A program made the translations under genes and the position numbers. A stretch of DNA of 64,000 nucleotides. It comes from Giardia intestinalis. Taxonomy: Eukaryota. Below, in pieces: positions 1-64,000 of this stretch. The stretch's first letter is position 1. Each line of letters opens with the position of its first letter. The stretch lies in NCBI GenBank assembly GCA_000002435.2, contig CM018793.1. One strand, written 5' to 3'. The notes beneath the pieces are model-generated. The model was not told where the DNA came from, searched no databases, and worked only from the letters and a program-made list of their open reading frames with translations.

Positions 1-41
1 AATATGGCTGATTAGCGTGCAGCTGCATGCCTTTCATATTC

Positions 42-66
42 GTTTGTTTGTTTGCTTGTTTGTTTT
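42..66. repeat. Short (GTTT)n-like microsatellite in the 3' flank of the first gene
   Basis: Directly visible run gtttgtttgtttgcttgtttgtttt. Confidence 0.6.
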
Positions 67-117
67 AAACTAACAACTAGGATAGTCGCCTTGCAGCGAC
101 AAGAATATCCTACGTGG

Positions 118-1965
118 CTAAAAGAAATCAAGATCGTCGTCATCCAGAGCATTAATATCTATTTTTGGCTTACTTGGCTGAGCCGGTATAGAGCCTATGA
201 GGCCAAAGGAGTCCTCGTCTTTTAGGCTGCTATAGAGGCCTGCTGTAGCTTTTGAGGACGGCCGTTCTTTATTCTTTGCTGAAGGGTCACGAAGGAAGTC
301 ATTGATTGCAAACTTCTTTGGCTTTGCAGTTTCTTGGTTTCTAGAGGGCTTAGGATCTATCTGGTCAACCGAGTTCGCTACGACCAATGTTGGGGCATCT
401 TCCTTAACCGTCTGATGGTGACCACTAACACCCTTTTCTGTTGCAACGTTCTCTTCTGGCTTGGAAAGGTCATACTCGTCCCCCATGTTATCTAGCTCTG
501 TTGTTGACCGTGTCATGAGATTCAGAGCATTGCTGGCACGCTTAGACACACTAATTTGTGAAACTTCGGTAGACTCACGCATATGCGCGTCTGTGAGTTC
601 AGATTCTTGAATATAGTTTGACAATTCGTTAACCAATAATCCCTGCGGCTGGAGCTTTGGCTTCGTAAATGGATTGTTAGCCTGTTGTTGCGCATATGTT
701 GCCGGGTTCACGCTTTGAGTATCGTCTGATGTACTGACCGCATCTTCACTGTAGTAATGCTGCTGTGGCGGCAAGGCAGAGGGTAAGGGGGCAAGAGTTC
801 CGTTGTCAGCCTGAGAGGCAGGTGCTTGCAGGCCCCCCTGAGAAATGGGGTTATTGGAAGAGATTGGCTGCTGTAATTGCAGTGCTTGTGGTGTTTGTAT
901 CTGATGCATTTGCTGCAACTGTTGCACCTGTAATTGGAGCTGCTGGCTAAGCTGTGCCTGTAGGGACGTGATCATGTTCTGATGCTCAATGATCTGTTGT
1001 TGGTATTCTTGCAATTGCTTGGAGCATTCACATTCATGATTTTGTTGTGAGTTTTTCTGTTTCTCTGCATCGCTTGACAAACCTTCTGCTTGTTGTGGTG
1101 CTGACCGAGGGTACTGCGGTGGCAGCACGGCATCTCCAGTTGGGCTATTAATTGTCACATTCTGATAGCCCAACAAAGTCCCAGGCGCTGCTTCTTGGCT
1201 AGATTCTGATTTATCTGTCGTTAGAGATAGATTAGGTGGCAGCGGCTGAGATATCGCCAAAGCTGACGCTGGTGGGTGCTTTCTCGACTTCCGCTTGTCC
1301 TTATATGAATTGAGCTGTCCTGCATACTTGATTCCCTTCTGCGACAATTGTGGGGTTAAGTAGTTTCTGATTTCGTTGGCAGATAGCTTTAGTAGCATGT
1401 TCATGGTGACGCTTTCTCCTAGATCGAGCTCACGAAAACGCATCGCAACGTCCAGAACGCCGGTGTGTGGGTCTATTGCTGAAGATAAAGTTTTGAGATT
1501 TGTCCCCGCCTCAACTGCACGAATGCCCATATACAGGAGACTGTGACCTAAATTATACATTCCCTGTTGGATATTTGCTGCTCTTGTACGCTCAAACACA
1601 GCTGCATTGATGACAAGCTCGTGGTTTGTTTGAATACAGAATGGTGGCTGTGCTAGTGCCTGATGCTTAATTGAGGTCTGAATGCGAGCGTTGTCCTCCT
1701 TCATGTCAAAACAGTGTGGTAAGGCCATGATCCCCTTAGTTGCTACAGACCATTCGGCAGCCAATGCCTTTGTAACTGAAGACATGGCTTCAAGGGGGTC
1801 CCGCATAAAGCTAGACTCACATTTTGCTACGGAAGCCAACAGGTCACTTAAATCGACTAGGCGATTCACAACAATTCCAAAATGCTGTAGTAGTTGCTTG
1901 GTCACCTTGCCCATACTGGTAAATGTCTTCTGGGATTGTCTAACATGGTCCGAATACGATTCCAT
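118..1965 (-). CDS. Hypothetical protein (615 aa) with a structured N-terminal half and a Gln-rich, low-complexity, coiled-coil-like C-terminal half
   Basis: Long uninterrupted ORF. The start codon sits 18 bp from the divergent neighbour, as expected for Giardia gene spacing. The C-terminal half is a Q/L-rich heptad-like repeat (QLQLQVQQLQQ...). No family recognised by eye. Confidence 0.6.
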   Translation of the reverse strand: MESYSDHVRQSQKTFTSMGKVTKQLLQHFGIVVNRLVDLSDLLASVAKCESSFMRDPLEAMSSVTKALAAEWSVATKGIMALPHCFDMKEDNARIQTSIKHQALAQPPFCIQTNHELVINAAVFERTRAANIQQGMYNLGHSLLYMGIRAVEAGTNLKTLSSAIDPHTGVLDVAMRFRELDLGESVTMNMLLKLSANEIRNYLTPQLSQKGIKYAGQLNSYKDKRKSRKHPPASALAISQPLPPNLSLTTDKSESSQEAAPGTLLGYQNVTINSPTGDAVLPPQYPRSAPQQAEGLSSDAEKQKNSQQNHECECSKQLQEYQQQIIEHQNMITSLQAQLSQQLQLQVQQLQQMHQIQTPQALQLQQPISSNNPISQGGLQAPASQADNGTLAPLPSALPPQQHYYSEDAVSTSDDTQSVNPATYAQQQANNPFTKPKLQPQGLLVNELSNYIQESELTDAHMRESTEVSQISVSKRASNALNLMTRSTTELDNMGDEYDLSKPEENVATEKGVSGHHQTVKEDAPTLVVANSVDQIDPKPSRNQETAKPKKFAINDFLRDPSAKNKERPSSKATAGLYSSLKDEDSFGLIGSIPAQPSKPKIDINALDDDDLDFF

Positions 1966-1983
1966 ATTTTATTGAGACCGGGA

Positions 1984-3372
1984 ATGGAGACACCCTTAAT
2001 GAGATCCGCTGCCGTTGGAAATGTCTCCAAAGTGCGTGAGCTGCGGGCCGAGTATTCGGGACGGCAGAATAACGCTGGCTTTACAGCGCTTATGAAGGCG
2101 ATTTCCTACAAACACTTGGAGGCGGCCCGACTCCTCGTCAATGACGAAGCAGGGGCATCTACAGATACAGGACACACCGCACTTATGTTAGCAGCACAGT
2201 ATGGGTTTGTAGATCTAGTTAAGCAGCTGATCCCAGCGGAGGCGGGACAGCAGAACAAGGAGGGTTGGTCTGCTTTGATGATAGCCCTCAACAACCGGCA
2301 AAAAGAGGTGGCGCATTTGCTAGTACCAAAGGAAGCTGGGTTAAGCAAAGCAGACGGGTGGACGGCGCTCATGTTCGCTGCACAAGCAGGATATGCAGAT
2401 ATTGTCTCTCTTCTGCTTCACACGGAGAAGTCACGGCAATCTAACAAGGGTTGGACAGCACTAATGATCGCAGCAGATTCGGGAGCAACAAACATCTGCA
2501 AAATATTACTCAGTGAGGCGGGGATGAGAAAGATAGACGGTATAACGGCCATGATGATAGCAGCTAGACGTGGACACTCAGATATTGTTCAGCTTCTACT
2601 GAACAAGGAATTTGGTTTACGCACATTGCAAGGCCAGACAGCGTACTCATTTGCCTTTGCTGCTGGCCACCGCAATGTCTGTGCACTGCTTTCTGAGGAA
2701 TCTGGTGACAAGGATATGCCGCAGACAATCACCAGGCAGGCACTAATCCCCATAGAGTCGACGCTGTGCACTGCAGATCTAGCAGGGCAAAGTAGAGACG
2801 GCGGTCCCTTACAAACAGTCTCTGCTGCTGACCAAGGCACATTGCTAGAAATAGATATGCTAAAGAAAACCATAGAAAGTCTATCTATGCAATTAAACTC
2901 CTCGGTTGAGACAGTGGCTTCTCTGGAAAGGATTGTCAACAGACAGACAGCTCAGATCAACGAGCTTTACATACTCATCGGTGGCATCTTGCAGAATAGA
3001 GACATGTCTCCTCTTACGGTTAAGCTTCCCAGCTCTGCAGAGGAGGTAGAGTCCAGCCTTGTTTCAATACCTGTCCGCCCAGACCATAACACACAGAACC
3101 TTAGCCCAGATCCTTCCATTTTTGATCTCCCGCCAAACTGCTTGCATTCAGCTGAGTTTACTACTGTGCCAGAAGGCGTCGAAGAAGACAGGCCTAGTTT
3201 ATCAAGCAGTCCGACAAGAGACCTTGCCTCTTCTGATACCTCTTTAGACATTGTTTGTCTTCCTTGTGAACACATATGCCACTTTGCAAGCTTGGCGCAG
3301 CTTGAGGCTTCAAAAAAATGTGTGATATGTGAAATGTCCGTAGACGATTATATCGAAGTAAATACAAAATAA
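1984..3372 (+). CDS. Ankyrin-repeat protein (Giardia 'protein 21.1' type) with a central coiled-coil and a C-terminal Cys-rich RING/zinc-finger-like motif
   Basis: Repeated ankyrin signatures GxTALMxAAxxGHxxxVxLL (TALMLAAQYGFVDLVKQLI, GWSALMIALNN, GWTALMFAAQAGYADIVSLLL, GWTALMIAADSGATNICKILL). The C-terminus CLPCEHICHF...CVICE is Cys/His-rich. The ORF track begins at 1894, but that overlaps the minus-strand gene; the in-frame Met at 1984 (METPLMRSAAVGN) is the more likely start. Confidence 0.8.
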   Translation: METPLMRSAAVGNVSKVRELRAEYSGRQNNAGFTALMKAISYKHLEAARLLVNDEAGASTDTGHTALMLAAQYGFVDLVKQLIPAEAGQQNKEGWSALMIALNNRQKEVAHLLVPKEAGLSKADGWTALMFAAQAGYADIVSLLLHTEKSRQSNKGWTALMIAADSGATNICKILLSEAGMRKIDGITAMMIAARRGHSDIVQLLLNKEFGLRTLQGQTAYSFAFAAGHRNVCALLSEESGDKDMPQTITRQALIPIESTLCTADLAGQSRDGGPLQTVSAADQGTLLEIDMLKKTIESLSMQLNSSVETVASLERIVNRQTAQINELYILIGGILQNRDMSPLTVKLPSSAEEVESSLVSIPVRPDHNTQNLSPDPSIFDLPPNCLHSAEFTTVPEGVEEDRPSLSSSPTRDLASSDTSLDIVCLPCEHICHFASLAQLEASKKCVICEMSVDDYIEVNTK

Positions 3373-3459
3373 TCCGCTCTACTACACAAGACGCATGTTA
3401 GTGCTGCTCACGATTGACAAGGAAAGTAGCCGGGCTGAGCTATTGCTTTATGTTATTTT

Positions 3460-4113
3460 CTAATAGTGCAGTTGCTGGTCAGGGATTGACTCACTGATGC
3501 TTGCAAGAGGCCCGTGACCTGGGTAGATCAAGTAGCCTGGACAGCGGCTTTTGAGTCTTCGGATAGAATCCTTATGACTAATTCTGTGTGCCTCTGGGAA
3601 ATCCAAACGACCATACCCATTTGCAAAAAGAGTGTCGCCCGTACAAACGACCTTGTCTGCATCACTTAGTAGGCAAACAGAGCCTGGTGTGTGGCCTGGC
3701 GTATGGATAACCTCCAATGTTATGCCGTCGATGTCCCAGCTATCATCGCTACCGAAAGTTTCATCGGGACGGCATGGAAAATGCTTAGGAACCTCTGCCC
3801 CGCACTCCTTTGCTGTAGACAACAGATTATCCCATAGAAAAAGGTCAGCTTGATGACACATGATCTTTAGGGGTGGATAACGCTGTATGTACTTCTTCTT
3901 GAACTCTCCTGCGTAGAGAGCATTATCAAAGTGAACGTGTGTTAGAAGAATTGCCTTAACGGTGAGCTTGAGGTGTTGAATTGTTTTGTCTATGACCGGC
4001 GCCTCCCACCCAGGGTCTATCAGTATTGCTGACCGCGTTCTCTCGTTATAGAGAACTATACAGTTCGATTGTAAAGGCCCCACGGGCTCCGAAACTATCC
4101 TTAATTCTGTCAT
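3460..4113 (-). CDS. Metallo-beta-lactamase-fold hydrolase, glyoxalase II (hydroxyacylglutathione hydrolase)-like
   Basis: The MBL motifs appear in order: LLTHVHFDN (a HxHxDH variant with terminal N), HTPGHTPGS, CTGDTLF, PGHGP. The 217-aa length fits. Confidence 0.75.
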   Translation of the reverse strand: MTELRIVSEPVGPLQSNCIVLYNERTRSAILIDPGWEAPVIDKTIQHLKLTVKAILLTHVHFDNALYAGEFKKKYIQRYPPLKIMCHQADLFLWDNLLSTAKECGAEVPKHFPCRPDETFGSDDSWDIDGITLEVIHTPGHTPGSVCLLSDADKVVCTGDTLFANGYGRLDFPEAHRISHKDSIRRLKSRCPGYLIYPGHGPLASISESIPDQQLHY

Positions 4114-4242
4114 TCTTTTTGTGCTATATCGAAAGTGGGATTGTAGCTAGACACTCAGTTTTAGTTCTTGTGCCCGTGGAGCTAGCAGATAACTTGCTTC
4201 CTTGGACAGCCAAACTACACCATCAAAACTAAAAGAAAATTT

Positions 4243-6036
4243 ATGCCAGGTCAGTTTGCCGACAAGTATCAAGAACTGGAACTCCTAGGTACAGGTAATT
4301 TTGGAAGAGTATATAAAGTAGTAGAAAGGAAAGAGGGAAAGAAATTTGCATGTAAGGAGATATTCTTACCGAAGCTTCCAGAGGATCTCGTGGATGCCCA
4401 GATGAGGGAAGTGGCGCTCCTGAAGACAATTAAGCACCCCAACATTGTGGAAGTTGTCGATGCATTTCACGAGGGAGACTATTTGTATATACTAATGCCT
4501 ATCTATTCGCACGGCGACTTGGTAGCTTACCGCAAGAAGAAGACTCTTTCTGAAGCAGATGTCCTTGTTATTTTGATCCAGGTGCTCCAGGCCCTTGCAT
4601 TTCTCCATGGAGTTCGGGAAGCTACAAGCGGTATCCCGTCGAAGATTGTGCACCGTGACATAAAGCCTGCAAACATCCTTATGGGAGAGGACGACGTGGT
4701 AGTGCTTACTGACTTTGGACTGAGTAAGATCATTGATAACATGACTGATATGCAGACAGTGGCAGGGTCTGTCGCATATATCGCACCAGAGATGCATGCC
4801 AGGTCAGCATACACGGAGGCAGTAGATATCTGGAGCCTCGGTGTCACCATCTACGAACTTATAGCCAATGGCAAGCCTCTAATCAATTCATTTTTCGGGT
4901 CACATATATTGCAGGAGATACAACAATGGAAGAGGCCACTTGTTATCCCTAATGCATCACAAGACCTTGCTAAAATACTAAATCTAATGCTTACCTTCAG
5001 CCCTGAAAACAGGCCAACGGCCCTTGAGCTCCTTACAATGCCTGCGCTTCAGCGTGTCCGTAGATCCCTACTTGAGAAGGGCCCCATTACCAAGACTCAT
5101 ACAAAGTTACTTACATCTTATCTAAAGACAACCCCAGCAACGTACCTGACAGACGTAGATGAAGATGGCAACAACATTGTTATGAGGTGCATTCTACACG
5201 GAGCATTCCATTTGGTTAGTGATATACTGAAGTGCTTTCGTGGAGAAGTAAACGCTGCAGGAAAGACAGCCCTCATGATTGCAGCTGAGCTTAATGCTAC
5301 AGACGTTATAGCCCAACTGATAAGGCCGCAGAAGGGGCATATTGATGAGCGGCGTATGAGGGATGCACGAGGAAAAACAGCCCTTATGCATGCAGCAGAG
5401 AAGGGTGACGTGTGTGAAGCTTCTGTTAAGCTATTGAAAGATGCCGAAGCCAGGCTTACAACTCCCGAGCAATGGACAGCTTTGATGATGGCAGCAGCCA
5501 ACGGCTCTATGCTAATTGTACGTCAGCTTCAAGGTCTAGAGGCAGGCATGACCAATAACACTGGGCAAACCGCCTTGATGATTGCTGCTGCTGCGAACAG
5601 AGTAGAGGTGGTGCGCCAGCTTTTAAGATTCGAGGTCCGTAAAAGGGACTCTGCAAGAAGAACTGCACTGATGTATGCTGCTATGAATGGACATGAGGAA
5701 TGCGTAGGTATACTCAGACGGTACGAAGCAAAAATGCGGGACAAGGAGAAACTAACGGCACTAGCCCATGCTATTACGCGACGACACGCAGGGGCTGCTT
5801 GCCTCCTCATTGCAGCAGAGGAAGGAATTTTGATCAAGAAGCGGTCTTGCTATAGACTCGCCATAGAGTCCAACATGAGGGATATAATAGGATACTTCAG
5901 TAAGAGCATGACAAACAGCAACGTTTCCGCCCATGTTGATCTTGAGACGAGCAGCCTGTCCATGTCGAGTGCGTTATCAGTTGCTATTTCAGGTTGCGAT
6001 ATGTCGTGCTCCACTTTTGACTCTTGTATTCCTTAG
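4243..6036 (+). CDS. NEK-family Ser/Thr protein kinase with C-terminal ankyrin repeats
   Basis: Gly loop LGTGNFGRVYKV, VAIK-like FACKEI, catalytic loop HRDIKPANIL, DFGLSK, and activation-loop GSVAYIAPE, followed by ankyrin units (GKTALMIAAELNATDVIAQLI, GKTALMHAAEKGD, TALMMAAANGSMLIVRQL, GQTALMIAAAANRVEVVRQLL). Confidence 0.85.
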   Translation: MPGQFADKYQELELLGTGNFGRVYKVVERKEGKKFACKEIFLPKLPEDLVDAQMREVALLKTIKHPNIVEVVDAFHEGDYLYILMPIYSHGDLVAYRKKKTLSEADVLVILIQVLQALAFLHGVREATSGIPSKIVHRDIKPANILMGEDDVVVLTDFGLSKIIDNMTDMQTVAGSVAYIAPEMHARSAYTEAVDIWSLGVTIYELIANGKPLINSFFGSHILQEIQQWKRPLVIPNASQDLAKILNLMLTFSPENRPTALELLTMPALQRVRRSLLEKGPITKTHTKLLTSYLKTTPATYLTDVDEDGNNIVMRCILHGAFHLVSDILKCFRGEVNAAGKTALMIAAELNATDVIAQLIRPQKGHIDERRMRDARGKTALMHAAEKGDVCEASVKLLKDAEARLTTPEQWTALMMAAANGSMLIVRQLQGLEAGMTNNTGQTALMIAAAANRVEVVRQLLRFEVRKRDSARRTALMYAAMNGHEECVGILRRYEAKMRDKEKLTALAHAITRRHAGAACLLIAAEEGILIKKRSCYRLAIESNMRDIIGYFSKSMTNSNVSAHVDLETSSLSMSSALSVAISGCDMSCSTFDSCIP

Positions 6037-6105
6037 CGTGCACTAGGCAAATTACAGGCTTATCAATCCATAATTCGGACCCTGGAGTTAGATTAAGCAG
6101 ACACC

Positions 6106-6990
6106 GTGCAAAATAAAATGCTATACATGATAGGACTAGGCTTTATGCCGGAGGACATTTCTGTAAGGGCTCTCCGTGCTGTGCGAAGCTGCACTAGGGT
6201 CTATCTAGATACATACACAAGCGTAATTATTAGTTACGAGGATATGCGACATCTTATGGAGAATGTATTGCAGCGGACAGATCTAATACAATGTGATCGG
6301 AAAGCCGTCGAGCAAGAAGAGGATAAGATCATTGCCGATGCCCTGCAATACAACGTCGCTTTTTTGGTCGCCGGAGACGTTTTTTGTGCCACTACACACA
6401 CCAACCTCTACCTGAAAGCTGTTCAGCAAAAGGTTTCTGTGGTTGTAATGCACAATGCAAGCATTATGACTGCTGTGTCTTGTACAGGTCTGGAGATGTA
6501 TCGTTTTGGCAGAACCGTTTCCATTCCCATCTTCACTTCTACCTGGCGACCATCTAGTTTTATGGACTATTATCTTGAGAATGCTCGTCTCAATCTTCAT
6601 ACATTAGTATTGTTGCAGATGAGCACTAGAGAGCTCGATATGGATCTCTATTGCAACAAGGGCCTTGAGCGATACAGCGATCCGTACTACTTACTTCCTA
6701 ATCAAGCTGCACGCCAAATCCTCTCCCTTGTTGATGAGCATCCCGATGCCTATAAGCAAGTCTCTGATAAGACCCTTGTTGTAGTCTGCTGCCGCGTGGG
6801 TACAGACACCCAGTTCATTGAGTTGACCACGCTCGGTAGGTGTGCATCGCAAGCCGATGAGTACTATGGCAAGCCGATGTATGCGCTAGTCGTACCAAGT
6901 CCATCTATAGCGGAGCAAGAATCTCGCATGCTAGAGCTGTTTACAGAGGATGCTAGTGTCAAGAACACGCTCAAGGAGGTTACTCGTTAA
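6106..6990 (+). CDS. DPH5: Diphthine synthase (diphthamide biosynthesis methyltransferase, tetrapyrrole-methylase fold)
   Basis: N-terminus MLYMIGLGFMPEDISVRALRAVRSCTRVYLDTYTS closely matches the conserved DPH5 N-terminus (MLYLIGLGL...DITVKGLE.V..C.RVYLE.YTS). The likely true start is the Met at 6118. Confidence 0.85.
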   Translation: MQNKMLYMIGLGFMPEDISVRALRAVRSCTRVYLDTYTSVIISYEDMRHLMENVLQRTDLIQCDRKAVEQEEDKIIADALQYNVAFLVAGDVFCATTHTNLYLKAVQQKVSVVVMHNASIMTAVSCTGLEMYRFGRTVSIPIFTSTWRPSSFMDYYLENARLNLHTLVLLQMSTRELDMDLYCNKGLERYSDPYYLLPNQAARQILSLVDEHPDAYKQVSDKTLVVVCCRVGTDTQFIELTTLGRCASQADEYYGKPMYALVVPSPSIAEQESRMLELFTEDASVKNTLKEVTR

Positions 6991-6992
6991 TG

Positions 6993-8816
6993 CTAGAATA
7001 GGCCAAAGAACCTTTTCTTCTTAGGTACGTCAGCTTTTTCTACAACTTCTTTGCTAGACTCTCTTTCGGGCTCGTCAACACTAGAATTCATTATGAAATC
7101 AGGAACCAGTAAGTCAGGAACCATGTCCTCGGTATAGGGAGGCGGTAGCAGGCCGTATAGCTGGAAGACTACGGGGTCCATCCTCTTTTGAGCCTCCACC
7201 ATAAGCACTATCAGCCTGTTGGTGGACAAGGTCGCTATGTTGGAAAATAATTTATCATTCTTAAGAACGCCTATCAGTAATGATACTAGCCCCGGAAACA
7301 GGCCACCCAATTCAGTAATCTTTGATTGGATGAGATCTGGCTTCACGGTGGCCGATGCTGCACTTAGTTGGGAAAAGCGGGAGCTGGCTTGCCTCAGTAG
7401 GTCCTTTTTCAGCTTGTTATTCTCTGCGTCCCCGCTGACATCTTCTTGGTGTTTATTACACAAGAAGAGAGCGGATTCAAAGCTGTGGAGAGCCAACAGG
7501 AGAGACAATAGCGGATCATTTGTGGCATTCAGTGCATGTATTGCACGGTGAGTTGGCGCAGTCATGCCCTCAAGGACGGCGATCGTTTCAACTATCAGCG
7601 TTAAGGCGCCCTTACCCTTTAAAGGTAGCGATCCAAGGGATACAGCAGGGGCTGTGTCCGTATCGATAAGGAATATTTCTTCCTGGAAATAGACAAGCCT
7701 ATAAATCACCATGGTTAGGCCAGAAATCAATTTTAGGAGTCGCATTTCCCCATTGAGGACACGAAGAATGGCATCTAATCGGGGCTTATCAAATGAACCT
7801 GTCTTCTCACGATACACTAGGCATAGGGTCCTAAATCTTGCAAGCCATACCTTATAAATGGCTAGTTTCTTCCCTGCGGTCTTGAGTCCGATTGATACCT
7901 CGCTTAGCGTCTTGCGGAGGGCTTCATCTTTGCTTCCAAAATAGAACTGTGTTGCACACCCATAGAACGCTTCATAGCCCGACAGAAGTTCACAAACTAT
8001 AGAGGAAGGGTCTCCGATAGATGATCGCGCTTCTAGAAGTGGCTCCAAGCGTTTAGAAAGAGGTCCCTGAGGACGGGCTAGAGACGTGCGGCCAGTTAAA
8101 AGACAAAGATCTAGCGCCGCACCAAATTCCATGTCGTCGGCTGTGGCTAGCCCCGCAATAGTTTCTGCTACTATCTGACTACGCTCATTATCCAGGAGCT
8201 TAGCAACCACTGGATCGTCTACAAACGCGGAAACCATATAAATGCAGTAATTTCTACGTTTCTCAATTTCATCAGAGAAGAACTGCAGTCCAGCAAGGTC
8301 TGCACCAGGAGCTGCCTTCATCTTGTCAAGTAATGCCTTGGCAACATCGAAGTCCGAAGCGGCTGCTGTATAGTCCTCACGTTCATGCTTCAGGACACCT
8401 CTTAAATAGTGCATATAGAAGAGACAGGAAGCGTAAACAGCAGAGCCTTTTTTGCCCAATGTTTCCACAACAGAAGCTCTTTCTACAGCGCGATGAAGAC
8501 GAGTAAATACCCGGCGTCGCATCTTGCTGTAAAGGGCGTCTGTCTGCATGGCTTGGTGCGCCTGCATGGCCTCGCCAAGCGCTCGTTCAGCTTCGAAGAG
8601 AACAAGTAGGAGTAGGTTCTCATAAGCAGATGGACTCCTGTGCTCTTCAGGTAAATCGTTCTCGTCTCTATAAAAGATGCTTTTAACACCGACGGTGTGT
8701 CTATAATGGGCTATACGATGGGCACAGCGGTTTCTATAGCGTTTGAAGTCTGAGACGACATAGCCGTCATCTCTTCTAGCGGCATAAACGATGGAGACCA
8801 CATTCAAAGCTGGCAT
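6993..8816 (-). CDS. SRP68: Signal recognition particle 68-kDa subunit (SRP68)-like protein
   Basis: SDFKRYRNRCAHRIAHYRH, LLLLVLFEAERALGEAMQ and RRNYCIYMV align with the SRP68 RNA-binding region (GDFQRYRGYCSRR.., LLLVLMDAERAWSYAMQ, IRYCAYNI). The 607-aa length fits. Confidence 0.7.
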   Translation of the reverse strand: MPALNVVSIVYAARRDDGYVVSDFKRYRNRCAHRIAHYRHTVGVKSIFYRDENDLPEEHRSPSAYENLLLLVLFEAERALGEAMQAHQAMQTDALYSKMRRRVFTRLHRAVERASVVETLGKKGSAVYASCLFYMHYLRGVLKHEREDYTAAASDFDVAKALLDKMKAAPGADLAGLQFFSDEIEKRRNYCIYMVSAFVDDPVVAKLLDNERSQIVAETIAGLATADDMEFGAALDLCLLTGRTSLARPQGPLSKRLEPLLEARSSIGDPSSIVCELLSGYEAFYGCATQFYFGSKDEALRKTLSEVSIGLKTAGKKLAIYKVWLARFRTLCLVYREKTGSFDKPRLDAILRVLNGEMRLLKLISGLTMVIYRLVYFQEEIFLIDTDTAPAVSLGSLPLKGKGALTLIVETIAVLEGMTAPTHRAIHALNATNDPLLSLLLALHSFESALFLCNKHQEDVSGDAENNKLKKDLLRQASSRFSQLSAASATVKPDLIQSKITELGGLFPGLVSLLIGVLKNDKLFSNIATLSTNRLIVLMVEAQKRMDPVVFQLYGLLPPPYTEDMVPDLLVPDFIMNSSVDEPERESSKEVVEKADVPKKKRFFGLF

Positions 8817-8935
8817 TTTTTTTAAAGAGATCTGTTATATGTTTATGTATTGTCTGAGTTGAGCGGCCTCAGACAGCCCTAATATAACAGTCCTGTGGAT
8901 GTACATACATAAATAATTCAGCCAAAAAAATTAAA

Positions 8936-10240
8936 ATGATCAAGGCGGTCATTCTTTTGGATGATGTAGGTGAGCTTATCTTGCAGCGCGTTTTTATGGG
9001 TTCGTTCGACAAGACAGCCCTGGACCTTCTTCGTACCCACGTCTTAGGAGGGTCAATTTCACAGCCTATCCTTAGAATTCCGCCCCACATATACGCATAC
9101 AAGAGGTGCGATGCACTCCACTTTTTCTGCACAATATCTGCCAAAACAGACACTATGTCCGCCATTACTTTCCTCGACCGTTTTTATAAGGCAATGGGGG
9201 CTTTCCTCAAGGAAAAGGAGCTGGCCGGAAATCTGAGGAAGTTTATTCCCCTTATCCATGAGCTTCTCGACGAAATGATCGACAATGGCGATGTGCAGAC
9301 GACCGATCCTGAGGTTCTCAAGCTCTTCATCCAGACCAGACAGAAAATCAATAAAGCGGAGGAGAGCAATCAGCAGATCACTGTCCAGGCAACCGGTGCT
9401 CTCTCCCACCGCCGCCAGGGAATTATTTACAAGCGCAACGAGATCTTCATCGACGTCGTTGAGTCTGTCAATGCCATGTTTAACAATGTTGGTCAGTCCC
9501 TCCATGCGGACGTCTCTGGAAAAATCATCATCAAGAACAGCCTCACAGGAATGCCGGACTGCTCTTTTGGGTTCAACGATCGTGTTGTCGGTGCTGGCGC
9601 TAACGGGCCGCGAACAGAGGTTGCACAGCAGGTCGCGGGTGTTAGCCAGGCGGGGGTCGTGATGGATGATCTATCCTTCCACCACTGTGTCCGCCTTGGG
9701 AACTTTGCTGTTGACAGGTCGATAGCCTTCGTTCCACCCGATGGTGAGTTCCAGCTTATGGCATTCCGCGTCACCGAAGAGGTCAAGGAGCCATTTTCAA
9801 TCAAGCCTATCGTCACCGTCCACGGGAGAAATCGCATGGAGATAGTCCTCAACTTGAGGTGTGGCATACCATCAAACAATGTCGCGGAGCACGTTATCGT
9901 CAGCGTGCCTATGCCCTCGAACGTCTCAGACGTCACCGCCATCGAATCACTCGGGAAGTGCAGGCTGCGAAAGGATGGCCAGGCAGCCGAGTGGCGTATC
10001 AAGTCGATCACAGGAGGCACCACTGCTACCCTTTCGATGGAGGTCCAGTGCGTAAGCTCCTCGTCCATAGACCTTCGTGAGTGGAGGAGACCTCCTCTTG
10101 CTATGAACTTTGATATTCCCATGTATACGGCATCTGGCATAGAGGTGCGCTACATAAGGATTATAGCCCAGGAAGGGTATGAGACTGAGAAGTGGCTGAC
10201 TTACAAGACAAGCGCGGGGACTTATCAGATTAGGTGGTAA
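8936..10240 (+). CDS. Clathrin adaptor (AP) complex medium/mu subunit
   Basis: N-terminal longin-like start MIKAVILLDDVGELILQRVF typical of mu/sigma adaptins. A C-terminal region of about 280 aa has the length and composition of a mu-homology domain. 434 aa total. Confidence 0.75.
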   Translation: MIKAVILLDDVGELILQRVFMGSFDKTALDLLRTHVLGGSISQPILRIPPHIYAYKRCDALHFFCTISAKTDTMSAITFLDRFYKAMGAFLKEKELAGNLRKFIPLIHELLDEMIDNGDVQTTDPEVLKLFIQTRQKINKAEESNQQITVQATGALSHRRQGIIYKRNEIFIDVVESVNAMFNNVGQSLHADVSGKIIIKNSLTGMPDCSFGFNDRVVGAGANGPRTEVAQQVAGVSQAGVVMDDLSFHHCVRLGNFAVDRSIAFVPPDGEFQLMAFRVTEEVKEPFSIKPIVTVHGRNRMEIVLNLRCGIPSNNVAEHVIVSVPMPSNVSDVTAIESLGKCRLRKDGQAAEWRIKSITGGTTATLSMEVQCVSSSSIDLREWRRPPLAMNFDIPMYTASGIEVRYIRIIAQEGYETEKWLTYKTSAGTYQIRW

Positions 10241-10334
10241 CTGCACGAAGTTCTTTGCGCGGCCTGTAAACCCAATCTTTAATCCACTGCTACAGTGCAC
10301 ATTTTCTCTCTTTTGCGCCCATTTTTCTAAAAAT

Positions 10335-13300
10335 GTGGTTCAAAAGTTTTGCCAAGAAATTAATTGCGCAGATATGAGCATTAGGACCCTGGAGGACTGG
10401 TTTGGGGCTATCGAACGCGGAGATCTGCGTCGTGTCCAGGACCACCTGGACGTCTTCGGTGATAGTGTCGATAGGGACGGAGAAACAGGCCTTATGAAGG
10501 CCGTGAGAAGCAACAACGTGGACATCGCTAGACTCCTTATTTCAAAATGCGCTGGCCAGACGAATGAGAATGGACTGACCGCGCTGATGATAGCGGCCCT
10601 GGAGAATAAGGGCGAGATGTGCAGCCGTCTCGTTATGGACGAGAACGACATCACCACAAAGGAGCAGCAGACGGCGCTTATGCTCGCTGCTGGAGCCGGT
10701 GCCACAGATGCCGTTCAGGCTCTTTTGCCCTACCAGAAGGGTAGGCGCGACGCTCGAGGCAGGACCGCCTTGATGTATGCTGCAGAGGCGGGGCATCTGG
10801 TGATCGCAGAAGCTCTTCTGCCCCGGGAGAAAGCCATGATCTCGCACGATGAGAAGACAGCGCTTATTCTTGCTGCAGAGAATTGCCACACTGAGGTGGT
10901 TGGGCTGCTCACCCAGCACGAGTCGTCGCTGCTTCCTGACGCCACTAGACAGGTTTTCCTCAATTATTCCGAATCTGAGCACGTCAATCTCGATGTCAAT
11001 ATGCAGCTCATAGACGTCATGCGTAGCTCATCTAACTCTTTAGTCCCTCCAAAGACTGCCCTTGAGACAGAGCTGGAGGCTAGAATTAGGCAGCTCGAGA
11101 TGCGCCTTGTGACGCTCCATGATCAGTCTTCTGTGGTGCTTGGTGAGAATCTGGGGCTGCACAAGACCATCGGCTCTTTACAAGAGAACATAACCACATT
11201 TAAGCTACAGATTGACGGTTTACTTGCCGAAACGGCCGATAAGAGTGCTATCATACAGAACTTGGAGCGTCGATTGCAGGAGATACGCAACTCTCCCAAC
11301 GGACCTGCTGCAGCTGCAGCGATGTTGGATGCTGCTTCTAGCCTGTCTAACCTTCGGTCTGGTAAAGATGACGCAGAGAGGTACGATCGGATTCTCGCGG
11401 ACAAGGATGCCGAGATTTCTCGCCTTCAAGATCTTCTGAATGAGGCTGCTCGTGCGCTTCCGCCGCTGAGTCCTTATGTTGACAACGGGCTTAATGCGGA
11501 CCTTGAGCAACTCCGGGCCCAGTTATCGGACTATATAGCAGATAACGCACAGAAAGACAAAACAATCCAGCAGCTTCGCAGGGAGCTCCAGGAAGCACAA
11601 CAGAACGCGCAGGTTGTTAACTTGGATGACGCGAAAGGTGACGTGGCTAGGCTCCTTGCTGAACGCAGTGCACTGAAGAAGCGCATCGAAGATTTAGAGG
11701 GGATTAACTCGTCACTTCAGCGCCAGTTGGACTTCAACACTGAAAAGCTCCACGAGAAGGATGCTGAGATCAATGAGCTTGATACGCGCTGCCGTGAATA
11801 CGCCGGAGAAATCCAGTCTCTTTCCAAGCAGCTTGTAGACGCCGAAGAGCGTGCAGCCGAGGAGATTGCTGCTCTGCATGATAAGCTCATTAGCAAGGAT
11901 GCCGAAATATCGAACCTCTCTGATGAACTTCAGGCTGCGCGAGCCATTGCTGAGGCCAAGCTTGCTGCCGCGGAGGGCATGGTGGAGCAGCTTCAGAAGA
12001 GAGTGCATGATCTTGAGAATGATCTCATAGCTCTTCAGGTGGGAGGAAGCAACACTAGGGCAAGCCCAGAACAGGATGAAGATGCAAAGCGCAAACTCCA
12101 AGCCGAGATCGACAGACTCAAAGAGTTGGCTGATCTCCGCGAAGAAGAGGCTGCTGGACTTCGTAAGGAGGTGGGTGATCTTACGGATGAGTGCGAGAAG
12201 CTGCGCAATGCGTTTCTCAATGCCCCCACAACGCGCACCGTTATCGATGAAGCATCGAGCACTGATGCCAAGGTAGCCCACTTGCTTGAGCAGCTTGATG
12301 ATGCTAGTGCGCGCATCAGGGACCTTGAGAACGCGCATGCCGGAAAGGATGAGGTTATCAAGACTCTGCGTAAGCAACTGGTTGGAAAGGCTACTGACCC
12401 AGAGATGGCTAACCAGCTCCTTAGGAAGGAAGAAGAGCTAGGAGACTTCAAGGCAAGACTTGCTGATGCAATAAGGGAAATCTCAGACCTGCGCAGCAGC
12501 GCTCGTGACGCTGAGGATCTTCAGCAGGCGCTCGACAAAGCAACAACTGATTACGCAAAACTTATGGAGGACTTCGATGAACGCGAGCAAGAGATCAAGC
12601 GTCTCCGTGACGAATTGCGTGATGCAGAAGATGCAGACGAACTTAAGAACCAGATCCTTTGTCGGGACGCCGAGATCACAGACCTCAAGAATGACCTTGC
12701 TGAGAAGGAGGACACCATCACAAGCCTTCAGAACCAGCTCAGCGTACAGCCCACCACGAGCACCATCGTTGAGGAGGGTGGAAGCGATATGGAAGATGCG
12801 GCAACAATCAAGGAGCTTCAGAGCGAGAACCAGTTCCTTCGCGAGGCTCTAGAGTCAGAAAGGCAGACGAATTCTGAAAAAGATAAAGAAATCCAAGGAA
12901 TGGACACAGAGCTCGCCAGGCTCAGGCTCCGCCTCGATGAGAGCCTCCCCGCTCTCGACACCTTGCGCAGTGAGGTGGAGCTTCTCAAGTCCACCATGGA
13001 GGACAAGGACAGGGAAATTGTCGATCTCAAGAATACCCTCGATGAGCGCGCGACAGATGTTCCAATCGAGACTGTTGATGCTCTCAACGCCATGCTGGAG
13101 GACATTAATCAAGAGCTTGCCGTCTCGAAGCAGGAAGTCGAGCGCCTCAAGGACCAGCTTGACGACAAAGAGAAGAACATGGCTGACATGCGTCTCAAGG
13201 AGCGTCAAAAGGAGGCCGAGCTGGACGAACTCTCGAACATGATTCAGGCCAGTATGGTTGGGCCGGACAAGGCTGCGGAAATGACTGCCTTGCAGGATGA

Positions 13301-13493
13301 AATCCGTAGCCTTCACAACAAGCTTGCAGCCAATGAGTCAGAGATAGAGCAGACAAAGGACGATTTACTAAAGAAGCAAGAGGAGATGGAAAGACAGGCA
13401 GCTGCCATATCGTACTACCAACAATTGGTGGAAGACCTACGTGCTGGAATAGCCACATTAGACGACAACCTAGCGTCTATTCAGCCACAATAA
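10335..13493 (+). CDS. Ankyrin-repeat plus long coiled-coil protein (1052 aa)
   Basis: N-terminal ankyrin units (GETGLMKAVRSNNVDIARLLI, GLTALMIAALENKGEMCSRLV, QTALMLAAGAGATDAVQALL, GRTALMYAAEAGHLVIAEALL), followed by about 800 aa of E/K/L/Q-rich heptad-type coiled coil. Confidence 0.8.
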   Translation: MVQKFCQEINCADMSIRTLEDWFGAIERGDLRRVQDHLDVFGDSVDRDGETGLMKAVRSNNVDIARLLISKCAGQTNENGLTALMIAALENKGEMCSRLVMDENDITTKEQQTALMLAAGAGATDAVQALLPYQKGRRDARGRTALMYAAEAGHLVIAEALLPREKAMISHDEKTALILAAENCHTEVVGLLTQHESSLLPDATRQVFLNYSESEHVNLDVNMQLIDVMRSSSNSLVPPKTALETELEARIRQLEMRLVTLHDQSSVVLGENLGLHKTIGSLQENITTFKLQIDGLLAETADKSAIIQNLERRLQEIRNSPNGPAAAAAMLDAASSLSNLRSGKDDAERYDRILADKDAEISRLQDLLNEAARALPPLSPYVDNGLNADLEQLRAQLSDYIADNAQKDKTIQQLRRELQEAQQNAQVVNLDDAKGDVARLLAERSALKKRIEDLEGINSSLQRQLDFNTEKLHEKDAEINELDTRCREYAGEIQSLSKQLVDAEERAAEEIAALHDKLISKDAEISNLSDELQAARAIAEAKLAAAEGMVEQLQKRVHDLENDLIALQVGGSNTRASPEQDEDAKRKLQAEIDRLKELADLREEEAAGLRKEVGDLTDECEKLRNAFLNAPTTRTVIDEASSTDAKVAHLLEQLDDASARIRDLENAHAGKDEVIKTLRKQLVGKATDPEMANQLLRKEEELGDFKARLADAIREISDLRSSARDAEDLQQALDKATTDYAKLMEDFDEREQEIKRLRDELRDAEDADELKNQILCRDAEITDLKNDLAEKEDTITSLQNQLSVQPTTSTIVEEGGSDMEDAATIKELQSENQFLREALESERQTNSEKDKEIQGMDTELARLRLRLDESLPALDTLRSEVELLKSTMEDKDREIVDLKNTLDERATDVPIETVDALNAMLEDINQELAVSKQEVERLKDQLDDKEKNMADMRLKERQKEAELDELSNMIQASMVGPDKAAEMTALQDEIRSLHNKLAANESEIEQTKDDLLKKQEEMERQAAAISYYQQLVEDLRAGIATLDDNLASIQPQ

Positions 13494-13534
13494 ACAAGCA
13501 GGATTGCGGCTCGAATCCAGTAAATTTTCTTGCA

Positions 13535-14272
13535 TTATGCAACGTCAGAAATGTAGTCTGCGAAGATATCACTAGGCGGCTCCTCGGGTTTGGGGTTATC
13601 TGGTACCAGTGATGTCTGCAGAGACCGTGCGGCCTGCTGAGCTGGCTGGGGCTGCTGAGAAGGCTGTGCTTCCACCACAGCCTGGGGTAGCATGTGCAGC
13701 TTACAACAATGATTCTGCTGAGATGCTGGGGGAGGCTTGAAAGGAGGAGGCTGGATGGGCTGTATTCCTTCGTGCCGCTTCTCGTAATGTGAGACAAGAA
13801 AGTGATAATCTGCAAAGACCTTTCCACACACGTGGCAGCGGAAAAGCATATTGACCGTTTCCGGATTAACAGAAGCCAGCCGGAGCATCATCGCGTCTGT
13901 CTGCCGCTTGGCGCGCTCTATGCGCAATTGCTTCCGGAGAGCGTCCCGCTCCGCAAGTAGCGCCTGTATGTCTGGCGACGGGGGTGGATTAGCTCTAGCC
14001 AAATCTATTTCATGCATCAGGACATCCTGCATGTGGAGAAGATACTGGGCAAGATACTGTTGCACAGAAGCCAGTCTTACAACATCCTCAGGTACGCCTC
14101 CCTGGCGGAAAGGGGTCTCTATGTCGCCAAATGCTAGAGAACTCGCGACAGTTCCGAAAACTCTAAAGTCGTTTCTGGCAAGCGCATTTTCCAAATTTAA
14201 CCCGTACAGCTCCTTCCAGTCAAAGGGTACGTAAGGCTTGCTATACTGGAATGGTGGTTGATGCGGGTGCAT
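13535..14272 (-). CDS. DZIP1-like C2H2 zinc-finger protein (candidate basal-body/ciliary protein)
   Basis: PFDWKEL, VRLASVQQYLAQYLLHMQDVL and the single C2H2 finger CHVCGKVFADYHFLVSHYEKRH occur in the same order as the Dzip-like N-domain and zinc finger of DZIP1 ([46 protein letters not shown]). The comparison is from memory, not a database search. Confidence 0.55.
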   Translation of the reverse strand: MHPHQPPFQYSKPYVPFDWKELYGLNLENALARNDFRVFGTVASSLAFGDIETPFRQGGVPEDVVRLASVQQYLAQYLLHMQDVLMHEIDLARANPPPSPDIQALLAERDALRKQLRIERAKRQTDAMMLRLASVNPETVNMLFRCHVCGKVFADYHFLVSHYEKRHEGIQPIQPPPFKPPPASQQNHCCKLHMLPQAVVEAQPSQQPQPAQQAARSLQTSLVPDNPKPEEPPSDIFADYISDVA

Positions 14273-14281
14273 TTTTTAAGA

Positions 14282-16360
14282 TCAATTCATATAAAGTCTA
14301 CATCGCGTCGAGCCGCATTGGCAAAAAAGCTTGTTATCTGCAGACTCCTTGCTCAGATAGTAATTCTGGGTGACTTCTGCTCCTTCTCCAAGATTGGACA
14401 GCATAGAGATAGCAATCCCTTGTGATTGTGAAATCAGACTAACCGGCTCTAGGGCGTTGTTAGATGCGGAGAACCTTGCATGGACAGATTCCGCTGTGGG
14501 AGCGCAGCTATGGTTGAGAAATCTAGCAAAGTTTCCTTTGAGCGTGGCGTCAATGACATAGTTATTCTTGATGCTGAACATGTAAACGGACTTCAGACCT
14601 GACTCCGCATAGAGGCGCTCTCGAATATCCGCAACAAGGGAGCTAATAACGTCACCGCAATACTCCGTAATCAATTCTTTCCTCTGAGCCGGCTCAGCAA
14701 GAAACAGGCCAAATCCATGGATTGATGATCTATAATAAAATAGCTCTCTGGTCCTCTGAGGGTAGGGCCTAAACACGGAAGAGAGAACAGGATCTGTCTT
14801 GAGACACCGCATGTAACAGGGTGGGAGCCGGATATCAGAAATGTAGTGATACATTTGGTCATCCGATACACTTTGACGCCCCCTTAACCGGTGCATTCTA
14901 TGCTTCATTAACGCAGCCTTTGGGTTAGAGTTTTGTTTAGTGGAAGAAAGGGCGCGTTTATGAATCGCTTGGACAAGAGCATCTATATTTCTCTTCTTTA
15001 TAAGCTGTCTGTAGTGGGGGAAACCGGTCTGGAGTTGCTTTGTTGGTACGCAATGGTATGCCTTTTCTTTTTCTGGGGAAGCGTAAATCCTATGGATACG
15101 TGTCTGCATTATGTAAAAGTTTAAATAGCTCAGCTGCGTCAATCGATGTCTTTTTTGCTGTTGTGAAATCAGATTGGCATATCTCTCCTCCTTGAGTATA
15201 CAAGCATCTATTCCATCTTCTACTTTAAATGTTTGAAATAGGCTATCTAGTAGAGCACTTAGGCGACACGCCTCTGCAAGATGATTAAGTAGGTTCGGTG
15301 ACAAGAAAGACCCCGAAGTACCTCGATCGTTTATATTTACGTCGACGCTTCCCAGGGTATCTGCAGATTGATTTGACATAACCATATAGGTTGACGATTC
15401 GCTTGGTGGCACGGAATGGCTGGAATTAGGTGATGTATGGAGAGATACGGCCAGCTCAGAAACTATCCGCCTGCAGCACTCATAAAAGCTAGGGTCCTGC
15501 ATTTTATCTGCCCATGACGAGAGAGGATAGAACTGCAGGGAATCCATAATAAACAGGGTTGCCTTGATGAGTAGAAAGTGCGAAGATCTCTGACGGTATC
15601 CCTTCAATGTGTCTAGCTGGCCAATAAGCGACTGTAGGAATTTATCAGGTGGTGGGTCCTCGACAACCATGATGAGGACCTCGCGCAGAATAGTGTAGAG
15701 GCGAGGCACCGCCGGCATTCTAACATGCATCAATAGATGCTCTCCTTCGGGGAGAGAAATGGTGTATAGTAGCACTGCCTTTGCCGCTTCTTCATGCATG
15801 GAAAACGCTATGCTTCTCACTTTGTTGAAGACAACAACTCGCTCTTGCATGGCCTCCATTTTTGAAAGGTTAAACGAAGATCTGAATGAATGCATGGGAA
15901 GGGTACAGTTGGTTATAGTATCACCATCCCCCTGAGCCGCTTCCGAAAGGCCAATCTGGTCTGTTCCAGGAGCATATGGCTCATACTGAAGCCACCCAAG
16001 ATGAAGTTCCCGCCGAAGATGCTGACTAGACCGTGGATTTGCCGCTAGCTGCTCTCGCTCAGCGGTAGTTAACACTCTGTGGATGACTGGGAGCTCGCCC
16101 AGAAGCTTGCTTGGAGAATTGGAAATGCCCTCTTCGCGGCTCCAGGTGACCGTGGGAAGAGGCGGAAAGTTGAACACAGGCAGCAGACTGCACTCATCAA
16201 CGCTCTGTGCGGCTGGAAAGGACCCTGGAAGAGTGCTAAGATCCTTTCCCACGAGAGAAGACGGAAAGTCTCGTGACTGCTCATGAAGCATAGCGATCTT
16301 AGCTCGCTCCTCCCTCTGTAACCTTACTGGATTTGAGCGTAATCGGTAGTCAGCTGACAT
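14282..16360 (-). CDS. SET-domain protein-lysine (histone) methyltransferase
   Basis: The C-terminal SET domain has RFLNHSCAPT (the NHSC motif), and a Cys-rich post-SET CQCGSTRC follows it. 692 aa. Confidence 0.8.
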   Translation of the reverse strand: MSADYRLRSNPVRLQREERAKIAMLHEQSRDFPSSLVGKDLSTLPGSFPAAQSVDECSLLPVFNFPPLPTVTWSREEGISNSPSKLLGELPVIHRVLTTAEREQLAANPRSSQHLRRELHLGWLQYEPYAPGTDQIGLSEAAQGDGDTITNCTLPMHSFRSSFNLSKMEAMQERVVVFNKVRSIAFSMHEEAAKAVLLYTISLPEGEHLLMHVRMPAVPRLYTILREVLIMVVEDPPPDKFLQSLIGQLDTLKGYRQRSSHFLLIKATLFIMDSLQFYPLSSWADKMQDPSFYECCRRIVSELAVSLHTSPNSSHSVPPSESSTYMVMSNQSADTLGSVDVNINDRGTSGSFLSPNLLNHLAEACRLSALLDSLFQTFKVEDGIDACILKEERYANLISQQQKRHRLTQLSYLNFYIMQTRIHRIYASPEKEKAYHCVPTKQLQTGFPHYRQLIKKRNIDALVQAIHKRALSSTKQNSNPKAALMKHRMHRLRGRQSVSDDQMYHYISDIRLPPCYMRCLKTDPVLSSVFRPYPQRTRELFYYRSSIHGFGLFLAEPAQRKELITEYCGDVISSLVADIRERLYAESGLKSVYMFSIKNNYVIDATLKGNFARFLNHSCAPTAESVHARFSASNNALEPVSLISQSQGIAISMLSNLGEGAEVTQNYYLSKESADNKLFCQCGSTRCRLYMN

Positions 16361-16387
16361 GGGTCCCTGAGTTGAAAGACTTTTTAG

Positions 16388-17452
16388 TTAAGGAGCGAAT
16401 GCCTTCTTATCAGAGCCAACCAATGCCGCCTCGCATGCATTCCGTAAGAGCGTGGAATTGTACCGAGTACTGTTGAGGCGATAAGACTTGTGAATGCTAA
16501 ACGTGGCAGTCGTGTTTTTCATCCGCTTATGGGACAACCGGGACTTTTCTAATTGAACGTTCGTTCTTGTTGCATCCACGATAACGCCTTTGCTTAGTAG
16601 AATCTCTAAAGTGGTCATGATGCTTGCCTCAGGAATGTCTATGTCAACTCCCATCGCTACTTTGTAGCCGCGCCGAATTTCTAACAGACTTATCGTGCCA
16701 TTAGATTCTCTGCAGTGATCTAGGATAACACTAAGAACCTTGGCCTCCATCTCAGAGAGTTCCAAGGCCATTCCATGGGACTTATATCGTTGTAAAGCCT
16801 GGTTGAGAGCTTCGTGCACATCCTTCAGCCCCACTTTGGTCGCTGTGCCAGCTAAAACACGCAGATTCTGAACTGTACGGACCAGTATGCGAATGTCCCC
16901 GTGTCTGTGCTTCACAATCTGAGATGCTAGAAATGTAAGTGTAGCCTTGTCTGCAACCAGCTCAGCATCAAGAAACAGTGCCTGAGAAATAGCAATAAGT
17001 TCATTGATAGATGGAGCAGGAAATGAGTGAATGTGTGGCTTGATGCTACTGCCGAAGAAAACAGATATACGAGATTGCAGCTCTACTGTAAAGTCATTTA
17101 TAAGCCCAAGGACCGGGTTCGATAGGGCTAGAACCTTCAAAGGCGAGAGGCTATCAACAGTACGCTGATCCGTAAACGCGAAAAGAGAGTCAAGCTCGTC
17201 AATAACGTAGACCGTTTGTGGTCGCGGCTGTAACGTGAGGACTTCAGTACGGGCTGCATAGCAATTTAAAAGGCAAAACTCTATGCCCTCCTGCTTCACT
17301 CGTGGCTGAAGGTAGGACCTGATAGAGTACGTTTTCCCTATTCCAGGAAGCCCTGAAAGGATGTGGATGGCGCCACCACCTGCCTTGGCTGTTTCTATTA
17401 AGCTTTTTGTCAGCAGAGACATGACAGCGCATCTTTCTGCGTCTAACTGCAT
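16388..17452 (-). CDS. ORC/Cdc6-family AAA+ ATPase (small archaeal-type Orc1/Cdc6-like)
   Basis: Walker A GLPGIGKT, Walker B VYVIDELD, sensor-2-like GDIRILVRTVQNL, and a C-terminal winged-helix-like tail. 354 aa. Confidence 0.6.
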   Translation of the reverse strand: MQLDAERCAVMSLLTKSLIETAKAGGGAIHILSGLPGIGKTYSIRSYLQPRVKQEGIEFCLLNCYAARTEVLTLQPRPQTVYVIDELDSLFAFTDQRTVDSLSPLKVLALSNPVLGLINDFTVELQSRISVFFGSSIKPHIHSFPAPSINELIAISQALFLDAELVADKATLTFLASQIVKHRHGDIRILVRTVQNLRVLAGTATKVGLKDVHEALNQALQRYKSHGMALELSEMEAKVLSVILDHCRESNGTISLLEIRRGYKVAMGVDIDIPEASIMTTLEILLSKGVIVDATRTNVQLEKSRLSHKRMKNTTATFSIHKSYRLNSTRYNSTLLRNACEAALVGSDKKAFAP

Positions 17453-18536
17453 TTCTACAGAGTGTTAAAACTATAGTTACGAACTCAGATAGAAATTCTG
17501 AATTTATTAGAGAGATGTGATTTATTTCTCCTCTGACTCCCGCTATGCCTCACTTCTCTTTTAACTAGAACTATGGTAATCATTATACGTACGTCAGGAG
17601 AGTGTTTTGTCAGGTGGAGGTACTAAGCAGAGACCGGATCATCACTAGATTGTTCAGGTAAAACACCCGGCTGAGCCGTCCCCCAAGGTGGTCTCTCATT
17701 GGTTTCTGGTCCACCGCTAGGCTCTGGTAGAGAAGAGGACCTGGCGATTCCCTCTTTGGGTACCACCAGCTCACTGCCCATATTATAGAGATTAGCCCTA
17801 TCATTCACCAACGCCCCAGAGTCAGCAAGCAGCCACCAATAGAGCTTCTTGATGACGCGTTTACTATCTAAGCCACACCTTCATGTGACACACGGACCAC
17901 CAGCCGAGGACCCCGACAACGACGTCCTCCATTATCCCAGCATGCCTTGTGACCTGGCTTGTGTGACCTTCGGCTTGTCCCTGTCACTGAACGCACCCTT
18001 GGAGCCAGACGAGCGAGGACCAGTGGTCGACCGCAGCAGAGGATAAGGCCCAGTTCCTGTTAGAGTAGAGGTCATGGAGAGGTAGCTGAGGGCGCCTGTG
18101 GCTGGGATCAGATGGATTGGGCTTTCAGTGTAGACCAACACGCATCGTTGTTCCCTGAGGAAGACAGACATTATCCCTGAGCATAAGAAGAACTTTCAAG
18201 CAGACAGTGAAGCCTGACAATTCACAGAACTGGATCATCTACGTTCACTTTCAGATCAACTGTGCTCAGCCCCTTGTTGCTACACTTTGGCGTCTTTCGG
18301 GGAGGGATGATTATGCACTGAAGAGACAGTACTTTAGATAACGTTTCTTGTGAGTAAGCATGGGAGTAATTGTACGTAGCCTATGATGACTTTTAGCAAG
18401 AGTGTATCGCTACGGTGGAACCGTGCCAAGAGTTCCCTGAGCACACCTAAGTCATATGTCCAGTCGTATTGTGCTACGAATAAGTAGCTATAGCTAGGTA
18501 TCCAGCGGATAAGCTATCAGTAAACCCTGCCTCTCT

Positions 18537-21500
18537 GTGGAGAATAAGTGTTGCTTACTTTCTAAAAAAGGGTTTAAGCATTTTCTTATGTCCGAGTTCT
18601 CCATTAATCCGCATAGCCTAACATACTTGGAGGATGGGCAGTTTCTTTCTGGCTTCCAGACGGCAGTTACTCGCTCGGAGCAGTTCCTTTATGTAAAGCC
18701 TCTTTCTAACCGAGTCAAGGAACACGCTGGAACACTAAAGAACTTGTCCGCCAGCCAAGCAAGCGTTGTTGAGATTAGATCAGTTGCAAGGCACCTTCGT
18801 GCTGAGCTTCAAGACTTTAAAACTAACGTCTCCGCAACATCACAAGTTGCAGAGAAGGAAGGTGAGGGCTTTATTTCGCAGGCTAATGAGGTGGCAAATA
18901 CCATCACCCACTTAGAACGGGTACAAGCCGTCAGAGCATACCTTCTGGATGTCAACAAGTGTGTTTCTACGCTTTTGCGCATAAAGGACGCCATTAATGA
19001 GTGCAAGACGTTCCGCACAGAATTTGATAAGCTTATGCTGGTGGTCGACGGCCTTGACCCAACGAATCAAAACGACGTCGGGGCCTTTACATACAATGCT
19101 AGGTTGCTCGTAGCTCCCTGTAAGCAGGTCAAGGACATCGTGGCAGATTTGTTTTCGTTTGAGCGAGAGGTATTGCCTTCGGTAAAGCGTCTCTCCATTC
19201 ATAAAGATTTTCACTGCCAGGTGAGGTTTCTTAAGGGCGATATCTTCCAGGGAATTCTTCTAAGTTCCCTCAATTCTTGGCTGTCAGAGCTGCGTAAAGG
19301 CTCATCTCTCCTTGGATGCCGATTGATGATCTTAGCCGATCAATCCATTATAGACACAAATGACTCCTTTAGCAAGGCACTCCAGGAGTTCCACGCTGAT
19401 CGAACCACTGGATCTGCAAAGAATGCCGGTGCCATCTACGATGTGAGCAGCGATACAGCCGTCAAGTCAGAGGATCAGTCAGCGGCTACTACCTCATTAT
19501 TGGAAAAGCTCACTGCTCTCGGGCGCAATGTTCGCAGCGAGTGCTATTTTGACTACGTCAATGAAATACTAGCAGTTTCTGAACTCTTGGGTTTCAAGGA
19601 AGAAGCGATTACCCATATTATCTCAGTAAGGCAAAAGCAGGAGCCTATAGTAGAAGCCTTTGACTACCTTCAATACATGGAATCTTTAAATAGTAAGAAG
19701 ATATATGAGAGGGTTTACGCCTACATCGGGTACTTCTTCTACAACGCTTTACTCGCCTCCATAGTGCCCTCTCTTTCTCAAATAATGAATGAGCTGACTA
19801 TTTCTAGATTTACCGTGCTATTGCGCCGCCTATGTGACGAGTATTGCAATGCACCTGACGCGGCCTTTATACTTGAGTTCCATCGCATTATCCTTTGCAT
19901 ACGATTCCTGGAAAACTTTCCAAAAGCCGATGACATTGTTTCCTACTTCATGGACGTCTGTTTGAAAGTACACTGTGAAACCCAGGCCACTAAACACCGC
20001 TTATCCATCATCTCTGTTATTCAGGGGCTTCACATTAACACTGATAAATCAGATACTGCAAGGATATTGACCTTAAGAGAGGGTTTTGTGGACACATTGC
20101 TCCTCTCCCTAAAGGGCCAAACCAAGGAGACACTAAATGATACTACAATTAAGCTGCAGCGATACATTTATTACGAGACTTTACAAAAGGCAGTTGATCT
20201 TTCGATCATTATCCTTGAATTTATCTTCGGTTCGCTGCTTTTCTTCTATCCTTCATGCAAGATCTTGCAGCAATACAAAGCCAATTATGACAAAATGCTC
20301 TCCCTTATAACATTCGTATGTTGTGGGGACCCTGCTCCCTCAGCCCTTGCAGCACTGAGATGTGTACAAGAACAGGTTAGTGTCACGACTTTGCTAGACA
20401 GGGTCTTCTCCTTCCTCCTGGTCAACGTACATCCGCAGCTCATAGAGGCACTTTCGGACGTCTCTCAGAATAATATATTGGACATTCTGCAGAATCTTTA
20501 TCTATTCAAAGGCTTCGACATTTCATTGAGACTGGTGTCAAAGGTACTTTTTGCCCTTTTTGGTTCGCGGGAGCTGTGCAGGCCGTTTGATGATATCATC
20601 GACCCGCTATATGCAAGCATGTTCAGCTCATTGAGCTACGTGCTTCCAGATCCAATTGTCAAGTCTCTCCGGTTCTTTGCAGCCACTAATCAGCCAATTG
20701 ACTTCTGCACTAGTGATTCTGTGGCTGCTCCAAAAATCTTCCCAGGTACCCTTTCGATTTCACTGATAAATAAGTATAACTCCCCAGTTCCAACAGATAC
20801 CTCACTTCCGTTTAAGCTTTATCTGGAGCGCTTTTTGAACTACTTTATCGCAGCGCTCAGATTTCTGCCTACAGAGTTGGTTAATCAGATAATTAGGATT
20901 TCCAACGTTCTACTGGTGGATTCGTTTTTGCAAACAGTTTCCAAGTCGACTGCTCTCCGTATCCCAGCATCTGGAGGACTCCGAGCCTTCTGCGAGGATC
21001 TGAAGACACTGCAGGAAATCTCGGTTACAACCGGAATTTACTACGAGCTCAGTTGTAGCAATACGCATGAGAGTCTTGTGAGTCTATATAACCTAGAGGA
21101 AAATGAAAGCATGAGACCTCCTAAGCAAAAGATGTTCGTTGCGCTGGCTACTACAATAGCAAAGGAAACACCGGGATATGGTGGATTCAAGATCCAGAGC
21201 GAGAGTGAGACTGTTGCAGATAAAATTAACGTAACAATAGCGGACCTGAGTACGTTTTTACATTTAATCGAGTTCAATGATAGAGCAATCTCATTACTAT
21301 CCACATTTCAATTGGACAATCAACAGCACTTGCAGTCTCTGCGAAATAAATGCTATGACATTATGAATGACGAGGCAATAGATATAAGTAGGCTATCTGA
21401 TAGGGAGGGGCGTCTTGTTAAAATGCTTTCTCTATCCAACGATGAATTTAGAAAGGTTCAGGCGGAATTTTTAGATTACATTGCAAATGCTTGCAGCACC

Positions 21501-21704
21501 GTGACAATATCGGAAAAATCTTCCAGAACTTCAACCATTATTGCCAAGTCCCCGGAAAGTGTACTTTCTCCATCAGCAGAAATGTCTAAAGGCCGCGGGC
21601 TGGAACCCGGACAGCTGAATGCTAAAATAAAAACACAGTTTCTATCCATTTTTGCTCCTAAGCGTACAGGAAAAAAGTATCCAAAAGAATCTGTCAGCTC
21701 TTGA
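18537..21704 (+). CDS. Hypothetical protein, 1055 aa, mostly helical, no recognised domain
   Basis: Long ORF with even composition, tightly abutting its convergent neighbour (7-bp gap). Confidence 0.65.
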   Translation: MENKCCLLSKKGFKHFLMSEFSINPHSLTYLEDGQFLSGFQTAVTRSEQFLYVKPLSNRVKEHAGTLKNLSASQASVVEIRSVARHLRAELQDFKTNVSATSQVAEKEGEGFISQANEVANTITHLERVQAVRAYLLDVNKCVSTLLRIKDAINECKTFRTEFDKLMLVVDGLDPTNQNDVGAFTYNARLLVAPCKQVKDIVADLFSFEREVLPSVKRLSIHKDFHCQVRFLKGDIFQGILLSSLNSWLSELRKGSSLLGCRLMILADQSIIDTNDSFSKALQEFHADRTTGSAKNAGAIYDVSSDTAVKSEDQSAATTSLLEKLTALGRNVRSECYFDYVNEILAVSELLGFKEEAITHIISVRQKQEPIVEAFDYLQYMESLNSKKIYERVYAYIGYFFYNALLASIVPSLSQIMNELTISRFTVLLRRLCDEYCNAPDAAFILEFHRIILCIRFLENFPKADDIVSYFMDVCLKVHCETQATKHRLSIISVIQGLHINTDKSDTARILTLREGFVDTLLLSLKGQTKETLNDTTIKLQRYIYYETLQKAVDLSIIILEFIFGSLLFFYPSCKILQQYKANYDKMLSLITFVCCGDPAPSALAALRCVQEQVSVTTLLDRVFSFLLVNVHPQLIEALSDVSQNNILDILQNLYLFKGFDISLRLVSKVLFALFGSRELCRPFDDIIDPLYASMFSSLSYVLPDPIVKSLRFFAATNQPIDFCTSDSVAAPKIFPGTLSISLINKYNSPVPTDTSLPFKLYLERFLNYFIAALRFLPTELVNQIIRISNVLLVDSFLQTVSKSTALRIPASGGLRAFCEDLKTLQEISVTTGIYYELSCSNTHESLVSLYNLEENESMRPPKQKMFVALATTIAKETPGYGGFKIQSESETVADKINVTIADLSTFLHLIEFNDRAISLLSTFQLDNQQHLQSLRNKCYDIMNDEAIDISRLSDREGRLVKMLSLSNDEFRKVQAEFLDYIANACSTVTISEKSSRTSTIIAKSPESVLSPSAEMSKGRGLEPGQLNAKIKTQFLSIFAPKRTGKKYPKESVSS

Positions 21705-21711
21705 TTGCATA

Positions 21712-23442
21712 CTAGGATGGTGAACTACATTTAGTACACTGCTTTATTACTGATCCCTTTCTACCACCTATAGCGCATACGTAAGTGGACTTACTCAAGC
21801 GTTGAAGAGAGTTTGATGAAGAATCAGTCAGGTTGGTGTCTCTTTGCCTTGTTACATGATCTAGTAGCTTCTGATATACAAGAAGCTTTTGTTCCTCCAA
21901 TGCCTTCTTTTTGTTTAGTTTACCCACGCTCTGAAGGGCAAGAATACCGAATTTCTCTGCCTCATACTCTATGAGAATCCTGGTACATCTCAGACTACAT
22001 ACTGCAGCCGCGAAGACTAATGCAGACCAGCCCGGGTACTTCTTGTTATCCAGTGTGGTAAACATGTTTGCCTCCTTGCTAGCTAGTAAACGACATGTGT
22101 CTTGGCTATCGTTATATGCAGCAGACATGAGGGCTGTGAAACCGCGTCCAAAGTCGCTCAACTGATTTGTACAAAGGCCAGCCTCCGTCTGCAAAAGCAT
22201 CGCAGTTGTTGCGATTTGCTTGCAACCCGCAGCGTACATTAGTGCAGTCCAACCCTTAGAGGTCTGAATCCCGCCTTCTATGGGGCGTAATAGGCGACAC
22301 ACGTCAATGGATCCGTGCGCCGCTCCTAGCATAAGTGCTGTGCAATCTGAAAAGTGCCATCCGCGCAGAACGAATTTCTCTGCAGTGAAAAATGACTCCC
22401 GTTTCAAGAGCATTTTAGCCACAGCTGCACGATTGAGAATAGCAGCAATCATAAGAGCGGTGAGCCCGTCGTTGTTTGAGAGACCTGCCTGACCTATGTG
22501 TAACCGTGCAGAAGTAGAATCGTCCTCTCTGACTGCCTTCATCAATAATGTGCTTCCATCATCTAACCGAACAACCCCTTGTCTCTGCTCTGCTCTCTGC
22601 ACAAAACCCATTCTAGTCATCTTGTCTAGAAGCTGCTCTGAGCTTGGTCTGTCACGTTGAGTTTTACAGCACGACCAATTTAATAGTTCAAGCAGCTCAA
22701 GGCTTAGTCTGAAAAATCCACTAGATGTATCTAGTGGTGATGAAATAGATGGGTCGGTCAAGTGTGGATCTGATTTTTTCCACCCCCATGGAACAATAAG
22801 CTCGCGGACAATATTCCCTGCAGAATAAATGCTGGATTTTTCTGTGAAGAATCGCGAAGTACGTGTCTCGGGAGCTAAGTACCATGTCAGATCAGAAGAT
22901 CGTTCAGCAGCATCCTCGCTATCATACGAGGACCTAAGCAGGAACCGACGAACCTCAGGCTCCTGGCTACATATCAATATTCTAACTAGATCTATCTTTA
23001 ATATCCCTCCATCGGTAAAGTAAACGCTTTTTGGATCAATGATCAGGGGACGACGCTTCATTGGACCGTCGAGATGTCTATGTATGTATTGGATAGCTAT
23101 TACCAGCTGCACAAATGTATCCTCTATAAAGTTAGTTGACGGCCGGCCTAATGTTAAACAGAATTCAGCGTTTAAAGACCACAAAGACCCAGCGCCACAC
23201 AGTTCTGAAAGTATCAGTAGTCGCTTGTTCCTCTTGTCAAGCATGTGATCAAATATACGCCTAACGTTCCGGTGATGGATCCGAGCCATTGTTGCAACTC
23301 CAGCCATGAACAAGCTACATTGGGACTCTGACAGATTTAGAAGCGAGATCTGTTGTAGTGAGTAAAGGCTTGCGTCTGTGTTCCTCCTCACGCATGTAAT
23401 ACCTTCTTGGAAAGGCCGGAGGATAGTGAAATTCTGTAGCAC
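21712..23442 (-). CDS. NEK-like kinase-domain (probable pseudokinase) protein with C-terminal ankyrin repeats
   Basis: The kinase-like region has the APE motif (LTWYLAPE) but lacks a canonical Gly loop and HRD/DFG (PLIIDPKSV, DLV). The C-terminal half has ankyrin units (GLTALMIAAILNRAAVAKMLL, TALMLGAAHGSIDVCRLL, GWTALMYAAGCKQIATTAMLL, FTALMSAAYNDSQDTCRLL). Confidence 0.75.
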   Translation of the reverse strand: MLQNFTILRPFQEGITCVRRNTDASLYSLQQISLLNLSESQCSLFMAGVATMARIHHRNVRRIFDHMLDKRNKRLLILSELCGAGSLWSLNAEFCLTLGRPSTNFIEDTFVQLVIAIQYIHRHLDGPMKRRPLIIDPKSVYFTDGGILKIDLVRILICSQEPEVRRFLLRSSYDSEDAAERSSDLTWYLAPETRTSRFFTEKSSIYSAGNIVRELIVPWGWKKSDPHLTDPSISSPLDTSSGFFRLSLELLELLNWSCCKTQRDRPSSEQLLDKMTRMGFVQRAEQRQGVVRLDDGSTLLMKAVREDDSTSARLHIGQAGLSNNDGLTALMIAAILNRAAVAKMLLKRESFFTAEKFVLRGWHFSDCTALMLGAAHGSIDVCRLLRPIEGGIQTSKGWTALMYAAGCKQIATTAMLLQTEAGLCTNQLSDFGRGFTALMSAAYNDSQDTCRLLASKEANMFTTLDNKKYPGWSALVFAAAVCSLRCTRILIEYEAEKFGILALQSVGKLNKKKALEEQKLLVYQKLLDHVTRQRDTNLTDSSSNSLQRLSKSTYVCAIGGRKGSVIKQCTKCSSPS

Positions 23443-23468
23443 AGACGTTTCGCAATTAAAAATTGCCT

Positions 23469-24008
23469 ATGGGGTTATTTGACCTCATCAGGAGACACCG
23501 GAAGGGTAAGAAAGAGATCCGAGTGCTGATTCTCGGACTAGATAACTCTGGCAAGACCACCATTTTACGTAAGCTTTGTGAAGAAGACACGTCTGTCATA
23601 ATGCCTACCCAAGGATTCAACGCAAAAACAATCAAGGGGCCCAAGGGTGTTAGTCTAAACTGCTGGGATGTGGGCGGGCAAAAGGCGATTCGAACGTACT
23701 GGCAAAACTACTACGCTGGCACTACCTGTCTTATTTGGGTCGTAGACGCAGCAGACGTCAAGAGAATGGACGAAGTAGCACTTGAAGTATCGCTTGCCTT
23801 GGAGGATTGCAGACTTGCTGGTGTCCCCATTCTAGTTTTCGCAAATAAGCAAGACCTAGCGACAGCCCTGAAGCCAAGCGATCTTTGTGACAAAATTGGA
23901 CTATGGGCTCTGCGAGATCGCGTTTGGCATATCCAAGGCTGCAGTGCTTTAACTGGCGAAGGCCTTGAAGAAGGGATCCTATGGATGGTCAGTAAGACTG
24001 ACAAGTAG
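23469..24008 (+). CDS. ARL2: ARF-like small GTPase, ARL2-like
   Basis: GLDNSGKTT (P-loop), WDVGGQ, NKQD, CSA; high overall similarity to ARL2 (LGLDNAGKTT..WDVGGQKSLRSYWRNY..LIWVVDSAD..FANKQDL..IQGCSAVTGE). The ORF track starts at 23463 (MPMGLF); the Met at 23469 is the more likely start. Confidence 0.85.
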   Translation: MGLFDLIRRHRKGKKEIRVLILGLDNSGKTTILRKLCEEDTSVIMPTQGFNAKTIKGPKGVSLNCWDVGGQKAIRTYWQNYYAGTTCLIWVVDAADVKRMDEVALEVSLALEDCRLAGVPILVFANKQDLATALKPSDLCDKIGLWALRDRVWHIQGCSALTGEGLEEGILWMVSKTDK

Positions 24009-24016
24009 AGCAAAAA

Positions 24017-24541
24017 TTATTGCTCGTAAAGGTCTTTATTTATGTTCTGTGCGTAGTTCTTTCTCTTAGCAATGAGAAGTTTAGAGGGTAGGATAGACTC
24101 TATGTCAATGTCTTCTATAGCAACTTTCGTAGAGGGAAAGCTCTCCAGCATCATGGTGGTAAGTAAATCTGTCGTTTCTAGTGCTTTCTGGACTTCTTTT
24201 CGAAGACACTCTTGGATTTCTGGGATGTTAGCGTCCATATATGCAGTAATTATTTTCCCAAGTTCAGAGAGGGTGCGTTTCTTCGTTGGAAGAAGCGTTG
24301 CTATGTGAATATGTGGCTGCAGAATAGTGAGTTCATAAACGTCTGGGCGCTTCTTATAGTGCCTTATCGATAGCCTAAAAGGACAGCCTGCCCAGTTTGC
24401 ACAGTGATAATCATCTTTCCAAAACTCCGTTCTGTGACGTCGTCCACGAGAGAGCACCAGTTTAGAGTTCGTTCTAAGCTGATGCGACAGAAGAGTAGAG
24501 GAAAGATCTGAAGCTGACACTGTAAATGAAACCCCGTTCAT
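24017..24541 (-). CDS. Hypothetical protein, 174 aa
   Basis: ORF fills the gap after ARL2 (8-bp convergent spacing). No recognised domain. Confidence 0.4.
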   Translation of the reverse strand: MNGVSFTVSASDLSSTLLSHQLRTNSKLVLSRGRRHRTEFWKDDYHCANWAGCPFRLSIRHYKKRPDVYELTILQPHIHIATLLPTKKRTLSELGKIITAYMDANIPEIQECLRKEVQKALETTDLLTTMMLESFPSTKVAIEDIDIESILPSKLLIAKRKNYAQNINKDLYEQ

Positions 24542-26502
24542 TTTCTTTCTTGATATCTTAAGTTGCTTGGAAGAGTAGATCCCTGTCTTGAATATCTGAG
24601 TCTTGTAACTTATACACTAGACCCGTATGTTAGCATTTATTATCTTTGTGCGGGGATGGTATCGAAAGTTCTTAGAACCTCTCTATGGTGCGCACGGCGA
24701 TGACCGCTGTACATGGAGTCAGTAGATTCCACCAGAGGCACTTGTAGACTTCACACCTGCAGGAATCGGAGACTCGGACAGTCTGTCTCCTCTGTGCTCT
24801 GCGGGTTCTCCGGTGTCTTGCAACGCTGCTATCCTGAAAGGTGTCTGGAAGGAGAATCTTCTTGAGCAGCAGGAGCACCATGGGGCCACCACTCACAGGC
24901 GACAAGCGGCTGCAGTCGGCCCTTCCCTGCGTGTCCCTCGTACGGGCCGCTCCTTATTGCATAACAACGTGTCATGCCAATGGGGTGATATCCACTACCC
25001 AAACAGGCCGGTAGCGGTCCTGGCTGTCTGAGGCACTGTCCCACTATGTGCCTCCACCAACGCCGGCCCCACCCATGTGCCAGCTGCTGCATGGATTCCT
25101 TGCTTGACGCGGCCTGCAGGGGGAGTAGAGCCTGTTCTCCTGCTGGGTCACCGCGCATTGCTGGGGGATGCACCGGACAAGTATCTCGAGTGTCGGACGA
25201 ACCGGCCGGGGCAGGCACCCGCTCGATAACCTGCCCAGTACGGGCACAGGCCTGTCCTGCCACACAGTCGCTCAGGCGGAGTCCTCGTCACTTCCTGACA
25301 TTGATCCGTTGAAGGCGAGCTGCATGACCGACAGGAGCAATCGTGCAGCTGGGTCCCGCTGTGCCATCGCTCATGCTTGATGAGCTACGTGGCCAACGGG
25401 AGACGTGCTGGCAAGGGATTTCCTGGTCTCGCCATGAGTCAGGTCGCCGTCACCCTTGTTACCTCTACAACAGCAGGGCAGGTGCTGGGGATGTTCATCG
25501 TAACCTCAGGCTTGCCAATATCGTCGCGTCTCTGACCTCGGCCTCTGCAGGAGCGTCCTGTGACGGTGCGAGTGAGACCTCCACGCACTGTAGCTCCCCG
25601 CATAGGGCGGGCTCCCAAGGCTGCACCAGGGCCACTAGCTGCTGCCCAAGGATGTCAGACCGCCACTAGGGGTCTGCTCAGGGAGCCGCAAGGCAGCACC
25701 AGCAGACTGCTCCCAACGGTGGTGCTCTTTACGCTATCGAGACGGAGGCGCCGTTCTTTGTCCTTTGCCTCTGCTGCTGTGTTAGGGCTTGATCTACCGG
25801 GCCTGGCAGGAATAGCGGTACCAGAGGGTGCTACCATAGCAGGCGTCCCGGTGCGTCTTCCGGCAGGATGGATTGCCACACAATGGAGAGTATGGTTGAA
25901 AACCCTGCTGCTTACGGGAAACCAGTTCGGACCGCCTGCTGTCTTGGTGTGGCCGTGCTGCCCAGCTGGATCAAGGTAGTAGTCCCACTGAAACCCGTCA
26001 CCTTCACGGGCAGCTTTGACCTCTTTCGTCTTCATGGGAGCAGCTCCCCTGTTCTTATCTACGCGCCATCCTTGTGTATCATAAGCGCCTCTTTTGCCTC
26101 TGGCTGTCCTGCACCACCGCCACATCAACAAGGCGCCTTTGTATGCACTTCGTCCGGCTATAGTAGCATCTCTGGCCATCTTCTACCCTTTTGAAAAGAA
26201 ACGGCAGATTTACTCATGGGCCGCAGAGCAGTCCAAAAGTCAGTGTGACAGCGACACCAGGTGCACTGCTCCTAAAGGGAGACACTACCTCAAACCAGCC
26301 CTATTGTGCCTGTTTCCCCTCTCCTCCTGCGTACTGCACCCATGAGGACACCCGGCTGTGACTAGCATGCCCGTCGCTTTCACGTTTCAGTGGCTGTGCA
26401 GTGCTGCTCGTACGAGTATCACGGCTCTGTCCGTACTGGCTGGGCCGTACTGCCCTCGCTATCAACTAGATTCTCCTCGGGATCAAAGGGAGGCGGCGAT
26501 CA

Positions 26503-27850
26503 TCAGGTAGTCCAGCCGTTCTTGTCCTGGAGGCCCCTCTCCTCCCCAACAAGCAACTCGACGGGATCAGCGTGCCCCTGCTGGGCCGCGTGCATGAGGG
26601 CCGTCATCCCCTGTGCGTCACGCTGACCAACACCGAGTCTTTCTTCAAGCAGCATCCAGACGGTCTCCGTGCTATTCGTATGCGCGGCACGCATCAGCCT
26701 GGGCAGCAAAAAGAGGCTGGACTGAGGGTCAGTCGTGTTCATCCTGTCACTGAACTGTGCAAGCCTATTCTCCAGTGCCTTAATCATAGCTAGATGTTCC
26801 TTACTTTGGTCTTCAAGTGCGTCGATCTTAGTAGATCTAGTCTTAACATCCTCTTCCAGCAACGCGATCCTGGCGTTAGCGCCATTCAGCGCAGCCTCCA
26901 AGGAGCCGCACCTGTACCTCAGCATCACGCACTAGCCCCCAGCTCACTAACTGGAATGTCGAATGTAGTGAGCGTCTCGTGCAGCTCCCTGGCCGTCGGC
27001 CTCCTCTCTGGCTCCAGCACGAATATCCTCTCCAGAACATTCTGCATGAAGCCATCAGTGAGACCGCTCAGGTCCGGCCTCCACCCATCGATGAAGACCT
27101 CTGCCGGCTCCTTGCCCCCCAAGAAGTCCGGTCTCCTCAGAGTTACTAGTTCATAAATGATGACCCCGAGGCTCCACACGTCGGAGGCGGGGCTGGCCTC
27201 GTTGTGGAGGAGCACCTCGGGGGCAACGTATGCCATTATTCCTATGAGAGTGCTCCCACTCCACAGGGCGTCCCTGCAGAGGCCGAAGTCGGCGATGACG
27301 AAGCGCTCCCCGTCTTCGCTGATGAGGACGTTGGCAGGCCTGAGGTCGCAGTGGACAAACCTCCTAGTATTTGCTCCATTGATGCTGTGGAGGTAGGCGA
27401 GGGCAGCGGCGAGCTGCCTCACAATTGAGAGGATTATAGTGATAGGGATGAGAGTCTTCCTTCGTTTGTGCTCGGTGAGGAGGCGCTCGAGGGTCTTGTC
27501 GTGCCGGTCCGTGACGACGTAGATGAAGCCCCCGTCCTCGACTACTTGATGGTACCTGAAGACCCCCGGGTGGGAGAGGTCGGGGAGGGTGGTCAGCTCT
27601 AGTCTGATCTCATCTACACTGTTTTTGTCCAGGCCCCCAAGCTGAATGACCTTTACAGCGAGCTCCAGATAGCTTTGAGAGAGTAGACCTTGCTCATGAA
27701 GCCCCTGCCCAACACGCTATCCAGCCGCTCGTGGAGGTCCCTGATGGTGAACTGCGGGGCACTGACAGCTGTTGTTGCAGGCTCAGACGAGGCAGTGTCC
27801 ATCCTGGTATTATTTTGGTAATCTACCGTTTTGGAAACGATCCTTTCCAC
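26503..27850 (-). pseudogene. Disrupted NEK kinase / coiled-coil / ankyrin gene (frameshifted; pseudogene or assembly indel)
   Basis: Three reading frames together encode one kinase. Gly loop LGRGFMSKVY lies in the 27653..27850 ORF. Subdomains II-V (AVKVIQLGG...YLHS) lie in a +1 frame across 27423..27660. Subdomains VI-XI (HCDLRPANVL, DFGLCRD, MAYVAPE, DVWSLG) lie in 26925..27422. A coiled-coil and ankyrin units (GMTALMHAAQQGHADPVELL, GWTT stop) lie in 26503..26928. Ankyrin coding then continues in another frame but stops within a few codons (LMIAASL stop). Confidence 0.55.
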
Positions 27851-28140
27851 AGGAGTTTATGTCTACAAGTCTACAGCGGCCCTGTATCTGTGGGGGCTTC
27901 TGCATAGGAGATGAGAAGGCCACCTGCGCGACCGTTTCACCCACCGGCGTTCCAGTGCTGACCGGGGGTGAAAAGGCCTGTTCCCCTTGACCTCTGCGGA
28001 AACGGGCAGCTGTGTGACCCACTGACGGCCACCACTTCATTGAGGTGTCTGTTTGCTGCACAGCTGGAGGGAGATTCTAGTCCATCGTCGGATGCAATCA
28101 ACAGTTAAGCGCGTTCACTCACGGGCTTTCTGGATAGTAT

Positions 28141-28776
28141 TCACAGGCAAGGATCCACTAGCCTAATGCCCTTATTTTCAAGAAAAGACGCCACCTCGGG
28201 GTGACCTCGTGTACTAGCCATACAAAGAGCAGACTCGCCGCCTACGTCCTTCTCTCTCTCCAGCAGTAACTTGACACAGTCCAGACGGCCAAAGCCTGCT
28301 GCAGCTGTGAGGGCGGTAACACCTCCGTTTATTTGCATGCCTCCCTCAACATCCAGGAGTAGTTTCACGACCTCGGTGCGGCCAACAAGTGCCGCCCACA
28401 TGAGGGCTGTCCATCCATTACTGCTCCTCATACCGCCCTCGCACCTCATCAGCAGCTTCACCACTCTGGTGTGTCCAAGCACCGCAGCGACCATCATGGC
28501 TGTCCCCCCACTTATGTCTACTCTCCCTGTCTTGACAAGCTTCGCCACCATCCTTGCCTGATAAGGGATGTAGCGCTTCACCGCGTCCACGTCGTTTCGT
28601 CTGGCCGCCTCCATAAGTGTGGTGACGCCGTCCTCATCCACGCTGCCTTCATCATCTGTTTGTGGAGACTCAGTTGGGTTTCCCGCGCCCTCTTCGCTTG
28701 CGTCCTTCTCAGACATGAGGAGTAAGGCGCAGTCGCACTCCTGAAGGAATTGATCTAAGTCATCCATAGACAACAT
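28141..28776 (-). CDS. Ankyrin-repeat protein (protein 21.1 type), 211 aa
   Basis: Ankyrin units VTTLMEAARRNDVDAVKRYI, GTAMMVAAVLGHTRVVKLLM, GWTALMWAALVGRTEVVKLLL, VTALTAAAGFGRLDCVKLLL, SALCMASTRGHPEVASFL. Confidence 0.75.
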   Translation of the reverse strand: MLSMDDLDQFLQECDCALLLMSEKDASEEGAGNPTESPQTDDEGSVDEDGVTTLMEAARRNDVDAVKRYIPYQARMVAKLVKTGRVDISGGTAMMVAAVLGHTRVVKLLMRCEGGMRSSNGWTALMWAALVGRTEVVKLLLDVEGGMQINGGVTALTAAAGFGRLDCVKLLLEREKDVGGESALCMASTRGHPEVASFLENKGIRLVDPCL

Positions 28777-29341
28777 TTTTACTCCGGGTCACATAGAACG
28801 CGTGTGGCAGTACGCCTGCAATTCCTGGGCCTCTTGCAGCGCATCCAGATGGCGCATCATAAGCGGACTGCATGCCTTGAATTCCTTCCGTTGCCCCTGC
28901 TATGTGTAGCAAGGTGCAACAAAGTGACTATTGGGATTCTGAAGCCTAGAGCCCCCTTTACAAGCCGTGGTGTGCATCCGTTCCCACCACACGGACCATC
29001 ATGCTGAGGAAACACGTCCGCTTGGAAGGCAGTAAACGCTCCACTCCAATCTTAGCGCACGCCTTGCACGGCGGCAACCACCTGGTCGGTAGTCTGCGTG
29101 CGCGAACTCCCTGATGGTCTGAAGCAGGCCATGTCTCGCTGCAAAACCTTGCCCCTGGCTGGAAGAATGCCCTGCAGGCAACGGCTTAGCCGCGCTGTGA
29201 CTGCCTCTGCACCCATCTGCCCGGGCTGTTGCGAAGACTCGAGGTGAGAACAGCTCGGGGTCCCCATAGCAGCGAGCATGTGGCCAAGAGAACAGCCCGA
29301 CTGTTTGCCCGGGGCTGACGTGCAGATGGCGTCGCAGAGCT

Positions 29342-30688
29342 ATGGACCTCAGTCTTAAAATGAGCGCCCTGGAGCGCGCGGATGTCTCTTCTGGGGATAC
29401 CGCTGCCCACGCCCCCGGATCCCCCCTGTGCGAGTGGAGGGCCGAGCTTGACGCCCCAGTCATCGCTGCGGTGGTTGCGCGAGTCTGCGGTAGGGACGCT
29501 GTCGTGGCGCTAACCACGCGGGGCCGGGCCCCCATCGTCCATGCAATCGCCTCCAAGGGCATCAGCGGCAGCAGAAGTGTCTGCAGCCTCGGACGCGCCG
29601 CTCCGGGGGAGCCCCTGACCGCGGTCTGCGCCCTGGATGAGCGGGTCTTCCTCGCCTCTGTGTCGGCCATCTACGAGCTCGTGGCAGGCTCTCATCGAAC
29701 GCATCGCCTAGTTCTGCTCTACCCCGCGCGGGACATCCCCTGGCCCATCCGAAGCCTCTCTGCCGAGAGGTGCGGAGCCGCAATTGTCCTCGTCGCTACG
29801 TTCGGGCTCCCAGCACAGGACCCGCAAAGCACGGGCCTTCTACTGCTCTGCCTGCGTGGTGGGTGTCCCCAGGCAACTGTCCTCCCCGTCTCCGTCGCTG
29901 ACACTGCCTGCCCCTCTCTGCGCTACGATCCGGCCTCCTCCCTCCTCTATGTCCTGGCCCCCACGACTGATGCAGGAGTCGTTCTGTGCTGCGTCTGCTT
30001 CCAGGAGCCCGCAACTTTGGACCTGGTGCTACGGGGGTTCGAGTGGTTCACTCAGACCGGCACGGAGTTCTACATGTCCCGGGTTGTTATCTCGAGCCCC
30101 GAGGAGCATCTCTCGTACCGCTGCAAAGAGGGTCCTGAGCTTGCAGAGGCGCAGGTCGGGGCCGTCTGCATGTGTGGCACCTCGGCTGTCGTCGCCGTGT
30201 CGGCCGTTTCCGAGACCGGCGAGCGCTCCGATCTGCCGGTCCTCCTGGTCGTCTCCGGCCTGCTGTCGCATCTCTCGTTCTCCACGATAGAACTCGATGA
30301 CTTCGGGGCCCAGAACCTACCCCCGGAGTCTGAGTCGTTCCGCATCTTCTCTCTGTCCCCATCCTCGGCTGCCCCGGGAACCCTCTGTCTGGCCTTCTGC
30401 AAGGGAAGCCTCCTCCACTTCCACAGGATGCCCGTGGAGAGCGGCACAGACGGCCCCCGCTCTGTCAGCACGTGCGAGTTGGTCCCTTCGACACACACGT
30501 TCTGCGCCCTGTACGAGACAGAAGGGGCCTTGCGGTGCGTCTTCACGGCCGTGGATGGAGCGCGCCTGTTCCTCTGCATGGCGAGCATGCAGGTGAGTTC
30601 CGGCCGTCGCGCTGGGGTCGGGGGGAGGTCGCAGAAGGGCCAGGAGGGGAAGCAGAGGAAGCACAAGGCACGGGTCAGCGATGCGTAG
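29342..30688 (+). CDS. Hypothetical protein (448 aa) in GC-rich DNA; coding status uncertain
   Basis: Longest ORF in this stretch. However, the local GC is high and the opposite strand also has long ORFs (305 aa, 180 aa), so ORF length alone is weak evidence. No recognised domain. Confidence 0.35.
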   Translation: MDLSLKMSALERADVSSGDTAAHAPGSPLCEWRAELDAPVIAAVVARVCGRDAVVALTTRGRAPIVHAIASKGISGSRSVCSLGRAAPGEPLTAVCALDERVFLASVSAIYELVAGSHRTHRLVLLYPARDIPWPIRSLSAERCGAAIVLVATFGLPAQDPQSTGLLLLCLRGGCPQATVLPVSVADTACPSLRYDPASSLLYVLAPTTDAGVVLCCVCFQEPATLDLVLRGFEWFTQTGTEFYMSRVVISSPEEHLSYRCKEGPELAEAQVGAVCMCGTSAVVAVSAVSETGERSDLPVLLVVSGLLSHLSFSTIELDDFGAQNLPPESESFRIFSLSPSSAAPGTLCLAFCKGSLLHFHRMPVESGTDGPRSVSTCELVPSTHTFCALYETEGALRCVFTAVDGARLFLCMASMQVSSGRRAGVGGRSQKGQEGKQRKHKARVSDA

Positions 30689-31017
30689 GGCTGTCTTTCC
30701 GCTGCCCAGTGCATACAAGGGTGCGCACAGCCACGACCGTCGCGCAGACGAGCCAATGGCAGGAGCGGGCCCGCACCTCTTCCTGCGCCGTGGAGTCTGA
30801 GGATCCGAGCTGGGGTCCCGGGGATGACACACGGCTGCAAGGGCATGCATGGGAGACACACAGGGACACAGACACGCAGGTGCACCTCTTCAGCGTCCCA
30901 CAAACGGATGCTCTCGTGCAGAGACCAAGCGGGTCTGTGAATGAGGCCCACGAGAGCCCAGAGATCGGGCACCCACTGCTCACCCACGCTAGAGCACCGC
31001 CCACATGTCCATACAGC

Positions 31018-31032
31018 ATTTACTACCTAAGT
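31018..31032 (-). promoter_or_regulatory. VSP-type extended polyadenylation signal ACTTAGGTAGTAAAT (contains AGTRAAY)
   Basis: Reverse complement of plus 31018..31032 reads ACTTAGGTAGTAAAT and lies within 20 nt downstream of the VSP TAG stop. It matches the conserved ACTYAGRTAGTRAAY element described downstream of Giardia VSP genes. Confidence 0.7.
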
Positions 31033-31038
31033 CTACAT

Positions 31039-34000
31039 CTACGCTTTGCCCCGGCAGAGGAACCACCAGCAGAGGAAGCCGACGAGGCCCCCGACGACGA
31101 TGACAGCGGCCACAGCGATGCCAGCTATGGCGCCCGTGGAAAGGCCGCTCTTGTTGACGCTAGAAGATATGCACCTGTTCTGTCCGGCGACCGGGCCGTA
31201 TCCTCCCTCGCACTCGCACACCTTCTGGTTGGGGGCAGAGTTCGGCGGGCAATCTGCGGCACAGCTCTTCCCGTCGACCTGTATGTTGTGAGAACTGTCG
31301 GTGCATGCCGTGCAGGTCTGGTCGGCAGGGTTGCAGGTCTGGCAGCCCGCCGCACAGCCTGCGCTAGGATTCTGTTCGCACCTGTTCTGTCCGGCGACCG
31401 GGCCGTATCCTCCCTCGCACTCGCACACCTTCTGGTTGGGGGCAGAGTTCGGCGGGCAATCTGCGGCACAGCTCTTCCCGTCGACCTGTATGTTGTGAGA
31501 ACTGTCGGTGCATGCCGTGCAGGTCTGGTCGGCAGGGTTGCAGGTCTGGCAGCCCGCCGCACAGCCTGCGCTAGGATTCTGTTCGCACCTGTTCTGTCCG
31601 GCGACCGGGCCGTATCCTCCCTCGCACTCGCACACCTTCTGGTTGGGGGCAGAGTTCGGCGGGCAATCTGCGGCACAGCTCTTCCCGTCGACCTGTATGT
31701 TGTGAGAACTGTCGGTGCATGCCGTGCAGGTCTGGTCGGCAGGGTTGCAGGTCTGGCAGCCCGCCGCACAGCCTGCGCTAGGATTCTGTTCGCACCTGTT
31801 CTGTCCGGCGACCGGGCCGTATCCTCCCTCGCACTCGCACACCTTCTGGTTGGGGGCAGAGTTCGGCGGGCAATCTGCGGCACAGCTCTTCCCGTCGACC
31901 TGTATGTTGTGAGAACTGTCGGTGCATGCCGTGCAGGTCTGGTCGGCAGGGTTGCAGGTCTGGCAGCCCGCCGCACAGCCTGCGCTAGGATTCTGTTCGC
32001 ACCTGTTCTGTCCGGCGACCGGGCCGTATCCTCCCTCGCACTCGCACACCTTCTGGTTGGGGGCAGAGTTCGGCGGGCAATCTGCGGCACAGCTCTTCCC
32101 GTCGACCTGTATGTTGTGAGAACTGTCGGTGCATGCCGTGCAGGTCTGGTCGGCAGGGTTGCAGGTCTGGCAGCCCGCCGCACAGCCTGCGCTAGGATTC
32201 TGTTCGCACCTGTTCTGTCCGGCGACCGGGCCGTATCCTCCCTCGCACTCGCACACCTTCTGGTTGGGGGCAGAGTTCGGCGGGCAATCTGCGGCACAGC
32301 TCTTCCCGTCGACCTGTATGTTGTGAGAACTGTCGGTGCATGCCGTGCAGGTCTGGTCGGCAGGGTTGCAGGTCTGGCAGCCCGCCGCACAGCCTGCGCT
32401 AGGATTCTGTTCGCACCTGTTCTGTCCGGCGACCGGGCCGTATCCTCCCTCGCACTCGCACACCTTCTGGTTGGGGGCAGAGTTCGGCGGGCAATCTGCG
32501 GCACAGCTCTTCCCGTCGACCTGTATGTTGTGAGAACTGTCGGTGCATGCCGTGCAGGTCTGGTCGGCAGGGTTGCAGGTCTGGCAGCCCGCCGCACAGC
32601 CTGCGCTAGGATTCTGTTCGCACCTGTTCTGTCCGGCGACCGGGCCGTATCCTCCCTCGCACTCGCACACCTTCTGGTTGGGGGCAGAGTTCGGCGGGCA
32701 ATCTGCGGCACAGCTCTTCCCGTCGACCTGTATGTTGTGAGAACTGTCGGTGCATGCCGTGCAGGTCTGGTCGGCAGGGTTGCAGGTCTGGCAGCCCGCC
32801 GCACAGCCTGCGCTAGGATTCTGTTCGCACCTGTTCTGTCCGGCGACCGGGCCGTATCCTCCCTCGCACTCGCACACCTTCTGGTTGGGGGCAGAGTTCG
32901 GCGGGCAATCTGCGGCACAGCTCTTCCCGTCGACCTGTATGTTGTGAGAACTGTCGGTGCATGCCGTGCAGGTCTGGTCGGCAGGGTTGCAGGTCTGGCA
33001 GCCCGCCGCACAGCCTGCGCTAGGATTCTGTTCGCACCTGTTCTGTCCGGCGACCGGGCCGTATCCTCCCTCGCACTCGCACACCTTCTGGTTGGGGGCA
33101 GAGTTCGGCGGGCAATCTGCGGCACAGCTCTTCCCGTCGACCTGTATGTTGTGAGAACTGTCGGTGCATGCCGTGCAGGTCTGGTCGGCAGGGTTGCAGG
33201 TCTGGCAGCCCGCCGCACAGCCTGCGCTAGGATTCTGTTCGCACCTGTTCTGTCCGGCGACCGGGCCGTATCCTCCCTCGCACTCGCACACCTTCTGGTT
33301 GGGGGCAGAGTTCGGCGGGCAATCTGCGGCACAGCTCTTCCCGTCGACCTGTATGTTGTGAGAACTGTCGGTGCATGCCGTGCAGGTCTGGTCGGCAGGG
33401 TTGCAGGTCTGGCAGCCCGCCGCACAGCCTGCGCTAGGATTCTGTTCGCACCTGTTCTGTCCGGCGACCGGGCCGTATCCTCCCTCGCACTCGCACACCT
33501 TCTGGTTGGGGGCAGAGTTCGGCGGGCAATCTGCGGCACAGCTCTTCCCGTCGACCTGTATGTTGTGAGAACTGTCGGTGCATGCCGTGCAGGTCTGGTC
33601 GGCAGGGTTGCAGGTCTGGCAGCCCGCCGCACAGCCTGCGCTAGGATTCTGTTCGCACCTGTTCTGTCCGGCGACCGGGCCGTATCCTCCCTCGCACTCG
33701 CACACCTTCTGGTTGGGGGCAGAGTTCGGCGGGCAATCTGCGGCACAGCTCTTCCCGTCGACCTGTATGTTGTGAGAACTGTCGGTGCATGCCGTGCAGG
33801 TCTGGTCGGCAGGGTTGCAGGTCTGGCAGCCCGCCGCACAGCCTGCGCTAGGATTCTGTTCGCACCTGTTCTGTCCGGCGACCGGGCCGTATCCTCCCTC
33901 GCACTCGCACACCTTCTGGTTGGGGGCAGAGTTCGGCGGGCAATCTGCGGCACAGCTCTTCCCGTCGACCTGTATGTTGTGAGAACTGTCGGTGCATGCC

Positions 34001-35334
34001 GTGCAGGTCTGGTCGGCAGGGTTGCAGGTCTGGCAGCCCGCCGCACAGCCTGCGCTAGGATTCTGTTCGCACCTGTTCTGTCCGGCGACCGGGCCGTATC
34101 CTCCCTCGCACTCGCACACCTTCTGGTTGGGGGCAGAGTTCGGCGGGCAATCTGCGGCACAGCTCTTCCCGTCGACCTGTATGTTGTGAGAACTGTCGGT
34201 GCATGCCGTGCAGGTCTGGTCGGCAGGGTTGCAGGTCTGGCAGCCCGCCGCACAGCCTGCGCTAGGATTCTGTTCGCACCTGTTCTGTCCGGCGACCGGG
34301 CCGTATCCTCCCTCGCACTCGCACACCTTCTGGTTGGGGGCAGAGTTCGGCGGGCAATCTGCGGCACAGCTCTTCCCGTCGACCTGTATGTTGTGAGAAC
34401 TGTCGGTGCATGCCGTGCAGGTCTGGTCGGCAGGGTTGCAGGTCTGGCAGCCCGCCGCACAGCCTGCGCTAGGATTCTGTTCGCACCTGTTCTGTCCGGC
34501 GACCGGGCCGTATCCTCCCTCGCACTCGCACACCTTCTGGTTGGGGGCAGAGTTCGGCGGGCAATCTGCGGCACAGCTCTTCCCGTCGACCTGTATGTTG
34601 TGAGAACTGTCGGTGCATGCCGTGCAGGTCTGGTCGGCAGGGTTGCAGGTCTGGCAGCCCGCCGCACAGCCTGCGCTAGGATTCTGTTCGCACCTGTTCT
34701 GTCCGGCGACCGGGCCGTATCCTCCCTCGCACTCGCACACCTTCTGGTTGGGGGCAGAGTTCGGCGGGCAATCTGCGGCACAGCTCTTCCCGTCGACCTG
34801 TATGTTGTGAGAACTGTCGGTGCATGCCGTGCAGGTCTGGTCGGCAGGGTTGCAGGTCTGGCAGCCCGCCGCACAGCCTGCGCTAGGATTCTGTTCGCAC
34901 CTGTTCTGTCCGGCGACCGGGCCGTATCCTCCCTCGCACTCGCACACCTTCTGGTTGGGGGCAGAGTTCGGCGGGCAATCTGCGGCACAGCTCTTCCCGT
35001 CGACCTGTATGTTGTGAGAACTGTCGGTGCATGCCGTGCAGGTCTGGTCGGCAGGGTTGCAGGTCTGGCAGCCCGCCGCACAGCCTGCGCTAGGATTCTG
35101 TTCGCACCTGTTCTGTCCGGCGACCGGGCCGTATCCTCCCTCGCACTCGCACACCTTCTGGTTGGGGGCAGAGTTCGGCGGGCAATCTGCGGCACAGCTC
35201 TTCCCGTCGACCTGTATGTTGTGAGAACTGTCGGTGCATGCCGTGCAGGTCTGGTCGGCAGGGTTGCAGGTCTGGCAGCCCGCCGCACAGCTTGCCTGTG
35301 TTACCGCACAAACTAGGAGAAATCCTACCAACAT
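31039..35334 (-). CDS. Variant-specific surface protein (VSP) with about 20 identical tandem 69-aa Cys-rich repeats
   Basis: N-terminal signal peptide MLVGFLLVCAVTQAS; body rich in CXXC motifs (CQTC, CTAC); C-terminal TM helix GAIAGIAVAAVIVVGGLVGFLCWWFL followed by the VSP-defining CRGKA and a stop; VSP extended poly(A) element immediately downstream. Confidence 0.9.
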   Translation of the reverse strand: MLVGFLLVCAVTQASCAAGCQTCNPADQTCTACTDSSHNIQVDGKSCAADCPPNSAPNQKVCECEGGYGPVAGQNRCEQNPSAGCAAGCQTCNPADQTCTACTDSSHNIQVDGKSCAADCPPNSAPNQKVCECEGGYGPVAGQNRCEQNPSAGCAAGCQTCNPADQTCTACTDSSHNIQVDGKSCAADCPPNSAPNQKVCECEGGYGPVAGQNRCEQNPSAGCAAGCQTCNPADQTCTACTDSSHNIQVDGKSCAADCPPNSAPNQKVCECEGGYGPVAGQNRCEQNPSAGCAAGCQTCNPADQTCTACTDSSHNIQVDGKSCAADCPPNSAPNQKVCECEGGYGPVAGQNRCEQNPSAGCAAGCQTCNPADQTCTACTDSSHNIQVDGKSCAADCPPNSAPNQKVCECEGGYGPVAGQNRCEQNPSAGCAAGCQTCNPADQTCTACTDSSHNIQVDGKSCAADCPPNSAPNQKVCECEGGYGPVAGQNRCEQNPSAGCAAGCQTCNPADQTCTACTDSSHNIQVDGKSCAADCPPNSAPNQKVCECEGGYGPVAGQNRCEQNPSAGCAAGCQTCNPADQTCTACTDSSHNIQVDGKSCAADCPPNSAPNQKVCECEGGYGPVAGQNRCEQNPSAGCAAGCQTCNPADQTCTACTDSSHNIQVDGKSCAADCPPNSAPNQKVCECEGGYGPVAGQNRCEQNPSAGCAAGCQTCNPADQTCTACTDSSHNIQVDGKSCAADCPPNSAPNQKVCECEGGYGPVAGQNRCEQNPSAGCAAGCQTCNPADQTCTACTDSSHNIQVDGKSCAADCPPNSAPNQKVCECEGGYGPVAGQNRCEQNPSAGCAAGCQTCNPADQTCTACTDSSHNIQVDGKSCAADCPPNSAPNQKVCECEGGYGPVAGQNRCEQNPSAGCAAGCQTCNPADQTCTACTDSSHNIQVDGKSCAADCPPNSAPNQKVCECEGGYGPVAGQNRCEQNPSAGCAAGCQTCNPADQTCTACTDSSHNIQVDGKSCAADCPPNSAPNQKVCECEGGYGPVAGQNRCEQNPSAGCAAGCQTCNPADQTCTACTDSSHNIQVDGKSCAADCPPNSAPNQKVCECEGGYGPVAGQNRCEQNPSAGCAAGCQTCNPADQTCTACTDSSHNIQVDGKSCAADCPPNSAPNQKVCECEGGYGPVAGQNRCEQNPSAGCAAGCQTCNPADQTCTACTDSSHNIQVDGKSCAADCPPNSAPNQKVCECEGGYGPVAGQNRCEQNPSAGCAAGCQTCNPADQTCTACTDSSHNIQVDGKSCAADCPPNSAPNQKVCECEGGYGPVAGQNRCEQNPSAGCAAGCQTCNPADQTCTACTDSSHNIQVDGKSCAADCPPNSAPNQKVCECEGGYGPVAGQNRCISSSVNKSGLSTGAIAGIAVAAVIVVGGLVGFLCWWFLCRGKA
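31171..35289. repeat. Tandem array of about 19.9 copies of a 207-bp unit (coding repeat of the VSP gene)
   Basis: The ORF track shows identical 65-aa antisense ORFs recurring every 207 bp (31301, 31508, ... 35234). The unit encodes CAAGCQTCNPADQTCTACTDSSHNIQVDGKSCAADCPPNSAPNQKVCECEGGYGPVAGQNRCEQNPSAG. Copies look nucleotide-identical by inspection. Confidence 0.9.
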
Positions 35335-35889
35335 TAGCCGGATTCATATGCCACTGCCCTTCCGTCAGGCCGGTGTGTTGCCGCGAGCAGTGAGAGACAG
35401 CCGCTCTTGCTCTCTTGATCGGTTGGACTGGAGAAGGACAAGATAGGAGCACATCCATCGGAGGCCAACTGATAGCGCAGTTCTCCCTGGCTTCAGTAGG
35501 AACAGAACCAGTGAGGACCAGACTCAGATCGCACCTCTCTTGTGGAATGATTGGTCGGGGTGCACTCCTGTACATTGCTGTGGAGTATTCGTTGGCTCCC
35601 TCTGCGGGGGCTGGTGTCTTGGTAGTAAACGCATCATCGGTAGATTCCGGTGATGCCTAGTTATTGATTTTGGGGGCAGACGTCTGTTGTCTTATCTGCC
35701 CCAGTGTTTCTGTGCGTTTGGTGGGATGAGTACTAGCACGTGCTGTGGCCGCAGGTAGGACGAGGGGTGCGTAAGCAACACTGTGATGCCTGGCTCAGAA
35801 ACTGATGAAACTACTAATGCGTACACTCAGCACATATAATTATTCGCCACATTGGCAATTACCAGGGGGAGTGCGCCAAATGGGCAAAT

Positions 35890-37038
35890 TTGGTTGGAAC
35901 AAAAAACCGCTGCTTAATGTCCAGAAAATCACCCAGCACAGCTCAGAAGAGCACGCTGAAGCATCGTCATCCCCTCAAATTGAAGTCACTTCCTCGATGG
36001 CTTTCCATACTGCTTGTTGTAATTTATGTCGTTACAGGGATCTTTCAGCCAATTGTCCTAGACTCAATTAGTCGGATGGGTGGAGCCGAGAAGCAGGCTT
36101 TTCTTTTTCCTATCCCTAACTCCATGGGAATGGCCTTACTTATGGCTATTCCTACACGCAAGTCTCACTACTCACGTCGAGCCTCTCTCTATAAGTTTCC
36201 CAAAGAGATAATTGTAATGACTCTGATAGATGTCAGTGCAACGACTCTCACGCTCTTCGGCCAGCTGATGATTGGCTCGGGTCTATATATTATTGTCTAC
36301 TCCTCCCTCACTATTTGGTCAGCTATTGGGTCTTTGTTACTCTTGAAGAGACACTTCACGTGGCCTATGTGGATGGGTGTTGTGGTTGTTACTATTGGAC
36401 TGATGATATCTGGAGTGGGCGCTTTCACCACGTTCGGCCTGTCAACGCTAATTGGAATGGCTGTCACTTTGGTGGGGACCATTCTGCACTCTGGTGTTTA
36501 CTGGGTATCCGAATACTTTTGTCTTCATAAGGAGTACCCAATTCACTCCACTTTCTTGGCCGGCTACATGGGAATCTTTGGGGTTGCAATTTTCCTTTCT
36601 TATGTCACAGGATACACAATTCCTCGGTGGGAGGCACTATTTGTCCAGCCAATGGAAGCTGGTGGTGGATCATACTGGAAAATATTTAGCACCTACCTCC
36701 TATTAATCCTGATTGACTGGGCTCACCTATACGCCCAATTCACAGCTGTCGTGGCTGTAGGCTCCGTGATAGTTGGGATCAACAAGGCAATTAGCTCCAT
36801 CGGTGTCTTCGTTCTTAGTCACTTTCTATTTTGTGAAGTAGATAGTTCTGAGTGCATAGATCTATTTAAAATCCTATCCTTATGCTTCGTTATATCTGGA
36901 GTCATCATATATACTACTGCTTATCATTATTATAAGAAGAAACAGAACCGACTGCAGGGAAGTCAGAAGAGTCCGCAGGAAGATACATCAATTGATCAGT
37001 TGCCAAGTAGTGAAACGCCCCCGCTTAGTTTAGAGTAA
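35890..37038 (+). CDS. Polytopic membrane protein, DMT-superfamily / SLC35 nucleotide-sugar-transporter-like
   Basis: About 10 predicted hydrophobic helices in two halves, a charged N-terminal extension and a hydrophilic C-terminal tail; the architecture resembles EamA/TPT-type transporters. Family assignment is by eye only. Confidence 0.55.
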   Translation: MVGTKNRCLMSRKSPSTAQKSTLKHRHPLKLKSLPRWLSILLVVIYVVTGIFQPIVLDSISRMGGAEKQAFLFPIPNSMGMALLMAIPTRKSHYSRRASLYKFPKEIIVMTLIDVSATTLTLFGQLMIGSGLYIIVYSSLTIWSAIGSLLLLKRHFTWPMWMGVVVVTIGLMISGVGAFTTFGLSTLIGMAVTLVGTILHSGVYWVSEYFCLHKEYPIHSTFLAGYMGIFGVAIFLSYVTGYTIPRWEALFVQPMEAGGGSYWKIFSTYLLLILIDWAHLYAQFTAVVAVGSVIVGINKAISSIGVFVLSHFLFCEVDSSECIDLFKILSLCFVISGVIIYTTAYHYYKKKQNRLQGSQKSPQEDTSIDQLPSSETPPLSLE

Positions 37039-40000
37039 TTCTAACTGGAAGGATAGCGGTTTTTTCAAACGATCCACAGGTCAGTTTAAAGCTTATGTAG
37101 CCTTCCATAGTTAAGGACAAGGCACCAGAGAACGCAAGCTTTGGAACAGAAAGGGTCATTTTTGCCATCTTTCCCGCCTGGACAGTTCCACTAGCCGGGG
37201 AGATAACGAGATCTAAAAGTTGGGGAGAAGTCGAAATGTGCTTAAACTCGGCCTGGGGCTGTTCTATTGCACACCCACAATATATTTTTGTACTGCCTTG
37301 GAGCGGTACAGTGACCACTGGTCCAATAAAGTACATGGAAACAGGGTGTCGCGAAGCAAAGCACCTACATATAACCAGCTTCTTTGCATCTCCAGAAACA
37401 ATCTCTGTTACGGCCAAGCTTCCATTGGCTTCTGTTACCCCAAACACCCCTATAAGTATTTTGGTCATAATGCTACTTCCTTTAGGCACTACACCTTCAG
37501 ATGCAATAGCGGTTTGCGATATGTTTTCAGAACACTCGTGATATTTCACGTTGTATTTAAAGTCATACTTGTTTTCATTACTGAGAGTCAGTGCAATTAA
37601 ATGCGTATAGGTCTCTGAAGTGTCAACAATTAGTATCGGCGGGGACTCAGTGTAAATGACGTCTGACTGAGAGGCAGTGTAGATATCTGGAAGCGGAAAA
37701 TCTGTTTGTACTAAAGAGCTGGAGCTATCTAAAGTTACAGCCAGGGTAACCTTAACACCATAGCCCTTTAGCTTGAGGATAACATTGTTAAGTCGTTGAC
37801 TTGTGAGCAGAGAACTTGATGACAATTCTATGGTTTCTTCAGTGTACCCCACTCGCCTTGGAGAATACTCGAAGTGGAGTGTGAGGGGCTTCTGTGCTGT
37901 CATAGAGGCTTCTTCAAGGCAGCTTGTTAATATAATATCCGAATCAAAGGCCTCTTCCAGCTGGCGTCTGAATTGAAAATGGTCTCCATAATATTGTTCG
38001 CGATCATAGAATGGAAGAGACTCATTCAGCGATATGACTGCACTTCGGTTTGACACACAACCCAAAGGAACATATCCAAAATTGAGCGTTATGAGGGATT
38101 GATTGTGAGCTAAAATAGTAGGAAGCTTAAGGGCCTCTTGACGCAGCAAGTTAGCTACGTATTTTGATTCAGCTAGCGCAGGCATCTGTTTTGTTATAGG
38201 ATCTTCTGGAATACCTTGTGTTACAACCTGCAATGATCCACCGTTAGCCGTTAATAGTGCAGACGAAGTAGTGCCCTCGGTTGAGTTGAGATCCTCCTTG
38301 AAGGTGAGAGGCGGAATAAGTATTGCATCATCAGGAGCTACATCAAGTTCGTCGCAAAGCCTATTTGGCACGGGTGCTATCACAATAATAGGACGGGCGA
38401 TTAGCAAATTCAACGGGCAAACCAAAAAGGGAGACGCAGCATCTTCTGTCATAATTGGTATGTTAATGGTCAAATGCTGGTCGACAAAGATCTGTTTTTT
38501 CGATTGTACCATTTCATTGGAATCCAGCTTCTTCTGCTTACCTTCTTCCGTATTCACTAGGTCTGTGGTAGTGGGATCATTTTCAACAGAGACATCAGAA
38601 TCGCTCAGAATGGAGCTATTGTCAGGGAGAAGAACAGAGGGGTCCAAATGGCGTCTCTGGATATAAAGGAATTGATTTTTCTTTGTCAGATAATTGATAA
38701 TGTCAGTGGTAGAAGACGTGCCAAGAACTGCCGATGTGTTTGGACTAGGCTCGGCTGTATAAGTTTCAAGGGCATTATGAGAAGGACTAACTGCAGTGGC
38801 AGATATAGGTCTGGATGTCTGGCTCAGATCAAGCAAATCCTTGAGCGCTTCATCTGCATGCTGATCATCTAGAAAAGAAAGTAGTCGGACCAAGAGGGAG
38901 GCAGATGTATTAATTGTTACTGACATTCTATAAATAGATTGTGCAGCGACTACTCCAGCAGTAGGCTTAATACTTAGAAACCCATTAAAGTTAGTCTCCA
39001 TGAACTGAAGAAATGCCGGAGATATAGACCATTTTTTGGGCATGTTAACCGTTGAGCGCAGATAAATTTGCTCTACTCGAAGAATATCTGTAACACTCAT
39101 TCTAAATATATCCATGCTGCTTTGGCAAAGGAGTGAGGGCTGCATAGAAGTAGCACAGATAGTGAAGTTCTTGATGTATCCAAACTCCGACTCAATCGAG
39201 CATTTCACTTGAAACTTCTTTGCATTATTGGGCAAGATCCCCAAGTGCATGCGGACTTCTTGGCCAGGATAGAGAAGAATCGTGCCATTATCTGGCCCTG
39301 CTAATAAAGAGACATCTGGAACAGGTTTAGTCAAAAGCGCAACATGCTGCGGCAATGCACTGCTATTCCGTACGATGACAGGGACATTCGTCACATGCCA
39401 CAATGCTATTTCACCCAAATTAACTGATGACCGGTCCTGAAGGTCTAAGGTGTCATTAATCGTTAGATATCCTTCTGTTAATGTACGATTGGCTCGCGTG
39501 GCTAATGTCCCCACAGTACGCATTGTACGAACAGTTTTTGTAACCTGTGAAAGAACACTAGACTTGGCACGTATAGAGGCTGACTCCTCACTCGCAGATG
39601 GGTGGGTATAAGGAAGCTTGACAAGAAGCTCCGAGCTGGTGAAGCAGGTGCTTAACCGAACAAGAATCGGTTCGGGCTGACCAGATACTCTGATTAGTAT
39701 ATTAAATGAACAACTAATATACCCACCTACAGAACTCAAGTTCCGTAACTCTGCTTTTGCGTTAGCTACTCTTCCTTGCAGCAAGGGCAAATCTTGGTCT
39801 CTAATGGTTTGTAGGTTTGATGATAGCTGATCACACTCGAGGGTTAACCTTTGAAATTCTTCTTGACTGGATGTAGAGCTTGTGGTCTTGCTCTTGCTAG
39901 GCGTCTTTTTTTCTACTGCCTTTGCCAGCTCTTTAGCCCTTCCAGAACCTAATGTAGACGAGGGTTTAGAATCATCTGCGTCTCGAAGTGCATCTTCCAC

Positions 40001-43000
40001 CGCTTGCTTCTTTTGCAGCAGAGTTGCCAATTTGGTCTCCAGCTCCTGCTGATAGTTCAATAGCGAATCTAGCTCCTGTAATTGCTGCTTCAGTTGCTCA
40101 TTGAGAGCTCTAACATCATCCCCCAAGACTACAGATGGAAGGGTAGGGGCATATTGGTCGACTCCGGAGATGAAAATATCTGCCCACGATTCTAAGGGGC
40201 ACTTGGTGGCAGGCGGTCTACGGTTTTCCTTGATTGTGTATTCTAGATCAGTGTAGTCGACCAGTTCTTGGTACTGCTCTACCTGATTAAGAATCCTCAT
40301 CAATTCAGCCTTACTTTCGCATAGTAAGCTGACCTTTATATGAAGATCCCCCGTTGTCTTGCAGATAATTGTTTCGGAGACGTTGGAGGAGCAAATGGTT
40401 TTCATGAGAGTTGGTACAAAGACAGTTATTGGTCTACTATTGTTGTCAACAGACCGCAGCCTTATCTCAGAGCTGTATGTTGAATTGTAAAAACAAGTCA
40501 GGTAATCTATACTGCTGCTTAAAGCATACACTCCTGATTGGAGGGTGTATGCATTTACAAGCAAAGTGTTGGTAAATTCGCCACTACTTTGCAAGACAGC
40601 ATAATCATCGTCGGACTTGTCCAAGCAAGGAAAGATAGGTTTAACGGTTAGGTTAAGTTTTAGTATCATGTCTAAGAGAAAGCGAAGCGGAGAATGCACG
40701 ACAGGAAGGGCCACAATAGACATCGGGGGAAGAACTATAGACAGTTCTATATTACTGTGCACCGTATACTCAAGCAAATCGTTAGCTACGTTATATGCTT
40801 GGGCCCACGCAGTCATGTCTGTCTCTGTCTTCTCCTTCACGCGCCTGTCTAGCTCTGACTTAAAGAACACGGGATCCAGTAGTGTGTTGCTGGCAGTATC
40901 CTCTTTAGAGCTCTGCTGGTCGTTCGTGGTGAGAACATCCTTTGTACCTCGAGTACTGGGCGGCCTTCCTCCTCCTTTATTTGTTGATGAATTCGCTGTG
41001 CCTCCGTTCCCTTTTTGGAGAGCTACTGGCTGCTCTAGGCTTTTTTCGTAAGCCCTGCGCTCATCCTCTAGTTGTGCAGTAATTGCTTGCAAATTCTCAG
41101 AAAGAATATCCTTCAGCTTTTCTTTCTTAAGGCGAGCAAAGTATGGCTCGAAATGAAATGCCTTTCCTTCATAAAATGCCAAGAACGGAGTTCCAATTTG
41201 AAGTAGAGGAGCAGTCCTGGCTGACTCGTTGTGTCCCGTCACTGAAATATTGGATAGGGCTTCTACCATCAATTCTGTGCTGAGCTCTTCCGGTTGAGGC
41301 CCTAACTCAGTGATTGCCACGTCAATAGCATCATCACGTGTAATGTTCGGTACCACTGTAGTATCGTTATCTGTAGAGTGTGTCTGCTTTTGCTGAATAA
41401 GGCCTGCTTTTGGTGATCGTTGTCTAGCAACAAGAGACTTCGCAGCCGGTGGATTTACCTCCGCCGGTGTATTACTGGCAAGGATCTCCTCAACCCTTTT
41501 ATTCAGTGCAGAAACATATGCTTCCACTTCTCGATGCCGAGTTTCAACTTCGTCTGTTGAGTATAGCTTAGAGGGGATTCGTGGAGATGTCGATCTGGTT
41601 GCTTGTTGCATGTATGAGTACACCGTGTCTATAGAAACACTGGTAGATCTAAAGGTTTGGGGAATTGTGCGGTCAAGTAGCATTCCTTTTCTTCTCGACA
41701 TAGATCCTCGCAAAGTAGATGGGGACGACGACTGGGCGTCGAAAGTGAGGTGCATCTGTTCGCTGAGCTGCTTCTCCATAGAAAAGGGTCTAGATGTAGA
41801 ATGCGCCTTCACGTTATCATTTGCAATTTGCTGTATTTCAGTTAAGCTACCGGTTAATATGGTTTGTGGTACTGGGATACCAAGCAGACTGCTGTGAAGA
41901 GCACATGCATCCAATCTTATCCTTACTAGTGCAGGCAACGCACCACTATTGGACAGATAAAATGCCTCCTGTGAGACTCCGTGTGGAGGCGTTGCCAACG
42001 TGATAAGCTCTCTCCCACCATCTTTATTTAATGCTAGAGACGACAAGTTCATAGTTTGTGACAAGGTAGCGCCTAGATCTGAAATAATTGCTCCATTGAT
42101 ATTTGTATGGATGAGCGTGGCCTTTGTTGCCAGGGTTTCTGGAGAAGAATTACGTAAAGAAATGGAAATCTCATATACTTTTCTCACTAATTCAAGATTT
42201 TTTAAGATAAGAATTGCTATTTGGCGCGGATAACAGGTAATCGGAACGTGAAGCTCTCCAGTTTGGTATTTTATGGTGAGGGAAGTGTCTATAACAGTTA
42301 AGCACGCTTTTTCATTTAGTGGAGGCGTAAATATGATCGTTACTGATGTCTTTGCTCCAGAGGCCATAAATCCACTGGGTGTATATGTAAACTTTAGCAA
42401 ATGAAGAACTTGTGGTTCTGGCTCAAGAACTTTAAATGCAGCAAGCCCTGCTGATACGTTAGTCACTTGGATTACAAACGACTTAGACTGCCCAGGGGCG
42501 TAGTCAAAAAAGATAACCGCCGAGGGATGGCAGAGAAATGCTGAAGAGCTACTAAGGTGTGATGACATCACTGTCTGCGTTTGAATAGCACAAGGCATGT
42601 CCAATGTTTTCAGCTTCCTAAGATGGGACGACGCTAACTTCTTGGCACCTAGTCGTTCGGACGCCTGACTAGATACGATAGGTTTAGCGACCGGCAACTT
42701 CTGAGTATTTGTTTTGTCTCTTTTCGTGGTTGAGAAGCTTTCCGGTGGTGGGGGCGGGGCATGGTCGTAGGCCAGGGCTACCTCGTTATCATCGTCACTG
42801 CTCGGCCATGCATCAAAGTCTATCTCCCTGACCTCCTTCTTTGCATCTGCTCCTTTCCCACGAGCTGGCACTTGGGTAGGTGAAGGTCGTCGCTGCTCTT
42901 TGGAGGAAGTACGTGTAGCCTCTTGTAAATCAGCAGCAACTTGGGTCGTTGTATTTGCCGGTGTTGTGTTTTTTGGAAGCATATCGTAAAAGGGGTCCTT

Positions 43001-44266
43001 ACAAAGGTAAGACATAGGATCTGCACGACTGGGGGAAGACTTGTTCTTTGATGCTGCCAGAATGGCTGATGTGCTGATAAGCCTTTGCTCTTCCGCTTTG
43101 TATGCTTCATGGTGTGAGATATCAGGCTCTAGACCACCAGACCTTGTGCGCAGCCCAAGTCCCACTGAAGGAGGAACAATATTTTTTGCGACAACAGACA
43201 CAGGGTCCCTAAGATGCTTAGAACGAGTAGACTGATAGAGGACCTCACACGGATCATCAAGTCCCGTTACCCGCGTGATTGTTTCTGCACTTCTGTTCAC
43301 AGAAGAAATACTCTTTGCTTTTATAGTTTTCTGGCGTTTAGTGGCCTCACAATCCTTATAGTACTGTAGCTCGCGGCGAGCCATTTCTGTAGCAAACTCT
43401 TCAGCGGCCTTTTTAGAAAGAAGTAACTGCTTTTTCCGTGCTTTAATATAGGTTGCTAATAATCTCTTTTGGTCTTCTTCTCGGAACTTTTTATAAACAT
43501 TGTCAGTGGTCACAATTCCATGCTCGATATTTGCAGCAATTTGCTCGTGGAATGCAGTGATTTCCTTGAGTCTCTGAGCCGTTCGTTTGTCTTCCTCATC
43601 AAGACGTCGCTGGACTCGTATGGAGTGTTCAGAATTGATTTTCTTTATTGTTTCCATTAGGTGAGCAAATGCGTTTTCTCTCTTTTGTTCTGCTTCAAGT
43701 ATGGCTTTGTCATACAGCTGTTGAATCTCCCTCGCCTTGCTAAGACGAGCACCATATTTGTCTAAGAATTCTCTATGTGCCTGTTTGGCTGCAGCTGTGC
43801 TATCCCTTGTCATAGGCCCATAGCTCTGTCCCTGGGAGGAGATGATATTGGATTTAGCAATGCTTCTGAGTGAAAGGCCTCCTGGCACCACTGCATCATG
43901 CTCAGGCATACTAGTTAAATCCTTCCTGTCTTTATGAGAGTGCGATCCCGTTGTAACAAGATCTCCCATTGCCCTCTTTGACTCCTTTAGCCGAGCCTCG
44001 TGAGCCGCCAGCTCCCGTTCTTCTCGGTCTACTTCTGTCATCAGCCTCTCCAAAAGATTATGCATATGTTCTATCTTATAGATTAGTGAGGAAAATTCTG
44101 AGTATAGATCGGAAAAGCGTTCATCAAAACTGTCACTGGGTCCAGATTGCAGGCCCAGTTCTACATTATGAAATTCTGTCGACACACGCTCATACTCCTT
44201 CCATAATGCCTCGTAGCGTGAGTACTCTTGGGACAGCCGTGAATTTATAACAGCCAATCGTGCCAT
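37025..44266 (-). CDS. Giant hypothetical protein (2413 aa) with an N-terminal coiled-coil region; possible cytoskeletal/flagellar component
   Basis: Single uninterrupted 7.2-kb ORF. The N-terminal about 500 aa is coiled-coil-like; the remainder is mixed beta/alpha with no recognised catalytic motifs. It overlaps the 3' end of the convergent transporter-like gene by 14 bp. Confidence 0.75.
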   Translation of the reverse strand: MARLAVINSRLSQEYSRYEALWKEYERVSTEFHNVELGLQSGPSDSFDERFSDLYSEFSSLIYKIEHMHNLLERLMTEVDREERELAAHEARLKESKRAMGDLVTTGSHSHKDRKDLTSMPEHDAVVPGGLSLRSIAKSNIISSQGQSYGPMTRDSTAAAKQAHREFLDKYGARLSKAREIQQLYDKAILEAEQKRENAFAHLMETIKKINSEHSIRVQRRLDEEDKRTAQRLKEITAFHEQIAANIEHGIVTTDNVYKKFREEDQKRLLATYIKARKKQLLLSKKAAEEFATEMARRELQYYKDCEATKRQKTIKAKSISSVNRSAETITRVTGLDDPCEVLYQSTRSKHLRDPVSVVAKNIVPPSVGLGLRTRSGGLEPDISHHEAYKAEEQRLISTSAILAASKNKSSPSRADPMSYLCKDPFYDMLPKNTTPANTTTQVAADLQEATRTSSKEQRRPSPTQVPARGKGADAKKEVREIDFDAWPSSDDDNEVALAYDHAPPPPPESFSTTKRDKTNTQKLPVAKPIVSSQASERLGAKKLASSHLRKLKTLDMPCAIQTQTVMSSHLSSSSAFLCHPSAVIFFDYAPGQSKSFVIQVTNVSAGLAAFKVLEPEPQVLHLLKFTYTPSGFMASGAKTSVTIIFTPPLNEKACLTVIDTSLTIKYQTGELHVPITCYPRQIAILILKNLELVRKVYEISISLRNSSPETLATKATLIHTNINGAIISDLGATLSQTMNLSSLALNKDGGRELITLATPPHGVSQEAFYLSNSGALPALVRIRLDACALHSSLLGIPVPQTILTGSLTEIQQIANDNVKAHSTSRPFSMEKQLSEQMHLTFDAQSSSPSTLRGSMSRRKGMLLDRTIPQTFRSTSVSIDTVYSYMQQATRSTSPRIPSKLYSTDEVETRHREVEAYVSALNKRVEEILASNTPAEVNPPAAKSLVARQRSPKAGLIQQKQTHSTDNDTTVVPNITRDDAIDVAITELGPQPEELSTELMVEALSNISVTGHNESARTAPLLQIGTPFLAFYEGKAFHFEPYFARLKKEKLKDILSENLQAITAQLEDERRAYEKSLEQPVALQKGNGGTANSSTNKGGGRPPSTRGTKDVLTTNDQQSSKEDTASNTLLDPVFFKSELDRRVKEKTETDMTAWAQAYNVANDLLEYTVHSNIELSIVLPPMSIVALPVVHSPLRFLLDMILKLNLTVKPIFPCLDKSDDDYAVLQSSGEFTNTLLVNAYTLQSGVYALSSSIDYLTCFYNSTYSSEIRLRSVDNNSRPITVFVPTLMKTICSSNVSETIICKTTGDLHIKVSLLCESKAELMRILNQVEQYQELVDYTDLEYTIKENRRPPATKCPLESWADIFISGVDQYAPTLPSVVLGDDVRALNEQLKQQLQELDSLLNYQQELETKLATLLQKKQAVEDALRDADDSKPSSTLGSGRAKELAKAVEKKTPSKSKTTSSTSSQEEFQRLTLECDQLSSNLQTIRDQDLPLLQGRVANAKAELRNLSSVGGYISCSFNILIRVSGQPEPILVRLSTCFTSSELLVKLPYTHPSASEESASIRAKSSVLSQVTKTVRTMRTVGTLATRANRTLTEGYLTINDTLDLQDRSSVNLGEIALWHVTNVPVIVRNSSALPQHVALLTKPVPDVSLLAGPDNGTILLYPGQEVRMHLGILPNNAKKFQVKCSIESEFGYIKNFTICATSMQPSLLCQSSMDIFRMSVTDILRVEQIYLRSTVNMPKKWSISPAFLQFMETNFNGFLSIKPTAGVVAAQSIYRMSVTINTSASLLVRLLSFLDDQHADEALKDLLDLSQTSRPISATAVSPSHNALETYTAEPSPNTSAVLGTSSTTDIINYLTKKNQFLYIQRRHLDPSVLLPDNSSILSDSDVSVENDPTTTDLVNTEEGKQKKLDSNEMVQSKKQIFVDQHLTINIPIMTEDAASPFLVCPLNLLIARPIIVIAPVPNRLCDELDVAPDDAILIPPLTFKEDLNSTEGTTSSALLTANGGSLQVVTQGIPEDPITKQMPALAESKYVANLLRQEALKLPTILAHNQSLITLNFGYVPLGCVSNRSAVISLNESLPFYDREQYYGDHFQFRRQLEEAFDSDIILTSCLEEASMTAQKPLTLHFEYSPRRVGYTEETIELSSSSLLTSQRLNNVILKLKGYGVKVTLAVTLDSSSSLVQTDFPLPDIYTASQSDVIYTESPPILIVDTSETYTHLIALTLSNENKYDFKYNVKYHECSENISQTAIASEGVVPKGSSIMTKILIGVFGVTEANGSLAVTEIVSGDAKKLVICRCFASRHPVSMYFIGPVVTVPLQGSTKIYCGCAIEQPQAEFKHISTSPQLLDLVISPASGTVQAGKMAKMTLSVPKLAFSGALSLTMEGYISFKLTCGSFEKTAILPVRITLN

Positions 44267-44701
44267 TGCACAACTTTTTAATTACTTCTCTTTGTATCTC
44301 AAATTTTAGGAGGACCAGCTACTCTAGCTATGATAAGTATTTCGATGAAGTTAGGACATGTGTTTTCTATGCCATCTTTTCTAAGGGATACTCTCACAAA
44401 CCCGTAAGCTAATTGCAACCTACCTTTGTTTGTCCATACAAAGATAATAGATTGGCAATTCATTAAACTTTCCTTGCTAAAAAGAGCAAGAACAAAGTTG
44501 GATTGACAGATTATATGACTGTTACGTGTGGATTAGTGAGAAACTAGGCGCTAGAATCTGAAACGCATCCAGTGAAAAGATCAGCAGAAAGCGTTAGCAA
44601 GCTATCAGGATGGTCAAATTGTCTTGCTGCAATGCATCTCTCTGTGGAGTTTCAGATGAGTACAATTGCGCCAAATTTGAGAATTTGAAATAAATTTTTG
44701 A

Positions 44702-46198
44702 ATGAAAGCTCTGATCACTGATAAGGCGTACAATTGGGCAGCGCACGCTAAGTATGATGAGAAGGCAGTGTTTCAGGACCTGACTAACGATCTCAAGCGC
44801 TATCAGGCCGCGAAGCATCCAGAGGACCTTCCGCTAACGAATACTGAAAAGCAGGTTTTCCAGTCCGATGATGCGCCCAAAGCTTCTCAGAGCACTCTCC
44901 CAGCAACACCCGGGGGGACATTGTATCCTGGCGGAGTCAAAGGGGCGCAAACTATGGGTTCTGTTAGCGGGGTGACGTCCCATTCAGCTCTCCATGACGA
45001 CAAGATGACTGAAACAGTTGGTGGACTTCCATCGCTAAACAGGTCACACAGTGATACACGACCTGTGAACCATTCTGCATGCCCTACGCTCTGGGGATAT
45101 AGCCGTCAACAGGCCATCTCCAAGACAACAGCCCCGTCGATGGCCAATGCCAAGGCGAATTCTCGGAGGTTGAAGAGTCAAATAATAAATGACGCACCAG
45201 TTGGCGCTCCTCCTACATGTGTAGATTGCAACACCTTTCTAGCTGGTACTCTCGATCAGAAGTCAGGCTCCCGCGGTGGAAAGGCTACTAGAGGCTCTAG
45301 CGAGCCATCTAGCTTTGCTCTAAAGCGTGGCTACATCTATGTACCTCCCCAAATGCAGGGATCAACGGCTCCCAAGCCGATCTATGCTAAAGCAATGCTT
45401 TCGCAGACAAGCTATATTCCAGCTGCAGACTCATCGGCCGAGACCCTGTGGAGGAAGCAGTGGAATGTGTCGTGCCACCAACATGATTACACACTCAACC
45501 GGAAGGCAACAGATGGAGTCGGGCCACTTGTCCCCACATATTGGTCTGAAGCTGACTCCGGAGCAAGATTTACTGTCACATATGGCAACAAAATCGGAGA
45601 AATGCCAGAAGGAGCAGAATTTGGTCCTGTAGATAGCAAGCTTAGGTACGTTCCACGTGACGTCCCCAACGCGCCTAAATCTTCCTTCTTGACTGCTCCC
45701 GTTGGCCAGATGTTCTCTAAGACGGATAGCCTTCGCTGGGGTTTAACAGGGGGCAAGCCCTACCTTCGAAACATCACAGAAGAAAACGTACAGGACACGA
45801 TGACACTTGAGAGAGAGCTCAAATATGACGACAGAACTACGCACAGGAAGAGCTACATCCCCATGTCTGACATGGCCAAAGATGCAGCGGCGAATGACCA
45901 CGCAGAGTGTGTACGTTTATGGCGTGAGCAATACACCAAGCCATGCCCGGTACCGAAGGGTGCGCCACTTCCGATGGAAACCACCCAGCAAGTAGCCAAT
46001 AGAATAACAAGCATGAATAACGAACTTACAAGCCAGCGAGAAGAGGCCTCTCTGCGTAAAAGGCTGCAAGAGGAAACTGGAATCCTTTATAAGCCACCGT
46101 ACGCTGGTGAGTGGGCACAAGGACTTCCAGAGAGGCGAATGCATCAGCTAGATACCCTGATTCAGGCTGTGAAGCTGGACCCAGATCAAAATGAATAG
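44702..46198 (+). CDS. Hypothetical protein, 498 aa, Ser/Thr/Pro/Gly-rich N-terminal half
   Basis: Long ORF in a normal-GC region, preceded by a 430-bp intergenic region. No recognised domain. Confidence 0.6.
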   Translation: MKALITDKAYNWAAHAKYDEKAVFQDLTNDLKRYQAAKHPEDLPLTNTEKQVFQSDDAPKASQSTLPATPGGTLYPGGVKGAQTMGSVSGVTSHSALHDDKMTETVGGLPSLNRSHSDTRPVNHSACPTLWGYSRQQAISKTTAPSMANAKANSRRLKSQIINDAPVGAPPTCVDCNTFLAGTLDQKSGSRGGKATRGSSEPSSFALKRGYIYVPPQMQGSTAPKPIYAKAMLSQTSYIPAADSSAETLWRKQWNVSCHQHDYTLNRKATDGVGPLVPTYWSEADSGARFTVTYGNKIGEMPEGAEFGPVDSKLRYVPRDVPNAPKSSFLTAPVGQMFSKTDSLRWGLTGGKPYLRNITEENVQDTMTLERELKYDDRTTHRKSYIPMSDMAKDAAANDHAECVRLWREQYTKPCPVPKGAPLPMETTQQVANRITSMNNELTSQREEASLRKRLQEETGILYKPPYAGEWAQGLPERRMHQLDTLIQAVKLDPDQNE

Positions 46199-46203
46199 AG
46201 TTA

Positions 46204-47259
46204 TCATGCCAACTTCTGGTTGAGACGACAGTAGCTGTTGTAAATAGCAAGCACAAACCGCTCGAGGATACTAGAATCCGACACTCTCCGTGCTACATAC
46301 AGTCCTGCTCGTTGGTAAGCATCTCCAACAGCATGGCGGAGAGATTCGGGCACCTGTGCTTCAAAGCAAAGGCTTCTCCAAAGTTCACGAATAACATCCA
46401 AGGCAGGATAACCGATGCGAACAACAGATTTGTGTAAATACTCTATTAGAGATTCGACAGGTAAAGACACATCCGTCATCTTCTCAATGAGCGAGGCAAT
46501 AAGCTCATCCGGGATCTTCCCAGCCAAAAGGTGAACATGCTTTGGAGAAAGCTCTTCCTCCATATTCTGACAAAACTGAACTGTTGCCTGCAGCAAGGTT
46601 ATGGCAGCGCGCATATCGCCTTGGGAAAGGGTGGCCACTTCTCCAAGAGCCTCGGAAGCAGATGAGGACAGCTTTTCGTTTGCATTTCTAAGTTGGTGCA
46701 TCTCAGCATAGCAGATAGATTCAAGCCTATCGATAATTAAAGGTCGGGGCAGCGAGGAGAATGCAAAGCGTGCACAGCGTGAAACAATAGGGGCTATAAT
46801 CTGACTAGGATAGTTGCAGATGATACAGAATCTCGTGGTTTCCGAGAAGTCTTCTATGATGCGCCTCAACGCCGCCTGGGACTCTCGTGTAAGGGCGTCT
46901 GCTTCGTCAAGGATAATTACCTGGAAATCAGGACAGGGGTAAACGGCCTTTACGTCATCCGGCGCTACAGCAATCACGGTTCGTGCGATGCTCTTGATTC
47001 TCTCTCGCACGATCTTAATGCCTCTGTCGGTACTAGCGTTAAACTCACTGACCCGTGCTCGCCAGAAACGCGGGCCAAAGAATTCATGCATCATCGCGTG
47101 GATAAGCGTCGTCTTTCCCGTCCCAGCGGGTCCATACAGTAGCATATGAGGCATGTTTCCCGACTCAATACACCTCTTGGCTGCACGGACTGCGTGATCT
47201 TGGTGCATTATGCGGTCAAGCAACAGCGGTCGGTGCTTTTCAGTCCACGGCGCAGACAT
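46204..47259 (-). CDS. Replication factor C small subunit (RFC2-5 family clamp-loader AAA+ ATPase)
   Basis: RFC box II WTEKHRP, Walker A GPAGTGKTT, Walker B/DEAD IILDEAD, and the SRC motif VSRCARFAF. The 351-aa length is typical. Confidence 0.85.
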   Translation of the reverse strand: MSAPWTEKHRPLLLDRIMHQDHAVRAAKRCIESGNMPHMLLYGPAGTGKTTLIHAMMHEFFGPRFWRARVSEFNASTDRGIKIVRERIKSIARTVIAVAPDDVKAVYPCPDFQVIILDEADALTRESQAALRRIIEDFSETTRFCIICNYPSQIIAPIVSRCARFAFSSLPRPLIIDRLESICYAEMHQLRNANEKLSSSASEALGEVATLSQGDMRAAITLLQATVQFCQNMEEELSPKHVHLLAGKIPDELIASLIEKMTDVSLPVESLIEYLHKSVVRIGYPALDVIRELWRSLCFEAQVPESLRHAVGDAYQRAGLYVARRVSDSSILERFVLAIYNSYCRLNQKLA

Positions 47260-47520
47260 GGAAAGTTTTTAATTGAAGGATGTCTCTGCGTATGAAACCG
47301 GAGACCCTCCGGTGACCAAGAGCAGCTTCTATCAACGATGCTTGGCCAGCCTATGCACATGCATACGCCGGTAGAGACCAAACTGGGCTTCTGCTTGCTT
47401 TTCCCAGAACGAGACGCCGAGCCTCCACCCAGCCTGTCCCTATCATCGTTTTTTGACGAAAAGAGAATTTTTTGTTCACTTATAAGAAGGAGCTTTTATA
47501 AGTACTGAAGCATGGGCTAG

Positions 47521-49404
47521 TTAGTCCTTGGTTGCTGCTACTTTATGTCCGAAAATGTTCGGCTTTTTTCTCCGACCCTTCACAGATCCTCGGAGAGCTA
47601 TAGCGTCATACATCGTCAGAAAATCTTGAACATCTATATCCTTACTTGCTCGTGCATAGTCTAAAGCCGATTGTTTCTTGTTGTCCCGTATGGAATATTC
47701 ATAAGGGGCAAGCCACTTGACAAGCTGTAGGTGGCCATTGATGGTAGCAAAGATCAGAGCCGTCTTTCCTTCACTGTCTTGCATTCCATATTCCTCTTCA
47801 ATAAGCTCTTGGAGAACTCCTTCGCTATTCATAGCCGCTGCAATCATAAGGGCGGTAAGTCCATTTCCCGTTTGCTTCTTCATCTCTCTTAGCTTAAGGA
47901 GTCTTGCCACACGATGGTGATCCCCAGTAGCTGCTTTCATAAGCGCTGTCCAGCCCGCGTTGGTGGCTAACCCTGCTTCGTATTCAACAAGGAGCTCAAC
48001 AATAGACGTATGGCCCTGTGTTGCGGCGATGATCAAGGCGGTATCTCCAACATCGGTTGTCTTACCAGCCTCTGCTTCCAAGAGAAAGCGTACTATCTGC
48101 AGGTGATTATTCTCAGCCGCCATCATCAGGGCCGTCTTACAATCTTGATTTTGCAGGCCTACTTGGGAGTCCATGTACTGCAACACACTAGCTAAGTTAC
48201 CACTTGCTGCAGCGAGCATGAGAGGTGTATTACCATACTTATCTCTTGAGATGGATATCTGGACATCTTGAATAACTGGTAGAGATCTGACAGGGTTTAG
48301 AAGCTCTTCTTTAGTTCGCATTGCAGATGCTATACTCTTAGTTGGTGCTGCTCCGATACCGACTGAATCGTTTTGACCCTGAGTAGACAACAGATCGCTT
48401 GAAGGCATAATTTCGACGCTTTCTACAGCATGGATGGCTGCATGCCGGTCTCGGGCAAGTATTGATTTTCCTGTGACATCGACATTGGTACCAAAGACAT
48501 CCTGCACACTTGGCGCCACTGGAGCTGGCGTTTTAAGGAGGTCTACCTTTCCACTATTATATTGTTCTCCAGTTTCTTGAATCTTCGGGTAACGGAGTAG
48601 TTCGTTTGCCGCTGGTCTCTTGGAAAAATCTACGGTGAGCATCATATCGATGAAAAGACACAGCTCTTGGGAGTAGTTGTCTAGGTGCAAAGGGCGAGGG
48701 AGCTCATCTATCTGTTTTAGAACAACGTCTGTTCCCTTTCCAACAAACATCCTCTGCTTGGTGCACAGCTCATACAGTGCACATCCCAGCGCCCATATGT
48801 CTATTTTCTCGTTGTACTCCTGGCCCTTGAGAAGTTCTGGAGCCATATAGCATGTTGTTCCCACATTTGTAGTCGCCATTATTCCATCTCCTATTGTTCT
48901 GCATATACCAAAGTCAGCGAACTTGACAGTGACCTCGCCCGCCCGAAGAATATTCTCTGGTTTAATGTCTCTGTGTACGACTCGCCCCATATTCGGGCAG
49001 TTCTCCTTGAACGGGCTATGACAGTATTCAAGAGCATTGAGGAGCTGATAGGCAAAGATCCATATAGTGGACTCTGGAATATCCTTTCTCGCCCGTCTAT
49101 AGTGCTTTATGAGATCCGAAAGGTCTCCTTTGTCGCAAAATTCCATCAACATGTAATACACTTCGTTGACGGGATCTTTGTAAACGTTTGTAAAATGAAC
49201 AATGTTAGGGTGTTTCAGAGAAATTAGGAGCTTGAGCTCGTTATCTTGAATCTCTTTGTACTTGTCGGAGAGACAGCCATAGTCGATTTCCTTACAAGCA
49301 AAGATCTCATTTGTCTTGAGGCTCCTGACCTTATAAACCTTACCAAAGCCTCCCTGGCCTATAAGACCTAGGCTTTCGTAGTCCTCCATGCAGGCAGATT
49401 CCAT
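47521..49404 (-). CDS. NEK-family Ser/Thr protein kinase with C-terminal ankyrin repeats
   Basis: LGLIGQGGFGKVYKV, FACKEI, HRDIKPENIL, DFGICR and TTCYMAPE, then ankyrin units (GNTPLMLAAASGNLASVLQYM, KTALMMAAENNHLQIVRFLL, DTALIIAATQGHTSIVELLV, GWTALMKAATGDHHRVARLL, GLTALMIAAAMNSEGVLQELI, GKTALIFATINGHLQLVKWL). Confidence 0.85.
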   Translation of the reverse strand: MESACMEDYESLGLIGQGGFGKVYKVRSLKTNEIFACKEIDYGCLSDKYKEIQDNELKLLISLKHPNIVHFTNVYKDPVNEVYYMLMEFCDKGDLSDLIKHYRRARKDIPESTIWIFAYQLLNALEYCHSPFKENCPNMGRVVHRDIKPENILRAGEVTVKFADFGICRTIGDGIMATTNVGTTCYMAPELLKGQEYNEKIDIWALGCALYELCTKQRMFVGKGTDVVLKQIDELPRPLHLDNYSQELCLFIDMMLTVDFSKRPAANELLRYPKIQETGEQYNSGKVDLLKTPAPVAPSVQDVFGTNVDVTGKSILARDRHAAIHAVESVEIMPSSDLLSTQGQNDSVGIGAAPTKSIASAMRTKEELLNPVRSLPVIQDVQISISRDKYGNTPLMLAAASGNLASVLQYMDSQVGLQNQDCKTALMMAAENNHLQIVRFLLEAEAGKTTDVGDTALIIAATQGHTSIVELLVEYEAGLATNAGWTALMKAATGDHHRVARLLKLREMKKQTGNGLTALMIAAAMNSEGVLQELIEEEYGMQDSEGKTALIFATINGHLQLVKWLAPYEYSIRDNKKQSALDYARASKDIDVQDFLTMYDAIALRGSVKGRRKKPNIFGHKVAATKD

Positions 49405-49448
49405 GGAAACACTAAGAGGTCCGATTATACTTTTTTGCTTTTACCCTT

Positions 49449-50894
49449 ATGTCCTCCATGGAAGCAGAACACAAAGGATATCAGCGACGCTTCGCTACAA
49501 CATTTTGGGGTATAACTGATCTCCAAGCAATGAAGGATATGGGATATTGTGTTTGTGGAGAGCGAGAGGGAGCCACCAGGTTGATGCTCGGAGGCATTGA
49601 GGATGCACCCAGTCCGGAGACCTTGGCAGGCGTTGCAGCATACCTATCACGAGAAGCCCTTGTCGCCCTCAAGGGGAGTCACTGTTCGAAGCAGGGAACA
49701 GTGTGTAAGGTGAGATTCACTGGCACATGTACGCAGGTGTTTTGTTGTTGTAGAGCAATTGCAGATGCACTGATATCTATTCAGAGGAAGCTTTTCTACA
49801 ATAACGCACGCCTAACTCTTAACCAACAGCGCGATGCAACGAAGCAGGGCACGGAGGAGCTTTCTTTGGCAGCTTTGCATGGAAGCAAGCTTCTGCTCTC
49901 CTCCGCCATTGGCTCAGAACGTCTCTTTCCCGCCATCCATCAACTGCAATGCGTGACAGACAATCTGCAATTTACATTGGACTCCCTCAGATCAGTCGCA
50001 ATATCCATCGAGGCCACATCTCACGATCAGGAACTCAGTATTTATGGAATCTCGAAAGCAGACACGTTAGTCTCTACAGATATTCAGTTATTAGCCTTTA
50101 ATTTGTATCGTAATACAACGGATAGCGCCATACAGGCATACACAAATGCACTCATTGAGGCAGCAAAGTTACTGGAGACGGTGTTCCAATATGCCAAGCT
50201 TGTGATCAGCCCCTACCGCCTTATTTGGAATGGTGTGGCTATAGTGGCCACGCAAGATTTGTGGAGCAACACGTGCAAAAAGCTCACAGACCTACTGAAC
50301 CACACTCTAAACGGAAGCTTTACTGGTAGCATTGTAAAGTACGACAGACAACACATATTCAACGCCCATGGGAGCCTGAACAATGTGCTGGGAAACATCT
50401 ACGCTGCCAGGACACTCCCACTCTATGAGGTAGAACTAGGTTTGGATGAGGAGCTTGAGGAGCATCAGGTAGGCGTGTCTTCTATAGAGTGCTTAGCAAT
50501 CTTAAACGCTGTTGCAGATCAAGATCAACGTGACACAGAGAGCATGGAAGAGCTTGTTGCAGATCTATGGGAGTACTGTGAGTCTATAACTATCAAAGGG
50601 GCCATAATTAGCATAGCATTTTCTGGAGAATCTCCAGCACTCACGGGATTCCTAAATGAGGAATCTGGGGCCTGGGTGTCCTTTTCCGGACTTGAGCTAG
50701 AGGTGAGTCCATGTCCGTGGAAAGGCGTTTTAATTGTTCAGTTAAAGCCAGAATATCTGCAGATACTACAAGAGGGGCTGAATCGCGCCTCATACAAGGG
50801 CCGGACTCTATATGCAATCAGGATAATGTGTCCTTCTGAACTGGTCGAGCATCCACAATCAACACAGACAGACGACGAGGGGTCAACAATCTGA
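49449..50894 (+). CDS. Hypothetical protein, 481 aa
   Basis: Long ORF, snug spacing to neighbours (44 bp upstream, 3 bp downstream). No recognised domain. Confidence 0.6.
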   Translation: MSSMEAEHKGYQRRFATTFWGITDLQAMKDMGYCVCGEREGATRLMLGGIEDAPSPETLAGVAAYLSREALVALKGSHCSKQGTVCKVRFTGTCTQVFCCCRAIADALISIQRKLFYNNARLTLNQQRDATKQGTEELSLAALHGSKLLLSSAIGSERLFPAIHQLQCVTDNLQFTLDSLRSVAISIEATSHDQELSIYGISKADTLVSTDIQLLAFNLYRNTTDSAIQAYTNALIEAAKLLETVFQYAKLVISPYRLIWNGVAIVATQDLWSNTCKKLTDLLNHTLNGSFTGSIVKYDRQHIFNAHGSLNNVLGNIYAARTLPLYEVELGLDEELEEHQVGVSSIECLAILNAVADQDQRDTESMEELVADLWEYCESITIKGAIISIAFSGESPALTGFLNEESGAWVSFSGLELEVSPCPWKGVLIVQLKPEYLQILQEGLNRASYKGRTLYAIRIMCPSELVEHPQSTQTDDEGSTI

Positions 50895-50897
50895 ATC

Positions 50898-53800
50898 TCA
50901 AAGTTTAACACGTCTTCTAGTCTCTCTGTTTGCTTGGAGCTTTAAAATACGCTTTCTTACAGTCTGCGGTTTGCGGTGCAATATCGTTGCCAACTCAGTT
51001 ATCTGTGCGCTACCTAGCCCGCCTTTTTTCTTTGAGTACTGAATGATCACATTGTCCTCTTCCTTAGAGAAATGCCCGGTCTTGAAAGACAGCAGTTTCC
51101 ACTGCTCAATTAATTGGGCGACAGTAAAGCTACACCCCAGATCTATCATCAAAGCACCCATCACATCCTCTAGAGCGATTCCCCTCTTCATTTCTTTCTC
51201 AGTACGATCCACTATTAATCGATTGATATCAGGAGTAAACCCATTGTCACAAAGAAGATCACATTGGTTGTAGTCTTTATCTGACTGTACTTCTTCAGTT
51301 GAATTGTGCAGTGCGCCACTTCCAAAACTAAGATTGTCGTTCTCGCTCTCATGGACGCTTAATACGGGTACTTGAGGTACAGAGGGATTAACTCTGACAG
51401 AAGACGATCGATGACATTGCTGAGCTTCTGCATAGTCCAGGCTGGCAGCAGAGATGTCTCCTATTATCTCCTCAAGAGCAGCATCTGTAATAAGATCCTT
51501 GTTAATGACAAGGGCATTCAGATCTTTTCTGTATGTAGCTCCAGCATGCCGGGCTCTAAGATCGTACGTAGAGCCAGTAGCGTGTTGATTAATCAAAATG
51601 TTGTCCAACTTCTCTGCTTCATACTTAAAGAATAGGCTCCTGTGGGCTGGAATCTTGGATCGTTTGAACAGGTTAGTAATGCTCTCTTCGGTAAGATAAG
51701 CTGGCTCACAAACAATATTCAAGATCTGGCCGGCCAGCTCTTTGAGTTTCTGATGAGATGGTATGCTGGAAGGCTTGTCCAGAAATGTCACTAGCACCAG
51801 GATAGACTCCAAATTGCCAAATACTGCAGATGTGTGACCGCTATCTTTCATGCCAGCCCGCGTAAATAACTCGAGCATTCTGAAAATGAGCGAATAGACT
51901 TCTTCCTGGCCCTCGCCAAACAAAGACTTTTCAAGCATGCTGTCGGTGAAGATCAACAGCCCATTGATAAATGCAGAGCTGGAAATTTGTCGCGCCATAA
52001 ACATTCCAAGAGTGCATACTTCTGTTTCAGTGCTATCTACGTCTCCTATAGCATTTAGATCAAACTGTGCCACTGGTTCACCGCCATCTGTATCGTCGGT
52101 GGACCCATCAAGGGTGAGAACCCTTCCAGTGACGCTCTTAGTAGCAAATCCAGCTGCTACTGAGAACGTCTGCTCAGCGGTTAGAGAGAGTGCTTCTAGC
52201 ATACTATGAAAACGATCTTCTGTAGCCAGGAGTTGAGCATAAGAACAGAGACAGCGCAGCTCGGCACCTTTTTGGGGCACCCATGTCTCTAGCATGTGGG
52301 ACAGCGTGTGCAAACAGCTAATACTCATACGCAATGGCCGGCTGACACTCTGCAGCACAGGCATGATCTTATATAGTTGATCATTTTCACTCCGCAACCG
52401 TTTGGCTAGGGCATCGGTAGCCAACTTTTGGGCTTGGAAAGGAAGGGTGCTCATCACTGTCGCATTATTCTTTTCTGCAGACAGAAGAGCTAGTCGCTTG
52501 CCAAGGGAGGATACCGGTGCAGTTCCAAGATGGTATACAAGTTCAGTAATCCAATAGAAGCACGACAGCCCCGTGTCCCGCACATACCAGTTGGTATGGT
52601 CATTGAACCCCGACAGTGCAGTGGAATGCCGCTGCAATCCGCCAAATACTGAGTTTAGTACACGAATGGACGAGTCCACATACTTAAATACTTTGTCATC
52701 TCGCAAGAGGTGCATCTTCTCAGTGTCTGAAAGGTTCAGGGTGCTAAATATTATGTAGGCAGCAGATTGGGCAGCGAGGACAAACACGCAACAGAACATT
52801 GCATTGTTGAACTGATGATCTGTCTCTACACTATGCTGCTTGGTGTACAGTAGTTGTCTAGAGAAGCCTTGCTGCATCCCTAAACCTACTTGGCAGATGG
52901 AAGAAATATGGTCCATACAGTATGTAACGAATGTAAGCAAGTGGCCATCTCTGCATATGGCCATGAGAATCTCTCCATGGAAGGGTGTGAATACAGAGGG
53001 TTGTGATAGATAAGGCCATGTCACTGGTATCTTATGCACCGGAATAGTTTTTGCAGACGTAAGTGCAGTTGAGCGTCCTCTTCTAGCTGAACCTTTTTCA
53101 GCATCGTCTGATGACGTGATGCTATCTATATCGCTGATGATGCTATTATCATCAGACAAGCCTGGAATCACATCTCCCGAACTTGCTACAGCCTTTAGTC
53201 GTGTAAACGTGTTCCCCAAGGGTCTTCTGGGAGTATTTTTCCTGCATAATAGATAGTAATCCCCAAGTGCCATGTCTGTTGCGCCTATGTGTGACAATTG
53301 ACCGGGTACTATGATGGATGGAGATGATGGAAGGGCAGATACGGACGCATAACGGCTCATTCTTATGTGCGTATCAGTAGAAGGTGCCATTATCGGAGGT
53401 TGCAAGGATACTGATCCATCTACTGAGGGTCTATTATTAAAAGGGGTTCTCTCTTGATTTAAAGAGGGCCCCGGAAGGGTGCCAACTATGTTTAGCTTGA
53501 CCCTGGGAACTTTCACTGCAGCAGGGGGTTCTATACGTCTGAATGCCAACGGTTGGGTCGTGTCTTTACTGATACTATATAGAGATTGAGTGTGAAGCAA
53601 AACGGTAAGAAGTCTGAGAAGAGGAGCAGCAAGCCCGGCCATAACGTCTGTGGAAACCAAATTAGTAAGAATGACTAGCAGCTGTGGCAGATTTCCAGCG
53701 ATGCAGAGAGTAAGCAAGGTTTTAAACATGTCATCCTCATGGCCTCTGAAGTTATTGAACAATGATCTGGACGAGTCCCCCTTATGTGATGCTCCTTTCT

Positions 53801-54623
53801 GCAAGGAAGCACCTACCAATGGCTGCACACGGATTGCCAAAAGATTCTCCAAGAAGAAGAGCAAGGAAATGACGTCGTCAAGCAAGGCTGCTCTTTCCTT
53901 TAATAAGCTGTACCGGTCTTCAGTGTACTTCTTATGCTGCAAGCTAGCTAAGTCTGTTAATCCAAGGTGCTCAGATTGGGGGGACGGGCTCTCAAATAAG
54001 GATGGAGAAGCAGAGTCCGAGGCAATAGCGTCTCCTAGGTCTGTGCGCCCAAGCTGCTGAGTTCCTTGGTCTATAATGATAGATATGTCAGATAGTTCAG
54101 TGGACCGGATCGCAGCATCTGCGACAGATTGTTCTAATTGGGCATCCTCCTGTGGTTCACTGTTGTCCATGGCAATCTGAGGATTTAGGTCACTTTGCAA
54201 AACAGGCCGACTACGCAATTCCTCGAATTGCTGGTCTAAAAGAATGAGGCTATCATTGTTCTCTTTGAGCTGTTGGACCATGTCCAAAAGGAACAGTAAA
54301 ATCCCGTCTATTATGTTTTCCGCTACACACGAGGCTCTCAGCACTACGAGACTATTGTGGACTTGTGGTGGCATCGGGCCTATGATTACAGCTGAATCGA
54401 ATCCCATTCGCAAGATATTAATAATCAACGCCTTAACTGTTCGGTCGCCCATTCTATCTGTCAAGTATCTGGCCATATATGCACAGAAGTCTAAGCTTAT
54501 CAGAGCAGTGGCTGGATGCTCATAGTTTGTGAGAAGCTTGCTCACTTTATGAAGGTAGCGTGCACATCGATCGGCGTCTGTGGCTGTCTTTGCTTTATGA
54601 AAGTAATTAGATATCTTTTCCAT
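50898..54623 (-). CDS. Hypothetical protein, 1241 aa, with a possible C-terminal Myb/SANT-like helix-turn-helix
   Basis: Long ORF. The C-terminal roughly 60 aa (SKEEDNVIIQYSKKKGGLGSAQITELATILHRKPQTVRKRILKL) has the spacing of a Myb/SANT-like HTH, but with non-canonical aromatic positions. Confidence 0.65.
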   Translation of the reverse strand: MEKISNYFHKAKTATDADRCARYLHKVSKLLTNYEHPATALISLDFCAYMARYLTDRMGDRTVKALIINILRMGFDSAVIIGPMPPQVHNSLVVLRASCVAENIIDGILLFLLDMVQQLKENNDSLILLDQQFEELRSRPVLQSDLNPQIAMDNSEPQEDAQLEQSVADAAIRSTELSDISIIIDQGTQQLGRTDLGDAIASDSASPSLFESPSPQSEHLGLTDLASLQHKKYTEDRYSLLKERAALLDDVISLLFFLENLLAIRVQPLVGASLQKGASHKGDSSRSLFNNFRGHEDDMFKTLLTLCIAGNLPQLLVILTNLVSTDVMAGLAAPLLRLLTVLLHTQSLYSISKDTTQPLAFRRIEPPAAVKVPRVKLNIVGTLPGPSLNQERTPFNNRPSVDGSVSLQPPIMAPSTDTHIRMSRYASVSALPSSPSIIVPGQLSHIGATDMALGDYYLLCRKNTPRRPLGNTFTRLKAVASSGDVIPGLSDDNSIISDIDSITSSDDAEKGSARRGRSTALTSAKTIPVHKIPVTWPYLSQPSVFTPFHGEILMAICRDGHLLTFVTYCMDHISSICQVGLGMQQGFSRQLLYTKQHSVETDHQFNNAMFCCVFVLAAQSAAYIIFSTLNLSDTEKMHLLRDDKVFKYVDSSIRVLNSVFGGLQRHSTALSGFNDHTNWYVRDTGLSCFYWITELVYHLGTAPVSSLGKRLALLSAEKNNATVMSTLPFQAQKLATDALAKRLRSENDQLYKIMPVLQSVSRPLRMSISCLHTLSHMLETWVPQKGAELRCLCSYAQLLATEDRFHSMLEALSLTAEQTFSVAAGFATKSVTGRVLTLDGSTDDTDGGEPVAQFDLNAIGDVDSTETEVCTLGMFMARQISSSAFINGLLIFTDSMLEKSLFGEGQEEVYSLIFRMLELFTRAGMKDSGHTSAVFGNLESILVLVTFLDKPSSIPSHQKLKELAGQILNIVCEPAYLTEESITNLFKRSKIPAHRSLFFKYEAEKLDNILINQHATGSTYDLRARHAGATYRKDLNALVINKDLITDAALEEIIGDISAASLDYAEAQQCHRSSSVRVNPSVPQVPVLSVHESENDNLSFGSGALHNSTEEVQSDKDYNQCDLLCDNGFTPDINRLIVDRTEKEMKRGIALEDVMGALMIDLGCSFTVAQLIEQWKLLSFKTGHFSKEEDNVIIQYSKKKGGLGSAQITELATILHRKPQTVRKRILKLQANRETRRRVKL

Positions 54624-54727
54624 AAGTAGCTTATCAAAGCTTTAAAGGTGCAATCGTACGTGTGAGGCAGCTTGGCTCACTGTCCAATTTTTGACTTATC
54701 GATACTTGCCAACGATTTTTTCAAAAA

Positions 54728-57163
54728 ATGGGTGCTGGTTGCAGCATGGGGCACAAATCCATTTACGAGCAGAACTTCTCCAGGTTTATGGACAGCTTCC
54801 GCACAAAGTATAAGGCCGAGGGCGGCCCCCTGACCAGAGAATTAACGCGAGGGGATGAGTTCTCCCGCCAAAACATCTTGCTATTCCAGCAAGCTCACAA
54901 TGAATCCGATCACGAGAGCTATGGGGGCATCCCTGGGGTTACCACTAAAGCTTCCTCTCCCATATTCCAGACCCCAAAGACGCAAGCAGATTATAGAGAA
55001 ATGATGTCACACTATGCCCGCCACCGGAGTAACAAAGCCCTTTTGGATCTAATAGTTATCACGCCTGTTTCACAGGAGTTTCTTATTTCCCTACTGGGTG
55101 CCCTTGAAACAACAGATGTGGCCGTCAGTCTTAACATTACACAGCAGAAGTTTGATATCATGGTAGTGAATGCTTTCTTGGCCATGTTATCAACTAATAA
55201 GTTTCTGGAGTGTCTTACCTTGAATAATTGCGGACTGACTGTCTCTTCATCTAAGGTTGTTGCGTCTGCGTTCAGGGCTATGGCAGTCAACCGTCTAGCT
55301 GCTTTATCTACTCGTAGCACTAAGTCTGCCCGCCGCCCTCTGGACGTCAGCCTACCCGAAATGCCCTTGATGACAACGTTGATGCCCTATACCGTCCATC
55401 CGTCGCTGAAATACCTTGACTTGTCATATAACCAGTTAAACGACGACGGAGTGATCCTGTTCATAGAGGCATTGCAGCACTGTAAGGAGATAGAGTACTT
55501 ATCCCTTGCGGCCACCGGGTGCCGAGACGGTGGGGTGACTGCACTGTGCGAGTACCTGCCCTATTTAAAACACCTAGCATATATAGACCTTTCTAAAAAT
55601 CCTGGAATAACATCGAGTTCTGTTAATACGTTTGTGCACGCATTTAAAACGAACCAAACCGTGCGACAATTGAATCTCCACATGTGTAATGTGGGAGAGA
55701 ACGGCCAATACCTAGTTAGTTATTATCTTAGTCGCAACCAGATCATGCGAGAAGCTCTTGATGACTTGATAGACAATGCACTAGCCCGTATAGACAACGT
55801 GCTGGATGGAGACAATACAAGAAGTAATATCACAAGTGCTGGGCATCCTCCTAGCAGTTTGCCAGATGAGCTTGTTATATACCAAGAAAAACCACAGATC
55901 TTTCAGGGCGCTAACCAGATTGCTCAGGAAAACATCCTTAGAAGGTTGCAAAACACCAAGGCGTCTATGCAGGATGTAATTCTTACAGAGATTTGCCGTA
56001 TCCTAGCTAACCCTCCTCCAAAGACATCTACTAGCTCACTAAAATCATGCAGCGAGCTTGGGCTGGGTGATCCTGAGCGGCCTCTTGATGCTGTGCTACA
56101 CGGATTCTCTATTTCTCAGTCAGAGACGATTGGAAGGCGTACCGAGATGGAGGATGTAACTATGATTATCAAGGACTTTGCATCGTACAGGAGGGGAAGG
56201 TCTTCATACAGAGGTGCGAAGTGCCATGAGTCAGGACACAAAGAAATATTACTGGGTATCTTCGATGGTCACGGAGGTACTGAGTGTTCCTCTATGGTGG
56301 GAGACCTCTTCCCAGTGGCCTTTGCAGATGCCCTCAATTCCGTCCTCTATGCTGCTCAGCTCAACCACGCCTATGATCTCCCAGACAGCGTCTGGGAGCC
56401 GCTCTTCGTCGGGGTCTTTCTCCGTCTAGATGATACTCTTCGCTTAAAGAACATACAGTCAGGATCAACCGCAGCTATATGCTTTATCCTTGACAATCTT
56501 GTTGTGTCAGCCAATTGTGGGGATTCGCGCACGGTCCTCACCCGTGACGAGGCCATGATTAAGTCGTTTGGTTGTGACTCTATGCTATATAAAGTAGAGG
56601 GGCCAACAAGAAGCTCGCGAATCAACGAAATATCCAGCGGATCTCTTCTTCAATTAGAGCAGTCCCAGACAGCGCAGCTTTCTGGCCATGCTATTATCAA
56701 CTCTGCTCGGTACTTTATGAATCCCGAAGAGACAAGTGAGGAAGCTCTTGTGTCTGCCAAGCGACGAGGAAAACGAGTTGAAGGCCTTTCACTACGCCTT
56801 AGTAAAGACCATAAACCCGATGACCCCACAGAGACACGTCGAATAGAAGCATCGGGGGGATACGTCCACGGAGGTCGTGTGATGGGGACATTGTCTGTTT
56901 GCCGATCCTTTGGAGATTTTGTGTACAAACCCTCCATTTCCGTTGTCCCCTTTGTCAGTGTTTATCACTTTCGTACCTATGATGCATGGATAGTGATAGC
57001 ATGCGATGGTTGCTGGGACTCAATCAGTGATATTGACGCAGCAATGCTTCTGTCTACCTGTCTATCATCACAAGCAGGGGCGCTTAAGCTACGTGACGAA
57101 GCATATCGGCTAAACAGTCAGGATAATATTTCTGTCATTACAGTTAGGCTGTATCTTGAATAG
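54728..57163 (+). CDS. Protein phosphatase 2C (PPM family) with an N-terminal leucine-rich-repeat region and a predicted N-terminal dual-acylation signal
   Basis: PP2C motifs LGIFDGHGGTECS, GSTAAICFI, ANCGDSRTVL, DHKPDDPTETRRIEASGGYV, GTLSVCRSFGDF and ACDGCWDSI. Upstream RNI-like LRRs (LKYLDLSYNQLNDDGVILFIEAL..., YLSLAATGCRDGGVTALCEYL..., YIDLSKNPGITSS...). The N-terminus MGAGCS fits an N-myristoylation (Gly2, Ser6) plus Cys palmitoylation signal. Confidence 0.85.
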   Translation: MGAGCSMGHKSIYEQNFSRFMDSFRTKYKAEGGPLTRELTRGDEFSRQNILLFQQAHNESDHESYGGIPGVTTKASSPIFQTPKTQADYREMMSHYARHRSNKALLDLIVITPVSQEFLISLLGALETTDVAVSLNITQQKFDIMVVNAFLAMLSTNKFLECLTLNNCGLTVSSSKVVASAFRAMAVNRLAALSTRSTKSARRPLDVSLPEMPLMTTLMPYTVHPSLKYLDLSYNQLNDDGVILFIEALQHCKEIEYLSLAATGCRDGGVTALCEYLPYLKHLAYIDLSKNPGITSSSVNTFVHAFKTNQTVRQLNLHMCNVGENGQYLVSYYLSRNQIMREALDDLIDNALARIDNVLDGDNTRSNITSAGHPPSSLPDELVIYQEKPQIFQGANQIAQENILRRLQNTKASMQDVILTEICRILANPPPKTSTSSLKSCSELGLGDPERPLDAVLHGFSISQSETIGRRTEMEDVTMIIKDFASYRRGRSSYRGAKCHESGHKEILLGIFDGHGGTECSSMVGDLFPVAFADALNSVLYAAQLNHAYDLPDSVWEPLFVGVFLRLDDTLRLKNIQSGSTAAICFILDNLVVSANCGDSRTVLTRDEAMIKSFGCDSMLYKVEGPTRSSRINEISSGSLLQLEQSQTAQLSGHAIINSARYFMNPEETSEEALVSAKRRGKRVEGLSLRLSKDHKPDDPTETRRIEASGGYVHGGRVMGTLSVCRSFGDFVYKPSISVVPFVSVYHFRTYDAWIVIACDGCWDSISDIDAAMLLSTCLSSQAGALKLRDEAYRLNSQDNISVITVRLYLE

Positions 57164-57172
57164 GTAGTTGGT

Positions 57173-58171
57173 CTAAATACTAATTTCCTCTTTGGCATTG
57201 CCCTCACTTTGCATTGCCATTCTTGATTTAGCTTCGCGTATCTCTTTGTATGCACTTGCTAATATATCTTGCTCACTAACTTTCAAGCCGTCGGCGTCCA
57301 TTTCTAAGACCCCGAGGGCAAGATTTTTTCTTTCACAAACAGATTGCTTTGTAATATTTTTAAATTCTATTCCTGTTTGATCTGCAGCATCTATAAGCAA
57401 GAACAGCAGGAGAATGACATATTCTGGCACAGTATACTTATCTGGCACAACGCGGTCTTCAACGTATTTCATATGGTCATGAAGTTTCAGTAGCGCCCTT
57501 CTTTGCTCCCCGCTGAGTTGGAGCTGATCTCCAAGGAGAGGAATAAACTCGCATGTACTTTGCAGGGCGTTGGGCTGCACCTTTTCTTTGATATCCTTCA
57601 ACTGCCGGTCCAATGGAGAGACCTTGCCTCCGATTCGTCCACAGCCTTGGATCTCCTTTTGGAGACGCTGTCGGGCAGTGGTAGAAGACATTCCTAAGTA
57701 CATCGATCGACCAGTCTTCTCATTGCGTTTACGCTCCTCTTGTTCAGCCAGTTCCACAGCCAAAAGGAGACAACTAGCCGCGATGACAACAATACTCCTG
57801 CTTTTCAGAAGCGTCTCTTTGTTCATCTTGTACTCGTTGAATATAGTGAGCGCCATGTTGGCATACTCTGCGTTGATTTTGCAGCGAGCACTCAAGCGTC
57901 TTATTTCGGTACTTGCAGCCTGAATGGTAGTGTACGCAGATGTCCTTTTGTCACCTGTGATGAAGATTTGCCGTTGAAAATCTGTGTGCTGTCGACCTGC
58001 AACGTTTCTGGCCTCTGCAGATTCCGAATCTCGAAAATTGCGGAACCCGAGACCTTCGTCCACGATTGCATTGGCCCATGCTCCACAGCGTGAGCACACA
58101 TATCTACCGATATCTTCGATTCTCACAAGCATGTTTGGGTCTGCATTGCACACAGGGCAGGGATTATTCAT
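57173..58171 (-). CDS. TFIIB-family general transcription factor (TFIIB/Brf-like; the length favours TFIIB)
   Basis: N-terminal zinc ribbon CPVCNADPNMLVRIEDIGRYVCSRCG (CxxC-x17-CxxC), followed by two cyclin-like helical repeats. 332 aa. Confidence 0.65.
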   Translation of the reverse strand: MNNPCPVCNADPNMLVRIEDIGRYVCSRCGAWANAIVDEGLGFRNFRDSESAEARNVAGRQHTDFQRQIFITGDKRTSAYTTIQAASTEIRRLSARCKINAEYANMALTIFNEYKMNKETLLKSRSIVVIAASCLLLAVELAEQEERKRNEKTGRSMYLGMSSTTARQRLQKEIQGCGRIGGKVSPLDRQLKDIKEKVQPNALQSTCEFIPLLGDQLQLSGEQRRALLKLHDHMKYVEDRVVPDKYTVPEYVILLLFLLIDAADQTGIEFKNITKQSVCERKNLALGVLEMDADGLKVSEQDILASAYKEIREAKSRMAMQSEGNAKEEISI

Positions 58172-58186
58172 TAGAATAAATTTCTT

Positions 58187-58438
58187 TTGATGAGAGACGT
58201 GACGATCATAACGGCGGAATTGACCCCTACGTTCTTTAAGAAAGTGCTAATGCTCAACCCAGACCTGGAGCGGCTGACAATTGGGCCCATCTCTAGCCTT
58301 TCCGAGAACCCGGACTTGGCATACCTTCCTCCTCGTCTACAAGAACTCAAACTTATTAATGTTCCCCCGCAGTTTACTGATGAAATCGTCAATCATATGA
58401 AACGAATGCACCCCCATATTAAGCTTATGCTTCTTTGA
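58187..58438 (+). CDS. Small ORF (83 aa) exactly filling the gap between two minus-strand genes; possible small protein
   Basis: The start is 16 bp from the divergent TFIIB-like start and the stop abuts the convergent neighbour, which is a Giardia-typical layout. The sequence has LRR-like character (LERLTIGPISSLSENPDLAYLPPRLQELKLINVP). There is no homology support. Confidence 0.3.
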   Translation: MMRDVTIITAELTPTFFKKVLMLNPDLERLTIGPISSLSENPDLAYLPPRLQELKLINVPPQFTDEIVNHMKRMHPHIKLMLL

Positions 58439-59164
58439 CTAAAGTTTTTCTGCTGAAGGAGAGGCCATTAATAGAGCATAAACATAAGCAAAGCTGGTCT
58501 TGAAGATAGCCGATCGCACTCCTGCTCTGATATAGTCTGGCGTGTACTTATTGTCGAGCTTGGCCCTTACAAACTCTCCAGCTGCTGCAGATGCGAACGC
58601 CCACGTCGCAACATCCATAGTAGAGGGGTTAGACCCAGAATTGATCATAGCTGCCCGTTTTCTGCCTACATCGTAAACCAGGTCAGATGCTGTGCTCACC
58701 AATACATCGCTCATAAAGCGTTTCCAGTACTCAGGGGTGGTCATCGATGGTTTGTCCAGCCTTTCTAATTCTAACTTGGGCCGGGATCTGACAGCTTTGT
58801 CGACTATAGACGGGGTCCTTGACGGTTGCATACTTGGCTTTCCTGTGTGCAAAGGGTCGCCTAAGCTTCCGGTGAATGCCAAGTCTACGCATTGATCCAA
58901 GAGGTCTGACAGAACAAGTTTAGTCGCGGCTCTGAGAGGATACTGCATGATACCAGGGACAGTTGTACAGTCTGGCTCACTGAAGATGTTGCTGCAGATG
59001 CCTCGATTTATCGCTACTGACTTCACGCTTTTATATAAGTACGTCTTTTTAGGTTGCAATTCGCCTGGAGCAATCCCAGCAATGGTCAAGCGGGTACCTG
59101 AGATAGAGTCACGCAGTAGCGAGCTCGTTATACCAGCAGTAACGGCGGCGATAGAAGAACGCAT
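58439..59164 (-). CDS. Hypothetical protein, 241 aa
   Basis: ORF with a start 57 bp from the divergent neighbour. No recognised domain. Confidence 0.5.
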   Translation of the reverse strand: MRSSIAAVTAGITSSLLRDSISGTRLTIAGIAPGELQPKKTYLYKSVKSVAINRGICSNIFSEPDCTTVPGIMQYPLRAATKLVLSDLLDQCVDLAFTGSLGDPLHTGKPSMQPSRTPSIVDKAVRSRPKLELERLDKPSMTTPEYWKRFMSDVLVSTASDLVYDVGRKRAAMINSGSNPSTMDVATWAFASAAAGEFVRAKLDNKYTPDYIRAGVRSAIFKTSFAYVYALLMASPSAEKL

Positions 59165-59220
59165 AACCTTTTTTCGCTTGTGGACAGTTTTTTAAAAAAA
59201 GAAGCCCTCTCTCTCCACAA

Positions 59221-61038
59221 ATGGAGTCTAACAAGAATCTTCATAGCCAGACCATCGATGCATTGCTGGCTGTTTTGGTGTTATGGACACTCCTTTCTAA
59301 TGTCTATAAAAATTTAGTCCTGCCGTTTTTGGACAACTCCTCTATCACTAGCGCTTCCACAATGACTGAAAAGTTGGGAGTGTATCCCCTCTTTTTCATG
59401 TCCAACTGGCTTGATGACTTGTTTATTACTCTCTTCGGAGCAAGATTTTATTTAAAGCTCAAGCACCGTTGCAAATCCACTACTGCCCCTGTCATACTTC
59501 TTCTTGTACTCTTCCTAGACAGCTACCTTGTTTTCATCCCTTATTCGGTAATATTTCTTTCGTATGACATGCCTCAAGGAAGGGACATCGGGCTATTCGT
59601 TATAGCATGGCTCTACTTTGGCAACTTTATTCCTTTTGTTGGCTCTTACACTTATAACTTTGCATGGCTTCCAGCGTTGCTTTTTCAATGTCAGATTATA
59701 ATGACCCTTATCTACTATGTTTCTGCCGCTCGCGAAATCTCCTTGGTAAGCGTCCTTTTTGTCGCCATGGGTGTCTCTCTGTTTATTTATGTGACTCTAA
59801 GCGCAATTTGCTATTTCTCTCTCACCCTAACAATTGAGTTCTTCATGCCGGTGGTATTTCATAATCCTCTTGCTGTATTTCACAACTTTTCTCTTGGCTT
59901 TCTGATATCCTACATGACGGATGATAAACGGCATAGCTACCTTAAGATAAATTGTCACGGAAAGCCGAGTACCCATGGGCCAGGGAGGATGGATTGCTTT
60001 AACACTTCTATTCCGTTACCAAAGGAGTCTAAGAATATAGATGAGAACGACGCAGTACAGAAGCCCTCTGATGCTGTGCCAGTTTGTTCACCGTGTAACC
60101 CTGCGGCACAACCAGAACATCCAGTTGACCCTGCGGATTCACAAACCTTGGCTCTTCGTTTGTCCCCTGAACGCCAGCCCGGTGCAGCCGACCCTCCATC
60201 TCCCGGTAGAGATGAGCGTGTTGAGCAATCTACTAAGCAAAGAGTCAAGTTTTGTTGCCCACGCAAGCCACGTCATGTGGAATCTATGCTTTCTCAAATT
60301 AGTCCACGACCTGGGAATAACGAAAGTTGCGGAAGTGCTCGATTTGTCCAGTCTACAATGGATGCTGCATTTTGGCACCCAAGAGCCGCTAGATACCGTC
60401 AGCGGTGCAAGTTCCTCTGCGAGAAAGTCATCAAAGAAGAAAGTCAGTGGTTATCCACCAAGCTCTACTCTCTCATCTATAATCACCGCCGCTTCGGAGA
60501 CATGCTGGCGATTATCCTCATCATGACCATTTACGGCACGTTCACGGCAATAGGAACAGAGACGGGGCTTATTTACAACCAAGTACCAAATGAGACTTTA
60601 GGAACTTACCAGGATAGCCCCAATGTGGCAAGCTACGTTGTCCTTCTATTGGCACGTATAATGGTCCCTGTTATGTTCTCTACTGCCCTTTACTATATTA
60701 TGATTTCCTCTACGTACGCCCTAGAGTGGCTCATGCACCGTGTGTTTCTGACGTGGATTGGAAAGAGTGCTCTTCCGATTCTATACATACAACCAGTTAT
60801 CATAAGCTTAATAAGCAGCAACATAGGCGCAATAAAAATAGGACCCTATTCTATCTCAATTTTTCTTCTCTACCTTTTGGGCGGTGTATTTGTTTGTATA
60901 CTAATAGGCACGTGCACGAACACACTCATGGAGGAGCTTGTCAGAGCCGTGATGAGCAAGAGCTGGTCGTCCTTTGATCGATATAAAGCTTCTCTCATTG
61001 CAAAGAGATACAGAAGACAGCTGAACGGGGAGAGGTAG
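59221..61038 (+). CDS. Hypothetical polytopic membrane protein, 605 aa
   Basis: Multiple hydrophobic helices in the N-terminal 250 aa and the C-terminal 200 aa flank a hydrophilic Pro/Ser-rich central loop. Confidence 0.6.
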   Translation: MESNKNLHSQTIDALLAVLVLWTLLSNVYKNLVLPFLDNSSITSASTMTEKLGVYPLFFMSNWLDDLFITLFGARFYLKLKHRCKSTTAPVILLLVLFLDSYLVFIPYSVIFLSYDMPQGRDIGLFVIAWLYFGNFIPFVGSYTYNFAWLPALLFQCQIIMTLIYYVSAAREISLVSVLFVAMGVSLFIYVTLSAICYFSLTLTIEFFMPVVFHNPLAVFHNFSLGFLISYMTDDKRHSYLKINCHGKPSTHGPGRMDCFNTSIPLPKESKNIDENDAVQKPSDAVPVCSPCNPAAQPEHPVDPADSQTLALRLSPERQPGAADPPSPGRDERVEQSTKQRVKFCCPRKPRHVESMLSQISPRPGNNESCGSARFVQSTMDAAFWHPRAARYRQRCKFLCEKVIKEESQWLSTKLYSLIYNHRRFGDMLAIILIMTIYGTFTAIGTETGLIYNQVPNETLGTYQDSPNVASYVVLLLARIMVPVMFSTALYYIMISSTYALEWLMHRVFLTWIGKSALPILYIQPVIISLISSNIGAIKIGPYSISIFLLYLLGGVFVCILIGTCTNTLMEELVRAVMSKSWSSFDRYKASLIAKRYRRQLNGER

Positions 61039-61076
61039 TTGATGGCCTGCTGAGTACTGAGCCATACAAACGTCTC

Positions 61077-63956
61077 CTAAAAGTACCCCGTCCCACAATA
61101 TGGGGACTTAGCATCGATGTCACTCTTTTTCAAGGATGTCTTGTTCTGGAGAATCAGATCCCAGCACCCAGGGAAATCAACTGGTATTGTCACGTGTTGA
61201 ATTGTATTTTCGTAGTAGTGATCTACACCGAAGTTCTGATCAATCTCAGCCAATTCCTCCTCACTCTGTGGTGGCGATGATGAGTAGCTCAGTGCCTCGT
61301 ACATCATGAGATAGCTATCTCTGGTCTTTACAGAGTCTGGAAGCATTGAGCTAGATGAGCTCTCGCATGGGACGAGGATTGCATAGATATCACAGTTGTT
61401 CGGATAGCTCAGACTCTCTGGGCTTATGTCCACGATTGTATTTAGCATATAATCATATCCAATCCCGTACAGTCGCATATTTGTGACCCTGACGGTGGCA
61501 AGCGGCATAGTGTGCTTGCGCTTCTGTCTTCTGTTATCTATCTTAGAGCATTGAATGCAATTTTGCCCATCATATCGCAAAAACCAATCTCTATAATACG
61601 TGGGGTCCAGAAGGGTAAAAACAATGGAATAATACCCCATTTCCAGGTTATATTTCAGACACATCTGGAGTTTGAAAAGCTTGAGGATGTCATGCATGAT
61701 CGGCTGATAGATATCGCCGCGAACAGACCATATGTTTTCAGAAAGCACTTTGATTGGATGAGACTGCTCTACCAACGAGTTGGATGTGAAGCCATATGTA
61801 AGCCTTCTGACCCTTTGATAGGTCTTACTGAGCAACAGGACAGCGTAAAGTGTTGGTGGTAAGGCCTTCTCGGCCCGGTCAACTTCTACAGATGAATAAG
61901 CGTTGCTGTGTATAGAGTGTGAAGCTATGTTGGATATTACGTCAGTTGATAGCATGAGACTGAATGCATCACGAACAGTACTTTGGCATCTCGATAGCTC
62001 TGGCCGCAAAAAGCATATCGGTTGAAGGGTATCTGCCAGCCGTTCTTGTAGTTCTTGAGTCCGTATTATTTCTGCAACGTTGGTATGTTTCATGGCAAAC
62101 TTTTCTAAGTCCATTGTAATGAGTTTAATTTTTTCCACTAAATCTATCAGAGTTCTTTCTGACATAGTCTCCGGAAAATGCAGTAGAGCATCCATCCTCG
62201 AAGATGCGTGAATTGTCACCATATGGCGCCGACTACTCAGAATCTTTTGTAGCTCTGCTCGAGAATAGGATCTGAATCCATCTGGGTCAGTGGCATTGAG
62301 CAACACGTTTGCGTTCAGTTCGTCCCCTGCTAACGTCATAAGCCGCGCACTTGTAGCCTGTGGGGCTCCATCCACCTGGCGCTGGTCTGCGTAAGTGTAA
62401 TCTGTCTTGAAAGAACACATAGATACATCGTCAATGGACGATTCAGCAGAAGAGAACACCGACCTGGAGTTGCTGATCTCCACATCACTGTTGTGTATGC
62501 TGGTTAGTGATGGATCAAAATCAGTGCGTTCCGCTTCCGCTTGATCGTGGGTGATTGTAGGGACCTCTTCATAGAATGAGGCTACGTTTAGTGACTTACT
62601 ATTCAGGTAGCTTATTGCAACACTGACAGAAGCATTAATCGGTGATCCAATCAATATAGCCGAGGACTTGCGATATATCAAGGAATAGAGGTTAGATAGG
62701 ACGTAACTGGTGTTTATCTCAGAACACGTATGACACAGAACAGAGTATATCATTGGCAAGTTTGCGATATGCGAAGCAGCTCCTTGTTTTTTAGTAAAGA
62801 AGAGCCGACGACCCTGGTTAGCGAGTGGCAGCGTTTTCAGTTGCGATATAAGGTGTACATACAAAAGGAGCATTTCATTGTCATCTACCTTGAACATTCC
62901 ATTACTGATCAGCATGCTGTATCTAATGGCGAGGAGCGTCAATGCTTTGACAAAGGAAGACTCGTAGACAGAGCAGCCAACTGAATGGGACAGTGTGTAG
63001 TTTCGCATAGTACTGATTGCATGTTGCATGGCATCCAAGAATGTTGTAGGTCGCTGCACATACAATTGGACGGGTCTACAAATGTCAATAAAGACGGCAA
63101 GCTGCACGCTAATGTTTTCCGGAGTTGCAGCTCCGCTTTCTGTCCCAAACTTCTGACAACAAGACAAAGGAACAAGGACATACACGAGATACGCTGGCTT
63201 GACGCCTGAACTGTACAGGTCTATTAAGTGTGCTAATGAATAATGAGGGTTATACCGTATATCAACTATTACGACATTAGTGGCTAAATACGAGGTGGCA
63301 GGTGCTGGCTGACAAACATAGTCTGGAAAGCCATACTTTGGTATAATTTCTTTTGAAAAAATTGCTTGCAGATATGGAAGGATTGCCAGGCCTTCGTCAT
63401 AGTACAGTAAAACGGTGCGCGAGCCGCGGCCCAATGATACCTGTTGTGTTGCCTCAAAATTGTATTCTTCCTGAAGATTCTTGAATAGCTGTGCCACATG
63501 GTCCAAATTGGCTGGATTTATGACTGAAAGGTCAAGGGGTCCATCGGCATCGCCGACAGCTCTCGTCTGAGTCTCTTTCCCTTCGGCTTGTAAATTACCT
63601 GCATCTATCGCTACCGCTGTTGCACTGGCCACTCGCGAAAGAAGGCCGTCGCTCAGGAGCTCGGCCTCATTGTTAGCTGAGCACCAGTCTGCCTTTGCTT
63701 TAGCGCGCAGGGATGCATCGTCCTGAAGAAACTTATGAATTGCTGATGGTGGAGTTATCCTACAGAAGAACTCCATTGTGCTAAGGATGAGATCTTGTCG
63801 AAGAGCTACAATAAGGAGAAGCGCGACCCAAATGTTCTCAAAGCTGGGATACTGCAGGCTAGGTGGCAGAGGAACCAACCGTGTGCTGTACGCTGCCAAC
63901 TCGTCATGCACATAGGGCGGGACAATCGGAACATGCGTCGTTTTCAGAGTCCTCAT
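61077..63956 (-). CDS. Hypothetical protein of at least 959 aa; the N-terminus may extend beyond the window edge
   Basis: Long ORF. The frame remains open upstream of Met 63956 to the end of the window, so the true start is uncertain. Confidence 0.6.
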   Translation of the reverse strand: MRTLKTTHVPIVPPYVHDELAAYSTRLVPLPPSLQYPSFENIWVALLLIVALRQDLILSTMEFFCRITPPSAIHKFLQDDASLRAKAKADWCSANNEAELLSDGLLSRVASATAVAIDAGNLQAEGKETQTRAVGDADGPLDLSVINPANLDHVAQLFKNLQEEYNFEATQQVSLGRGSRTVLLYYDEGLAILPYLQAIFSKEIIPKYGFPDYVCQPAPATSYLATNVVIVDIRYNPHYSLAHLIDLYSSGVKPAYLVYVLVPLSCCQKFGTESGAATPENISVQLAVFIDICRPVQLYVQRPTTFLDAMQHAISTMRNYTLSHSVGCSVYESSFVKALTLLAIRYSMLISNGMFKVDDNEMLLLYVHLISQLKTLPLANQGRRLFFTKKQGAASHIANLPMIYSVLCHTCSEINTSYVLSNLYSLIYRKSSAILIGSPINASVSVAISYLNSKSLNVASFYEEVPTITHDQAEAERTDFDPSLTSIHNSDVEISNSRSVFSSAESSIDDVSMCSFKTDYTYADQRQVDGAPQATSARLMTLAGDELNANVLLNATDPDGFRSYSRAELQKILSSRRHMVTIHASSRMDALLHFPETMSERTLIDLVEKIKLITMDLEKFAMKHTNVAEIIRTQELQERLADTLQPICFLRPELSRCQSTVRDAFSLMLSTDVISNIASHSIHSNAYSSVEVDRAEKALPPTLYAVLLLSKTYQRVRRLTYGFTSNSLVEQSHPIKVLSENIWSVRGDIYQPIMHDILKLFKLQMCLKYNLEMGYYSIVFTLLDPTYYRDWFLRYDGQNCIQCSKIDNRRQKRKHTMPLATVRVTNMRLYGIGYDYMLNTIVDISPESLSYPNNCDIYAILVPCESSSSSMLPDSVKTRDSYLMMYEALSYSSSPPQSEEELAEIDQNFGVDHYYENTIQHVTIPVDFPGCWDLILQNKTSLKKSDIDAKSPYCGTGYF

Positions 63957-64000
63957 GCCCTCTTCTATCTCTTGCGCTACCGTGGCATCTAGGTTGATGT

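Follow-up and report, generated by a model that had tools for sequence, protein, structure and literature searches.

The window, a 64,000-nucleotide stretch of chromosome 5 of Giardia intestinalis WB, contains an 11,217 bp block (24562-35778) with a GC content of 0.609 against 0.468 for the remaining window. This block is very probably a VSP-associated, high-GC variable island of Giardia, placed in assemblage A within a formerly short spacer and remodelled there by exchange, VSP swapping, repeat growth and a regional GC drive. The initial annotation had described a GC-rich island of ~11 kb containing a pseudogenised NEK-ankyrin gene, an ankyrin 21.1 gene, a 448 aa ORF and a VSP; all of these were recovered, and a uniform GC across the window is refuted. 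The features of the locus are:

24017..24541, minus strand: GL50803_3883, left flanking core gene, 174 aa, transcribed away from the island (exact match to XP_001708053.1)
24562..35778, no strand: GC-rich, assemblage-A-specific variable island (P15 homology lost on both sides; GC; empty site in L018)
24562..26502, no strand: gene-free GC-rich left segment, GC 0.578 (ORFs without Pfam match)
26503..27803, minus strand: NEK kinase pseudogene with kinase domain, coiled coil and ~1.5 ankyrin repeats (Pkinase and Ank Pfam matches on fragments)
27856..35581, no strand: ankyrin/448 aa/VSP cassette recurring in other genomic contexts (L016 and L017 alignments; WB paralogue pair)
28141..28776, minus strand: GL50803_112696, small ankyrin-repeat gene, 211 aa (Ank_2, E=2.7e-33; exact match to XP_001708050.1)
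29342..30688, plus strand: GL50803_112695, 448 aa, Giardia-restricted (full-length orthologues, 49-58% identity)
31016..31032, minus strand: extended VSP polyadenylation signal ACTTAGGTAGTAAATGC, 6 nt past the stop codon
31039..35334, minus strand: VSP GL50803_112693 (vsp51, 'TR207'), 1431 aa, C-terminal CRGKA (PF03302, E=3.4e-21)
31171..35291, no strand: tandem array within the VSP, 19.9 copies of 207 bp (69 aa) (TRF and unit-by-unit comparison)
35330..35336, minus strand: VSP initiator motif TAATGTT across the start codon
35917..37038, plus strand: GL50803_30448, right flanking core gene, 373 aa, transporter-like, transcribed away from the island (exact match to KAE8305251.1)

All ten 1 kb windows at 25-35 kb have a GC of 0.548-0.649, above the highest value found off the island (0.528; mean 0.468, sd 0.026). 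At a resolution of 200 bp, GC climbs from 0.41 to 0.55 across 24.6-24.8 kb and is back below 0.5 at ~35.8 kb, and these compositional edges agree within ~150 bp with the ends of homology to other Giardia assemblages: homology to P15 (assemblage E) ends at 24561 and restarts at 35779, that to a more divergent lineage ends at 24580 and restarts at 35914. Codon usage is atypical as well, with GC3 values of 0.59-0.78 in the island versus 0.41-0.51 in most core genes, in line with the compositional island first proposed. The long spurious ORFs noted on both strands are also present, reaching 1614 aa (plus) and 1387 aa (minus) over the real 1431 aa VSP frame, and the island holds further antisense ORFs of 305, 223 and 180 aa. 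Nothing subtelomere-like, a character that the initial annotation had linked with such blocks, was seen: the window has core genes over at least 24 kb on the left of the island and over at least 28 kb on its right, scans of positions 24000-36500 gave no Rfam rRNA match and no tRNA, and no reverse-transcriptase (RT) relic was found in the WB island.

Outside assemblage A the site differs from that in WB, supporting the initial view of a lineage-variable, VSP-associated block in a core region that is not syntenic across assemblages. Orthologues of GL50803_3883 occur in P15, in one B-like and in one C/D-like lineage. In a divergent Giardia lineage (sequences L018-L022, 71-73% nucleotide identity; the lineages of L016, L017, L018, L023, L024 and L025 are assigned by percent identity only) the site is empty, and the orthologues of GL50803_3883 and GL50803_30448 are adjacent across an AT-rich spacer of 531 bp (GC 0.30). 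The same genes were reported as a 'Cluster of genes missing in GS/M', verified by PCR (PMC2723961 Table S4), and the supplement of PMC3091692 enters the locus as 'Insertion of gene cluster in WB', with a spacer of ~270 bp in GS (assemblage B). In P15 the two flanks lie on separate contigs, each running into different genes, a rearranged state. The left flank leads into retrotransposon remnants, with an RVT_1 reverse-transcriptase fragment and a C2H2 zinc-finger ORF directly beside the flank, and further into an ankyrin gene, a decayed remnant resembling the 448 aa gene, and a VSP; on the right, the flank is joined to a VSP followed by DRC7 and a NEK. As the P15 left flank carries a partly colinear, strongly diverged island, part of the block appears to be older than the A/E split, although the left segment (24562-26502) shows only weak colinear similarity to P15 (L012, 5085-5611). 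We infer a gain in assemblage A and not a loss elsewhere, a direction that is not polarised by outgroup species.

Within assemblage A, DH (A2) has the same island layout with a VSP body that differs from that of WB, and divergence rises from ~1% in the flanks to 5-30% from the boundary inward. Identity to DH, 0.985-1.0 in the flank, drops to 0.915-0.98 over 24.6-26.9 kb and further to 0.69-0.85 over 27.0-28.6 kb before recovering to 0.93-0.985 over 29.0-30.8 kb; the left segment is ~95% identical overall, the adjoining core ~99%. The ankyrin/448 aa/VSP cassette also recurs elsewhere. Among contigs from other samples, L016, which adjoins TTL and Bystin genes, aligns to 27856-31350 (89%) and 35102-35581 (79%), and L017, which adjoins a different VSP, aligns to 27894-31155 (90%); WB itself has a second copy on its 1.54 Mb chromosome with, at the protein level, GL50803_113433 (93%) and 'Ankyrin repeat protein 1', the paralogue of GL50803_112696 (91%). 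At the protein level, WB therefore holds two copies more than 90% identical in different contexts, the mark of a dispersed duplication. The copy in DH shares 96% identity with L016 and L017, both of which lie in other contexts, but only 90% with WB; the ankyrin proteins are 91% identical between WB chromosomes 5 and 1 and 93% between DH and L016, against 75-77% between the WB and DH/L016 groups. Cassette copies evolve in concert, closer within a genome than across genomes, which together with the mosaic identity profile indicates exchange between copies. Four different VSP bodies sit on one cassette and 3' end: WB has the 20-copy array, L016 a single-unit 141 aa mini-VSP, L017 an unrelated VSP of 410 aa, and DH a further VSP that contains repeats.

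The WB VSP was listed previously as vsp51 TR207 on chromosome 5 with Inr type TAATGTT (PMC2996952 supplement), and the extended polyadenylation motif past its stop codon is of the form described in PMC3091692. A point added to the initial annotation is that 4.1 of the 11.2 kb of the island is a single tandem array inside this gene, with zero mismatches among its copies; this perfect identity could stem partly from consensus polishing of the assembly. The gene resembles the tandem-repeat VSPs vspA6/CRP170 (195 bp unit) and vspC5 (105 bp unit) (Adam 2010, PMC2996952), which share a short leader followed by identical repeats almost to the conserved C-terminal tail, single-unit relatives (L016 here, vspA6-S1 for vspA6) and copy numbers that are unreliable in older assemblies. 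It differs from them in its 207 bp (69 aa) unit and in its 19.9 perfect copies, versus two in the 2007 assembly as listed in 2010 (PMC2996952). Identity with vspA6/CRP170 was considered and rejected on repeat length, 195 bp in vspA6 and 207 bp in vsp51. Elsewhere in the window, at ~17.86 kb, lies a VSP 3' relic, an indication that VSPs get deleted and leave scars.

The other island genes differ in their state. The NEK gene, described at the outset as pseudogenised, is indeed disabled in WB and, as an addition, intact in DH. Compared with the 386 aa DH gene, the WB copy lacks a start codon, is interrupted by two in-frame stops in its N-terminal part and carries a frameshift plus stop near 26935; its fragments with Pfam matches span 26503-27422 on the minus strand. 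The ankyrin gene GL50803_112696 has a dN/dS of 0.35-0.39. The 448 aa ORF had been listed as uncertain; its presence stands but that status does not, as full-length orthologues and a codon-position pattern between assemblages (identity at position 2 > position 1 > position 3) show it to be a genuine, conserved Giardia gene, GL50803_112695, with only seven matches among 1.84 billion representatives. Among the assemblage-A copies there is no codon-position signal (substitutions 16/20/18) and dN/dS is ~0.5, the same as in other frames; that the ORF is spurious was rejected once the full-length orthologues with their ordered codon positions were found. Its AF2 model is weak (pLDDT 44.5), and all Foldseek matches to this model are beta-propellers with TM-scores of 0.2-0.3, so that the product is possibly a beta-propeller, which we offer only as a lead.

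Several other explanations for the block were weighed. If the high GC were a by-product of VSP coding (a Cys-, Gly-, Ala- and Thr-rich protein plus its repeat array) instead of a regional property, the array, with a GC of 0.643 over 37% of the island, and the VSP GC2 of 0.60 would go some way to explaining it. We regard this as very unlikely: GC stays at 0.59 when the array is removed, gene-free and other non-coding island DNA has a GC of 0.55-0.62 versus 0.44 in core intergenic DNA, and both the NEK kinase fragment and the 448 aa gene reach a GC3 of 0.75-0.78, the orthologues of the latter having normal GC elsewhere. Nor do the non-VSP segments look like decayed VSP coding, as five VSPs used as tblastn queries on the window revealed no VSP relics in the island apart from the VSP 3' end. 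An ancestral block that assemblage B and the C/D-like lineage each lost by a separate deletion would fit the colinear, very diverged left part in P15 and the VSP beside its transporter gene, which place some of the island before assemblage A, and the relic at ~17.86 kb demonstrates that VSP deletion with a scar does occur. We nevertheless think this improbable, since both lineages have clean, short, AT-rich spacers without a VSP relic (531 bp in L018, a reported ~270 bp in GS) and carry their 448 aa orthologue in a different, core-like context, which suggests that the gene moved into the island in assemblage A.

Delivery of the block by a non-LTR retrotransposon (Gil-type) insertion, or its being a remnant of one, draws on the C2H2 zinc-finger ORF and RVT_1 fragment beside the P15 left flank and on reports of retrotransposon sequences at non-syntenic sites (PMC3091692). 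There is little chance of this, however, as neither the zinc-finger nor the RT protein of P15 had a tblastn match in the window, Pfam searches of the ORFs in 24562-26502 were equally without a match, and the WB content consists of members of cellular gene families. Horizontally acquired DNA or an assembly chimera could produce a compositional step this sharp, and short-read contigs do break at both edges, at 24705 or 24871 on the left and at ~35540-35620 on the right, where contigs with GL50803_30448 begin. These breaks are explained by the multi-copy nature of the cassette, and both readings can be almost entirely discounted: every island gene belongs to a Giardia-specific family or has a Giardia orthologue, no foreign content, tRNA or integrase-like feature was found, one DH contig runs unbroken from the core across the left edge into the VSP, and the 2007 assembly has identical junctions (PMC3091692 supplement), the WB PacBio assembly itself resting on long reads (PMC7000408).

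Under the variable-island reading that we prefer, the island would have been placed in assemblage A in a short, divergent spacer between GL50803_3883 and GL50803_30448, bringing together ~2 kb of DNA that carries no gene, a disabled NEK kinase and the three-gene cassette (ankyrin, GL50803_112695 and VSP 112693) that is present at other places in assemblage-A genomes. Recombination or gene conversion with paralogous copies would then produce the mosaic divergence and within-genome likeness, the VSP body may have been swapped while its 3' end stayed constant, and the 207 bp tandem repeat would have expanded inside the VSP. The high GC would reflect a regional AT-to-GC substitution drive that acts on coding and non-coding DNA alike, its most likely cause being GC-biased gene conversion accompanying recombination.

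The record of this drive is clearest in GL50803_112695, which has GC 0.657 and GC3 0.78 in WB, while orthologues in core contexts of normal GC have values of 0.536 and 0.60, and of 0.448 and 0.44, respectively. On the assemblage-A branch 141 of 415 AT sites changed to GC (0.34 per site) versus 40 of 398 in the opposite direction (0.10), a 3.4-fold excess overall, with a bias at each of codon positions 1, 2 and 3, counted by three-taxon parsimony in which third positions are saturated and gene conversion and local mutational bias look alike. The AT-to-GC excess thus extends to all site classes, as in a gene-conversion tract, in this gene and, through its GC, in the non-coding DNA of the island. 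A tentative reading, to which we give somewhat less than even weight, is that the island GC was left by GC-biased gene conversion acting on a VSP cassette that recombines ectopically. This would have driven GL50803_112695, after its entry into the cassette in assemblage A, from a GC3 of ~0.44-0.60 to 0.78 and altered its amino acids. Our literature search found no paper arguing GC-biased gene conversion for Giardia VSP islands. A possible parallel comes from the subtelomeres of Cryptosporidium canis, for which PMC10438818 reports high GC, in regions of a kind whose raised GC is attributed to GC-biased gene conversion; the two are alike in being variable surface-protein regions with raised GC including silent sites and signs of ectopic exchange, whereas the Giardia island is chromosome-internal within the window.

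The island type, and this exact locus, are already known from the Giardia comparative-genome papers of 2009-2010. VSP regions of high GC and low gene density that interrupt synteny and have raised allelic variation are described in PMC2723961 (Franzén 2009), PMC3091692 (Jerlström-Hultqvist 2010) and PMC7000408 (Xu 2020), and the cluster 112693, 112695 and 112696 is in the supplementary tables of the first two. Our block shares with those islands a GC above the flanks, atypical codon usage, a VSP together with NEK and ankyrin members and hypothetical genes at low gene density, a break in synteny and divergence faster than the flanks; nothing essential is different. Added here are the exact long-read boundaries (11.2 kb, not 7.6 kb as before, because the repeat array is now resolved), an additional and more divergent lineage in which the site is empty, the other contexts of the cassette and the direction of substitution in GL50803_112695.

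It is established that Giardia keeps its surface-antigen repertoire in VSP islands and reshuffles it there, and that these islands account for assembly gaps, synteny breaks and strain differences. The present locus is a worked example of such an island, with clean empty sites in two lineages, four VSPs on one conserved 3' end, an array that would have grown from one unit, as in a related copy, to ~20 perfect units, and a gene, GL50803_112695, whose base composition and in part protein sequence appear to have been remodelled after it joined the island. If GC-biased gene conversion is the true cause, and a general one, VSP islands would be recombination hot spots that are readable from sequence. 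Recombination and sexuality in Giardia are still debated, and the remodelling of GL50803_112695 offers a concrete test of biased gene conversion, and with it of recombination, in VSP regions.

The island (24562-35778) has a GC content of 0.609, against 0.468 in the remaining 52.8 kb of the window; 1-kb windows outside it average 0.468 (sd 0.026, maximum 0.528), while the ten between 25 and 35 kb all fall within 0.548-0.649. At 200-bp resolution GC steps up between 24.6 and 24.8 kb and down at ~35.8 kb, so the sliding windows reproduce the GC-rich block that the initial annotation had placed at ~24.6-35.7 kb. Homology to P15 (assemblage E, about 88%) extends up to 24561 and resumes from 35779, and for a more divergent lineage the alignment breaks off at 24580 and picks up again at 35914; the compositional step and the loss of homology to other lineages fall at almost identical places. 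Both flanking genes are transcribed away from the island, which therefore fills the spacer between a divergent gene pair. In many samples, short-read contigs end on the left at 24705 or 24871 and begin on the right at ~35540-35620, as expected if the island interior is multi-copy. Long spurious ORFs on both strands had also been reported, and overlapping long ORFs were indeed found; in the VSP their source is a repeat without stop codons that leaves three of the six frames open. Four genes were named from exact protein look-ups, which place the window on the 4.02-Mb chromosome of isolate WB (ATCC 50803).

Features of the island and its flanks (window coordinates)
24017-24541, minus strand: GL50803_3883, left flank, 174 aa (exact protein match)
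24562-26502: gene-free segment, GC 0.578, recognisable gene absent
26503-27803, minus strand: NEK kinase pseudogene, judged against the intact 386-aa DH gene at the same position
28141-28776, minus strand: GL50803_112696, ankyrin-repeat gene, 211 aa (exact protein match)
29342-30688, plus strand: GL50803_112695, 448-aa gene (exact protein match)
31039-35334, minus strand: GL50803_112693 (vsp51), VSP (catalogue entry, sequence signals)
35917-37038, plus strand: GL50803_30448, right flank, transporter-like (exact protein match)

A Pfam search of the gene-free segment returned 0 matches, and its similarity to P15 is colinear and weak. Relative to DH, the WB NEK gene has no start codon, is interrupted by two in-frame stops towards its N terminus, and near 26935 carries both a frameshift and a stop. 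GL50803_112696 has a dN/dS of 0.35-0.39, that is, moderate constraint. Beside the island, GL50803_3883 has no Pfam match and is conserved at 84-97% in the four lineages compared; in one source its annotation reads "with antisense transcription", and its CANWAGCPF...HIH motif resembles a small zinc-binding DNA-binding domain.

The VSP, listed in the WB catalogue as vsp51 on chromosome 5 and marked "TR207" (PMC2996952), begins with a signal-peptide-like N terminus and ends in a CRGKA tail; it also has a TAATGTT initiator and an extended polyadenylation signal 6 nt past its stop codon. Its array (31171-35291) repeats a 207-bp unit 19.9 times, every copy identical to the base, and makes up 37% of the island. 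The 2010 catalogue, in line with the 2007 assembly, gave two copies for vsp51, with a warning of possible array collapse in assembly (PMC2996952), and a related copy elsewhere (contig L016, 3196-3621) has one 207-bp unit. The perfect array reflects either very recent expansion or homogenisation, or real variation flattened by assembly polishing. The DH VSP at this locus (L001 17503-19134) differs from the WB gene and shares only about the last 100 bp; it seemingly has its own repeat, a motif starting GVCD that returns after about 77 aa, and the DH contig stops inside it.

The 448-aa ORF had been recorded as present and of uncertain status; its presence stands, and the uncertainty does not. Full-length orthologues of GL50803_112695 occur in other Giardia lineages at 49-58% identity, and between lineages identity is highest at codon position 2 (0.73-0.76), then position 1 (0.65-0.69), then position 3 (0.39-0.53), a protein-coding signature that marks it as a real gene. 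Among assemblage-A copies no codon-position signal was seen. The family is Giardia-restricted; a possible beta-propeller fold is only a lead, as all structural matches are beta-propellers but the structure model is poor. In B-like and C/D-like contigs (L024 49-2087, L025 954-2988) the orthologue lies tail-to-tail, 4-5 bp away, with a conserved 229-238-aa cysteine-rich gene weakly matching zf-C3Hc3H, whose place beside GL50803_112695 is occupied in assemblage A by the VSP.

The lineage-variable block proposed by the initial annotation was evident in the synteny comparison. DH (A2) matches the WB layout on one contig, from core through into the VSP. In a divergent lineage (contigs L018-L022, 71-73% nucleotide identity) the site is empty, the transporter-like and 174-aa genes lying 531 bp apart with a spacer GC of 0.30. 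These contigs (runs SRR17450160 and ERR3333379-82) are unusually AT-rich for G. duodenalis, with a core GC of 0.38 vs. 0.45-0.47 in WB/P15 over shared genes. GS (assemblage B) is empty according to the literature: PMC2723961 groups 112693, 112695, 112696 and 98653 under "Cluster of genes missing in GS/M", an absence backed by PCR, and PMC3091692 records "Insertion of gene cluster in WB" for CH991768:598018..605607, set against GS contig1987(6705..6977) and, in P15, one point on a contig. That old-assembly length, 7.6 kb, equals the present 11.2 kb less about 18 repeat units. P15 is altered, its two flanks lying on separate contigs: the left continues into a C2H2 zinc-finger ORF, a reverse-transcriptase fragment, an ankyrin gene, a remnant of the 448-aa gene with a broken reading frame, and a VSP with its 3' end oriented as in WB, and the right into a VSP, then DRC7 and NEK. 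Some form of the island is therefore older than the A/E split, with rearrangement in one lineage. The P15 ORF pair adjoining the GL50803_3883 orthologue (L012 7183-9829; 422 aa with C2H2 zinc fingers, 425 aa with an RVT_1 fragment) resembles the remains of a non-LTR retrotransposon; no counterpart of these ORFs was detectable in WB. Elsewhere in the window, the intergenic gap 17453-18536 holds a degenerate VSP C-terminal tail (17857-17930, minus strand) with the polyadenylation-signal-like GCTTAGATAGTAAACGC. At this site P15 has a complete 596-aa VSP (L012 17256-19046), a B-like contig a VSP fragment (L023 6690-7202), and the gene is missing in WB and DH; the relic has the appearance of a scar, left at a second VSP presence/absence site that is independent of the island and lies 6 kb from it.

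WB-DH identity varies sharply along the locus, and the VSP bodies are unrelated except at the 3' end.

WB-DH identity by region
Flanking genes: 0.985-1.0
24.6-26.9 kb: 0.915-0.98
27.0-28.6 kb: 0.69-0.85
29.0-30.8 kb: 0.93-0.985

The segment 27856-31155, part of the cassette of ankyrin gene, 448-aa gene and VSP, recurs in other genomic contexts. The L016 copy adjoins TTL and Bystin genes and has a 141-aa VSP with one 69-aa unit, its upstream region matching 35102-35581, whilst the L017 copy adjoins an unrelated 410-aa VSP; a second WB ankyrin/448 pair lies on the 1.54-Mb chromosome. The DH locus shares 96% identity with L016 and L017 vs. 90% with WB, and ankyrin proteins share 91% within the WB pair, 93% between DH and L016, and 75-77% between these groups. 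Cassette copies thus cluster by genome, not position, the pattern that gene conversion or repeated exchange among dispersed copies would leave.

The GC excess goes beyond VSP-encoded content, since the island without the array still has a GC of 0.59, its gene-free segments reach 0.55-0.62 (pooled core intergenic DNA, 0.44), and third codon positions are GC-rich too (GC3 0.75 for the NEK kinase fragment, 0.78 for the 448-aa gene, 0.41-0.51 for most core genes). The matching variable regions are also GC-rich (DH 0.591 vs. 0.464; P15 0.577 vs. 0.435). A milder rise at 9000-14000 (0.52-0.53 vs. 0.47) takes in three genes, of 434 aa, 1052 aa (ankyrin, Protein 21.1-like) and 245 aa, with GC3 of 0.54-0.62; part of it was found in the other lineages compared, so it is no presence/absence island. 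The B-like and C/D-like orthologues of GL50803_112695 sit among ordinary core genes at GC 0.536 and 0.448, near their local backgrounds (0.505 and 0.434), and the WB gene has 0.657. At sites identical in both other lineages, WB changed from AT to GC at 141 of 415 AT sites and from GC to AT at 40 of 398 GC sites, a bias seen at all three codon positions and on neither of the two other branches. This indicates a regional AT-to-GC drive acting on the gene once it was in the island. Such a drive could come from GC-biased gene conversion tied to cassette exchange, which we infer as the most economical cause; a local mutational bias is a possible alternative. No paper applying biased gene conversion to VSP islands came up in a literature search on that process in Giardia.

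Papers of 2009, 2010 and 2020 (PMC2723961, PMC3091692, PMC7000408) already describe high-GC islands at VSP loci, with atypical codon usage, low gene density, raised allelic variation and synteny breaks; NEK, Protein 21.1 and HCMP genes and retrotransposon relics are associated with them. Every testable defining feature was found here, and the cluster is listed in the supplementary tables of PMC2723961 and PMC3091692. A subtelomeric context, suggested by the phrase "often subtelomere-like", is unsupported within the window, where core genes extend for at least 24 kb left and 28 kb right of the island and scanning 24000-36500 gave no rRNA match; horizontal acquisition is likewise unsupported, the genes belonging to Giardia families or having Giardia orthologues, and the same interval giving no tRNA. 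In the main, the initial annotation both observed and interpreted the island correctly. The island exemplifies a well-described architecture and is itself already catalogued; the present analysis adds full resolution of the perfect array at 20 copies, one more empty site, the occurrence of the cassette in several contexts with exchanged VSPs, the recognition of GL50803_112695 as a genuine gene, and substitution-direction evidence pointing to a regional GC drive.
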